The position numbers and the translations under genes were made by a program. Under the pieces are notes generated by a model. The model was not told the origin of the DNA, did no database searches, and was given only the letters and a program-made list of their open reading frames with translations. From Octopus sinensis (taxonomy: Eukaryota): 64,000 nt of DNA. Below, piece after piece: positions 1 through 64,000 of the stretch. Positions within the stretch are counted from its first letter, which is position 1; each line of letters opens with the position of its first letter. The stretch is taken from assembly GCF_006345805.1 (NCBI RefSeq), contig NC_043001.1:88350001-88414000 (forward strand). Reading direction: 5' to 3'.

Positions 1-617
1 TCCAATGTAGTCTCTCGATTTGCTAGAAACAGCAGCCAAATTATCAAACAACATCTTAGGGGAAAAAAAAAATAAATAAACGAAAGACGCATTGGATAAG
101 GTAGTTCTGGATACATTTTATTTTGGATACATTTTATCTGAAAATAAAATGTAATTGTTGGTGGCTGGAATACTTTGATCATAGGTCTACTTGATCAGTG
201 CTGACCCGGGGCTAAACAACTGGATATAATATCACCAATCGCATTCATACTGCCTATTTATATTTATATAAAGAGATTACACAATTACATTAATAATCTC
301 AATAACACTCAATCTCCATCACCAAATAGGGCGTTCTCCCACAATAATCACATATATATAATACTTGTGTGTATATATCTGTATACATACACGTATACAT
401 ATATTTATATATATGTGTGTGTGTATATATATACATACATACACGTACACACATTTGTTGTTTTACAGTTAATTACTTGGCCCACGCGAAAACATTGTCA
501 ACTACATAATTAATTGTAGTTATTAAATTAATTTAGTAAAATGTGATGTGGAAGTCATTTGATCAGGAACGTTTTTGAAATACGTACAATACATATGTAT
601 ATGTTTCTCTCTCTTTT

Positions 618-724
<107 letters not shown>

Positions 725-974
725 ATCCATCTATCTATCCATCCACACACATTTTCGCACAAGCATCCATTACTGTGTTGTACAGTTCAAGTTGAGCTCT
801 CGGCGAACCGAGTCCACGACACAGTTTCGATCCCTGATCGGACACGTTTTACATCGCATACATCACTAGCCAATCTCCTTCGAAAAAGGTGTGACCGTCA
901 TTATCACCACCCCCGTGTCACCATTCTGCTGTCAAAATTCTTCGGTTTGCTTATTTGGAAGAAGTGGTGGGGCG

Positions 975-1625
975 GAAAACAAACTGCTTTGCGTTATTTT
1001 GTTAGAACCATATGTTCTGAGTTCAATCCTAATCGAAGTGGAACTTGCTTTTCAACCTTTCAGAGTCGATAAAATAAAGTACCAGTTATACTGGAGTCGA
1101 TGTGTTCCACTGTCTACTCCACCTCAGAAAGTGCTGGCTAGTGGTGGATTAGCAGAATATTTGCGGTGTTTTTTCAGCTCTTTATGTTTTGAGCTCAAAT
1201 TTCGCCGAGGTCAGCTTTGCCGTTCATCATTTCGGGGTCGTTAAAATAAATTGCCGAGCCATTTAATCGACTAATCCCTCCCACTAAATATTGCTGGCCT
1301 AGTGTTAAAATTTGAAACAATTATTATTACTGTTGCACGGTTGTTTTACAACACCTGACAAAATGCTTTGCGCTGTGTCAATACCCTCTCTGTCGTTGTG
1401 GATTCGTGCCTATGTTCTAAATTCATATCCAGCTGTGGTCGATTTTGCCTAGTGGTATTTGCGTCACTGCTACATTGTAAGTTCAAATCCTGCTGCGGTT
1501 GTCTTTACTACCTATCCTTCGGGGATCGTTAAAATAAAGTACCAGTCAGATACTGAGGCCGATATAGTTGGCTGTATCCTCCCTCATATTCGGAGCCTTG
1601 TTCCTCTATTAGAAACGATTATTAT
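975..1625 (+). mobile_element. Cluster of 3-4 decayed copies of the same tRNA-SINE
   Basis: Repeated gttcaaatcc..ctttgcc.ttcatc.ttcggggtcg.taaaataaagtaccag motifs near 1020, 1195, 1420 and 1480; further copies near 5850-5990, 6275-6355 and 6475-6600. Confidence 0.7.
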
Positions 1626-2329
1626 TATTTCAATCTTGTCTGTACATCGCCTCAACGATTCCTGTAGGCTGCATCTATCATCGCTGCTTATTCTGCCAGC
1701 ATCATCTCTTAGCTACCTATATCATACGGTATGATATTGATGCTGGCGATGGTATATATGCGTATTCTTAATGATGACGATGGTGTGTGTTTGTAGTAAA
1801 GTTTATGTGCGTAAATCTATGATTTATACGTATGATAGTTATTTAACCCCAGGTTAGCTCTGATCGTGTAGACTTAAATGATCAAAGGATTTCTGCTGTG
1901 ACCATCCTATTTTTTTTTTCAGGTATAGTGTTTCCAGGACTGTATTATTCAATATGTCCTTCACTTTTTTAACACTGCAAGGCGCTCCAGCCTCGACCAT
2001 CTTGTCCATCACTAATGCATTTCCCATGTAGGACTAAATTATCCCCTTTCAGAATGCTAGGATGTAATTTGAGAGGAATTTGGCTGCTATCTTTGCAGAT
2101 AAAGCAACCTCATAGAAGCTCCTTCGTTAACAAGCATCTGTGCGATATTGTATGCATGTTTTTATGTCTATATTTTAGTGTGTTTGTGATGACATGTATG
2201 TGTTATCGTCTGATGATGTGGGTGATGTATGTGTTAATATGATGGTGTGTGCATGTTTTGTGTATCATACATGTTATGTGTGATATGTATGTATGTTTAT
2301 ATTTGTCTACATGAATGGCATAAGTGTGA

Positions 2330-2390
2330 TCATATATATATGTATATATATATAATAGTATATATATATATATATATTATTATGTATATA

Positions 2391-2421
<31 letters not shown>

Positions 2422-2506
2422 ATATGTATATATATATATAGTATGTATATATATATAATATATGTATATATATATATAATATATATTATATATATATATA
2501 TCTATG

Positions 2507-2539
<33 letters not shown>

Positions 2540-2612
2540 TATATATGTATATATATATATATATATGTATAATATATATATATATATATATGTAATATAT
2601 ATATATATATAG

Positions 2613-2680
<68 letters not shown>
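2330..2680. repeat. (TA)n-rich microsatellite, representative of dozens of (TA)n, (CA)n, (CT)n, (CTAT)n and (CAT)n tracts
   Basis: Direct inspection; other large tracts at 606-740, 13600-14000 and 16720-17240. Confidence 0.95.
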
Positions 2681-3031
2681 GTTATGCGTGTGTGTGCGTC
2701 AGCCATTATTTCAGCACTAATGTTCTTGTAATATTTGCACAGCTAGTGATGTTCTTCTGTGGCACCTGTCTTTTCGGGAAACTGTATATATACTATATTG
2801 CACACCTATATAAATAAATACACACGTCTACTTACCCCACTAGAAACATACGTATTTGCTAGATACATAAATAGAGATGTACATGTACCTATCTTCCCAC
2901 AGAACACAAACATATGCACTGCACAAATTCATTTTCTAAACACACACACACACTCAAGTACTTATCTACCGATCACACACTTTCTATACATATCTGTATA
3001 CAACACCTATCTATGTACATTTTGTGTTCAG

Positions 3032-3105
<74 letters not shown>

Positions 3106-4796
3106 CACACATATAAGCTCCGTGTGAATATCTATAGTTCTATTTGTCTCCGTATATATATATATATACATACTTACGTAACATAAGTGTGTATCTATGT
3201 CTTATTCTTTTGGCACATTTGTGTCCGTCGAATTTATAATTTTTTTTATTATATTGTGTACATAGTGTTATGTAGCTTCCAATTCTCTACCTATCTCTTA
3301 AAATCCACCTCAGATCTGTCACCACACCATCTTTGCAGAGGGGCCCCCTGTACCTTTCGTCTCAAATTCTACTACTATTTTACCATAGACAGCCACATCG
3401 AATCTTGCACTTGAGTCTTGTAGTAATTGTTTAGCCCCAGGTCAACCCTAATTGAGCAGACTTGTGTGTGTTGGTTGGTGGTGATAGTGGCAGTAATAGT
3501 AGTAGGAACTACTCAAAATACCAAACCACGCTGTTGGTCTCTCTTTCACATATTTTCTTCTACTCTGTCTGTCTCTCTACTCGTATGTCTGTCTCACTCT
3601 GATCCCGTTTGGTTCTCTTTCTTTTCGGGAATGTTTCTCTTTCTCTCTTTCTATATGTATCTCTTTTGTGTGTGTATATATATATCTTCTCTCTGTGTTT
3701 ATGTCTCCCCGTTTGTTTGTCTATCTCAGAGCCCGGCTTATTCATTGCCACCAGCTTTGTCTCTTTTTTTTTGTGTCAATAATATTTTTTTTTGCTTCGG
3801 TCTCTCTTTGTATGTGTCTCCATCACTCCGTCTCTCTCTCCCCGAATTTCTCTGTGTATGTATACATACATACATAAATTTGTGTGTGTTATCCATACTG
3901 TGCTTATATGGCTCTCATCAACTCACTGTATGTATATATATATAAAACTGAATCTTCATTCTTGCCCTTCTCTTTCACATCTGTTTCCACCCGCTTCCCC
4001 TATCTCATGTCTCCCTTGTCATATATCTCTATCTCTCACTGTTTTCTCACTCATTCACTTGTCTTTTTCTCATTCTCTCAGTACCCGGTTCCCCCTCTCT
4101 CCTGTCTCACTCACCTGTCACATGTCATTTATACATTTTACTCCACTCTACATCATCCCCTTTTTTGCATTTTCTCTGCACCTCTCATGTCTCACTCTCC
4201 CGTATCTAATCTCCCCATTCTCTCACACCCCTACCTTTTCCCTTTTCTATATTTCTATATATTTCTCGTCTTCCACCTCTTGCAGACTCTTCGCTCACGT
4301 CTATCACTAACCCCTCCATGTACGTACACTCGTCACCCTACTTAAAACATTTTAGCTCACCTGTACCTCTCTACACCACCCGACATATAAGGACCGTACC
4401 ACACATGGTTCTGATCTCTCTCACTGTCTAATTATGTTGTAATGTTTATCAATTATATTTGCAGTCGTTTATCAATTCTGTTGTTTGTAGTTAATGCTTC
4501 TGTTTCTGTTGTTGCAATATTCCTTATTAAACTACAACGTTGCTACTTGTAGCGCTGGAATATACATACATACATACATTCAGTTGTATGTATTGTGAGT
4601 GTACACATACACACACATATATATATATATATATGTGTTTGTGTATCTATATACATATGTATATTTATATTCTAACCGATTGATACGCAAGACTTGAAGC
4701 TTTATTTAGCACAACAATCGTTTCGGCTGCCTTATGTATATTTATATGTGTATTTATATATATTTCATATGTGCACTGTAATATATATATATATAT

Positions 4797-4834
<38 letters not shown>

Positions 4835-6728
4835 CACACATACATTACACTCACATTAAATATATTCATTATACATCATATCTGTCTCTATGTCAGTGAC
4901 AGCGTGTGTGTGTATGTACGTGTGCCCGTCTGACTGCCTATGTATCTATGTGTCACATCCATTACCTCTGTTTCCATGTTTGTCAGCTTACCTTAGCCCA
5001 CATTGCTACAGTACACTGTTGAGCAAGTCAGCTTGTTGAAAAATACTGGCTACAGTGACTCGTTCCCTTTCACTTCATTCTGCCCTCCGTCTCGTTGACA
5101 GAATGTGAACAGAGATGAGGTGGACAGTGAGAAGCTGCTACACGTTTGACATTGTTTCTTCATTTGTTTCACCTTATTTTCTGCTATATTTGTTTAATCG
5201 TCGGTATTGGCAGGTTCAAACAGGTAAATAAGCAGACCCTAATTCTGATTTATTATTGTTAGCACAATTGGGATTTTTGAATCAGTTCATCTTTGATACA
5301 TTCCTACCAATAACAATCGATAATTTCCTCTAAATCTTCCTAACTAGGCTTTAGCAGAAAAAACTACGTGGTCGCTCATTAGGAATAGCACCAAAATCTC
5401 CCTCACTCTTCGTTTAACAAGAAAAAATAAAGAAAAATAGTGTCTTAGATGTAGCATACCCGAAAAAAAATTATTTAGTCATGGTTGGAGCGCTTTCGAT
5501 TATATAAGTCTGTTCAATCAGAGTTGACGTGGGCTAAACAATGTCTAATCCCCACCTCAACACACTCTAACATCTGGCTCCGCGCTCTCTTTTCTACTAT
5601 TACTACTACTACATTGGCATCTGCCTCTTGAAGTTGACTGAATTCGTGCCACTACCCAGGTCCATTGGAAGATTGATTCGTCTTTTGTCCTCTCGCAACC
5701 CAAATTGTATTTGCTCTAACCATTTTGCCCAGTCCTTCCTTTCCAAAATATCAATCCTCTTGGAACCCCCCCCCATCCCCTGCCCGTGTTTTTACTGCAG
5801 TCATTTACTTACAGTTGTTGAAGAGAAACATCAACCGCATCAGTCGTAAGTGTCGGACGAAATGCTTTGCGGTATTTACATACCCCTTTTATGTTCAGGG
5901 TTAAAAATCTTTCCGAGGTTAACTTTGCCGTTCATCCTTTCTAAGTCGATAAAATAATGTTTTTACTCAAGAAATAATGTCGATTTAATATTTCTGTATA
6001 GCATCTTAGATAGAATGGAATTATCATAAAAAAGCCTCACCTGTCACGGAGAGCCTTCGACTGTCAAGGACACAAGCCCTTTTCTCTTCTCAAACTAATC
6101 CATAAAAAAAAAATGGCTTTATAGTGTAGCATAAAAAATGGTTTTTGTTTGCTAGAGCCATAGTAAAACTGAAAGTGAGAGATATTAACGGTCTTGCTCA
6201 AATACGGTTCATATTTTTAATTCTTTTTTGTTTAACCATATCTATTTGTGGTATTTTGTTAGTCCCGTTTTTCATGTTCTGAGTTCAAATCCCACCGGCT
6301 TTGACATAGCCACTTATTCATTCTCCGAAGTTTGATAAAAAATTAAGTACCAGATGAGCATCGCTACAGCCGTTTCCCAAATCATTTTTTATTGTCATCA
6401 TTTCAATAATAAAGAGACTATTTTTATTAGGGTAGGTGTCTGATTGGTATAGACACAAACGACGATAAAATACCTTGTGGTATTTATTTTTCCTGTTGCC
6501 AATTCAAATCTTGCCGAGGTCGAGTCTACCTTTCATCCTTGATAAAATAATTGCAGTTAAATACTGGGTCGATATAACCAACAATAATTCTTCCCCAAAC
6601 TATTCGTGGCCTTCTACTTGTGTTTATTATTATTATTATTATTATTATCATCAATTTCTCCGGCAAAGATAAAGATCTACTCGTTCAGAGAAGTGTTACG
6701 TTCAGCTTCTAAAGGAGTGCGTGATATA

Positions 6729-6803
<75 letters not shown>

Positions 6804-8202
6804 CACACACAGACACATATGTTTATGTATGTATATATACATGTAACGTGTGTGTAAAATATTTGATTATATATGAAGAGTTGTAATTGGGGCGGGGAGG
6901 AAGATAGGACATGTTCTAGCTCTTACGGAATCTGTTGCTATGAGACTTTCTTACATTTGAAAAGGTGGGTGGTGTGTGTGTATATGTGTATGTCTCTGAT
7001 TATGCGTGTCTAAAGGCGTGTGTGTGTGTGACCAGGCGAAATAAAAGTAGGAAGAAGGTGAAAAAATATGTTATATTGAGACATTCCAACGACGACAGCA
7101 CCAAACCACCACTCACCCGACTTCTTTATTTCACAATCGTTGTCAAATTCATTACCACAAACCAGCTTCCTCGTCATCACCTCATCATCATCATCGTCAA
7201 TCATCTACCTTTGCCATATACCATTTCTCGTCACACAAGCTTTTAGCATATAACCCCCCCCCCATTTCTTCATTTTTCCTTTCTCTTCTTTTAACATATT
7301 TATTCTCCTCTCCAGTTGGAATCTGTATTTTGTTTAAACAAACACGATTAAAAAACAACAAAAATTCCAGTAAAATCATCTTCATCATCATACCTTTATA
7401 TACCTCCGCTAGCCTATTTTTTTTTTCTTGTAAGAACTCTTCGTATTCTGCCATTTGTATTTGAGATGAAAGTAGGAATTTGTGATGATCATGCTTCTCC
7501 ACATGTAGCAAAAAGAAGAAAAAAAACCCTACATACATATGATATATCGTCTTTGTGTGTATGTCTGTTGCACAATATTTCGTGTTCGCCCCAACTCAAC
7601 ATTTTTACAATGATGGTGACAAAATTGAATAAAATGTCTATAATAGTATTCGTTCTTTTCAATATTTAGTTATTTTTAAATAACAATCTTAATCCTAAAC
7701 ATACATATACATCATGCGCACACACATACATACACACAAATACATATACGTTCATACAATCACTGACGTGCGTACGAAATAGGTCTGGCTTATCGCATTA
7801 GATTTCAGATTTTTACCCTCAAAGATCTGAGTTAATGGCGGTTTTGGCAGAGATAGTTGTCATTATTTCAAAATAGATTCTCGATTTTATTCACCTGTCT
7901 CTCTTTTTTTTTCTCTATCTCTCTTTCTTCACACCTCCTCTCTTTCTCTCTCACTCACCTCTGATATGTGTTTGCCTTTTAAATTTGCGTGTATTTTATT
8001 TTGCACTTTTTTTCATCATTTTGCCCTGCCACCCTTTTTTTTTTATCTCTTGCAATTTCCATCTTAAACGTTCCTACTTTTTCTTAAAGCATTTTACCGT
8101 TTGTCTGAGTGGAGGTCAGAGAGGCCTTTACTGATGATTCCTTACAATCGCTCACCTCACCCCCTCTCTGTGTACTGCCCACCTACCTACCTACCTACCT
8201 GC

Positions 8203-8270
<68 letters not shown>

Positions 8271-8719
8271 TCAAGTGTGTGTGTATATATATATATATAT
8301 ATACATGTGTATAATTATGTCTGTTATCCATGGGTTGGAAGGCATGACCAGAGCTGGCAATTTGGGGTGGGACTGCACCAGACTCCAGTCTGATTTGGCA
8401 TGGTTTCTACAGTTGGATGCCCTTCCTAATGCCATCCACTTCACAGAGTGTGCTGGATGCTTTTATGTAGCCCTGCACGGGCACTTTTACATGGTACTGC
8501 ACAGATGCTTTTATGTGATGCCGTACGGGCGCTTTTTCATGTCTCTACACAGACACTTTTACATGGCACCACCATGGGTGCTTTACACAACCAGAAGAAT
8601 TGGTCCTAATACTTCTACTGAAGGGTACCGGTCTTTTTGAATATGGCCAAGTACCAAGTATTTCGACCCTTTGTCATCTCTTGTACATATGTATGCATAT
8701 ATATATATATTATATTTGT

Positions 8720-8752
<33 letters not shown>

Positions 8753-9003
8753 TGTGCATATACATGTATAAATGTACTTATATATATGGTCCAACCCATG
8801 CCAGCATGGAAAACAGACATTATCCAGTGATGATATACATGTATGTGCATATATATAGACAAATGAATTATCTTATTATGGATAATTCGAAAGATAACCG
8901 ATACCTGGGTAGCAAACTCACAACAGAAAAAGCACGGTTGAAGTTATGACCATAGGGCATAAACTCCGTGCCTTAGTGCGGAAATTTGAAGTTTAATTTA
9001 ATA

Positions 9004-9137
9004 TATTAAGTATAGGAAAGAATGAAGCTGAACGTAGATTAACAAAATTCCTTTATTTTATTTTCGACATGTTTCGAAAATAAAATAAAGGAATTTTATT
9101 AATCTACGTTCAGCTCCATTCTTTCCTATACTTAATA
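9004..9137. repeat. Fold-back palindrome, 64-bp arms, 6-nt loop
   Basis: 9004-9067 is the reverse complement of 9074-9137 with 2 mismatches. Confidence 0.93.
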
Positions 9138-11705
9138 ATATATATATATATATTATATATATATTTATATACACTTTTATATATGTATATAGACATGTAT
9201 ATAGGTATATACATACATATTCATGCACGTATAACATCATCATGGTCTGTTTAGATTGCTGGTACAACATAGGCTCTCGACAGTAGTCTATTAACATCTT
9301 TTATGTAGTGCTTTGGTTTTCACTTGTTGCCAGCTGGTCGTCAGGTATCCTGCCTTCTTTTTACTCTCTGGATTCCATTTCAACGTCTACCTACCAAATA
9401 TCCCTCTGGCATACCTATTTTCACTTGTCTCTTATCATTTATTGCCTGATGGATTTCCTTTTGGCTTAAGCCCAGAGATCTTTATTGTTCAAAATTGTCA
9501 CTCATCATCATTTAGTGTCCTTTTCCAAGCTGCTATAGGTTAGCTGGTTCAACAGGATCCATTGAGTTAGAAGACTGGATCGTGCCCAAATGTCTGCATT
9601 AGCATGGTTTCTGCAAATGGATATCCTTCCTAAACCAGTCACTTTATTGAACGTACTAGGTACTTTTTGCATGACACCAACACTAATGAGGTTACTTTGC
9701 AACCTGCAAGACTAAAAGCCTAAAGAGGGCCCTGTAACTAGAAAAAATAAATTAATAAAAAAGAGGGCACAATGTTTCTGGGCAGGATATTGAGATGGTG
9801 TAAAGAATGGTGAGAGAAACAGATTTATAGCTGTGAGAGTAATGAAGTAGGCACTATAAGAATATGGAATATGGCAGGGACAGGGTAAAAAATAAAGAAG
9901 TTAATACCAAAGGATTAGTGAGTAAGGAAAGGGACAGAGTGGTAAGGGTGATAAGATGGTTTGCATTGTTGGGGTGTAGGGCTATTCCACATTATAAGAG
10001 CAAGTATAGATAGAAAGCATAAGGAAGAGAAAACATGGGAGAAATGGGGATGAAGGTGATAAACTTGGAGAGAGTCATAAAAGGAAAGAGAGGTGCGTGT
10101 TTGTGGTGGGGGAGCATGGAGATAGTCGAGAGAGGGAGAGATGTAAAGGTGTTGAGAAGGTCAAGATGCTGTAAGGAGAGGACAGTGAAAAAAAAAATGA
10201 GGCAGAAGGTGGGGGTGTAGTGGGTGAGTGCAACTGGAGTATGGAAGGAAAGATGCTAGAGAGTACAATAGGGGTAGCAAGGGAGACACTGTTTGAATGC
10301 AGTGAAAGTATCCCAAGTGGGGAGGCTGTAGAGATGGGATAGTGAAATAGTTTGGAGAAACAGTGGGTGAAAGCTATAACAGAAACAAGAGATAGGGTGG
10401 GAGAGTGGAGGGTAAAAGCAGTTAGAGAAGTTGAAGGGTGCAGAGCACCATGGATATAGAGGATAGCAGTGTACAAAAGCAATGAGTGCATGCTGGGTGA
10501 GTAGGTTGAAGAGAAAGGACAGTAAAAGCGAGGCAGGGGAGAGCAGAGGCAAAAGTAATAAAAATATCTGGGGTTAGAAGGCTGAAGAGGGATGTTGAGA
10601 GGGAACAGTGGGTGATTGCAGCAAGAGTATCCTGGCCATCAACAATTGTCATTTGCTTTTCTTCTGCCATGCTTACCCAAAATAGTAAATTTTCTCTGGT
10701 ACAGTAAGTCACAACACACATATGTATATGTGTATACATACACATATATATGTCTGAATGTGTGTGTACATAGGTACCAGCTTAGCTGTGTAGTTTAGTT
10801 TGCTTCTCTACCATGTTATTTTGGGTTCACCTTAAGCAGTATCTTTTATTATAACTCTAGGCTGTCTAATTACTTTTGAATGAATTTGTTAGATATATAT
10901 TGTATGTCTGTATATTTAAATATATTTAAGAAAAACTATTTAAGGTAGATACTTCAAGGGCTCAAAACATGTTATGATGTGAGGACAATATCAATGAGAT
11001 TTATAGATACACATCTTTACTTTAGCTACTAACTGCAAGATAGGCTTTGATAGCTACCACTATCATATTGAACACTAGGCCATATTGGATAGTATATTTT
11101 GGAATCTTCCACATGCTCATGGAAGATGAAGACCACAATACTCCATTAATTGTTGATGGAGACATGGTACATGAAATTGAGGACCTACAAAAACACTATA
11201 CAAAGCAAACAGGCCTGCATAGTGTGGAAAAATGTGTTACCATTGTGAAACATGAAGATATATGTATATATGTGTTTGTAAGTCTGCATGCATATATATG
11301 TATAAATACATGTAATGCATATATATGTTTAAATACATATAATGCATATATGCATACAGTGCTCCAGGATGGCCGCAGTCAAGTGACTGAAACAAGTTAA
11401 AGAATAAAAGAATATATATTATCATCATCATCATTTAGCATCTGCTTTCCATGTTAGCATGGGTTAGATGTTTTGACTGAAACTAGTAAGCTGGAGAGCT
11501 GCACCAGGTTCCAATCTGATTTTGCATGGTTTCTATGGCTGAATACCCTTTCTAATGCCAACCACTCCAAGAGTGTAATTGGTGCCTTTTACATGCCACT
11601 GGCGTGGGTGCCAGTTACGTGACACTGGCATTGGCCATAATTATACTTTTACTTGATTTGACAAGTCTTCTCAAGCATGGCATATCTCTCACACACACAC
11701 ACACG

Positions 11706-12745
11706 ATGCATGTGTACGAATAGCCATGCTACATGGCAGTGAAACATGGGCTGTGACTGTTGAGGACATGCGTAAGCTCGCAAGGAATGAAGCCAGTATG
11801 ATCCGATGGATGTATAATGTCAGTGTGCATACTTGACAGAGTGTAAGTACCTTGAGAGAAAAGCTGGACCTAAGAAGCATCAGATGTGGTGTGCAAGAGA
11901 GACGACTGCACTGGTATGGTCATGTGACGAGAATGGATGAGGATAGCTGTGTGAAAAAGTGCCACACCCTAGCGGTTGAGGGAGCCTGTGGAAGAGGTAG
12001 ACCCAGGAAGACCTGGGATGAAGTGGTGAAGCACAACCTTCAAACTTTAAGCCTCACCAAGGAAATGACTAGTCACCAAGACCTTTGGAAATATGCTGTG
12101 CGTGAGAAGACCCGGCAAACCAAATGAGACCATAATGTCATGGCCTATACCAGGGGCGTAACCAGTCCACTTATGCATTCCTTTTCCTTCTTTGGACACT
12201 AAAACTCTGCTTGTGAAGACCTGTTGAGGCAAGTGAAATCAAATTCGATGACTGGCGTCCGTGCTAGCGGGGTGCAAACGAGTGTGATCATTGACAGAGC
12301 AGCTAACCGGCTTCCGTGACTGTGGCACTTAAAAGGCACCATTTGAGTGTGATTGTTACCAGCGTCGCCTTACTGGCACTCGAGCCCTGTCCGAGCGTGA
12401 TTGTTGCCAGAGCGGCTATCTGGCCTCCTTGCTGGTGGCATGTAAAAGACACCATTTGAGCGTGATTGTTACCAGCATCGCCTTACTGGCACTTGTGCCG
12501 GTGGCATGTTTAAAAGATTCGAGCGAGGTCATTGCCAGCACTGCCTGACTGCCCCCCATGCCGGTGGCACGTAAAAGCACCCACAACACTCTCTGAGTGG
12601 TTGGTGTTAGGAAGGGCATCCAGCTGTAGAAACTCTCCCAGATCAAGATTGGAGCCTGGTGCAGCCATCTGGATCGCCAGCCCTCAGTCAAATCGTCCAA
12701 CCCATGCTAGCATGGAAAGCGGACGTTAAACGATAATGATGATGA
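11706..12745 (+). mobile_element. 3' end of an RTE-clade LINE with long 3' UTR and (GAT)n tail
   Basis: ORF 11852..12127 RRLHWYGHVTRMDEDSCVKK...GRGRPRKTWDEVVK is a typical RTE C-terminus, followed by internally repeated UTR ending catgctagcatggaaagcggacgttaaacgat(aat)gatgat. Confidence 0.85.
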
Positions 12746-12798
12746 TAGATATTGATATAGATAGATAGACAAATAGATATTAATATAAAAAGATAGAT

Positions 12799-12834
<36 letters not shown>

Positions 12835-12998
12835 GTGTGTGTGTTTCATCATCACCATCATTTAACATCTGCTTTCCATGTATATATAGGAGCAGGACAG
12901 ACAGACAAACAAGCATAAGGAATAGATTTATTTGAAAGGATGCATATACAATTTAATTGAAGTAATCAGCTCTTATCTTTACAGCTGTTTCATATAAT

Positions 12999-13190
12999 CA
13001 ATGAATGGTTGCTACAACCATGCATATTATGCAGTGAAGTTCAATATAGTTACTTGCCTGCATTTTTCTGATGAGGATATCGTGACTTCACTGCACAGTC
13101 GTATCAAAATCCTTGCTAGTTCAAACATTTACAAAAACTCAATATTGGACTTCATTGCATTATATGCATGATTATAGCAACCAGTCATTG
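12999..13190. repeat. Diverged inverted repeat, 49-bp core arms
   Basis: 12999-13047 vs 13142-13190, 6 mismatches; weaker outer arms extend to about 12940 and 13247. Confidence 0.8.
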
Positions 13191-13914
13191 TTTATCCAAA
13201 ACCACCATAAAATTAAAACTTGATAACATCATGTAAATTGTGCATGTAACTTGGCCTGAGCATGGACTCAAACTCAAATGAAATGAAATGAAATACAAAT
13301 ATATTCCCAGGTCCTGTGTATTTTGACAACAATCTGTATGCAGGCCAATAGTAAAGTGCTTGAACTTTTTCTGTTTTGAGTTATCATCAGGGTTCTTCAG
13401 TGCCTTTCATACATTTGTATCATCAACTTAATAAGTAAGAGTGGCTGACTATGATTATGGACATGGCTGAGTGAGATTCATCATGAACGGCAATGATTCA
13501 AGTGTAGTTCTGTGAGGGATTTCACTTACAATTAATGTTTTATCACTGGTACAGGAAACTATCTGTATGTATACACATGTATGTATGTTTGCATATAGAT
13601 GTATACACACACACAAATATATATATATGGTGTGTGTGTGTGTATATATGTATTCCTACATATATGTATATGTGTGTATTCATACATGTATGTATGTACA
13701 TATACATACATATATACCAATATATATATATATATATACACATACATATATACCAATATATATATATATATATATACACATACATATATACCAATATATA
13801 TATACACATACATATTACCAATATATATATATATATACACATACATAATACCAATATATATATATACATATATACCAATATATATATATACATATATACC
13901 AATATATACCAATA

Positions 13915-13961
<47 letters not shown>

Positions 13962-14001
13962 TGTCAATATATATATATATATATATTTATGTGTATATAT
14001 A

Positions 14002-14195
14002 TAGGAGAGTTTACAAAAAAAACAAAAGACGAAGGACAGGTGGTGTACAAAACAAACAGATGTATTAGTATAATGCTCAGGAACAGAAAAAGTCTTTTAT
14101 GTTTCGTGCCTACGCTCTTTACAGAAAGGGACACAGAAAAAAAAAGGTGAGAAACAAGGAGGAGAAAAAATGTGGTAGTGGCTAACGATCTATCG
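14002..14195 (-). mobile_element. Related pseudo-LTR-like repeat with degenerate hammerhead core
   Basis: Minus strand ttt-ctgtaa-a-gagc-gtag-gcac-gaaac-ata..ttcctgagc; sits between (TA)n tracts. Confidence 0.45.
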
Positions 14196-14226
<31 letters not shown>

Positions 14227-14244
14227 GTTGGTATATATATGTAT

Positions 14245-14344
14245 NNNNNNNNNNNNNNNNNNNNNNNNNNNNNNNNNNNNNNNNNNNNNNNNNNNNNNNN
14301 NNNNNNNNNNNNNNNNNNNNNNNNNNNNNNNNNNNNNNNNNNNN
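14245..14344. other. Assembly gap (100 N)
   Basis: A run of exactly 100 N, typical of a scaffolding spacer of unknown true size. Confidence 0.99.
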
Positions 14345-14739
14345 AGTACACATATAATAAGTATAATAATAATAATAATATCAACAACAACAATAATAAT
14401 GAAATTGCTATCTCTTAATCTATATTCATTAATTAAATTAAATATTTAGTCATTAAATAAACATCAAAATACAATCTAACTCTTAGTCTGTAAAAACCTT
14501 TACTAACTCTTTTTGATTTATATTCAAAACACCCCTACAAAACTACAACCACAATACTACAATAATTAATTAATTAATTATTTATTTATTTAATAATAAA
14601 TATTTAATTTAGACTTATTTAATTATGTAATATACAATATAACCACATTTATAGAATTAATACTACTACAAATTATAACTACAAACAAATTACTAACAAA
14701 AATAGGGTTTAAATATACTCGCTATTTATTTAAAACTTT

Positions 14740-15425
14740 ATTATATAAGTAAAGTAATTTATGTCTACATTTAATTTTACGCTTGTCCAATGAATTAACT
14801 AATTTATCATGATTATTAAATATTATTTCTTTAAATTCACTAGAACATAATAAACAGGAATTACTACCTATACTATATGATTTCACCTTACAAACTATCT
14901 CCCACTTTAAATTATACTTAATTCATTTAGATTTAAGTTCCCATATATATTTACTAAGCCCAGTAGAATTCATTAGATTTATATTCTTAAAGGAATGCAT
15001 ATACTTAATTTAATTTTAGAAGTAGACCCTATATAGATTACATTTAAGTTATAATTATTCCTATTATTCTCATCAATTAAAGTAACGATACGTTTATAAA
15101 CAACATCATGTAAATTACATTTATTTTTAACCTTACAATTATTTTTATCTCTACATGTACAATCAATTAGAACGTTATCTTTATTATTATTGGAATCATT
15201 ATAAAATTTCTTTTTGTAAATATTATTCAACTTAAATTTATTAAAAGCAGAAATAATGTTACCTACATTATTAGTGGTAGAATAACCAACTCCAAAATTA
15301 TTACTAGAGAAAATTTTTTTATATTTTCGATTATCACGAATGAATTGTTCAATTATATTTAAAATCTCTTTAATAATATTAGTTTTAACTTGAGCCCCAT
15401 AAGGAACAATCAACCAAATTTTATT
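14740..15425 (-). mobile_element. Penelope-like element remnant: Cys-rich linker + GIY-YIG endonuclease
   Basis: IWLIVPYGAQVKTNI...KIFSSNN..GYSTTNN..CTCRDKNNCKVKNKC..VVYK...IYIGST, continuing after a frameshift as STGLSKYIWELK..LKWEI...CLLCSSE...CRHK. Confidence 0.85.
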
Positions 15426-15471
15426 TCTGTTATTTATATTATTATTATTATTATTATTATTACTATTATTC

Positions 15472-16600
15472 ATCATCATCATCATCATCATCATTTAGCA
15501 TCCGTTCTCCATGCTAGCATGGGTTGGACGGTTCAACTGGGGTCTGTGAAGCTGGAAGGCTTCATCAGGCCCAGTCAGATCTGGCAGTGTTTCTACGGCT
15601 GGATGCCCTTCCTAACGCAACCACTCCGTGAGTGTAGTGGGTGCTTTTACGTGCCACCTGTACAGTGTGCCAGACAGAGCTGGCAAACGGCCACGAACGG
15701 ATGGTGCTTTTACGTGTCACCGGCACGGGGGCCAGGCGAGGCTGGCAACGGACACGAACGATGGTGCTTTTACGTGCCACCAACACGGGGGCCAGACAGA
15801 GCTGGCAAACGGCCACGAAACGGATGGTGCTTTTACGTGTCACAGGCACGGGGCTAGGCGAGGTTGGCAAGGCACGAACGGATGGTGCTTTTACATGCCA
15901 CCGATACGGGGGCCAGACAGGGCTGGCAAACGGCCACGAACGGATGGTGCTTTTACGTGTCACCGCACGGGGGCCAGGCGAGGCTGGCAACGGACACGAA
16001 CGGATGGTGCTTTTACATGTCACCAACATGGGGCCAGACAGGGCTGGCAAACGGCCACAAACGGATGGTGCTTTTACATGTCACCGACATGGGGACCAGA
16101 CAGGGCTGGCAAACGGCCACGAACGGATGGTGCTTTTACGTGTCACCGGCACGGGGGCCAGACAGAGCTGGCAAACGGCCACGAACGGATGGTGCTTTTA
16201 CGTGTCACCGGCACGGGGGCCAGACAGAGCTGGCAAACGGCCACAAACGGTTGGTGCTTTTATGTGTCACCGGCACGGGGGCCAGGCCAGGCTGGCAACG
16301 AACACGAACGGATGGTGCTTTTACGTGCCACCGACACGGGGGCCAGACTGGGCTGGCAAACGGCTACGAACGGATGGTACTTTTACGTGTCACCTGCACG
16401 GGGGCCCTGATGTTGATCGACCTCAATTTGGTTTGATCTTGATTTTGACTGTTCTCACTGGTCTTGCCGGGTTTTCTCACACATAGCATACCTCCAAAGG
16501 TCTCGGTCACTGGTCATTTCCTTGGTGAGACCTAAAGTTCGAAGGTCGTGCTTCACCGCCTCGACCCAGGTTTTCCTGGGTCTACCTCTTCCACAGGTCC
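15472..16600 (-). mobile_element. 3' end of the same RTE family, inserted into a Penelope-like remnant
   Basis: Minus-strand CGRGRPRKTWVEAVKHDLRTLGLTKEMTSDRDLW, same 3' UTR, (CAT)n at 15472-15493. AT-rich PLE-like sequence lies on both sides. Confidence 0.85.
15640..16405. repeat. GC-rich ~60-62 bp tandem array (~12.5 units) inside the RTE 3' UTR
   Basis: Unit gatggtgcttttacgtgtcaccggcacgggggccagacagagctggcaaacggccacgaacg in two variants; explains the overlapping repetitive ORFs. Confidence 0.95.
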
Positions 16601-17234
16601 CATTATTATTATATTTCTTTTTAATATTATCAAAATTTTTATTATCATTCATTGAATTAAAATTAGTCTTATTTTAATTTAATTTTATTGAATTGCATAA
16701 TAGTGGTTTTTCTCTGATTTATATATACATATATATATATATACATTCATATATATATATACATACATTATATTCATACATATGTATATACATATATATA
16801 TATATATACATACATACATACACATGTATACATACATATATATATATACATATATTCATATATATATATATATATATATACATATATATGCATATATATA
16901 CATATACATTCATACATATATATATATATATATATATCTATGCATATATACATATGTATATATATACATTTATATATATTTATGTATATATGTACTTAAT
17001 ATATATATATACAAAGATATATGCATACATACATGTACATATATACATACATATATATACATATATATATTCATTTATATATGTACATGCACATATATAT
17101 ATATATATACATATATACATGCATATATATACACACACACATATATAAATACACATATATATATATACATACTCACCGATACACACATACACACACACAC
17201 CACACACATATATATATTATATATATATATATAT

Positions 17235-17476
17235 ATATATTGAAGATAGATATATATATATATATATGAAGATATATATATATATATATATATATGAAGA
17301 TATTATATATATATATATATATATTGAAGATATATAGATATATATATATATATGAAGATATATATATATAATATATATATATGAAGATATATATATATAT
17401 ATATATATATATGAAGATATATATATATATATATATATATAGATGAATATAGATATATATATATTATAATATATGA

Positions 17477-17511
<35 letters not shown>

Positions 17512-17830
17512 GATATATATATATATATATATATATATGAAGATATATATATATATATATGAAGATATATATATATATATATATGAAGATATATATATAT
17601 ATATGAAGATATATATATATATAATATATGAAGCTATTATATATATATAGATATGAAGATATATATATATATATATATGAAGCTATATATATATATATAT
17701 ATGAAGCTATATATATATATATGAGCTATATATATATATATATATGAAGCTATTTATATATATATATAATATGAAGCTTATATATATATATATATATATG
17801 AAGCTATATATATATATATATAGATATATA
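17235..17830. repeat. Composite GAAG(A/C)(TA)n satellite, resuming at 22564 after the LINE and followed by AAAGA(TA)n to ~23810
   Basis: Direct inspection. Confidence 0.9.
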
Positions 17831-17831
17831 G

Positions 17832-17866
17832 TCATATAGTCATTGTAAGCTGAGACGATAAGACGT
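17832..17866 (+). promoter_or_regulatory. Candidate LINE internal promoter: Inr-like TCA(+1) with DPE-like AGACGT at +28
   Basis: Taking the A of gTCAtat (17834) as +1 puts AGACGT at 17861-17866 = +28..+33, the canonical Inr-DPE spacing known from jockey-type LINE promoters. The Inr match is only partial. Confidence 0.55.
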
Positions 17867-18203
17867 GTTTTTACTCCTCTCTGCGCCGGTCAGCAGCAAG
17901 CTTCACAGCTACATTCGTCATAATTGCCCATCACATATATTCCTGTATATTTGAAACCACGCTTTTTCCCAACTCGTGAGTAGACTTTTCCTTAACCACA
18001 AACTATTTTCATAATTTTCAAACGACCAAATATTTTCAAACACCTTCTGATAACTAAAGGATCACCCACACATTAAAAATTAGAAAAAGAGGGAAAAAAA
18101 AAGAAAAGAAAAGAAAGATAAAATAACTACAAGCTCATAATTCAAATACAAACTTCTCAGTATTACAACAAACATTCTGTACAATCAATTCTACATACTT
18201 CTC

Positions 18204-18234
<31 letters not shown>

Positions 18235-18300
18235 TAATAATTAAAAGTAATCAACAAAACGAACGAACAAAATAAAATTTAATAAAACATATCAACCAGA

Positions 18301-19528
18301 ATGGCTAGCCACCAAAAATCCAACAAAAACTGGTCTGATAATGAAGTCGACGTTCTTATCAACACATGGCATGGCCTTACCGAAACAGAGAGCATAGGTG
18401 CTTCGTGTCTGAACGAAATTGCTAAACGAACAGTTCACCATTTGCAAACTCGATCTGAACAGCAGATCCAAAATAAATTAAAAGAAATCGAAGTTGCTTT
18501 TAAATTAATAAATAAACACTTCGATAAACTGAGAAGTGTTTTCTCTTGGAACGCATCACCGGCGCAACAACAACAACAACAACCTCAACAACAACAAACT
18601 CAGCGGCAACAACAACAACAGCTACAGCAACAACAACAACTTCAGCAGCAACAACCTCAGAGGCAACAACAACAACAACAACAGGATGAACCACTCCTTG
18701 ATTCATCTACAATGGCCGATTTGCTAAATGAAACGATTGACCCTCCAGTCATCAGGGTTACACAGCAGGAAGCACCACCCCTTCCTTTCACTGCCCCAGC
18801 AGCTCAATCATCATCATTGTCAACACCATCTCCTCTGCTTACTACTACTAGTACTACTCCCACTATATATCGACAAACATCTTTGTCTTGGAATCAACCT
18901 CCTCAATCATTACCACTGTCAACATCTCTTCTACCTACTACTACTACTACTACAGCTACTACTACTAATGCTATCTCAAGGAATTTACCTCCTACAGGTC
19001 ACAAAGGTCGCCAAAACTTCAACAAAACTATCATCTACACCTTTCACAGCTCACACACACACACGCACCTACACACCCACTCGAAACCCCATCATTTGCC
19101 GATATTCTCTTCGCCATAGACTGTGCACTGATAGAGACTGCAAATTCACCCATTTACCTGGAACAAAACGCTCTATCCCCACAAACTACAACAGCAACCA
19201 CCATAATACAACATCACCACAACCACCAATATCTCAAACAAGGAATCCCCAAATCTGCCGCTATTCCCAGCGAGACAGATTGTGTTTGCACAGGGATTGC
19301 CCCTTTACCCATCTCCGGGGACTCGTCGGACATTTAAAGATAACCACTCACATAAAAATAGCCGCGGCCAGTCACCTGCGGTTCCCTAGACAGGAACCAC
19401 CTCTTCTTCCTCTTTTTAGCTATAATGAATCTAGCAAAAGAACTGGGAAAAAAACATCCAAGCTATCACCCACCGCCATCCACCACTATTACCCCACTAC
19501 ACATGCCATTAAAAAGCAATCAATATAA
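18301..19528 (+). pseudogene. LINE ORF1: Myb/SANT-like N-terminus, polyQ and Thr/Ser-rich linker, two CCCH-type zinc fingers (split over two frames)
   Basis: ORF 18301..19119 begins KNWSDNEVDVLINTW...RSEQQIQNKLKEI. ORF 18728..19528 has CRYSLRHRLCTDRDCKFTH and CRYSQRDRLCLHRDCPFTH (C-x8-C-x4-C-x3-H). Confidence 0.7.
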
Positions 19529-22475
19529 CAAATCACCAAAACAATTAAAACCATCCACACTCGCCTCAACATTTTCTGCTTAATGCCCAAGGCATCAGCC
19601 CTTCCACCAATACACAAAATGGAAGATAAGATTCCTGGAGGACTGGGTCGAGGCCCATCCAACCACATCCCTTTCTTCGTCCTCACTGAAACCATCTTAG
19701 TGACCTCCACTTGGAAGCCGAGGTGAAAGTTAAAAAATTTCAAAACCATTCGTGCTGATCGTGTTGGCAGCAGAAGAAAGGGTGGGACTGCCATTTATGT
19801 CCATGATTCATTCTCACAGAAGAAGCCATGAACATATTTTCGAATGGATACTGCGAAGCAGTCGCTGTATTCAGTCAAACCAACAACTTAACAGTAGTTG
19901 GGCTCTACAGACCACCCCAAACGCCCCTACCATGCTTCAAGGAATGCCTCAACAGCATAAAGTGTTTCATTCAGCAGTGTCAACCTGACAACATTTTAAT
20001 GATGGGAGATTTCAACCTTCCCGGGGTTGACTGGTCTACAAACAGTCTGCCGCCAGGTTCTTCTCTCTCAACCCCTGACAGGGAGGCAGTGGAATCGCTT
20101 CTTGACTTCATGGATGACTTCTTCTTGTCCCAACTGGTACTCGAACCAACGAGATGTCACAAAAACGTCTTAGACTTAATTTTCAGCAATCACACTGATA
20201 CTATCCAAAATATTGCAGTGGAGAAAACCCTACTCTCCGACCATGACATGGTTCTCTGTGATCTGAGATTTCACTGGCCAAAATGCAAAACAAATGTCAT
20301 CCCTCTTGTCATCCATTTGACACTATGGATTTCCACAATGCAAACTGGGAAGCGATCAATAATGATCTTGCACAAGTCGATTGGTCCTTCACGCACACAT
20401 ACACACCCACTAACATCAAAAAGTCCTGGCAGTCACTTGTAGACACCATCACGAACATATGTGCAAGACACACCCCATTAAGATCTGCAAACAAATCTAA
20501 GTGTCGAATCCCTAGAAATAGAAAATCTCTCATAAGGAAAATTAAAAGAATCAACAAAAAGATCAACATGCTGAAATACTGTCAACAGCAACACACCAAC
20601 CTGACTGCCATCTCGTCGCTAGAGATTAAAAACATAAACTCCAAAACAACATGATGTCTATCATCAATAGTCAGCGAAGAGCTGAAGAGGCCTGGGCCAT
20701 TGAGGAGATCAAACTCAATCCCAAAGTGTTCTTTTCATTTGCAAAAAAACACAGAGTCACTGGTTCTACTGTTGGCCCTCTGATTGATGAAAATGGTATT
20801 CTTCAAGACAATGCCAAAACCATGGGAGAAATATTGCAGAAACAATATTGCTCTGTTTTCAGCAATCCTGATATGACTGATCTGGGCTGTATCAGTGATG
20901 TTACTCCCAATACACTTTATCGGACATAACATTTGGCGCTCCTGATGTCTTAGCAGCAATAAAGGAAATGAAGCATAATTCAGCAGTAGGTCCCGATAGG
21001 TTCCCTGCTTGTGTCTTGAAGATATGTCAAAACCAACTTGCACCCCCTCTAGCCAATCTGTGGCGGAACTCATTGGATGCTGGATATATACCAGAAGACC
21101 TTCTATCCCAGTCTGTTGTCCCAGTTTTCCAAAAAAGGAAACAAATCGCTTGCCGTGAATTACCGTCCAATCTCACTCACCTCTCATATCATCAAGGTAT
21201 TTGAGAGGGTGCTGAGATCGCGTATGACTCACTTCCTTGAGAGTCATAATATGCTGAACCCCAACCAGCATGGATTCCGTAATGGGAGAGATTGCCTGAC
21301 GCAGCTACTGCATCATTTTGATGACATTTTGAGAGCCTTGGGAGAGGGTTCCAACACTGATGTCATCTACCTTGATTTCAGCAAGGCCTTTGACAGGGTT
21401 GATCATAAGATCCTTCTGAGAAAGCTGTCCAATATTGGTGTCACTGGAAAGCTGCTGCAATGGATCAAGTGCTTCCTCTCTAACAGAACCCAACATGTTG
21501 TAGTCGAAGGAGTCAAATCCAGCCCAGCCAAAGTCAGCAGTGGTGTCCCACAAGGCACTGTGTTGGCCCACTTCTCTTCATCATCTACATAAATGATATT
21601 ACTGACACCATCAAACACAACAACATCAGAACCTTCGCTGATGATTCCAAGCTCCAGAAGGTCATCAATGGCGTGGATGACCGAATAAACCTTCAGTCAG
21701 ACCTACTGGCTGTTGTCCAATGGGCGGAAAAGAATAACATGTTGCTAAATGAAGACAAATTCGAACTGATCCACTTTGGAAGGGAGGACGCTCTGAAACT
21801 CCCATACTCTCTTCCTTCTGGAGAAATTCTCATGGCATCCAACAACATCAGAGACCTGGGAGTAACAGTGGACAACAACATAAGCTGGGCTACACATATA
21901 AGCAGCAAAGTTGACATGGCCCGCAGAATGGTTCCTGGATTCTCAGAACCTTCCAGTCGAGAGATTCCCACGCTATTATCCTTCTCTTCTCCACTTTTGC
22001 CCGACCCCACCTTGAATACTGCTGTCCACTGTGGTCTTCCTACACAAAACAAAATATTATGAGAATTGAAGCTCCCCAAAGGTCAATCACAAAAAAGATA
22101 GATGGCATGTCAGACCTTGACTACTGGGGTAGACTAGAGAAGCTGAAATTGTATTCACTCCAACGACGCCGTGAACGCTACATTATCTGTATGATGTGGA
22201 AAATATTCCACCAGCACTGTCCGAATGATGTTGGCATCACCTTCAAAATGCATCCAAGGCTTGGACCACGTGCCATCCGTCCACAACAAAAATCTAAATC
22301 GCATCACATAACGACAATACGGCACAACTATTTCACCTCAATTGGACCCGCTCTCTTCAACATTACACCAGGACACGTCAAAAAAGAACTGACCACACAC
22401 ACAAAATTCAAGAAGTCTTTGGACAAATTCCTTCAAACAGTACCGGACAAACCACCCACACCCGGATATGTCTGA
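19520..22475 (+). pseudogene. LINE ORF2: apurinic-like endonuclease + reverse transcriptase, multiple 1-nt frameshifts
   Basis: APE motifs RKGGTAIYV, GLYRPP, MGDFNLP, NVLDLIF, LSDHDMV. RT motifs NYRPISLTS, QHGFR, YLDFSKAFDRVDH, GVPQGTVL, FADDSK. C-terminal RLEKLKLYSLQRRRERY. Confidence 0.93.
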
Positions 22476-22656
22476 AAGACTTCGCCAGGTGGTGCTATTA
22501 AGTTAGACATGGCCTGGGCCAATACTGGCCAAAAACCTTTCTAAGTTAAGTTATTCTAAGTTATGAAGCTACATATATATATATATATATGAAGCTATAT
22601 ATATATATATATATGAAGATATATAATATATATGAAGCTATATATATATATATGAG

Positions 22657-22701
<45 letters not shown>

Positions 22702-23214
22702 CTATATAATATATTATATATGAAGCTATATATATATATATGTATATAAAGATATATATATAATATATATATGTATATAAAGTATATATATTATATTATA
22801 TGTATATAAATATATATATGTATATAAAGATATATATATATATATGTAAAGATATATATTTATATATATAAAGATATATATATATACACACAAAACATAA
22901 GTACATAAATGTACATATATGCACACATATATGTATGTGTATATGTACATTTATCTACCTATGTGCATACTCTTGTTACTATATGTTCTATATTTATATT
23001 TCTGTGCATGTGAATCCATGAACAGGCAAACAAGAGTGTGAGTAAATCTATGTGTACGTGCATGTTTTCATGTACACAATGTATTTATAGTCACCATCAC
23101 TCCGTAATGTTTGTGTGAATATGCATATACATCTTTAAACTTTCCTTATTTATTTATTTATCTATATATATATAAATATATATATATAAATATATATATA
23201 TATGTATATATATG

Positions 23215-23245
<31 letters not shown>

Positions 23246-23779
23246 GTACACACACATATATATATGTCTTGATTAAGAATAAATAATTGTATATTCCATC
23301 TTCTGTCTTTCATTTGCTGTGTATGTATGTATATACATATATATATATATAAGATATATATATATATATATAAAGATATACATATATATATATTTATATA
23401 TATATATATGAAGCTATATATATAAAGATATATACATATGTATATAAAGATATATATATATATGTATATAAAGATATATATATATATGTATATAAATATA
23501 TATATATGTATATAAAGATATATATATATATATATGTATATAAATATATATATATATATAAAGATTATATATCTAAAGATATATATATATATATATATGT
23601 ATATAAAGATTATATATCTAAAGATATATATTATATATATGTATATAAAGATATATATATATGTATATAATATATATATATATATATAAAGATTATATAT
23701 CTAAAGATATATATATATATATTATATATAAAGATAGATATATATATATTTATATATAAAGATATATATATATATATAT

Positions 23780-23814
<35 letters not shown>

Positions 23815-24058
23815 CACAGTTGTGACTGTGTGATCAGAAGCTCGCTTCCCAAGTATATGGTTCCGTGTTCAGTCCCACTGCATTGCATATTAGGCAAGTG
23901 TCTTTTACTATATTCCTCAGGCCAACTGAAGCCTTGTTAGTGGATTTAGTAGAGGAAAACTGAAAGCAGCTCCTACTAGATTCAACAAAATATGTTGCAA
24001 AATACAAGTTCACATCGAGTTTCTTGCAAACCAGATACAAAAATGAAGTGTGCATATA

Positions 24059-24947
24059 TTGGGTCATCCCATAAATAATGTGGTTTTTTATACTTCTTTT
24101 ATGTTTCAAAATTAAGATAACAAACTTCTTTTTCAATCTAAAATATACTCTCCTTCATTTTCTACAATGCTCTTCCATCTATTTTGGAAGGCCCCTCTCC
24201 CAAAATTCTCTTGTCCATGACAAAAAGTACTCCTCCAGCACAGTTCTGACCTCATCTCCAAACTTCATACCTTCTCTGTCTAAATGATTTTGAAGACTGG
24301 AATAAATGATGATCACACGGGGAAATGTCTAGCAAATATGGTGGGTGGAGCTTCGTTTCCCATCCAAACTGCTTCAGTCTTTGGAATGTCCTCCTCGCTG
24401 TATGTGGTAAGCATTATTCTGATGGAAGAACACCTTTCGTATTGAAATCAAAGATGGGTGCTTTTCTTCTAACACTGACTGAAGCTGCTTCCTATACACC
24501 TCCTTGGTTATAATTTGGTTTGGGTTTTAAAGTTCAAAGTGGATAAACCTTTCATATTCCACCAAATATAGCAACACCTTATATGGGTGAAGACCTTTAG
24601 CCTGGAGTGTCAGTGTTTCGCCTTTCCCTACCAACTGTCTTTGGTGTTTGACCTTTTTATAGAGAACCCGTTTATTGTCACCAGTCACTATTCAGTCCAA
24701 AACTGGTTCATTCATGAAATATGGCAGCAAAGAAGATTACGCTTTCACTCTCTGCGCATGATTAGACTTGGAAAGTTTGTGAAGAAACCATCGATCCAAT
24801 GTACTGACTTTTCTGATGGCATACAGGTGTCGATGAAAGGTTGAATGACCAAATCCAAGCTTCTCTGCTAGTTCCTCAACAGTTATGATGAGGTTTAGTT
24901 CCACCAAGTTTTGCAGGACATCTTTGTTGAGCTCTATAGATCTTCCA
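24059..24947 (-). mobile_element. 5'-truncated decayed copy of the same mariner family
   Basis: TA + TIR ttgggtcatcccataaataatgtggtttttt at 24059; minus-strand ORF remnant GRSIELNKDVLQNLVE...TVEELAEKLGFGHST. Confidence 0.88.
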
Positions 24948-25595
24948 GTTATGCCACATTTTCTGTAGGACCTATACAAACATGGAAAAATGGACTTTAA
25001 AACAATGATAATGTACACCATTATCTCCATCATTTTAGCATTCACTTTCTATGGTTGCATGGGTCAGACAATTCATTGAGGCAGATTTTCTATGGCTGCA
25101 TGCCTTTCCTGTTACCAACCCTCACCTGTTTCCAAAAAATGTAATATTTCCCCTTGGCTGAACGTTTTCATGGAAGAAATGTATGACTATGACTCTCTTG
25201 GTAGATCTAGTGCTATAGTAGAGAACACTTACTTCCTCAAGTTGCCACACAGTGGGACTGAACCCAAAACCATGAAGTTGGAAACAAACATCTTAACACA
25301 GCCATACCTGCATCCATTGTAGCAGTAATACATTGACTTTACCACAGCACCTTACAAGTGTCCTAACTAGCCATTGGTAGGTGATGTATCTTCAGCTGAG
25401 TCATTCACAGAGAATTTTAAAACTGGGAAAAGACCAATTTATGAAGAATAATGTTAGTTGTTGGGAAAAATGTGTGTATATTTGTGTGTGTTTGTCTTAA
25501 TATCACACGGTTGTTATAAGTGTTTCAGTCATACAAATGATGTCCTTTGTTCCTTTGTCTCCTTCATGAAAACTTGTCTGGCTGTGTGTGTGTGT

Positions 25596-26567
25596 ATAGT
25601 AGAATAATAAAAATTAAGTCCTTAGTACAGTATATTTGAAAAAATGAGTAGAGATGGCTTTTTGGGGGATACTTTTAATTTTCATAATAATGTTTAGAGT
25701 GGGTTACTCATTATTCTATTGTTGTTCCATGTGGTTCATTTAGGTGTATGATTTGGTCTCTGGGGAGTTCTATTTGTTCTTTGGTTGGGGTTATATGTTC
25801 TCTTATTTCTTGTTATATCTGCGTATGATTGCAAATTTGTGTTTTTTAAAGGACTACGGTATCTTTGACTATTTTATGGGAAAACTTACTTTCTTTTGGT
25901 GGTGCTTTGTAGTCTGAGGACTATTGTAGTAGGTCGGTGTTTAGGTCTTATCTAGTTTTTTCCCATAGATGTTTTTGTATTATTGTAGCCAGAAAAAATT
26001 TGATTCCAAGATCTTCTTACATTCCGTCTCTTCTCTGGTGGTGTCAATTTTCCACATGTCTAGAAGTTTTTTTGGATACTTCCACTTCTTCTTTCGTTAA
26101 TTTCTTCATGTATACAGGTGTCATACTTTTTAAAAATTTCTTTTGGAAGTTTGTTACTCTAAGGTGAAGTAGTGTGATTTCAGCCTCAAATCTCTGTAAT
26201 GCTAAATTGAGGTGAATCGTTTCTTCATTTGGTTCCAACGTTAGTTCTTTGATAGGAAGTTTTCTTGGGAGTATTACTTCTTCTTTGCTCCCCCACTGTT
26301 CATATGCGTTGGCTAGGTTTTTCATTTTTTAAGGCTCTCTAATATGTTTATTTTCTTTTACTTAATATGCTATTCCAGGTGTTTTTCAGTCTCTTCAGAG
26401 ACCAAACCATAGACCCAAACAAGCCACATGAAACAACAATATAATAATGTGTCACCCACTATAAACATGATTATTAAATTTAAAATTATCCCCCAAAACG
26501 CCATCTCTACTCATTTTCTCAAATATATTATACTGTGCCAAGAACTTTCTTTTTATTATTCTACTAT
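25596..26567. mobile_element. ~970-bp element with ~170-bp diverged terminal inverted repeats
   Basis: 25596-25762 vs 26396-26567 (e.g. aaaatgagtagagatggc..ttttgggggata / tatcccccaaaa..gccatctctactcatttt); internal decayed minus-strand ORF 26044..26325. Confidence 0.75.
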
Positions 26568-26935
26568 CTTACGGATTGGTACAAGATAGGATGGCTTACA
26601 CAAGATCAAAATCAGCAGCCAAATTACGGAAATCTGAAACATTATTAGAGGAGAGCAAAAACTTCCAATCATTATAATCATTATAAACAAATATGAATTC
26701 CTTCCATGAAATAAAACAAGAAACATGGACCTACAGAGAAACATATTCCCTTCTTACAAACTGTCATCAAAATGAAAACCAAAGCAGAACTCCTGAAATG
26801 AATACCCACAACCTAAATTCAACCACACAAAGCATTAAAAGAATAGAATGAACTCAACTTAGAAAAGGAGGCATACAAAAAGAAAAGCCAGATGAAAAAC
26901 ATCTAGAATAGCATATATATATGTGTGTGTGTATA

Positions 26936-27260
26936 TCATCATCATTATCATCCGCTTTCCATGCCAGCATGGGTCGGACGATTTGACTGAGGACTAGTGA
27001 ACCAGATGGCTTCACCAGGCTCCAATCTTGATCTGGCAGAGCTTCTACAGCTGGATGCCCTTCCTAATGCCAACTACTCCAAGAGTGTAGTGGGTGCTCT
27101 TATGTGCCACCGGCATGGGGGCCAGTCAGGCGGTACTGGCAACGACCTCGCTTGAATGTTTTTTCATGTGCCACTGGCACAAGTGTGAGTAAGGTGACAC
27201 TGGTAACAATCATGCTCAGATGGTGCTCTTAGCTCCCTACTAGCACGGGGCACAAGTGCC
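26936..27260 (-). mobile_element. SINE-like repeat sharing the RTE 3' UTR and (GAT)n tail
   Basis: tttccatgccagcatggg..ctacagctggatgcccttcctaatgccaac motif; further copies near 8320-8590, 11420-11690, 35910-36030, 36160-36492, 48274-48400, 51690-51842 and 58510-58780. Confidence 0.78.
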
Positions 27261-27439
27261 CCCCCCACACATACATACATACACACACACATACACACAC
27301 ACACACGTATATGTTTTTTTGTGTGTGAGGGTTTGAATTTGTAAATGAGAAAAAGACACCTTAAGTCAAAGAAGTACATTTTGTTTTTTGTATTGAGATC
27401 TTTTGTGTGCAATATTGTTTTCAAGATGTTTTGCATAGT

Positions 27440-27955
27440 GTGATAGTGATGGTGGCTTTGATTAGCATCTTATTTAATTTATGCCACTACCTACTGTGAA
27501 TATTCTCTGACACCCTGTATCTGCCAGCCGGTAAGGCAGTCACTGTTTCAGACATTCAGTCCTCTAGACTGAAGGTTTGCAACAGCTTCAAAACCATCTT
27601 TCATATCATCGTTTGCTCTCTGATCCCACTTCTAGCTACCAACAACATGTGTCCTTCACCATCTGTTAACTCACATTTTTATGCCTTCTACTCCCTACCA
27701 TTAAACTCATAACCTGCATACTTCACATCTCAATCATTTACTTCATCCACAAAATCTACAAATTCAACAGCCAAGGACATCCCACTGTCTGTGTCTGCAA
27801 CTTCTCCACTTAGCTTAGTTCCTTCTATATAATCACCCAATTCACACCTTGTCATTGTACTTCCTTTCTGCAATATGGACCATACCTGCCAACCTTTCAA
27901 CAGATTTCCTTACTGCTGGCCTGTGTCACTTCTTCATCACCTTGGACATCACCCT
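27440..27955 (-). mobile_element. Probable old RTE-like LINE remnant
   Basis: Decayed coding-like sequence including a SICRK-type Cys motif; no intact frame. Confidence 0.35.
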
Positions 27956-27957
27956 GC

Positions 27958-28012
<55 letters not shown>

Positions 28013-28249
28013 CGAAATGCGGAGAGGATGAAACAGAGACAACTGAAGAAGGGGAATATTCTTTATGTTGTCTCGCTTGTCTGTTTTTTTTTTTGTTGTT
28101 CGAAAATAGTTCGTTTCTATGTTTTTTTTATGTTTTCGTTTTTCATTGTGTTCAACGTTTTTTGATGTCCTGTACCCATATACATATATATGTAAGTATG
28201 TACATATATGTATGTATATGTGCATATATTTATATATTATTTATATTAT

Positions 28250-28292
<43 letters not shown>

Positions 28293-28388
28293 CTAGGAAA
28301 TGGATGCATTAGGTTCAGTTAAATAATATGTAATATATATATATATACACACACACACCTGCATATATGAGGACAGGATGTCACCAAT

Positions 28389-28603
28389 GGTGCAAATAAC
28401 ATGAAATACATGAACAAATGAGGGAAAAAAGAGCAAAATATGTAAACAAGAAAAAATGGAAAACAGTTGTTGGCTGTCTATCTACTCCTCGCTTGAAATG
28501 AGTAGATAGACAGCCGACAACTGATGAAGGGTCCTTTCTTTGTGTTTACTTGACCTGTTTTCCATTTTTCCTTGTTGTTTACATACTTCATGTTATTTGT
28601 ACC
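28389..28603. repeat. Fold-back element with a 24-bp inner hairpin
   Basis: 28464-28487 pairs with 28500-28523 (one G-U); outer arms ggtgcaaataacatgaa / ttcatgttatttgtacc and aaaaatggaaaacag / ctgttttccattttt. Confidence 0.85.
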
Positions 28604-28929
28604 ATGCAGATACATACCCTCCCTAATTCAAACTGCCCTTTCCTATGCTCAAGAAGTCAACCTAATCCATGCTCTCACACTCTGCCACTATCCTCAAGCC
28701 ACTACTATCTCTTTTTCATACTGGACACCTTTTGCCCTCAATGAATCATCTTTTGTCTCCTCCAACACCTCCAGTCAGAACTTGTCATGTTTTTGTTATC
28801 TCCCAGCCATAGCTTCTCTCCACCTCCCCATTCCCCCTTCATAATCCTTTCTGCTCTCATTCCTGCTTCCACAGTTGTGCTATCCTTTCCAATGCTACCA
28901 CTGTCACTAGGTTTAACCCCCCCCCTCTA

Positions 28930-29235
28930 TATTTGGGACTACTGCTGCAACTCCTCTAACCTTATCTACATGTTCTAGCATTACTTCCATGATTCAATTT
29001 ATGCTGGGGAAACAGGCTGCTGTCTATCTCAGGTTTTGTAGAATACTTTAGAGAAATTTGGGTTAGCAACAGGCCACTTATCATCAGCATTTCTGCTTCA
29101 TCAAGCATTCCATCCAATGCTTCTTGCTATTCAGCTTGGACTTGAACATCAGTTCTTTTTACACCCTTCTTCCAGATAGGACAAAAGCTTATCTTCTTTC
29201 TACTAACTTTCACTCTCTATGGTTTAAACTCCTGA
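28930..29235 (+). mobile_element. Highly decayed Penelope-like GIY-YIG fragment of a different family
   Basis: CNSSNLIY ... IYAGETG ... QHF...HS ... LIF.L.T...GLN remnants with stops and frameshifts. Confidence 0.55.
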
Positions 29236-31145
29236 CCTCAATCTATGTAATCCACACTTTCATATTAGTATGCCCATACCTGACTGCACATATCCAAATC
29301 CTCTCCACACATATACACAATTCCCTTCCCCATATATACCCTCTTGACCATTCTCACTGCACACCTCTTCCACAAACACACTAACCCTCTTGCATGCAGA
29401 AATACATTCTCACTTATGTGCCTCCACATTCTATTCGGCCTGCTCTAAAAAGTACACATTACTCTTCAATCTCTTTCTCCAGTTTTCTTCCCCTCCCCCT
29501 TCCACACAAAGTCATACACTTCATATGTACATGCTCACACACACACAGCAAGGTAGAACAATACAGTGTATATTGTTCTACCTGATTACATCACTGTACC
29601 CCCCACTTGACATACCTATACATGTATACATACCAACAGCCACCTTCAAACTTTATGATACATATGACACTCCCTTCTTCCTTAGCATCTCACCTTCCAT
29701 AAACATCCTTCACATTCACACTCACATCACCTACACACACAGTTCACTTTGTCCGTTTCTGTCCCCTTTCATGGGTGTACACATGCACTCTTTTTCTTTT
29801 TAACTAACATGTATTTGAATCACATGCACATATACCAAAAATGCAGTTTACCTGGTACACTATCCTATCTAATTACATCACCACATATGCAACATCCTTG
29901 ATGTATATGTTTACAAACTTACTTACACACCAACACACAAACATCCATCCTCAAACTATTTGCTCTAAAACAATGTGCATTTAGTTCCTTTCTTCTTTTT
30001 CTGTTTGCCAATCACTAACTACAAACTTACTGCTATAAAGTTACATTGACACATTTGCATCATTTACACAAACACATCTTCAGCCTCTTCTCCATCTATT
30101 TCCAACCCTTTGTACTGAACCTCTCCTCTTTAGCTTCATCCTCAGTTTTACAGTCTCTTTCTAATACTCTATAACCACACACAAGTTCAGACTTCATGTT
30201 CTTGGATTTAACTTTTCCCCACTTAGCATGCCTTTCCTGGTACCCACCTGAATTTCATATACACATAAAATGTCTTTTTCACAACACACACACACACACT
30301 CACTCTGTCTCTCTCTCACACACACATTTGATTTACACATTACACAAAGCACAACACTATGCATACCAATGTTATTCCTTGATCTAAATGTGAAATTGCT
30401 TTACACACTTGTTCCAACAAAATGCAGCTTTTTTGTTGCACATGCATATTCTTTAATTGACCCTATTTCATTCACTTAGATACTGACATAACACTACAAT
30501 ATGCATACAGGGGTGCACTTGGGCTGTAATTTCACTTAAACATGTCTATGATTTGTGCATATACAAAAATATAAAAAAATTAATATAAATTAATGCTATC
30601 AAATTTACTCAAGTACACAAAACACAATACAAACTTGCACTCACTCAAGCAGATACACACTCATTTCTTCATGTTACTCATTTAAACATATATTTGTATT
30701 TTCATATACACATACTTGTGTCTGTACACACACTCACTTGCAAATAAATGGTATTGACATTGCACTTAGATTCAGATGTACAGCACCCGACATATATGTT
30801 CACACATATGCACATACACACAAGTTCACACAGTCTCATACGCATGCATTCACACAACACATGGAAACAGGCACACATACATACAGACCTCAACATTCAC
30901 CCTTATTCACACACACTCATTTCACCTAATTTGTACTAACACACAAGTACTTATACTCTTGTGCACACTTTCCTTTCTGACTTATAGCCTTTCACCCCAC
31001 ATCTTTTTTTCCCCACAATTTTTGTTATAATTTTGCACATACACTATCTTCTTTGCCCTCCCCATGCTTCTCCTTCATCTCCTTTTCATTCAGAAGAAGC
31101 ACTAACTTCTAAAAACACCAAAGTCACTCTTTTCTTGCAAGTGTG

Positions 31146-31378
31146 AAACTAATATCTATTTCTTTACTACCCACAAGTTGCTAAACACAGAGGAGACAAA
31201 CAAGGACAGACAAAGGGATTAAGTCGATTACATCGACCCCAGTGCGTAACTGGTACTTAATTTATCGACCCCAAAAGGATGAAAGGCAAAGTCGACGTCG
31301 GCGGAATTTGAACTCAGAACGTAACGGCACGCTACGCATTTCGCCCTGTGTGCTAACGTTTCTGCCAGCTCGCCGCCC
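31146..31378 (-). mobile_element. tRNA-derived SINE, well-preserved copy
   Basis: Minus strand ggcggcgagctggcagaaacgttagc (A-box-like), gagttcaaattc (B-box), then gcctttcatccttttggggtcgataaattaagtacc. Confidence 0.8.
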
Positions 31379-31753
31379 AATATCTTCCTCCTATTGTGTT
31401 TTTCTATGTTGTTTTGTAACTGATTTCACCATTTTGTTTCTACTCTGTATTTATCATCATTATCGTTTAGCATCCGTTTTCCATGCTAGCATGGGTTGGA
31501 CTATATATATTTATTTTTCATCCATTTTTCCATGTTAGCATGGATTGTATGAAAACACACTACTGACATGTAGTTTTACAGCTAGAGGTCCTCCCTGTTG
31601 CTAACTCTTACCTTTTTTTACATGTCAGGATTAATTTATTGCACTCATCTAAAGCACGTTTTTATTTTGACTGAGAATATCAGCTAACATCACCAATATT
31701 TAGCTTAAGGGATTTGCAGGAGAACAGAATCTAAACACAAGCATATATATGTA

Positions 31754-31814
<61 letters not shown>

Positions 31815-31823
31815 ATTTATATA

Positions 31824-31998
31824 TATAATACAAATAAGAAAATGGAGAAACAAATTTAGTTTGTTCATCAACTTTCGGATATTAGAATGTTGGCTTGAGT
31901 TTCTCATTTTGCTAGATGAATAAATAATCCAACATTCTAATATCTGAAAGTTGATGAACAAACTAAATTTGTTTCTCCATTTTCTTATTTGTATTATA
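31824..31998. repeat. Fold-back palindrome, 70-bp arms, 35-nt spacer
   Basis: 31824-31893 vs 31929-31998 with a single G-U position. Confidence 0.93.
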
Positions 31999-32168
31999 AA
32001 TTTACAGTAAAAATATTTCTTTACCTTCACCCGTTTAATACAATAAATGAGTTAATTGCATTGCAATTAAAAACCTTTATGTATTAAGAATCTGGGTACT
32101 TTACCAACAGTATATTGGATAAATACTATCCCACAGTGGGTTACACCCATAACCCCTATCTTACTTTG

Positions 32169-32199
<31 letters not shown>

Positions 32200-33357
32200 A
32201 ACCATAAATTTATGTGTGTGTGTGTGTACACACCCATACATTAATATACACACTTGACACAATAACAGTTTAAAATACCACCCTGTACAGCATTTATAAC
32301 ATGTGAAGTTTGCTTTCAAACAATATTGTTTTGAGTATAGTTCCCTTCTGTGGCACCCTGGCATGTGTTTTATAACCCTAGGCTGATTAGGACTTGTAAG
32401 TGGATTTGGTTTAAGGGAACTGAAAGAAGCCCTCTCTGTGTGTGCGTGTCAGCTTTTCTTGACACAACTTGATAATTGTAAGTGGGTGTATCTGTCATAC
32501 ACAAGGTATCATTCATTTCTAGTATTGTTGAAATGTTGATTATGGGGGAAATATCACCTTGATTAAAAACAAGTGGCAACAAGAAAGGAATCCAGCCATA
32601 GAAATCTGTCTCAGTAAACTCTATGCAACCCATGTAAGTATGGAAAACAATGATGATGATGCAAATGTGGAATGACACTTGCTGTAACATTTTGCCGCAG
32701 AGAAACACAGGGCATTAACTTAGAACACTGGTGAATTGCCAGACATGGTGGTTTGACCTGATTTTGTTTCCTCAGTGACAACTACCTTAGACGTTCTAAG
32801 CCAAGCCCAAAATGCTTGTTCTGATAAAGAAATTGGTAAACAAAAGTTTTACTGATACATGCAAAAGCTAGACAGGCTTGAATTAAATTAATATACACAC
32901 TTGAAACAGCATTACATTAGAATACTGGTGAACATGAAATATATATGAATGATATGATGATGACTGAAGCGAGTGGAGTGATGGATGGGGGGAGATATGG
33001 GCACAGGTAAAGCAATGACGATGGACCAAAGCTTAGTGAAGGATGGGTAGTGGTAGAATGATGGCTGGGTATGTAGGACAGCCATTCATAATTTGTGAGC
33101 TTTGTAGGCCATGGGGAGATGAGAGATAAAGGGGTATAAGTGATAAGGGATAAGATGATAGAGTTAAATGGGGTGATTAGTGAAATATATGTAGATATAC
33201 TATATATATGTATTATACATGTATAAGTACAATCATTTCTACTGAAAAGGGCATATATAATATTTGAATAAATAATGAAATAATCCCATGTCATGCCTTT
33301 ACCCCTTTTGCTTTATCCCTGATTACTCCTAATTGGTATTTTCTCTGTCTTTTCTAG

Positions 33358-33452
33358 GGGAGCTTTCTCAATTGTACGGAGATGTGTTCAGAAGTCTACA
33401 GGACTGGAATTTGCAGCTAAAATTATTAACACGAAGAAACTCTCCGCCAGAG
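33358..33452 (+). CDS. CaMKII: Internal coding exon of calcium/calmodulin-dependent protein kinase II (end of Gly-rich loop through the AAK catalytic lysine)
   Basis: Polypyrimidine tract + ttctag acceptor; G GGA GCT TTC TCA ATT GTA CGG AGA TGT ... AAA CTC TCC GCC AGA G; donor gtaggt. Translation (K)[31 protein letters not shown](D) is the hallmark CaMKII sequence. The 95-nt length and phase 2/phase 1 boundaries match the conserved second coding exon of CAMK2 genes. Not in the ORF track. Confidence 0.96.
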
Positions 33453-33503
33453 GTAGGTGTCTGACTTTTAAAACTAACTACACCAGTTTGTATTATATAT
33501 ATA

Positions 33504-34750
33504 TTGGGTCATTCCATAAATAATGCGGTTTTTTCAATTGCATAGAATAAAAGTGGGAGGGGGACAGGATTTACTACCTGCTTCAACTTGCTATAAAAGC
33601 AGGTAGTAACTTTACTTTGTACTTATTCTTAGTGTGAGTTTTAACAGTTAAATTTTCAAAGCTATAATGAAAGTGAGAAAGGAGCATATTTGGCTTTATG
33701 AGTTCAATAAAGACAACAACGCAACAAAAAAGTGCGAGGAATATTAATCCAGTGTATGGGAATTGGACAATATGCGTAAGCCAGTGTCAACAGTGTTTCC
33801 AGAAATTCTGAGCCAGAAACTACAGCCTAGAAGACAAGCCTTGTCTTGGAAGATCTGTAGAGCTCAATGAGGTTGTCCTGCAAACCTGATGGAACAAAAT
33901 CCCATTGTAACTGTTGAGGAACTAACAGAGAAGCTTGGATTTGGTCATTGAACCATTCATCACCGCAAAACCTGTGTGTCATCGGAAAAGTCAGCAAATT
34001 GGATCAACGGGTTCTTCACAAACTTTCCAAGTCTAATGGCATGTAAAGAGAGAATGGGTGCTCTTTGCTGTCACGTCTCACGAATGAACCTTTTTTGGAC
34101 CAAATAGTGACTGGTGACAATAAATGGGTTCTCTATAAAAATATCAAGCACCAAAGACAGTGGGTAAGGAAAATAGAAACATCGGCACCCCAGGCTGAAG
34201 AAGGTCTTCACCTACATAAGGTATTGTTATCTGTTTGGTGGGAAATTAAAGGTTTAGTCCACTTTGAACTTTTAAGCTCAAACCTGACAGTAACAAAGGA
34301 GACTACTGCGAGCAGCCTGAGCAAGTGCTAGAAGAGAATTGACCATCTTTGGTTTCAAGATGAAAGGTGTTCTTTGGTCAGGATAATGCTTGGTCACATA
34401 CAGTGAGGGTGACATTCCAAAGGTTGGAGCAGTTTGAATGGGAAATGATTCCCCACCCACCTTATTTGCTTGACATTTCCCCATCTAATTATCATTTATT
34501 CTGCAGTCTTCAAATCATTTGGATGGAAAAATTATGAATTCTGTAGATGCGGTTAGAACAATGCTAGAGGAGTATTTTTTATCATGGACAAGTGAATTTT
34601 GGAAGAGGGGCCTTCCAAGTCTATCAAATGGATGGAAGAGCACTGAAGAAAATGAAGGAGTGTATGTATTAGATTAAAAAAGAACTTTATTTTGATTTTG
34701 AAAAATAAAAGAAGTATGAAAAAAACCCACATTATTTATGGGATGACCAA

Positions 34751-34751
<1 letters not shown>
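33504..34751 (+). mobile_element. Full-length decayed mariner (Tc1/mariner) transposon, ~1.25 kb
   Basis: TIRs ttgggtcattccataaataatgcggtttttt / aaaaaacccacattatttatgggatgaccaaa, with TA on both sides. Transposase remnants FLDQIVTGDNKWVLY, LHLHKVLLSVWWEIKGLVHFELL and a decayed PYSPDLAP-like motif near 34450-34500. Confidence 0.92.
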
Positions 34752-34784
<33 letters not shown>

Positions 34785-35006
34785 ATGCATGCATGCAAAC
34801 GTACATACATTCACAAGGTGTCCATGAATTATCTTTACAACTAGATGTGTTGTGTGCAACCATGAGTTGTACAGTTTAACTGAATATATATATATATACG
34901 TATATATGGGTACAGAATGTCACAAAACGTAAACAACTTGAAATATGAACTATGGTATATATATATATATATATACATACACACCCACACACATACATAT
35001 GTACAT

Positions 35007-35822
35007 ATTCTTTTATTCTTTTACTTGTTTCAGTCATTTGACTGTGGTCATGCTGGAGCAAATCGACTCCAGGACTTATTCTTTTGTAAGCCTAGTACTT
35101 ATTCTATTGGTCTCTTTTGCCGAACCACAAAGTTACGTGGACGTAAACACATCAGCATCGGTTGTCAAGCGATGTTGGGGGGGACAAACACAGACATACA
35201 AACATATACACACACATACATATACACATATATATGACCGGCTTCTTTCAGTTTCCGTCTACCAAATCCACACACAAGACTTTGGTTAGCCCATGGCTAT
35301 AGCGGAAGACACTTGCCCAAGGTGTCACACAGTGGGACCGAACCCGTAACCATGTGGTTGGTAAGCAAGCTACTTACCACACAACCACATACTCTTTTAT
35401 TGTTTTACTGATTTCAGTCATTTGTCTCTGGCCATGCTGGAGCACTGCCTTTAGTTGAACAAATTGACCCAAGGATTTATACTATGTAAGCCTAGTACTT
35501 ATTCTATCGCTCTATTTTGCTGAACAGCTAAGTTATGGTGAAATAAACACATCAACATTGGTTGTCAAGCGATGTTAGGGGGGCAAACACAGACACACAA
35601 ATACATATATATATATATATATACATACATACACACGCACACACACACACACACACACACATATTTATTTATACACACACACACACGATGGGTTTATTTC
35701 AGTTTCTGTGTATGAAATCCACTCATATGGCTTTCATTAGCCTGAGGCTATAGTAGAAGACTCTTACCCAAGGTGCCGCACAGTGGGACTGAACAAGGAA
35801 CCATATGGTACCACACAGCCAC
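35007..35822 (-). mobile_element. Two tandem copies of a second tRNA-derived SINE with internal (TG/TA)n
   Basis: Copies at about 35007-35387 and 35391-35822 share the head gttcggtcccactg..caccttgggcaagtgtctt and tail ctccagcatggcc..aatgactgaaacaagtaaaaga; a head-only copy lies at 23812-23970 (+). Confidence 0.78.
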
Positions 35823-36107
35823 TCACTCACACACACATGTATGCATGACAACTGTCTGACAAATTGAGAACATGAAACAGTTTTGTGTGTGTGTGTGTGT
35901 GTGTTTATATATCATCATCATTATTTAACATCTGTTTTTCCATGCTGGCATAAGTTGTACAGTTTAACTGAAAACTGATAAGCTGGGGAGCAGCACCAGG
36001 TTTCAGTCTGATTTGGCATGGTTTCTACAGCAGGATACACATGTATATATATAGAGATACACACACAAATATATATGTACACACACATGTATATATATAT
36101 ATATATA

Positions 36108-38209
36108 CTAGCTGAAGGTGACCCGCTCTACGCGCGGGTAAGAGTGTGGTTGTTACTTTCTGTTGCTTCCTTTCAGCACGTAAAAAGCACCATCCGAACG
36201 TGGCGGATTGCAGCGCTGCCTTGACTGGCTTCTGTGCTGGTGGCACGTAAAAAGCACCAACCGATCGTGGCCGCTGCCAGCCCCCCTGGCACCTGTGCAG
36301 GCGGCACGAAAAAAGCACCCACTACGCTCACAGAGTGGTTGGCGTTAGGAAGGGCATCCACCTGTCGAAACACTGCCAGATCAGACTGGAGCCTGGTGCA
36401 GCCTCCTGGCTTCCCAGACCCCTGTCAAACTGTCCAACCCGTGCTAGCACGGAAAACGGACATTAACGATGATGATGATGATGATGATGATGATTCTCCC
36501 TCTTTGTTTCTTTCTCCTTTCTCTCTCACTTTCCCACTCTCTTACTCTTCCTTCTCTCGGACTCTCCCTCGCTTTCTCTTACTCTCTATCTTTATGTATC
36601 TCTCTCCCATTTATAACAACAAAAGATCTTGAGTAAGTTGAGAAATAAAATATTTAGAAAGATCAATCATAAATATCAGGCAGTTACAAAGGAAAGGTCT
36701 GCTTGAAGACAGACAGCAAAACACTAACATTTAAAAGGGACAGACGAACTTGCGAGCTGAATAAAAATAATAAAATATTGGAAACCAAAGTTTGAAGGGA
36801 TAGAATTTGAGGATAGTAGAGTCACCATGGCTGGCATTTCTTAACGACGGACAGCAACGTATTGACAGTTCAACGGCTGGCGTAAAAGTTTGAACTTGAT
36901 GTAAAAGAAAATCCCTAAAAACCAAGTTTTGACTTGATTCTTTCTCACGACAGTAGACTCACGATGGCAAGCATTCAAAACTTCTTCATCATGGACGGCA
37001 ACACATTGACGATTAAAAGGCTGGAGCAAATTTTTTAGCTTGATGTAACAGAGAATTGCTAAACACCCGCTCCTTTAAATTTTAATCCCCTTCCAGCCCC
37101 ATTTATACCCCTTTTCACCTTTTGGTTAATATAACCCGATTTAATTTGGGTCTACTGGGGCCACATTTTATAAGATGAGGACACAACCAAGTTTCCCAAT
37201 TTCTGGTCATAGACCATAGAACACTCAACCAAGTTTCCCGATTTCTGGTCATAGACCATAGAACAGTCAAGCAAGTTTCCCGAGTTCTGGTCATAGACCA
37301 TAGAACACTCAACCAAGTTTCCCGAGTTCTGGTCATAGACCATAGAACACTAAACTAAGTTTCCCGAGTTCTGGTCATTTGCAGAATAAATAGAGACGGC
37401 GGAGGTGGCAGACGTCGTTGCAATGTAAACATGATTTGTTATAAGAGAAAGATTGCCCAGATTGTGTGTTGGTGGTGTTGGTGGTGGCGATGATAATTAT
37501 CATTAGGAAAAAGAGTGAGTGAGTGAGGAAGACATACATAAGTTGTGGCGATGATAATTGTAGACCCCTTTTCACATTTTGATGAAGAGAACCCGATTTC
37601 ATTCGGGTGTACTGGGGCTACATATAGGTGTGTGTGTGTGTGTGTGTGTGTGCACGCTGTAGAAATTAAATTAGAGATAAAACCACTAATAGGGAAATGA
37701 AACAGTAAAAAACCAAAAACAAAAACATAAAAATAAAAATATAATATTAGATATATGAATATATGTGTGTGTGTGTGTGTGTGTGTTGACAGGTAGACAA
37801 TAGAATGCGATGGCGATGGGGATGGCGAGTAATATTTGTTACTGTCCATGAACGCTGAGAGATACATGAGTAAAATGTATAGGAAGGTAAGAGATAGAGT
37901 GAGTGAAAATGTTCTTGGAAGAGAGTAAATCGCGACAGAATGATTTGAGGAAGACTTTACATTAAATAACGGTAGTTGCATTGTCAAATGAAGAGGAGTG
38001 ACAGAGTACTGGAGGAAATAGGGTGAGGTAGGAAGATGGCCCCTAGCAACCACACCTTTTAAGATAGGGATTTGTAAGGTAGTCCACGCGCATCGTCACC
38101 TCATTCTACATGTCCATGTAAATTTTGGAGCGAATCGGACGGGATGTAGTGGCATTGAAAGCGAACCAAGCGGTAAAAACGCAATTCAGTTTTATATATA
38201 GAGAAGAGA
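36108..38209 (-). mobile_element. Non-autonomous Helitron (~2.1 kb) with a nested SINE-like insert and internal tandem repeats
   Basis: Minus strand reads A|TCtcttctctatatataaaa ... acccgcgcgtagagcgggt hairpin ... CTAG|T: canonical TC/CTAG termini, subterminal hairpin and A/T insertion site. Confidence 0.8.
37184..37378. repeat. 42-bp minisatellite (~4.6 units) inside the Helitron
   Basis: Unit aagtttcccgagttctggtcatagaccatagaacactcaacc; gives the 14-aa periodicity of ORFs 37115..37336 and 37152..37343. Confidence 0.93.
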
Positions 38210-38214
38210 TATAT

Positions 38215-38312
38215 ATTTATTTTATAGAAGGAGCTTCTACAGGACTAGAACTGTTTCATTCAAAAGAAATCATCAGTTCTAGTCCTGTAGAAGCTCCTTC
38301 TATAAAATAAAT
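38215..38312. repeat. Perfect 39-bp-arm palindrome, 20-nt loop
   Basis: atttattttatagaaggagcttctacaggactagaactg / cagttctagtcctgtagaagctccttctataaaataaat. Confidence 0.95.
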
Positions 38313-38377
38313 TAATTTACTCTGCTATGTATTGAGTACCTTATTTACTGTGGTTAACCCCGACTCAACCCGGGACC

Positions 38378-38425
<48 letters not shown>

Positions 38426-38429
<4 letters not shown>

Positions 38430-38628
38430 GGCATGCTGAAAAGTTCCTAGCTTTGGGTGAAAGAAAATACAGGAGGGTCAGTTAATCATATTCCCCTCTC
38501 AGATTCATACACTTGTTGCGGCTGTCCTTCAGTTTTTCTAACCCCTGTAAAAGAACTTGAAAGGTTGCACCTCCAACCTGGCCTTTTATGATACCCTGAA
38601 AGTCAGGAACTTTTCAGCACCCCCCTTG
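38426..38628. mobile_element. Mariner-type MITE (~200 bp)
   Basis: TIRs tgagggcatgctgaaaagttcct / aggaacttttcagcaccccccttg flanked by TA on each side; no coding capacity. Confidence 0.8.
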
Positions 38629-38871
38629 TAATGAGTGCACGAAAGCGCACATATTACCTTTAAAGTGTTTTACCTCAACATTGTCACACTATAGAACTGT
38701 AAGGCAAATATGAATTAAGTCAAATATTTCATTACCCTCTATTATGTACTGCTTGATAAGTACACATCTCTTTATAACTTATATGTTTGATCATATTCAT
38801 AAAAGGACACATGTATTCATATATATACATCTGTCTGTCTATAAGTATCTTTATTGTGCATGTGTGTGTAT

Positions 38872-38902
<31 letters not shown>

Positions 38903-38911
38903 ATATATATA

Positions 38912-38944
<33 letters not shown>

Positions 38945-38946
<2 letters not shown>

Positions 38947-40016
38947 ACTTAGAAAGGTTTTGGCCAGTATTGGCCCAGGCCATGTCTAACTTAATAGCAC
39001 CACCTGGTGAAGTCTTTCAGTTCAGGATTTGGGCACCAAGGCCCATTCGAGCAGAGAGTTATTGTTTGCGGAGACATATCCGGGTGTGGGTGGTTTGTCC
39101 GGTACTGTTTGAAGGAATTTGTCGAAAGACTTCTTGAATTTTGTGTGGTCAGTTTCTTTTTTGACGTGCCCTGGTGTAATGTTGAAGAGAGCAGGTCCAA
39201 TTGAGGTGAAATAGTTGTACCGTATTGTCGTTATGTGATGCGATTTAGATTTTTGTTGTGGACGGATGGCACGTGGTCCAAGCCTTGGATGCATTTTGAA
39301 GGTGATGCCAACATCATTCGGACAGTGCTGGTGGAATATTTTCCACATCATACAGATAATGTAGCGTTCACGGCATCGTTGGAGTGAATACAATTTCAGC
39401 TTTTCTAGTCTACCCCAGTAGTCAAGGTCTGACATGCCATCTTTTTTATGATTGACCTTTGGGGAGCTTCAATTCTCATAATATTTTATTTTGTGTAGGG
39501 AGACCACAGTGGACAGCAGTATTCAAGGTGGTGTCGGGCAAAAGTGGAGAAGAGAAGGATAATAGCGTGGGAATCTCTCGACTGGAAGGTTCTGAGAATC
39601 CAGGAACACATTCTGCGGGCCATGTCAACTTTGCTGTTTATATGTGTAGCCCAGCTTATGTTGTTGTCCACTGTTACTCCCAGGTCTCTGATGTTGTTGG
39701 ATGCCATGAGAATTTCTCCAGAAGGAAGAGAGTATGGGAGTTTCAGAGCGTCCTCCCTTCCAAAGTGGATCAGTTCAAATTTGTCTTCATTTAGCAACAT
39801 GTTATTCTTTTCCGCCCATTGGACAACAGCCAGTAGGTCTGGCTGAAGGTTTATTCGGTCATCCACGCCATTGATGACCTTCTGGAGCTTGGAGTCATCA
39901 GCGAAGGTTCTGATGTTACTGTGTTTGATGGTATCAGTAATATCATTTATGTAGATGATGAAGAGAAGTGGGCCCAACACAGTACCTTGTGGGACACCAC
40001 TGCTGACTTTGGCTGG
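38945..40016 (-). mobile_element. 5'-truncated copy of the same CR1/L2-type LINE (last ~1.07 kb)
   Basis: Reverse complement closely matches ~21525-22550 (LGPLLFIIYINDI...FADDSKL...RLEKLKLYSL); the 3' end abuts (TA)n. Confidence 0.93.
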
Positions 40017-40529
40017 ATGAAGCTAGCTGTATAAAGAAGTGCTGGTTGCTAAATGTGGCTGTAACTTGTGTGAAAGGGAGAACCAGAAAGACATAAAATG
40101 AAGTATTTTAGGCTGACCTCAGCACCATGAGCCTGATGAAGATGACAAAGGACTGGGCTTTCTGGCAATACAAGATTCATCAAAAGATCTTTCCTCACCA
40201 TCAAAACTGAGATCTGATAAGGCTATGTATTGTAATCTCTGCCCACATTATGGTGATTTATCCTCCTTCTCTATGTATTAACCCTGCTTCATCTTCCTGC
40301 CACCCAGCTCCTGCAGACTACCGACAGTATCATTCTTCTCTCTTGTGTCCTGCTCTAACAACTACATCATATTTACTGTTCTTGCTGCTTGCTCCCCCTT
40401 CTCTTCTGCATCCCTCTGTCTCCCCCAACTCCTCTCTATGCAGGCCTACCCATTATACCTTTGCACTCGAAGCCCTCCAAGGGCAGGAAGTGAGAGTTCT
40501 TATGGTTTGTCTCCTTTCTCTCTTCAAGT

Positions 40530-41605
40530 TAAATTCCTATTTGAGCTTTTCTTTAAAATTCTGAACTGCAATTTCCCACCACAACATAAATATTACCCTA
40601 TCTTCAACAAATCTATAAAAATATCTTACTCCACCACACCCAACTTAGGATCCATAATTGCCTCCTCTAATAAATGCAAACTTCACCACCTGACAGTTGA
40701 CCTTACAATCTATCCCTCTGAACCTCCCCCTCCCCCCTGGTAGTAATAATACAACCCTTAGAAAGCCTACTCAATCCAATAATACCATAATGCTACCAAC
40801 ATGACTGAATATAACAGTGGTGCACTCCCACCCAGCCTAACACTTATACTGATAATACCTCCCATACTTCTTTGATGGTAGCTGACCATACAAACCAGAC
40901 CTTTGCAGGGATCAATTCCAACCCCAGTGCTGGTATGAAAACCTGAAAATTCCAGGCCTCTCAACTTTCTCACTCGGAGGTTTCTTTCTACACAATAATG
41001 TAGTCTATAAATACTTGGTTATAACACCATGCTTCCTCATGGCACATAGTTTCAAGCACTGCTACTAAGCACACATGAATTCTTTCCCCAATCAAACCTC
41101 TTAACTATCTACCTATCTAGCAACTTATATACACAACCCCAAATATTTCCTACCCTGATCTACTGTCCGTGAGGCTTCCCTGTACAACACTAACCTTGGA
41201 GTTTGTAAATTATGTTCAAGTGAATCTCTTGCCATCCTCTGTAACCACAAATTCTCATTACTCAATAAATCTTGAGATGTAATCCTTTCATATAAACACA
41301 AATTTTATTCACTATTTGCCCATTAAATAAAGTCTATATAATTCTCCTAATTATGATACAACCTTAAATTGCAACTTATACCTCCTTTTCCCTACCATGT
41401 GCAACTCGTAAACACCAGTCGTCTTTTTTCTCTTTCCCTGTTGCCCGCTCTGGGATCTTTCTTTCCTCTCTCTTCCTTCTTTATGTTTCCGACGAAGAGC
41501 TCCGCTCGAAACGTCATACCTCCCTGCTTCCTTTTCCTGAGCGCCTATTAATAATAATACTGTAATTGTTCCATTGTTGTTGTTTTTTTGTTTCCCGTTT
41601 GGATT

Positions 41606-41610
<5 letters not shown>
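40530..41610 (+). mobile_element. Decayed Penelope-like element 3' part ending in a pseudo-LTR with hammerhead motif
   Basis: FFKILNCNFPPQHKYYPIFNKSIKISYSTTPNLGSIIASSNK parallels the 14.7-15.4 kb remnant; later NNVVYK and CKLCSSE remnants; hammerhead core at 41489. Confidence 0.72.
41486..41518 (+). ncRNA. Minimal hammerhead motif of Penelope pseudo-LTR type (U4>C variant)
   Basis: ttt-CcGACGA-a-GAGC-tcc-GCTC-GAAAC-GTC; loopless palindromic stem III (ACGT). Confidence 0.6.
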
Positions 41611-41647
<37 letters not shown>

Positions 41648-42589
41648 ATTCTCTTTGTGTATTCCCCCTACCTAGCACATTCTCCTATACTACCCCCCAC
41701 CCTCATACTTTGAATTCTTTTCTCACCTCCTCATAGCTTCATCCTCAACCAGAACCACTTAGCACTATCTACCCCTTGCAATTGCTACCAAACTGTCCTT
41801 TCTTTTCTCCCTCTCTGTCCACCTCTTGTTATTTATTCTCATACCTTTCTACCTACTTCAGTATTCTCCCTCTATCATCGACCCACCTTCATTCTTTGAA
41901 TTTCCCCTTTGCCTCCTTACCAGCATCTATAACTAGTTGCCTTCTCTTCATTTCAATACCCACTTGTCCCTTATCTTACTCCCCTTTTTGCAGTTCTTTT
42001 GCCACCACCATCCTTGATTAATAACTTCTTTTGTCAATGCACCCAACAATGATTCAGCTCTTCACAATACTACCATTCCATCCATTTGTCAATTACCTCT
42101 CCTTCTTCCTGCTCTGCCTCCTCTTTATCTTGTTGCCCTTTTATGCTTCAACCCTCACCCTGAACTGCCTACTTCCTCTTTCCACTTGCTTTTATTTGCC
42201 TTCTTTACCCATTCTACCCTTAAGTTCCTTGCATTATGACCCCCTCTCCTGGTAGTAATAATACAACCCTATATCTCTCCTTTCTAAAGGAAGGCAAAAA
42301 ATAAGACAGAGGAAGTTTTTCTTGAAAAGTCAAACAAGTTCTGAATGGACAATAATATTTGCATTTAATTACATTTAAAAATAACATTCAATTGAAAATT
42401 GTTATAAAGTAGTTTTTCCATGTTCTCCCTTTAACTACACAGTAATGCCATCTACTTGTAGTTACAGTCGCTATGTCAATATTTACCTGAAGATTGATTA
42501 AAATACGAAAGTATTTGAAATGATAAAATGTGAAAATATGGCTTTGTTGAAATTTAATTGACTAGTTTATTATCTCTGCACACACACAC

Positions 42590-43260
42590 ACAAAAAGACT
42601 ATTTTGAGATCATTAGATAGATTTTAATCCCATATTGGGGACATCTTGCTCATTGTTCACCATGTCAATTCAATTCTTACTTCACTGTTTCTCTTTGAGC
42701 TGTCTATCCATTATCTCAGATATCTGAAGTTAGATACATTCAAATTTGCATTCTTTGATGCTACAATGTGTTCTTCTTGAGTGAAAACCATAGATTCAGT
42801 TTTACCCTCATTGACATGTAATCCGATCTGTTTTGCAGCTTTAACTCAATCAAGCAGTAGGCAAGCTTCTTTGATAGTATTAGAAATAAGATTTATGTCA
42901 TCAGCTTAATCTGTATCAGTAATAATAGTTGTAGATGAGTATTTGCGAACTTGATTCTTCTGCAGTTGCTGTTGTAATTTGTAATGAGTAGGCCAAGGCT
43001 ACAATGAACAAAAAAGGTGCAAAAATTTTCACCTTGTATTCTTGCCTGGATCTGAAAAAAATCTGTTTCAACTCAGATAATAAATTTTGAGTGATGGTAT
43101 CTCTATGGAGAATGTCTACTGTCTGGGATACCAAATGCTTTGAGAATATTCATCACCTTAATTTGATAGCTTGAGTCACAAGTTTTGCTAAATGGCGTGA
43201 TAACTTTTAGGTTCTGACTTTTGATACCATCAACAAGCCTTCATATTGCAAGAACTTGCA
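42590..43260 (-). mobile_element. Old RTE-like reverse transcriptase remnant
   Basis: Minus strand FAPFLFIVALAYSL ... ADDINLIS ... AKQIGLHVNEGKTE, with stops. Confidence 0.6.
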
Positions 43261-43307
43261 ATAATGTTGATCTTCCTGGATGAATATCTGTATATATGCG
43301 CATGTGT

Positions 43308-43359
<52 letters not shown>

Positions 43360-43573
43360 CCACATACACACACACATGCATCCACACACGTGTTTATATG
43401 TGTATATCTATGTATGTGTTAGAATGTATGTTTACATTCACATTTCTCTGAAGAATACTTAACTATGGGTGGTTATGTTGTCATTTCCTCTGTCAACAAG
43501 TTGTCCACTGGCTTTGCACCTTTGAAGTTATCTCTTACTTCAAAAACAGGTAAGGATTAGTGTGTGTACATAC

Positions 43574-43610
<37 letters not shown>

Positions 43611-46600
43611 CAGACACTCACATGCACAAAAAAAAATCTGTAAAGTGGTTGTTGTTAGGAAGAGCATCCTGTCATAGAAACCATGCCAAAAATGGAAGGT
43701 ATGATTAAAATGTCGTCTTCTGACTAGTCTTTGAGAGTAGTACCTTAGAATAAGAAATGATCTGAATTATGATGACCTGTCAAACTTATCAATGTTTGGA
43801 AAATGGGCATATAATGTGGACTATGTCTATGATATATCTTAACATAGCGTCAATACTTCAAATTTCAGAGCAGAGATATAATAATTTGTATCATTTCTAG
43901 TATTTTAGCGTGTCAGAATAATATTAAACAAACATTGATATTTACATTTTCTTGTTGTGATGTTAATTTTTGTTGGTGAAAGGCACGATTATTTCATCTT
44001 AATCATTTCTCCTCACTTATACCATACAAAATTTTTTAGACCTTGAGAGCATGTCTAAGAAACTGTTACCAACCAACCATTCAGATACTATCTGTATCTC
44101 ACCCATTCAACCATGTTCAGCTGTATTGTTAAGCTGTTACATGGCATATTTGGTAATGATGGTGGTAGAGGTGGTAAATAGTATATGCTGTTATGTAGTA
44201 TATATTAATGTATAGTATATGGTTAGGAAAATATGTTACTAGTATTTCTAAAGTATATGGTAATGGTGGTGTGGCATGTTTTCCTAAATGTGTGTTGTTG
44301 CTTAACTTAGGCCAGCCTAGATTTACGATTAAAGGGTTTAGAGCTCTGACCATCCAAATTTTATTGACACAGTGTATCTAGAACTGTACCCTTTTTGTAA
44401 GATGATATGGTGGGATTTGAGTGAATTTATGGGGCCTTCATTAATATGTTGTGTGTAGTGGTCTGTTATATAGTGCTTTGTAGTGTATAGGTGTATATTA
44501 AATAATAAGGATATTTATGCCTGTGATGTGGAGAATATTATAGTAGTGATGTATATATTGTGGTAGTGTTGCATAGTGTATGATACTGTAGTTGTACCGG
44601 CAGAGATAATAGACTGTCGTGTAATGTATGGTGATTGGGTTGTGTACTACATTGTGGTGCTGGTGATAATGTATATTGCACGATAGTGACAATGGTAGTG
44701 TAGAATAGTTATTTAGCTGTGGGTTAGTTTTGAATGAGCTGACTAATGAAAAAAGGCAATTGTAGTTGTGATCACCACATCTGTTTAAGACATGTATCTA
44801 GACCTACATCATTCAGTGCATCCTTTTTGAAATCAGCAGGTGTGTCATGCTAAAAGAAAATTTGGCTGTAATTTTTAGCAGGTTGAATGACCATGTAATG
44901 GCTCCCATAGTGTATGGTATCATTGGCAATGTGTATTTTAATTGTATGTAATACTAGTGGTGTGTAGTATATGGTATTGGTGGTCATGTTAATGTGTAGT
45001 TCTGCTGCTGCAGTAATGGTAGTAGTGTGAATATATGATGTTGGTGATGAGCGATTTAATGGTATGGTGATGTGTAATTGCTACTAGGGTGTAGGTTGTG
45101 TAGGTTAGTGGGGTTATTCATAAATATAGTGGTGTAGTATAGGACAGAAATGATTGTGTGATGTATAGTGTGTGGTTTTGGTGGTAGTGTATGTTTAGTA
45201 TTGATATGTGGTGGTGGAAATGTGCATGTGATCATTATTATTCTACCAAATCTTTACCAGTGAAAGCAGCCTCTACGACATTCTCTTAATGCTGCTATCA
45301 CTACCATCACCAGCAGCAGATACAGCAGCAGCAGCAGCACTACACACATTAAACAGAGCTGCTGCTACTACTGTTTATAATACTATTACTGCTGCTGTTG
45401 CTGCTCTCACCAATATTACAAATGTCTGTAAATCAATTTCTGGCAAACATGGAGTGTTCTCCACCTCACACCCTGTCGAAACTACATCATCATCATCATC
45501 ATCACCATCTTCATCATCATCATCACCATATATTCCTCTTACACACATATATCCTCACTTCTCACCATCTCAGACTTAGCAGAAATAAACCATTCCACAG
45601 CTCTCATAAGAATGGAATCTAGCAGAACTACCATTTCACAATATGTCTAGCTAGATTCAATTTCCTCACACCCTCAACACCCCACTGTCACATGGGGGTT
45701 AGGACAAGATCTATCATTCTTACTACTACTACTGCCACCACCACCACCACTGGTAATACTCCTACTAAATTGGAATGTTTCAGAAAAAATTAATATTAAA
45801 AATTATTATTATTAATATTAAAATTTATTATTAAGTATCACTCAATAGAGTTGATTTAATTGATTATACTCTATCTAAAATATGTGACCTTGTGCCTATA
45901 TTAGAAATCATCATTATTATTATTTTTTTGCAGCTTTCATCTCCCCACTTCTGTCTCTTTACACATAGGCACACCTCAGTGAAACCTTGTAACAAAACCT
46001 GTGCAATCAAGCAGTAGTGGTACTACAATTTTGCAATATGTCTACCTAGATTCCTTTACCACACATATACATACGTACAGTCTTGCAACATGTCTATGTT
46101 GATTCCTCTACTACTACTACTACTACTACTACTACACACGGAGGTGTATATGCATATACATACAGGCATACATTCTGAAGGATTTTTATTTCAAGGCTAA
46201 GTGTGTATCTGGAGTAGGGGCATGGTGTATCCACCTGCAGCCACTAAAGCCTCTTTATTTTTGCCCTTGTCAGATATGGAAATCTTTCTGATTGATGGAA
46301 AACTTTCTGATTGATATGGAAACCTTTCTGAATGATGGTTGGTTCAGTGTTAGCCTGTGCTACCATAGCAAACACTTACATTGTAGTATTTACATCCATC
46401 CAGAGTAATACATATATGCACTCATTGACATACACTAAAATACACACACACACTGTGACATAATGTTACTATGTGATATATTTAACATCTGTTTTCCATG
46501 CTAGCATTGGTTTTATGGCTGGCAAGATTTTATGGCTGGATTTTGATTTTCTTCCTGTTGCCAACCCATGCCTTTTTCAAATAAGGGATTTTTTTAATAC

Positions 46601-46819
46601 CAGATGTCTTTGAAAGCACGGTACAGCCAGTCATCATGTCAAGATCATCATAATTTTGCTCAAGTGGTGATAAGCTTGGAATATCAACATTCATGCATAC
46701 CCACCTCCATATATATCCATATATTAATATCCTCAATGTATCATATATCTGAAAAAGAAGCACATACTAAATCATAGAACAGTAATGTATTTGTAAGTAT
46801 TTAAGTCTATATCAGGTTA

Positions 46820-46992
46820 TAGAGTGACCAATGGTTTCACATCCATAAAAGGCTTAGCTCCATGAATGTCTTGTCAGACTCTAAAGCCAAAGACAAGGGA
46901 AGTGAAAAGTTACATTTGTCTTTGGCTTTAGAGTGACCAATGGTTTTGTATCCACAAAGGGTTTAGCCATGTGAATGTCTCATCAGATTCTA
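46820..46992 (-). ncRNA. Two tandem type-I hammerhead-ribozyme-like motifs (109-nt spacing), each with core substitutions
   Basis: Minus strand: uagagu-CUGAcaA-g-acauucau..auggaugu-GAAAC-cauug-GUC-acucua (46820-46883) and uagaau-CUGAUGA-g-acauucac..guggauac-aAAAC-cauug-GUC-acucua (46929-46992). Confidence 0.65.
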
Positions 46993-49884
46993 AAGTCAAA
47001 GACAAGGGAAGCAAAGAGTTACATATGTCTTCAGCTTTCAGGTGTGAAACCATATATATATATATATATATATATACATACATATGTAGTATGTATGTAC
47101 ATACAATGGACTTCTTACAGTTTTCTACCAAATTAACTCAAAAGACCTTGGTTATCCAGGGGCAATGGTCAAAAACATTTATCCATGGTGCTGTGCAATG
47201 CGACTAAACTCAAAACTATGTGGTTGCCATTCATGTACCTGCATGTGTGTGTGTTTGTATACATTCCCATAGTTATTTCTATATATGGATGTAATGACAC
47301 ATACATGCATACATATGTAATGCCACATACATACATTTTAGCTAATGAGAGAATCTCTAATTTGAATTGGTAGAAGTCTCAACCAAATTTCCTTCACATT
47401 ACAGCCTACTGTCTTGAAATGGGATTGATGTATTGGAGAATGCAGTCAGATTTGCAGTGCCAGAGAGAAAGCCAAGATGGTTGTGGCTTGTTAGCTTTTG
47501 ATTATAGGTTTGCCCAGTTGGGGTTGACTGAGGATAAATAAGCACAGCTTGGTGACCTGTATTCACATTGATCCACCGTGATGCATACATATACAACTCA
47601 TGCTTATAGAATAACGCCTACATCTGTACTGAGATCCATATACAGCAACAAATGCATATACACATGCATCATACTTACAATGTGACACTTCTCAGTGAAA
47701 TATATACGCATGCAAACACACACTCACTCAACCCTGTTGCTCTACCCTGATTATAAGTTCATATTTATACCAATAATTATTAGTGCAATTTGGCTATGTT
47801 AGTGAATGTCTAAATGACAATCTGGAAAATTTACAACTTTGAAGCAAAGAAAGACACTAGCTGACTGAGACTTTACAATTGCAAGAGTAACTTCTCATTG
47901 TGGTTATCCAAATTCTAACAATGGAGCTTTGTTTCTTTGTTAGAAGCCAACTCCTTTCTAGGATGAATTCTAATAAATATAAAAATGTAAAGCATACTCA
48001 CATACACAGCGATATGCACACATTCACATGGTGTTGCTGGTACATATATGTATTTATATATAAATACTAGCATCATCATGTGCATACATGTGTATCATTG
48101 TGTATGTGTAACATATACAAGTATACATATCTACGTACTCAATGACACTGCACTCATACCTTGAGTGTGACTTTTGCATATATAAACTAGATGGTGTATC
48201 CACACACTTATTACACTCACTAAAATGTACATGCACACACTAATAGTTGTACATATTCAGGCATACACATGTATTAGGAAGGGCATCCAGCTGTGACTAC
48301 CCTGCCAAATCTGACATGGAACATTATGCAACTTTGTGGCTCATAGATCCTGTTAAACCATCCAGCCCATGCAAGCAATAACATTGATGATAATGATGAT
48401 ACATGTACACATGCTCTAAAAAATACACACATACACAAACACATGCATATACACTGGCTACAACAGTGAAAAGTCTCTGTACCACCACCATCACCTACCA
48501 CCTACATCATGTCCCCCACAATTGTAAACTGATCTCTTCTCCAGTGAAAAAAAAACAAAAAAAAACAGCTTCATATATTGTCTTCTGATTAAACTTATTC
48601 TTGGCTAACATTGTTTCAGTTGATGTATTATTGGTTAAAAAAGTAACATTCAAGTTGTAGTACTTTGATGAGATTTTTCTATCCAGCAACCCTAGTTTGT
48701 AACTGTGAGCTTATAATTATTAAAATATTTGACAATTGATAGAAGAACTGAGAAAGCATATACACACATACACACAGGTATGTATATATGTATATTTGTG
48801 TGTGTGTGTGCATATACAATTGTATGTATGTGTATATGTGTGAGTGTTAGTGCATGTGTATTTGTAAGTTTGTGTGTATGTCTATAAATGCTTACAATTC
48901 ATGCTGAGTTATGGCTACAGTTGGTGATGTTAGCATTTGTGATTGGTCTTCAACTGGTGATATTACTGATGTTTCTTGCCAACAAACCATTTGTTAAAGG
49001 TTGGTAACAGGATGAGCATCCAACCATAGACATTCTGCTTCAATTTTCTGCTGTCTAAGTAATTCTAGCATGGAAAATAGACAAATAAAATGCATGAAAA
49101 TCATCATTCAGCATCCACTTTTCCCTGCTTGCATGGATCAGCTGGAATTTGTTGAGCCAAATGGAGTATCTACACCCAGATACCCTTCCTGTTGCCAGCC
49201 CTCCCTTATTTCCAAGTAAGGTAATATTTCCTATGTCCAGACATGCTTTCCATGGAAGACTGAAAACAAGCAACATCACTTGAATGATGGTGCTGCTTGT
49301 TTTCAACTATTATGTGATACCAAGACAGGGAACACACAAATACAAATGCACACACATACATATACATATGCACATATATATTTATGTATACACATACATA
49401 TAACTACACACACACACACACACACACATAAATTTATATATATATATGCATGCACACATATTGACTTGCTCACCTAGCCAGCAAGGTGACAGTATTTGAA
49501 AGCTAAAATGATATGAATCACATTGTGACCTGCTATGTATAACAATATATGATAATCTGGTTGATACCATGATATATATACATATATGCTACTAACGTTG
49601 ATTATGAAACAGCTGTCAGCTAACAGAATAACCATGTATCCTCTCACTTCACGTCTTTTATCTGATCAATATTTATATACACACATTCACAATTGGCTTC
49701 TTTCAGTTGCCATCTATGAAATCCACTCACAAGGTTTTGGTTGGCTTTGGAACTAAATGGTTTGGGGTTTGTCCCACTTCATGAATGTTGTCAGCTAGCA
49801 TTCTGTACTATACCCTCAAGTCAACTAATGCCTTGTGAGGGAAATTGGTAGACAAAAACTGAATTATTGTTGTTGGTGGACAGA

Positions 49885-50105
49885 AACCAAGTGTTATTGA
49901 TTGGATCAGTGGAAGAAAAATTTAAATCCAGATACAACAACCATCATTCAACCTTTAGACACTTCAAGAAGAGACATGCAACAACCTTTTTGGTATTAAT
50001 CTGGAAACTTAAGGATGAGAATGTCAACTGCAATATCAAATGGAAATCTTTTCTAACATCAAACTTTAAATGGTACAGAAAGATGTTTCTTATGCTTACT
50101 TAAAA
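49885..50105 (+). mobile_element. Penelope-like GIY-YIG fragment
   Basis: IGSVEEKFKSRYNNHHSTFRH..RHATT...IWKLKDENVNCNIKWK matches the YIG..FK.RY.NH..SF / IW.LK..IKW pattern. Confidence 0.75.
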
Positions 50106-53100
50106 ACCTATATCTTTTAAAAAAGATTAAGAATCTTCTGTGACTGTATTTCTTTTTGTAATGTGTGTGCTCATACAAATATCAATTGCATTGAATGCAT
50201 TTACTAACCCGTCTTGTTTTTACTAGCTTGGTAAATGGCAAAATAAATTAATATTTTAGCCAGGAAACCCTGGGTAGCTGTATTTCACAAGGATTTTTGT
50301 GGTTTTTATTATAATAATATGTGTTTGTGTGCATGAGTTCATATTTTCCCTTGCCTGTACATTTGTTTACAGACTATAAACAGCCTAGCTGTCCATACAA
50401 ATATATATTTCCTTTGCATGCAGTCAACTGGAAAAGCATGTCTAGACTTCTTGACATGTCTTAACATATTGTGTGATCTTTGTAAACAAAAGGCTATTTC
50501 AAGCAGTGTTGTTTGTTTCCAGTTCAACACATAACTATGATTGTTATCTGATTGACTTGTGGATTATTATGTTGCTTGGAAGCAGGTAACAGTTAGCAAC
50601 AGAAAGAGCATCAGGCTGTAAGAAATTTGCTTCAACAGGTTCTCACTGATCTAAGCAAGCATGGAAAAGGATGTTAAAATGATGATGACAATAGATACAC
50701 ATTTATGTAAATGTGTGTGTGTGTGTGTGTGTGCAAGTGCATCTGTGTGTTCTTACATTTGTGCTTCTCTACAAATCAGTCAGTTATGGGCAGTGATGTT
50801 TCTGTCATTTCCTGCCCTAACGAGTCATCTGTTGACTTTGTGTCTTGAAAGAAAAGTAAAATAAAATATCTCTTGTAAAATAACTAAGGGTTAGCCACAG
50901 GAAGGCTATCCACCTGTAAAACAATACCTCAGTTATATATTCATCTAACACATACTAGAATGGAAAAATGACCACAAAAATGAACTTGTGTATGTACACT
51001 TCCAACTCACAAATACTGTTGCCCCTCGTCTTCTCGCCATACTGAACAGAACATTATTAACTGCTAGGTTAGAGGTGTGACATCTTCATAGATGTACTAT
51101 ACTTTCTTTCTTGACTGCACAAAACCCATCTTACTTTGATATGTGTATTTCTGCATCATTTATGTCTCAAAATACATGTTTCAGTAAGCGTTATGCATAT
51201 TGCTTGATTACATGTAGGAAGATCTCTCAGGCATGAAATTTTGTTTCTGTTGTTGAACTGTAAATTGCCTCTGATATTTAATAGAAGAATTGGTAGCAGT
51301 GGTAGCTTGACATGCTGGTGTATGGCTCAATTTCATTTGTAATTATATCAGCTGCTGCACTCTATGGTACCAAATTTAAAAGAACAAATAACTTTTATGC
51401 ACACACATTAATGAAAAATTGCAATATCTACTTCTGTTGCCATATGTAAGAATGCGTAGAATAGTATGATTGGGAAAAGTGGAATGCCTTCAAGGAAATA
51501 CTTCATTATACCTGTTCTGGATACAAAAAGAAAAAGAAAAAAATGCATATTAATACTTCTGATAGAGAACTACTAGGTACTCCAGTAATGTCAGATGAAT
51601 GAACTGTATATGGCTAAATAGACAAACATAGAGGTGCTTCTTTATAGACTATATTTATTAATTTTGTTATTTTATTTTGTTTCATATTGTAAAGTGGTTG
51701 GTGTTAGGAAGGGCATCCAACTATTATTCCAAAGCAGACAATAGAGCTTGGTGCAGTATTCTGATTTGTCAGTTGCTATCAAACCATCTTACCCATGCCA
51801 GCATGGAAAACAGACATTAAAAGATGATGATAATGATGATGATTGTCTGCATTTGAGTTGAAATTTTGAAAAATGTAATGGGATGATCACTGTCAGAACA
51901 CTTGTTCTTATATGAAATCTCTAAAGCCACAAAAAAAAAAAGAAGAAAAAAATACATGAGACATGGGATGATCACAGTTGCAAAGCTTTTGTTTTTGATA
52001 ACATTTGATAAATTGATGAAAAAATTTTGATTCTTTGCTGGCATCACCATTAAGATTTACATAATTTTAGTGCATGTGCAAAAACTGTCCTTAGATTTGT
52101 TATAATGGAATTGTGTGTGTGTGGGCATGTGTGTGTATTTTATGTATTTTTATGTATACGCATATGTATCTGTATACAGACAGACACACACATAAAAAAA
52201 TATGTATCATTTTACATCTGTTTTTCCATTCTTGCATGAGTTGAACAGATCTTTTACTAAACATTTTTGCTGTGTCTCACTTTCTCTGTATGTCTTTCTT
52301 TCATGTATATACTAGAATTATGAGCTTTTCAGTCATAACTTGTTGAAGAATACTCCACAGTTACATATTGTGTTCTGTAATTTATTGCTTCTCAGTGAAT
52401 CAGTAGAGATTTCTTTTGTGCAAGCTCCTTGAATAAGACACTTCTTCATTCAACTGTCATTGTTCATACACATCACCTATCCATACAGTCTCCTTTTAGC
52501 ACTTTAAAACTAATTTTTCTAATGTCCATTTCTTTTTCTATTTTATCTGTGCTTTGTTATTCTTGGATATTGTTGTTACACATCTATCGAAATATTCTCA
52601 CCTTATTTCTTTCCAATCTTTGCACACCCTCCATATTCAATGTCTGTGTTACACTACATCACACTTCTCACACAACCATCATAGAATCTACCATGCACTT
52701 GGGAAGGAATGCCATTCATTGCCAACAGAGCTGAACTTTTTCCGCCCCATCCTTATACTGGCCTCTATGCTTTCACAGCATTCACCTTCATTGCTAATTA
52801 GATTACCTTGTCACCCATATAATAAAAATTCTCAATGACTTTTAGGGAGCCTTCTTGAAAGAATTAATTACATAGGTACTGTTACTGTAAATTTACAATT
52901 TCATCTCTTACTTTGTTAAATCAATTCTTTCTGTCGTCCTACATGTGATCCATTGGTAATTTTTGTTGGCCTTGAGTACACAATATAGAATTCTTACATA
53001 GTTTTTTTCTCATCATTGTGCATTCCACCCACCACATCTACACATCACACCAGTGTGATAACAATGATATATGTATGTGTGTATATATATATATATATTA

Positions 53101-55782
53101 TATATATACCCACAGAGGTTTGGTGCTAAGAAAATGTTAAATATGCAAATTGGTCTATTACTTCAACTTGTAATAGTTTTATAAGCAATGTATCCATGAA
53201 TATTTAAAGGTGATACGCAACTGTTGACAATTTACTCCAAAATATGTTGAAATGTACTTATAGCTATTCCTCCATTTTCTGACTACACACGTACTGTACA
53301 GACATTGTCTACAATTGTTGCAATTCATAGTGCTGGCTAAAGAAATTCTATAGATATGTTTTATAGTACATTATAGCCAAAGAAAGAAAGATGGAAAAAA
53401 AAACACTGGTGTTTGATCTGATTTTAGATTCAAATTCTTTCTTGTTTTAAAAGTGAAATGCTATCAAGTAATGACAGTGCTCCATTATGGCCGTTATCAA
53501 TTGACTAGAAGCAATAAAAGAGTATCCATCTAAGAAATAAAACAATCTTTTATTTCATAACATTTACTCTAATTCACAATGGAAATGTAGTTTATTGATT
53601 CAGTTGTAATTTTAACCTTGATTTATGGTCTTTCAGCAACATTTGATTGATTAGTGAAGTTTAAGCTGTTAATGGCGTAATCCATAGCTACATTTTGTCG
53701 TTAATTAGTCCTAGGCCAGCTCAGATCAGCAGACCTATGGTTCAAGTCATTCAAGCTGTGACCATCACATCCTTTTTCAAGTTGGAAGGGAATCATTTGA
53801 AGAATATTTAACCGCCATTTCTAGCAGGTTAAGTAACTCATTAGCTCAGCAAAAAGCTATTTCAATAGAATGAAGTGCAATGATACTCATAAGTTTTAAC
53901 CTTATAGTTGTAGAGTTATCTCAGTTCTGGTGTGTAGTGTGTTGTTAAATGTAACCAAAATTAAAACAGTTAAAACAATCTTACTGACAAATTAACTTAA
54001 ACTGTTCAGATACATGAAGTAAAATTGTTACAGTCAACTGAAATTGAACCTGTTTGCATTACGGTGAAATTAAGCCTCTAATATATCAAATTTTCTTTAG
54101 CAACCAATGTTGACTATCACCACTACCAAATGTTACCATCTACCACCATTACCTACCATTCTGACTACCACAATACCTACCTTATGTACTATCATAAACA
54201 TCTATTATCTACTATCAGCAATTGTCTAGCTAGCTCTCTTGAACTCTGTCCTATCAATTCCCAGTATATGTCTAGGTGCAGAAAAAATTCAATGATTGAT
54301 ATTTTAACAGTTGTCAAAAATATTAAAACTAAAATGAAAATATTTAGATTTGCTTATAGCAGTTTAATATATATATTAATTTGTTTTAAAATAGTTGTTG
54401 ATAGCAATATTACATACACTGTTTCTGATGTTTTTTGTTTTTCTGTTGTTGTTTGTTTTTGAAGCAGTTTATTACTGTAACTGTTGATTATCATTATTAT
54501 TAATGAAAATAGATTTCCTAGTTAGCCTATCACTAATAACTGTAATTAGTTTTTGGGAGAAACTCTACTTACCAAACTACTGAAGAGAATAATTTTAAAA
54601 AAAGAAATATTAGTAAGCATTAAATGAGAGCAACAAGTAATTTTCATCTCATGTCACCAATCAGGTAACTGGTGCAATTTAACAAAATGATTTTTTTCTA
54701 AACTGATGAGAAGCTACTTCATTTACAATAGTATTGATCAATGATCAACCTCATTTCATCCCACCTCTTACCTTCTCCACCCCCATTTTTTTCTTTCTCT
54801 CAGTGATTGCTAATAGCCTGCAGCTCTACAACTTCCTGAGTTACTAGTTTGTTTGTTTGTATGTATGTATATTATCATATGAGCTAAAATTTCAAGATGC
54901 AGTATACCAAGTACAAATTATATTCCATCTCTGACAATAGCATTTTGCTATTAAAGGTGAGGTGATATTTATCTGATCATCAATGTTTTAGAACCTTCTG
55001 TGATTTAATTTTTTTTTACCCCCTTCTCAATATTTTTTTTACTTCACACATCTCAATTAGCTGTAAGATATTGATATCATGTGTCATTTAGAAATTAGTT
55101 ACATAGAAATATATATTCTCATATGGATGGAATGGATGCAAGATTAAGAAACATATATAGTGACACACTACTTTATCATGATCTTGTCTGCTTCATGCCA
55201 GTATTGAAAAATAGACATTGAATGAGTCAGTGAAGAAGCCTATACATTGTTACTCAACCTACTGGAAACATGAGTGAAATCTTTCTTGGAACACTCTGGT
55301 TTTAAAAAAATAAAAAGAACACATTAAATAATGTACTCCTAGATTCACTGTTTGAGGAAAAAGATCTCTGAGCATCATAGCCAGAGTGCCTTTGATCATA
55401 GATCTGCAGCATCAGATATAAAGACCTAAACAACACAGATATACTATATACTTAATATAGTACATGCAATTTATACTCTGTGTTATATATTAGCTAAATG
55501 AACCAACAAAGAAATGAATAGGTATGTGTTACACAACATGTAAGAAATAGCTACCAAACATCCTTCAAATTACTCCCTAATGTCTTGAAAAGAAAAAGAA
55601 ATGTTGGATAATGTTTGAATAAAAGATATGATATTAATGACTACAGCTTCTTTGATCATTCCTGTAAATGAATGTAAACTATTCCTGTAAACTAACTACA
55701 GTTCTCACTGTTAGTTGACAGTTTTACCATAAGAGGAAAATGATATTTGAGGCCAGAACCACCCTTGATATATATATAATGA

Positions 55783-55834
<52 letters not shown>

Positions 55835-55843
55835 ATATATATA

Positions 55844-56216
55844 CTAGCAGTATCGCCGGCGTTGCTCAGGTTTGTAAGGAAATAACTATAAAGCATTTTT
55901 AGAGAGTTATAGCCAAAAATAGAAAAAAAATTATGGTAAATTTTTTTTTGAGAGTAAAAAAAGGTTGAGTTGCGTCCCCTAGACAGTCTGTGGTTTATTT
56001 TTTTTGATTCTTGACCCCATGTCGAATTTATCGATTTTTTTCAGAACTGGGGGAACTTTTCAAAATTTTCGCTGCGTTAGTTTTGAATTATGATATTGGG
56101 CTGTGTGTGTGTCAAGTTTCATCAGAATCGGTTGAAAGCCGTGGTCAGGGTGAGGGTACGAGAAAACAGACACACAGAAACACACACAGACAAACTTCCG
56201 TTTATATAGAGAGAGA
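55844..56216 (-). mobile_element. Short non-autonomous Helitron (~370 bp)
   Basis: Minus strand A|TCtctctctatataaa ... degenerate GC hairpin (55854-55869) ... CTAG|T, with a (CAGA/CA)n block near the 5' end. Confidence 0.72.
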
Positions 56217-59200
56217 TAATTGGCATGATACTCCTAAATGACTCGATGGCTTGCCTTGTCAGGTAATGACTGATGAATATGCAGATGAAGTTGGATTTAT
56301 CTGGGAATAGCTGGAATGTCTTCCTAATGACTTTTCTTGCTGTACAAAGTTACAATTCATAACCACATGTTTCTTATATACTCATATTTCTATTGAATAC
56401 ATATTTCAAACTGTGTCTAAATGGACATTCTCTCTCTCTCTCTCTCTCTCTCTCACAGATCCATGTATATCTGTGAAAAATACAACGGAGAAATGAAGGT
56501 ATAAGCTATAGATATACAGAAGGAAATCTTTAGATTTTATATAAAGATGATAAAGCTATATTGTAGCACAAGGCCATAAATGTAAATGGACCTATTTTTG
56601 GTAGTCATTAACGGTGTATGTGTTAGAGGAGAGAAAGATGAGACAATAGAAATATGAGTGATATGAGGTAGTAATTTTAATTCAGTGAATTTTGGTGAAT
56701 GTGTTGTGTTCACAAGTTGTGATTCTAATGTACCAGATTATTTTGTTGTGGGTGAAGTGCACCAGACCAGTTGTGACTTTAATGTGCAACCACTTGTAGT
56801 GTACCTCAACTCTAACTTGTTATGGTACAGTGAGAAAATCTAAATTTTCTTTAAAAGATCTTCCAAGAATTTGTAATATAACTGAAAGCAAAGGCGAAGT
56901 ATGCTGTCAGAGGCTGTGTATTTAGATTCACTTCAGGAATTCTGTTCTGGGAAATAAATAATGTCTGGAAGTATTACTTGCAATAGATTGGCATACTCTC
57001 TAGAACATTTATCTCCATGCCTTAAACTGGTATGAAGCACTGGCCCTCAAAAGACATGTTTTGCTTATCCTGCATTTATATTTATTTTATTCGGACTATA
57101 TAATTCATTTATTTCACTTAGAGTTAGAACTGTTTGATAGTGTTTACAGCATGTATTACTACTAGGATAAAATATGTGAATAGAAGAGGCTTTAACTGCC
57201 TCAAAGACAATGCTGCACACACCTCACATGCATTGAGAGCTGAAACTAAGATGAAACTGTTCAAACTGTAATAATAGTGATGATTTCTTTTATGAACATA
57301 AATAAATAAAACAATGTTTCAAAAATATTGCTTTCATTCATTAAAAAAAGACTGGAGAAAACCTGAAAAATGTATTTGGTGAAAGAATAATTTCTAAAGC
57401 AAAAAAACAAAAGTAGATAGAACTTACTGAACTGATATGGAATAATTATGGTGAAGAGTTTGAACAGGAAAACATTATATGAATACTCAAAACTCAAGTA
57501 TTTGGCATATGTTGAATATTTTGGCTACATAACAAATTTCCTGAAAACTTACATCTGAAACCTAACTTCTTTCCTCATATGAAACATAGCACAGAAAATT
57601 AACCTTTGGCAGAACAGCAATAGAACAGGTTACCAGACAGTGAAACTTTTGTGACTTTAAATGACACCTTTTTAGTACCTTTCAGCTGAGACAAATGAAC
57701 GAGGTAATATATTTGATATCAAAGCTACTGTAAGCATATGAATTCAAGTTTGCATAATTATGAAAGCATAACTTTCCATAATTATAAATGCATAACTTAT
57801 TGAAGTCAGTATTTAAAATGGTTTCCTTCTTAGAATAATTATCTGCTGTATGTATGTTTGTAGGGATTTGCTATTCAAATGCCTACGGGATACATTCATT
57901 GTGCTAAAGAATATGCAGTGAAATTTGAGGACATGCAAGCTGTATGCTTTATCAGGGGACAGGATTGCAGCATGTCAACAAAGTTATATAGTGATCTTCT
58001 GATGGATTGCAACAGGTACATACTATTTCATTTCAGGCATATGTATGTGGTTTTGTTGCTGCAATTTGCTGCATTGTTCATTAGTGAGGGATAAACTAGA
58101 GATAGTGGCCTTAAATTTTTACATTGATAGTCTGCCATGACTTTTGATTGAAGATACTTAGTGATGCAAAAAGCCAATCTCAGCAGCAGATGTGTTGGAT
58201 ATATTGAGCTGTTGTCAAGAAATTATTATTATTATTATTACTGAGATGGAAGGAGTATTAAAGATTATTGATTAATAGTAGAGAAAATAGTGGTAGAATT
58301 ATTATTTTTGTAGAAAAACAAATGTAAAAAGACACTAGGACACACACACACTCTCTCTCATACACATTTACATGTGCTTCTTTTAGCTTACATCTGTCAA
58401 ATTCACTCAACGTTTTGGTCAGCCTGGGGCTGTACTAAAAGATTTGCCCAATGTGCTTAGGAAGCAAAGAGTTTAACCACACACACACACACGCATAAAC
58501 TAATAATTTTATGCCTGTTTTCCATGCTGGTCCAGGTTGGACAGTTCAACTGAATCTAATGAATTGGGAGGACATGTCTTGCTCAAACATTTCAGTCTTT
58601 GTGCACGTGCACACACACACACACATCTATATAAAATCATCATCATTGTTATTTAATAGCCATATTCCATGCTACTGTGGTTTGACAAGAAACAATAAGC
58701 CTAAGGACTGCATTGTGCTCTACTGTCTACTATGGTATGTTTTCTACAGCTGGATTCCCTTCCTAATGCCTTCTACTTTTTTGGTCCTTTTTTCGTTTCA
58801 TTTCACTGAGTTGGGTGGGTCTCAAAAACTGTGTTATTGCCAATCATCCTGGCTCCTTGACATCTTCTCTGAGGGATTCATTGTCCTGATATATATATAT
58901 GTCACTTTTTATAGCTTGTGTCCTCATTCCATCTCACTTATAGTAAATCAAATCAACCATATGGAGATGTGTACTTGGAAGTACAAAAGCTGGTCTCTTT
59001 CTTTGAATGTATCAGCTAGATAAAACAACATTATTATAGCACAATAGGTTGAAACCGTGCTGCCAACTACCTCTCATTAAGTATGAAAAGAAATGAAAAC
59101 TCCCATAAACTGACTGAGCCTTTTCTGCATTTCTCTGCTTACAAATCTAACCAGGTTCAATCATTCAAGAACAAAACAGATGTATTATATACTGAGTGTC

Positions 59201-62200
59201 ATCCTGCACCACAGATGTTGCATACATATGTATTAATTACTGTATAGATTAGACTGAAGTTTAAGATATGTGTGTTGCGCCTAATTTTAAATTCGCTCAG
59301 CTCTATGGAAACTGAGTAGATTTGGGTTACCCAACAACAACAAAAACCACCAGAAATTGAACAAAACAACCAACACACCTCTCTCTGAAAATCATAATCC
59401 CAGCCAATTATTTTTCAGAATTGTAGACTTAATCCGTTTTATTATTATTCTTAATCTTATCAAGCCATGCCTAAAGCAATTGAAAATCATTAAGTTGGTG
59501 ATCAATATAAGTTAATATTTGTGAAAGAGATTTGTTAAACCATTCCCAGCTGAGATCAATTTCAAAAGATATTTCAACTACGAGTAAAAATAGACTATTC
59601 CCACCCAACTCTGACAATTATTTAGAGAAGATAAAAACAATAATAATAATTATTATCAAAGATACATGCATTAGTTCAAGTTCAATAAATTTCGCCTGTT
59701 ACTTCTGAATGAATGGATATTAAAGGTGAAAATATCAGAATTGGCCAACTCAAGAGAATGTTAGCTAATCAGCAACTATCAGCCAAAATGTTCACAAATT
59801 AGATACTATCACTACTGCTGTTTAGTAACCATGACCTAAATTTTTAAAGTCTTTGCTAGCCCAGTCCACTGAACTGTAAAGAGGTGCCACTGAGGTGATT
59901 GTGCTCACCACTGTGAGTGGTTTGAGCATTGTATAACTGATGTACTGAGCTAAAAACAAGGATTATATGAAACTGAACAACAATCATAACCTTTTTAGAT
60001 TTGTTTGTTTGATGCTCATAATTAGTATATTATGATAATCCTTATTAATTACTAAATGAAATCTGTTGGTTTTGTTTATTAATATATATATTGATTTATA
60101 TTGTAATGCTTTATAAGCATTTTTGTCTGTTTTCCATACACTTCCTTTCTGTGCTTGTACCATGGGTGAAATTGGTTGGTATAAATTTTGACATTTTCAT
60201 TACTGTTAAGTGAGTGAATTTTATGACCAAATTGCCATCCTAAACCATTCAACCATGAAGTCAAAGGTCATGTGTTTAAGACTATTGTAAGTGTTTCATT
60301 ATGTTTCTTGGAAGAACACTTTATTCCTGTCTTATTTCACTCAACCTAGCTACTGTGGAATATTACCTATGATTTCCCTATTCTATTTAATGCCCTGAAA
60401 TTGGTACTAAATATAGCTCTTGAAAGCCCACTCATGGCGTAGAATGCATCAATATATTTCACATGACATATATCTTGTAGAACATAATGTGTGTACCAAA
60501 GTTTGATTTCAGGTCCATATATCTTGTAATCCAGTACCTACAACCAATCTGACATTTTGTGTAAATAAAAAAAAAATCTTTCTTTCCCTCTCATCTACTA
60601 TCACTTCAGTGCACTATCATTTGCTCATTCCGAACCCTACAGTTAAATCTCACCACTTCCCACAGCTGCCCTTTTTTAAACATGCATGTAATATATGTTA
60701 CTTACTCATTTGTAGCTCCTTCCCTTGCTCTAGCCCCACTGCATCACCTTTTCTCTCCAACACCACCCTCCTCACCAGGCCCAATCACCACTCCTTTCAC
60801 ATAACCAACCCCTTTACCTGCGCCTCTAGCACTCTAGCACTTTGATTTAGTTTCAATGGCTGGATGCCTTTTCTGTCCCTAATTGTTTCATGGCACCAGC
60901 ACTAGAGAAGTGGTCATGCTCTCAACAAGCTAAGGCATTCCTCCACCTCCATATTATATTCATTCATTTACCAGTTACTTTACAAAGCCTACTGTGTGCA
61001 TCCATTAAGGTACCAACACTTGTGGTTGTGTACTGCACTCTGAAAATCCACTTTGTATGTATGTGCATGTGCACGCACATGCATATATATGTATGCACAT
61101 ATATCTGTGCGCACACACACTCATATAAGAACATGTATCAAAATGAGGCTACTTGTGTTGGCATTGTACATGGAAGAAATTAGGTATAAATGATGAGAAC
61201 ATAATTGATGAATGAAATCAAATTATAACCCCTCATCAGCTTTCTCACAAGAGATTTTCTAAGTTTTAGTGCATTGGACTATACCACTTAAATAGCAGTG
61301 ACCTTATTCTTCCCCCCCTCCTCTTTATGTTGTGTCACTTCTCTCTTTTTCTCTTTCCATTCCCATTTTGCAATTTCCTACTGCTATGGCCAGATATCTA
61401 TCTATCTTTCTTTTTAATATCAATTCCATTAGTGATCGCTAATTTCTCTTCTCTAAGTCATTTTTTGGTCAGTGGACTAAGACCAAGCACCTAATCATTT
61501 ATTCACTTGTTGCATTATTGTCTTATGTTGTTTTGTTTTATTTTTACCATAGAAGACTAGATGCTATTCTTTTTTCCACCCTTGTTGCTAACCATGTATT
61601 TTTTTTCATGTTTTTCTGTTTTCTCTGTCCCTGTTTACTATGACTTAACTATGTCTATTTGTATTTGTTCTCTTGTCTTTTTTTTCTTGTCTCTACTCTA
61701 TCAATGTCCTAACAATCTGATGGTTGTTGACCCCACTAGAGTAGCAGTACTCCATAAGGTGTCAAAATTGCAAAGATGCCAAGCTGATTAATGCTGTCTT
61801 TGTGTATGTTCATCTATTATGCATTCTCATACATACATACATGTATGCATACATACATACACACGCATGCACACAAATACTCATACACACATATACACCC
61901 CACATGCATGTATATATACACACACATGCATGTATACATGCACATACAACCATAAACAATGGGTGTGGTTGTCTTTGTGTGTGTACAAGTATGTAGGTGT
62001 ATGTATATATATTTATGTGTATATGTATAGCAGTGTGTGTGTGTATAGCAGCTGAAATATGTGACAAACATATTTCAAGTAACTTAAATTGTAATTATAC
62101 ATAAACACTGCTTAGCGTATTTACTCCGATATTTTTCTCAATTGGGTGATCTGCTAGCACAAATCAGTCAATGTGTTGGCTGAATTATATATAAAGCTTA

Positions 62201-62469
62201 TAAGCTTTGTCAATTTGTTCAGGGTTGCCCCTCACATCTGATTGACAAGAGTTAACAAACTTGAAATATCAATGTCTCAGATTCCCAAGAGAGAGTGACA
62301 CTGAACGAACAGGGTGTTTTCACACCTTTTTACCATAAGAGAGAATTTTTCTCCATGGTAATTGCAGTGTATTTGCCTTTAGCAGTTGAAATATGTGAAA
62401 AACATATTTCAACTAACCTAAATTGTGATCATATGTAAAAACTGCTTAGCGTATTTACTCCCATATATA

Positions 62470-62712
62470 TATTTTAATGATAAAGATCCTTGCCAAGACA
62501 TATCGATTCACAGGGTCAGTTTCTCAGTTCCCATGGTACATATATTTTCCATCCCGGACAGGACACCAGTCTGTTGCAGGAAACTCATTTTCATCAGCTG
62601 AGTGAACTGGCACAACATGAAATGAAGTGTTTTGCTCAAGAACACAACACATTGCCTAGTTCATGAATCAAAACCACAATCTTACAATCATGAATCCAAC
62701 ACTCTAACCATG
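62470..62712 (-). mobile_element. Decayed tRNA-derived SINE of a third family
   Basis: Minus strand tggttagagtgttggattcatgattgtaagattgtggttttgattc head, then tgttcttgagcaaaacacttcatttca..ccagttcactcagctg. Confidence 0.55.
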
Positions 62713-62753
62713 AAGACTGCTCTCATATATATATGTGTGTGTGTGTGTTTGTG

Positions 62754-62835
<82 letters not shown>

Positions 62836-62837
<2 letters not shown>

Positions 62838-63047
62838 GTTAATCCAAACATGAAAACACAAAGAGAAAACACAACGCGAGGACGTGGAACAAGTATAGTG
62901 TTATTGGACGCTCAGGAAAGGAAAGAAAGAAGGAGGATTTAACACTTCGAGTGGAGCTCTTCGTCAGAAACATAGGAAAAGGAAAGATCCAAGGAAGGGA
63001 AGACGGAGGAAAAAAATCGCCAACGATACACACACGGTCACATTTTG
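62836..63047 (-). mobile_element. Solo Penelope-type pseudo-LTR with minimal hammerhead motif (62937-62971)
   Basis: Minus strand tatgttt-CTGACGA-a-gag-ctcca-ctc-GAAgtgtta..ttcctgagcg..; homologous to 41380-41610 and flanked by (TA)n. Confidence 0.65.
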
Positions 63048-64000
63048 AAGATATATATGTATATACACGCACACACGCATACACACACAAACCTCTATTT
63101 TAAATATATGTATCAGTGTATAAATGCACACACTCTAGAGGTGTGCGTGTGTGTGTGTATAGCATTGGGTCCCTGTGTACCTTTGACAACATGTAATCAA
63201 GTACAATCTGTTTCATGGTTGAATTGTTGACTAAAAGGCATTCCAGCTGGTTACCCTGTTGAAAAGTGTGGCTTAAAACTCAGCAGGGAAAAGAAAAGAA
63301 AAACAAATAAACTCAATAGCAAAGTTCAAACCAGTCAAGTGTCAATGACTACCTAGAAATAGTGTACTGAGCCATAGAATTACTTTAGATAGTGAACATG
63401 TGCACTTTAAGTTAATTTTAGGGGTGATGGACACTAATTCCTCTCAGAGCATTTGGTTAAGAGGTGTGTAGATAAGATTTTTACCTGTAGAAGGATCAGC
63501 TATCTGCATTACCTTGTTGCTTTATGGGTGAATTCAAGCAGGCAAAATTTAATGTACATCCTGTGAGTAAACATGATGCCACAGCCAGCTTTTTGATAGT
63601 TTGTGACTGATTGGATTTCTGGCTGGCCTTACATCTGAGAAGTACCAATCATTTTGTGCTATCCTTGTCACTGAATCTATATGTTTCTCCTAATACCTCT
63701 ATAAAATTGTGTCATGCTGGTTTCATTTCTCTCAATATTGATCATGGATCTTAGATTTTGAATAGTCATTGCCTTTCCAGCTGTTGAGATATCACATGCA
63801 TTTGCAGATATGATATACCACTATATACAGCTTATTTGGTTCTTAAGATCACACAATAGGTGTAACTCTGTCATAAGCAGTAATAGCTCTTTAGTCACTC
63901 ACTCAGCTGATGCCTCTCTTATTGCTGCTCTTTAAGAAGCACAATTACCAAAGAAGATGTACTGTTATCAAAAAATCATAATTGAAAAAGATGCTCATCA

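What the first reader, a model, noticed from the sequence alone, without database searches (positions are those of the whole stretch)
21525..40016. CaMKII exon sits in the loop of two nested inverted transposon pairs
Seen: LINE(+) 21525-22550 > mariner(-) 24059-24947 > exon 33358-33452 < mariner(+) ~33845-34751 < LINE(-) 38945-40016. Both pairs are antiparallel and correctly nested: ~1 kb near-identical outer stem and ~0.9 kb diverged inner stem. Established: intronic inverted repeats promote back-splicing and exon skipping and are ADAR substrates, and coleoid cephalopods edit neural RNA heavily. Inference: the 95-nt, frame-shifting, catalytic-Lys exon could be skipped, circularised or edited under TE control.
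Basis: partly seen in the sequence, partly recalled or inferred. Interest (0 to 1): 0.7.

Follow-up and report, generated by a model that had tools for sequence, protein, structure and literature searches.

The report
Chance transposon pairs around CaMKII exon
In an octopus gene for the memory kinase CaMKII, two pairs of opposite-facing jumping-gene copies do enclose one exon inside the same transcript, but the copies are separate insertions from two very abundant families and the exon is spliced in normally in the RNA examined, so this is likely an accident of crowded long introns rather than a control switch.

Summary
The geometry is real and lies in one pre-mRNA. Exon 33358-33452 is CaMKII coding exon 2, between introns of 34.5 and 54.5 kb. 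It is enclosed by a mariner pair (83%, 8.9-kb loop) and a LINE pair (98%, 16.4-kb loop). A third LINE copy just past the window adds a 2.1-kb stem.

Neither pair is more alike than unlinked copies of its family (about 3,000 and 5,000 candidate places), so these are separate insertions with no sign of co-adapted pairing. Such double nesting is rare (about 1e-5 per position) but expected roughly 1-10 times per genome.

In 3 of 3 RNA-type runs the exon lies unedited in spliced contigs. No back-splice joint was listed (24 of 39 joints hidden), and 393 nt of the inner arm showed one difference. Contigs drop rare, hyper-edited and NMD-degraded forms, so minor skipping or editing is not excluded. Skipping would give a stop after 30 codons; 95 nt is short for a single-exon circle.

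The scan noted a similar LINE pair at DPP4 in this genome (e1-9509151). Verdict: TBXT-like layout, no shown function.

The parts
17845..22557 (+). Near-full-length young APE-type LINE in intron 1, sense to CaMKII; 21525-22557 is the outer upstream arm. Coding frame broken by several indels.
   Evidence: PF14529 at 19807-20439, PF00078 at 21053-21589, weak Myb/SANT match in 18286-19116; homology to unlinked copies from about 20,120 on; indels against 14 or more of 17 copies at 8 places; 5' end inferred from the end of the TA array
16720..17830 (.). (TA)n-type microsatellite on the 5' side of the LINE
   Evidence: TRF
22573..23812 (.). (TA)n-type microsatellite on the 3' side of the LINE
   Evidence: TRF
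24057..24947 (-). Truncated old mariner copy (3' 0.9 kb with one terminal repeat); inner upstream arm
   Evidence: 83% to the downstream copy
33358..33452 (+). CaMKII coding exon 2, 95 nt; Lys43 codon at 33419-33421
   Evidence: joined to exon 1 and exon 3 in RNA contigs
33502..34753 (+). Full-length decayed mariner with both terminal inverted repeats; 33847-34753 is the inner downstream arm; possible poly(A) signals at 34119, 34245, 34673, 34704
   Evidence: PF01359 E 5e-15; terminal repeats; 5339 candidate family places, the 39 others scored 81-85%; hexamers
38947..40016 (-). 1.07-kb 3' fragment of the same LINE family; outer downstream arm; TA repeat at its 3' end
   Evidence: PF00078; 3154 candidate family places, the 39 others scored 97-98%; its 5' junction is not shared by a contig of DNA run X17
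23821..23970 (.). Short repeat with an inverted partner at 35241-35389 (75%); a third nested pair, one of several short ones

Best explanation
Separate insertions of an old mariner family and a young LINE family lie in the long first two introns of octopus CaMKII in opposite orientations around exon 2, which is included in the spliced RNA examined; the arms are predicted to pair in only a minority of nascent transcripts, where ADAR would likely edit the intronic stem, likely without any regulatory effect on the kinase. Shown: gene model, geometry, family-level identity of the arms, exon inclusion as the main form. Inferred: rare pairing over 9-42 kb, intronic editing, absence of function.
For: (a) The upstream LINE is closer to 27 of 29 unlinked copies than to its partner (97.7%; mean among unlinked copies 98.9%), and the two fall in different branches. 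(b) The mariner pair is 83.5% alike; the upstream arm is 82.8-85.5% alike to 19 unlinked copies. Duplex energy is -1126 kcal/mol against -1094 to -1167 with 10 unlinked copies. The G-U share of transitions is 0.57, equal to the mean for the downstream copy against unlinked copies. (c) Both families are abundant. 28 of 29 LINE copies end in TA/TG-type repeats and 7 of 12 visible 5' junctions abut TA repeats, which offers a reason for local clustering. (d) Expected count about 1-10 per genome. (e) Exon 2 lies with 0 other letters in contigs of 3 of 3 runs; X4's 1102-nt contig joins exon 1, 2 and 3 unbroken. (f) 37 of 37 Octopus CaMKII proteins listed carry exons 1-2-3 unchanged. (g) Octopus circRNAs are few and low (296; PMC9699675, passages and supplement passages). 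Single-exon circles have medians of 169-253 nt (PMC6376117, passages). Alu editing falls from about 16% at 300-400 nt to about 1% at long range (PMC526178, passages).
Against: The layout is a strong outlier: 3 long flanking pairs at exon 2 and none at 19 other mapped exons. No copy of the young LINE was found in 1 Mb elsewhere, yet three lie within 49 kb here. The stems are 3-7 times longer than Alu pairs and very stable in silico (-1946 kcal/mol for the LINE pair). The G-U share (0.57) is just above the range for the upstream arm against unlinked copies (0.44-0.56). The RNA test cannot see hyper-edited reads (92% likeness cut), NMD-degraded skips or non-polyadenylated circles; tissues are unknown; 24 of 39 joints were hidden. 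Protein records would not list an NMD isoform. Octopus has exceptionally high hyper-editing (PMC5625713, passages). The predicted intronic editing was itself not seen.
Confidence: 0.72

Rival explanations
1. TBXT-like loop-out: the nested stems bring the exon 1 donor and exon 3 acceptor together, exon 2 is skipped in a meaningful share of transcripts, the frameshifted RNA is destroyed by NMD, and ADAR editing of the stems tunes CaMKII dose.
For: All arms in one pre-mRNA; three long stems; skipping gives a stop after 30 codons; the mechanism is proven for TBXT (PMC10901737, passages) and C. elegans zip-2 (PMC8330042, abstract); NMD would hide the product.
Against: Contigs run unbroken over the exon 1-2 junction in 3 of 3 runs. 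No selection signal on the arms. The stems still leave about 19 kb of intron 1 and 22-48 kb of intron 2 between the splice sites that must meet. The TBXT skip is in frame; this one is not.
Confidence: 0.08
2. The transposons act without pairing: the sense mariner 50 nt after the donor (or the sense LINE in intron 1) supplies poly(A) signals or slows splicing, giving an exon 1-2 read-through transcript that ends in the mariner and encodes a 76-residue kinase-dead stub.
For: Locus-specific contigs with 0-1 differences cover the start of intron 2 and the mariner in 3 of 3 runs from three studies; X1 has a contig reading from exon 2 into intron 2 (33423-33534). AATAAA/ATTAAA at 34119, 34245, 34673, 34704. 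The read-through frame stops at 33521-33523.
Against: The same contigs fit nascent RNA or oligo-dT priming at the A-rich tract at 34701. Contigs give no ends, strand or level. The runs were picked for holding words of 33200-33700.
Confidence: 0.1
3. The stems drive back-splicing of exon 2 into a stable 95-nt circular RNA with a role of its own.
For: Second exons with long flanking introns are the commonest back-splice acceptors (PMC6376117); young transposons flank circRNA loci (PMC8516420, abstract).
Against: All downstream arms lie before exon 3, so only a 95-nt single-exon circle is possible, well below the reported medians; no 33452>33358 joint among the 15 of 39 listed; octopus circRNAs are scarce.
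Confidence: 0.04
4. The outer stem as assembled is specific to this haplotype: the downstream LINE fragment is absent or differently bounded in other animals.
For: In DNA run X17 a 1068-nt contig lies on 40010-40982 and goes on for 95 letters that do not lie on the LINE.
Against: X17 differs at only 2 of 1419 flank letters, while the LINE copy has 8 private changes in 1054; so the insertion may be older and only its 5' junction differ. The 95 letters were not shown, and 1064 pieces were hidden. This reading is compatible with the best explanation.
Confidence: 0.06

Closest known systems
TBXT exon 6 loop-out by the AluSx1/AluY inverted pair (PMC10901737; passages read)
   Same: An older and a younger intronic transposon in opposite orientation enclose one coding exon.
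   Different: There skipping is shown, in frame, and needs both Alus. Here skipping was not seen and would frameshift; arms are 0.9-2.1 kb rather than about 0.3 kb, with loops of 9-42 kb.
Reverse-complementary-match-driven circRNA and skipping (zip-2, PMC8330042, abstract; young-TE circRNA loci, PMC8516420, abstract)
   Same: Exon 2, long flanking introns, young repeats in opposite orientation.
   Different: No circle detected; exon shorter than typical single-exon circles; no conserved match shown. PMC8516420 itself argues most such circles are by-products.
ADAR editing of inverted repeats in introns (Alu pairs, PMC526178; cephalopod repeat-directed editing, PMC9068888; PMC5625713; passages read)
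   Same: Long, near-perfect inverted repeats in one pre-mRNA, in an animal with heavy repeat editing.
   Different: Distances are far beyond the optimum reported for Alus, and no editing was seen in the 393 nt covered.
Inverted LINE pair around the DPP4 catalytic exon in the same genome (scan note e1-9509151, unreviewed)
   Same: Same type of layout, and by that note no skipping seen.
   Different: One pair there; I did not check that locus.

Membership tests
CaMKII coding exon 2 | Sequence match to CaMKII with AG/GT ends and in-frame neighbours | tested here: met
   junctions in RNA contigs
Inverted-repeat exon loop-out (TBXT type) | Inverted repeat arms in both flanking introns of one pre-mRNA | tested here: met
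Inverted-repeat exon loop-out (TBXT type) | Skipped isoform is produced | tested here: inconclusive
   Only inclusion in 3 of 3 contig sets; exon 1-3 junction not searched directly; contigs drop rare forms
Inverted-repeat exon loop-out (TBXT type) | Skipping depends on both arms | not testable with these tools
   needs deletion, minigene or allele comparison
Repeat-driven circRNA locus | Back-splice junction present | tested here: inconclusive
   none among 15 of 39 joints shown; no RNase R data; the 296-circle list of PMC9699675 was not in the supplement text searched
ADAR hyper-edited inverted repeat | A>G clusters in RNA over the paired arms | tested here: inconclusive
Selected (co-adapted) RNA stem | Partners more alike or better pairing than unlinked family copies | tested here: not met
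mariner/Tc1 DNA transposon | Terminal inverted repeats, TA ends, DDE transposase remnant | tested here: met
APE-type LINE | Endonuclease followed by reverse transcriptase, with 5'-truncated copies | tested here: met
CR1/L2-group LINE | Clade placement by RT phylogeny | not tested
   label recalled from motif resemblance only; no reference tree built

The most novel reading that the evidence does not exclude
Recent LINE insertions have put the catalytic exon of octopus CaMKII under a transposon-built, ADAR-tunable unproductive-splicing switch: when the stems are unedited, exon 2 is looped out and the RNA is lost to NMD, so neural editing level, and presence or absence of the young LINE, sets CaMKII dose between tissues or individuals.
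Probability: 0.06. Interest if true: 0.62.

Novelty: new member of a known kind. Interest (0 to 1): 0.22.

Why it matters
If the stems controlled exon 2, this would tie transposons, cephalopod RNA editing and a core plasticity kinase into one testable mechanism, possibly with natural allele variation at the outer arm. On present evidence it is an unusually tidy example of a known layout, useful as a test locus for whether kilobase stems form across 9-42 kb loops, but not a shown regulatory system.

Tried and rejected
No RNA holder listed: none of the runs is on record as RNA (kind is a guess); I treated X1, X4 and X6 as RNA because their contigs join exons. Parts without cover, no evidence either way: 32240-33331 (end of intron 1) had no depth in the three RNA-type runs apart from one bin in X1, and X1 had none at 40076-41400. 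X18 and X19 did not cover the unique flank at 90% likeness, so they say nothing on the LINE insertion. A pattern search for the exon 1 end missed it; it was found by scanning fetched flanks. Local duplication or gene conversion between arms: rejected. An A>G bias among private changes of the three LINE copies: not seen (2 A>G of 23 changes). Summed contig depth suggests thousands of copies but is not a copy number and was not used as one. Exon map gaps: residues 114-138 and 316-321 of P0107 were not mapped, so the 20-exon comparison lacks at least one exon and merges two introns. The null is a homogeneous Poisson model resting on 18-60 long pairs; short pairs within 5-20 kb were 2.3 times the expectation (48 against 21), so it underestimates clustering. 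Literature: 'octopus + CaMKII + RNA editing' gave 4 papers, none on this locus by title or abstract; 'CaMKII + circRNA + exon 2 + back-splic' gave 17, of which 15 were listed and one checked (10.1101/2025.09.18.676988, passages, not relevant); 'camk' does not occur in the main texts of PMC9699675 or PMC9068888. Supplement files 1 and 3 of PMC9699675 yielded only 24,410 characters of text, so its isoform annotation and any circRNA list were not seen and could bear on the claim. No scan note was near this place or like the LINE arm.
Full report
Observation. Self-comparison of the window gives the two pairs as the best non-simple inverted repeats. The LINE arms match at 1010 of 1031 aligned letters, with a 53-nt gap; the mariner arms at 756 of 906. 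The exon is 95 nt, translates to a CaMKII N-lobe segment and matches CaMKII structures best. That Lys43 is the ATP-binding lysine rests on my knowledge of the kinase fold.

Gene model. Exon 1 (L029:8764-8828) ends 1.2 kb before the window and exon 3 (L032:3941-4000) starts 24 kb after it. Twenty-two exons of an Octopus CaMKII protein map over about 412 kb. Intron 1 is 34.5 kb and intron 2 is 54.5 kb, so all arms lie in one pre-mRNA. 37 of 37 Octopus CaMKII proteins among the 120 listed start with exons 1-2-3 unchanged; one cuttlefish model has a different N-terminus joined to exon 3.

The elements. The upstream LINE arm is the tail of an element of about 4.7 kb with endonuclease and RT domains, set between two TA arrays of over 1 kb, with several frame-breaking indels. 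The downstream arm is a 1.07-kb 3' fragment. A third copy lies at L030:541-2709, also antisense in intron 2, and gives a 2139-nt stem. The family is young and large: 3154 candidate places, and the 39 other copies scored are 97-98% alike. The downstream mariner is complete, 33502-34753, and begins 50 nt after the donor; its family has 5339 candidate places at 81-85%.

Are the partners special to each other? No. The upstream LINE is closer to 27 of 29 unlinked copies than to its partner, and the two sit in different branches (the 29 were chosen as best matches to the downstream copy). The mariner pair's identity and duplex energy fall inside the range for unlinked copies; its G-U share equals the mean for the downstream copy against others and is just above the range for the upstream copy. 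The near identity of the outer stem reflects family age. 28 of 29 LINE copies end in TA/TG repeats and 7 of 12 visible 5' junctions abut TA repeats, so a preference for TA tracts is likely.

Chance. Short inverted pairs are common: two or more pairs of 200 bp or more flank an exon with introns this long with P 0.38-0.55. Long ones are not: two pairs of 800 bp or more have P 0.0007-0.003 for such introns and 8e-6 to 3e-5 within 20 kb. That equals 22-82 kb of genome in such double loops, a few to about ten loci, of which some hold an exon; clustering raises this. Exon 2 is the only one of 20 mapped internal exons with a pair of 500 bp or more. The layout is a true outlier, but one that a whole-genome scan is expected to meet; the scan already noted a similar single pair at DPP4 (e1-9509151).

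RNA. Three RNA-type contig sets from three studies were laid on 32240-34755. Each has a contig covering exactly 33358-33452 with 0 other letters. X4's 1102-nt contig shows exon 1 before and exon 3 behind; X1 shows exon 3 behind and 93 further letters before; X6 runs off at both ends (letters not shown). None of the 15 joints shown is a back-splice, but 24 were hidden. Locus-specific contigs cover 393 nt of the paired mariner arm (126 A) with one difference in all. The A>G differences over the LINE arm in X1 belong to other copies and recur in DNA run X17. These data show inclusion as the main form and no high-level editing in unknown tissues. They cannot exclude rare skipping, NMD-degraded RNA, circles or hyper-edited molecules. 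Skipping would end the frame after 30 codons.

One oddity: all three sets hold RNA from the first 1.2 kb of intron 2, and X1 reads straight from exon 2 into it. Nascent RNA, internal priming at 34701 or polyadenylation in the mariner could each explain this.

Other animals. In DNA run X17 a contig leaves the reference 7 nt inside the LINE's 5' end and continues for 95 unlaid letters. Either the arm is absent there or its 5' junction differs. X17 has 2 differences in 1419 flank letters, while the copy has 8 private changes in 1054, so I do not claim absence. The downstream mariner is present in both organism labels laid.

Known systems. The layout resembles TBXT exon 6 (PMC10901737, passages) and repeat-driven circRNA loci (PMC8330042 and PMC8516420, abstracts), but their defining products were not found. 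Priors cut both ways. Exon 2 with long introns is a favoured acceptor, yet single-exon circles are long (PMC6376117, passages). Octopus circles are few (PMC9699675, passages and supplement passages). Alu editing decays to about 1% with distance (PMC526178, passages), while cephalopods edit repeats widely (PMC9068888 and PMC5625713, passages). My six searches found no paper on this locus.

Verdict. Real and uncommon geometry from separate insertions; most likely incidental, with at most minor intronic pairing and editing (0.72). A regulated skip-to-NMD switch is not excluded (about 0.06-0.08). Interest 0.22.

Noticed in passing
L030:541-2709 (just past the window end): Third copy of the young LINE, antisense in intron 2; three copies within 49 kb, none in the other 400 kb first fetched or in 1 Mb sampled elsewhere.
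   Followed up: yes
L047:8473 to L048:2338: 1.85-kb inverted duplication at 99.7% with a loop of about 160 nt inside a later CaMKII intron: a far better ADAR substrate than the pairs reported, or an assembly artefact.
   Followed up: no
window 33453-34755: Locus-specific RNA contigs from the start of intron 2 and the sense mariner in 3 of 3 runs; possible read-through or intronic polyadenylation.
   Followed up: partly
window 18286-19525: ORF1-like region of the LINE with a weak Myb/SANT match (E 7e-5, below cut-off), a polyglutamine tract and CCCH-like motifs; the family appears to prefer TA microsatellites.
   Followed up: partly
window 40010-40016: 7-letter overlap at the LINE 5' junction where the X17 contig departs; unlike most truncated copies this junction does not abut a TA repeat, suggesting a deletion at or after insertion.
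   Followed up: partly
window 15640-16406 and 37184-37378: 62-bp minisatellite (12.5 copies) and 42-bp tandem repeat (4.6 copies); a 100-N gap lies at 14245-14344.
   Followed up: no
window 38430-38630: Short element that by eye has inverted ends, probably a miniature DNA transposon.
   Followed up: no
L003 and L005 (contig C8597): Two CaMKII association-domain matches of about 100 codons on a small contig; not examined, possibly foreign DNA.
   Followed up: no
L018:7440-9938 and L043:9267 to L044:1758: 2.5-kb inverted pair at 99.1%, 318 kb apart, one copy upstream of CaMKII exon 1 and one in an intron.
   Followed up: no

What the first reader, a model, noticed from the sequence alone, without database searches (positions are those of the whole stretch)
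46815..47040. Tandem 109-bp repeat in which each unit is a type-I hammerhead motif: retrozyme-like relic
Seen (minus strand): stem I uagagu/acucua, CUGAUGA box, ~8-bp extended stem II, GAAAC, near-palindromic ACCAUUGGU stem III and GUC site, twice at 109-nt spacing. One unit has a damaged CUGAUGA and the other a damaged GAAA, so the consensus is a complete ribozyme. The linker also forms a perfect 19-bp alternative stem (actctaaagccaaagacaa / ttgtctttggctttagagt) that competes with stem I. Established: tandem hammerhead repeats define non-LTR retrozymes (small circular RNAs) and PLE pseudo-LTRs. Inference: a very small, highly base-paired retrozyme-like monomer with a built-in conformational switch; no linked ORF is visible.
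Basis: partly seen in the sequence, partly recalled or inferred. Interest (0 to 1): 0.75.

Follow-up and report, generated by a model that had tools for sequence, protein, structure and literature searches.

The report
Decayed Penelope transposon tip, locally duplicated
This is an ordinary, worn-out end piece of a common jumping gene that carries a self-cutting RNA motif; 109 letters of it were duplicated once at this spot, and both copies have mutations that likely stop them cutting.

Summary
The 109-bp tandem and both type-I hammerhead motifs are real. They are not a retrozyme family. The motif is the 3'-end hammerhead of a dispersed, decayed Penelope-like element (PLE): 19 of 24 loci found by the upstream coding DNA carry it downstream. 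The ORF resembles Hydra-clade PLEs. Copies are cut at many 5' points, and 20 of 56 loci have an inverted head-to-head partner. The window is such a head-to-head stub. Its '19-bp switch' is simply the inverted partner arm. The tandem junction occurs once in 2.7 Gb, even with 3 mismatches allowed, against 187 exact normal junctions. One unit has G8A, the other G12A, both at CpG sites that decayed in opposite directions, so the duplication is old and both ribozymes are likely dead. A composite fold is 17.6 kcal/mol uphill. The scan noted retrozyme-type families elsewhere in this genome but no look-alike of this one. Ordinary; low interest.

The parts
46733..46819 (-). 3' tail of the PLE family, downstream of the hammerhead, ending in TA-rich sequence
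   Evidence: aligns without gaps to the family majority sequence; BLAST to copy L014
46820..46883 (-). hammerhead unit B (downstream in RNA sense): G8A at 46872, C11.1U at 46839, GAAA intact, GUC site 46826-46828
   Evidence: 7 differences from the family majority over 64 nt
46878..46896 (-). 5'-truncated element arm (13 nt upstream plus the stem I 5' strand); one side of the 19-bp stem
46899..46934 (+). inverted head-to-head partner copy of the same element (about 30 nt upstream of its hammerhead, up to the stem I 5' strand); gives the other side of the 19-bp stem
   Evidence: the plus strand aligns to the family sense sequence
46929..46934 (.). 6-nt microhomology at the duplication junction, shared by the partner's stem I 5' strand and the complement of the stem I 3' strand; it starts right after the GUC site
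   Evidence: sequence; junction found once in G000
46929..46992 (-). hammerhead unit A (upstream in RNA sense): CUGAUGA intact, G12A at 46947, stem I mismatch at 46988
   Evidence: 10 differences from the family majority over 64 nt
46987..47005 (-). duplicate of the 5'-truncated arm; 2 mismatches to the anti-arm
47008..47053 (+). second copy of the inverted partner, followed by a short remnant of its hammerhead 3' half (47041-47053); most of that hammerhead is missing
   Evidence: alignment of 47008-47037; the remnant was read by eye, not tested
47052..47085 (.). (TA)n microsatellite flank, likely the insertion target
   Evidence: TRF; (TA)n targeting is described for Hydra PLEs (PMC8557442)

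Best explanation
The locus is a 5'-truncated, head-to-head stub of a dispersed hammerhead-bearing repeat whose long copies run into an RT plus endonuclease ORF, likely a Hydra-clade Penelope-like element, and its 109-bp tandem is a one-off local duplication of two likely inactive ribozymes. Step 1 (inferred from PLE biology): the element's RT/GIY-YIG protein inserted two short cDNAs back to back into a (TA)n tract, leaving a palindrome about 200 bp per arm. Step 2 (junction shown, mechanism inferred): soon afterwards, copying slipped at a 6-nt microhomology that exists only because stem I is self-complementary. This duplicated the hammerhead plus the inversion centre, and the opposite arm later lost most of its hammerhead. 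Step 3 (shown): CpG decay hit G8 in one unit and G12 in the other. In the parent element the hammerhead likely cleaved precursor RNA as a dimer through its near-palindromic stem III (inferred from PMC4209133). At this locus it most likely does nothing.
For: Dispersed family: 56 matches, 40 of 567 candidates scored; 94 exact copies of a 23-nt 3'-core motif and 0 in the control. ORF link: 19 of 24 loci found by coding DNA carry the hammerhead downstream on the same strand (L044 and L045 look like duplicates). L014 runs from a YRDD-containing frame to the hammerhead. An RT fragment of hammerhead-bearing copy L047 finds a 717-aa intact ORF, L082, at 48%. The endonuclease fragment of L052 is 40% identical to L082 (E 5e-23). 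The L082 model (pLDDT 90) hits telomerase RT first (E 2e-9). RWK, DK(T), CxCx5C, CxxC and CxH positions are >=95% conserved in 59 homologues and match the Hydra diagnostics. Arrangement: 35 solo, 20 with a head-to-head partner, 2 with same-strand neighbours, of 56 loci, one locus counted twice. The 5' ends of 66 copies spread from -7 to 1416 nt upstream. The junction is unique (1 match with <=3 mismatches; 187 exact normal continuations). Five TG/CA opposite pairs separate the units and only 3 of 77 changes are shared.
Against: No Pfam RT hit for any fragment or for L082; GIY-YIG in only 1 of 59 homologues at E 0.0057. No intact ORF of the window's own subfamily was found, so the fold and most Hydra motifs come from the relative L082. 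No phylogeny against reference Hydra proteins was run. Slippage cannot be told from a template jump by RT from one locus. No Rfam hammerhead match.
Confidence: 0.86

Rival explanations
1. A one-off 'retrozyme birth' event: a transcript of a head-to-head PLE stub was cut by the hammerhead and closed into a 109-nt circle (or RT jumped at the cut end), and the PLE RT copied it more than once before insertion.
For: The junction microhomology begins right after the GUC site. As a circle the 109-mer folds with a 19-bp stem I (-33.2 kcal/mol). Opposite CpG decay shows the two units split while their CpGs were intact, so near insertion time. PMC4209133 proposes circles as templates for more-than-unit RT, and bioRxiv 10.64898/2026.07.22.740005 proposes that retrozymes arise from PLE termini.
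Against: The microhomology follows automatically from stem I complementarity. No cleavage chemistry would create the needed 5' end on the antisense arm. The junction is seen once in the genome. Both flanks match a normal head-to-head insertion, and there are only two units.
Confidence: 0.08
2. A 109-nt non-LTR retrozyme family with a conformational switch.
For: Tandem type-I hammerheads at fixed spacing, low GC and strong self-pairing (z -5.24 for one unit). Retrozyme units as short as 51 bp are reported. Scan notes report retrozyme-type families in this genome (untested here).
Against: One locus only. Family copies extend into the PLE ORF. Neither unit has an intact core, so it fails the 'two complete HHRs' rule. 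The 19-bp stem is the inverted partner arm, a feature of 20 of 56 loci.
Confidence: 0.03
3. The damaged units complement each other in cis: the CUGAUGA of unit A and the GAAA/GUC of unit B form one intact hammerhead, held open by the 19-bp hairpin.
For: The composite can be drawn with all core nucleotides and 15 of 17 stem pairs.
Against: It lies 17.6 kcal/mol above the ensemble. The lesions are ordinary CpG changes, seen at 20-38% of CpG positions in family copies.
Confidence: 0.03

Closest known systems
Hammerheads in pseudo-LTRs of metazoan Penelope-like elements (Cervera and De la Pena 2014, PMC4209133; parts 1-2 of 4 read)
   Same: Type-I motif at the element end, long helix II, small near-palindromic helix III, G10.1-C11.1 pair, mostly solo truncated copies, pairs on opposite strands 100-700 bp apart, several sequence families per genome.
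   Different: Helix I here is 6 bp and helix II has an apical extension. The bulge lies after 10.1 in this family rather than between 9 and 10.1. No full element with two direct pLTRs was looked for or found.
Hydra-clade C-terminal EN+ PLEs (Craig et al. 2021, PMC8557442; section 11 and passages read)
   Same: Single RT plus GIY-YIG ORF, RWK, DKT, CxCx5C linker, CxxC and CxH around E and N, hammerhead present, (TA)n targets, inverted 5'-truncated partner copies; the clade is reported from molluscs.
   Different: This family has 100-144 codons of low-complexity sequence between the GIY-like and YIG-like motifs (5 copies) against 18 in L082. All copies examined are frameshifted or have stops. 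Supplements listing Hydra families were not seen, so the family may already be catalogued.
Metazoan non-LTR retrozymes (PMC7229834, part 2 of 6 read; bioRxiv 10.64898/2026.07.22.740005, parts 1-3 of 5 read)
   Same: Head-to-tail units each with a type-I hammerhead, no ORF at the locus, low GC, strongly self-paired monomer, PLE-terminal origin.
   Different: Single locus, two units, both cores damaged, no dispersed family of the unit, unit built partly from antisense sequence of an inversion junction, no evidence of circles.

Membership tests
Type-I hammerhead (family level) | CUGANGA, GAAA and NUH core | tested here: met
   Family majority is intact. 26 of 80 copies have an intact core, a set enriched; 2 of 15 in the ORF-found set. 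Sister families keep the core with a GUA site.
Type-I hammerhead (family level) | Three helices kept by compensatory change | tested here: met
   32 hand-picked rows, structure named by me: 91.2% of 533 cells paired against 29-38% when slid; 6 of 17 pairs change on both sides (3 in stem I, 3 in stem II, none in stem III). The pair count itself is not above shuffles (417/500); cells and covariation score are (0/500).
Type-I hammerhead (window units) | Intact catalytic G8 and G12 | tested here: not met
   G8A in unit B, G12A in unit A.
Type-I hammerhead | Rfam hammerhead model match | tested here: not met
   No hammerhead family at E<=10. RF00163 finds 7 other places in G000, 74 candidates scored.
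Type-I hammerhead | Self-cleavage | not testable with these tools
   needs in vitro assay
Non-LTR retrozyme | [quoted passage not shown] | tested here: not met
   neither unit is complete; criterion
Non-LTR retrozyme | The unit forms a dispersed multi-locus family independent of an ORF | tested here: not met
   junction found once; 19 of 24 long copies are tied to the ORF
Non-LTR retrozyme | Expressed linear and circular monomer RNA | not testable with these tools
   only assembled contigs of guessed RNA runs were available
Penelope-like element | Telomerase-like RT followed by a GIY-YIG endonuclease | tested here: met
   Shown for relative L082 (fold hits TERT first; Y587, Y605-G607, R616, E675, N691 conserved). 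Family fragments align to it. Pfam support is weak.
Penelope-like element | 5' truncation and inverted partner copies | tested here: met
Penelope-like element | Full element flanked by two direct pLTRs | not tested
   no full-length copy of this subfamily was recovered
Hydra clade | RWK, DKT, CxCx5C, CxxC, CxH motifs; (TA)n targets | tested here: met
   All are in L082. CxxC and CxH are seen in family fragment L052. The window has a TA flank.
Hydra clade | Phylogenetic placement with reference Hydra RTs | not tested
   no named reference proteins were at hand

The most novel reading that the evidence does not exclude
A fossil of a failed retrozyme birth. A head-to-head PLE stub yielded a 109-nt hammerhead circle whose 19-bp stem I comes from the inverted partner arm, and the circle was copied twice round and inserted. 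The breakpoint lies within 6 nt of the cleavage site. Inversion junctions would then be a route from PLE ends to rod-like retrozyme monomers.
Probability: 0.08. Interest if true: 0.5.

Novelty: new member of a known kind. Interest (0 to 1): 0.15.

Why it matters
It matters little as it stands: one dead stub among hundreds or more of a decayed PLE family. It is a useful caution that tandem hammerheads with a 'switch' hairpin can arise from a head-to-head PLE insertion plus one slip at the stem I microhomology. The family adds a likely Hydra-clade, hammerhead-bearing PLE with several covarying subfamilies. If the circle route were shown, it would give a concrete first step for the open question of how retrozymes arise from PLE ends.

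Tried and rejected
Rfam scans of 6 kb and 266 bp: no hammerhead, only sub-threshold miRNA/snoRNA hairpin hits. Pfam on family fragments and on L082: nothing informative. Protein search with the short endonuclease fragment: no hit among 76 candidates. PDB sequence searches: no real hit. The ESM Atlas gave no result. My first clade guess, Neptune (from memory), was dropped for Hydra after reading. Expression: no RNA holder listed. In one search, contigs of a guessed-RNA run (46767-46954) and of an unlabelled run (46822-46958) match the window with 0 differences. They pass the tandem junction by under 31 letters, so they are weak support only, and say nothing on strand, level or circles. Whether the locus lies in an intron stays open (one search gave no result). 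Assembly artefact rejected because the units differ at 20 of 109 sites. Core inversion between the stem I arms rejected because unit A is not followed by the tail. Composite cis ribozyme rejected on energy. Literature: 'hammerhead ribozyme'+'octopus' and 'Penelope-like'+'Hydra'+'cephalopod'+'hammerhead' showed no paper on this family; two searches gave the comparison papers. No supplements were read.

Full report
Observation. The window holds 2.1 copies of a 109-bp unit at 46812-47038. On the minus strand each unit has the order of a type-I hammerhead. Unit A (46929-46992) has an intact CUGAUGA but G12A and a stem I mismatch. Unit B (46820-46883) has an intact GAAA but G8A and C11.1U. The perfect 19-bp stem is real and dominates the predicted fold. 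Rfam does not recognise either unit and neither folds better than shuffles on its own, so I tested the hammerhead reading on the family.

A dispersed family. A DNA search of the 2.7-Gb host genome G000 gave 56 matches from 40 of 567 candidates scored. Apart from the window itself they cover mostly the roughly 85 nt around the hammerhead, never two units. A 23-nt 3'-core motif has 94 exact copies and 0 in the reversed control. Among 80 distinct near-full copies (window excluded; 8 lower-scoring ones set aside as sister or deleted copies) the majority has a complete core with CUGACGA, G10.1-C11.1, GAAA, ACCAUUGGU and GUC. Both G8 and G12 sit in CpG dinucleotides. 26 of 80 copies keep an intact core, but only 2 of 15 in the set found through coding DNA. 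In that unbiased set non-CpG core sites differ at 9 of 135, non-core sites at 115 of 735, and CpG sites at 20-25%. On 32 hand-picked rows from this and sister families, the structure I named pairs in 91.2% of cells against 29-38% when slid, with two-sided changes in 3 stem I and 3 stem II pairs. The number of such pairs is not above the shuffle control, while the cell count and covariation score are. Stem III can pair with itself in trans (-8.9 kcal/mol), as described for dimer-acting PLE hammerheads (PMC4209133).

The parent is likely a Hydra-clade PLE. Long copies continue upstream into broken reading frames with a YRDD motif and GIY-YIG-like motifs. Of 24 loci found by that coding DNA, 19 carry the hammerhead downstream on the same strand (two rows look like duplicates, and one is the same copy as L007). 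An RT fragment of copy L047 retrieves an intact 717-aa relative, L082, at 48%. The endonuclease fragment of L052 aligns to it at 40%, and the RT fragment of a sister subfamily at 55%. L082 has 834 homologues among 7994 scored. Its model (pLDDT 90) matches telomerase RT first. Pfam support is nearly absent. RWK, DK(T), CxCx5C, CxxC and CxH positions are conserved, which are the diagnostics given for the Hydra clade together with hammerheads and (TA)n targets (PMC8557442 section 11). The clade call is by motif on a relative; no tree was run. An earlier scan note calls the host an octopus; I did not test this.

What happened at this locus. The 5' ends of 66 copies spread from -7 to 1416 nt upstream of the hammerhead, 51 of them within 150 nt. 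Of 56 distinct loci, 35 are solo, 20 include a head-to-head partner and 2 include same-strand neighbours (one locus counted in both). Inverted 5'-truncated partners are a described PLE feature. The window fits this. The minus strand matches the family from 13 nt upstream of the hammerhead through the tail to 46733. The plus strand at 46899-46934 and 47008-47037 matches the family sense sequence just upstream of the hammerhead. The 19-bp stem is therefore arm against inverted arm. The partner's stem I 5' strand and the complement of the stem I 3' strand are the same 6 letters, and the duplication joins exactly there (46929-46934). That junction occurs once in the genome, exactly and with up to 3 mismatches, against 187 exact copies of the normal continuation. 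Both units carry the same inversion centre, so the duplication followed or accompanied the inversion. They share only 3 of 77 changes from the majority, and five dinucleotides read TG in one unit and CA in the other. So they split while CpGs were intact, about when the family was active. Slippage in a fresh palindrome is my preferred mechanism (inferred); a jump by RT or a 109-nt circle cannot be excluded from one locus.

Function today. G8 and G12 are the catalytic guanines (established knowledge, recalled). In a double hammerhead both boxes come from one unit, so the lesions do not complement that way. A cis composite using unit A's CUGAUGA and unit B's GAAA can be drawn but is 17.6 kcal/mol uphill; the single-unit folds are 14.9 and 18.1 uphill. 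In a circle the 19-bp helix would be stem I itself, so it is not a switch.

Comparison and verdict. The family works like the known PLE terminal hammerheads. The locus fails the retrozyme tests of two complete hammerheads and of a multi-locus unit. It does resemble the proposed first step from PLE ends to retrozymes, but only as a dead single event. The scan has noted retrozyme-type families elsewhere in this genome (leads only) and no look-alike of this stretch. Paper searches showed no description of this family; supplements were not seen. Verdict: new member of a known kind, interest 0.15.

Noticed in passing
L014, L033, L039, L043, L047 (endonuclease region): This PLE family has 100-144 codons of Asn/Ser/Thr-rich sequence between the GIY-like (YEAVV) and YIG-like motifs, against 18 in L082.
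   Followed up: partly
L082:2021-2086, L083:1792-1857, L084:2163-2228 (minus): A younger relative with long open ORFs has, after its stop codon, a candidate hammerhead variant with CCGAAGA in place of CUGANGA and a near-palindromic stem III, in all 3 copies seen; not tested.
   Followed up: no
L087 and L121-L135: A sister PLE family (48 matches, 1532 candidates) with the same hammerhead layout, compensatory stem I changes, a GUA site and head-to-head pairs.
   Followed up: partly
window 14979-15494 (-): Another PLE fragment of similar type (CxCx5C linker and GIY-YIG start), read by eye.
   Followed up: no
window 19807-22475 (+) and 39022-40022 (-): Frameshifted LINE-type endonuclease/RT pieces, two related copies; family recalled as CR1-like, not tested.
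   Followed up: no
window 15640-16406: 62-bp tandem array (12.5 copies); its unit resembles part of a dispersed repeat seen in several fetched loci.
   Followed up: no
L110/L111 (G000:C3:64547251-64548080): A head-to-head hammerhead pair of this family duplicated as an exact inverted block 529 bp apart.
   Followed up: no
L003 and L106: Other local same-strand duplications of this family's 3' end (76-bp steps in L003, a 250-bp step in L106), with junctions unlike the window's.
   Followed up: partly
L057:1-1900 and L088:4660-5979: Unrelated retroelement ORFs next to family copies: an LTR-type pol-like frame upstream of L014 and an RTE-like RT frame, named from memory.
   Followed up: no
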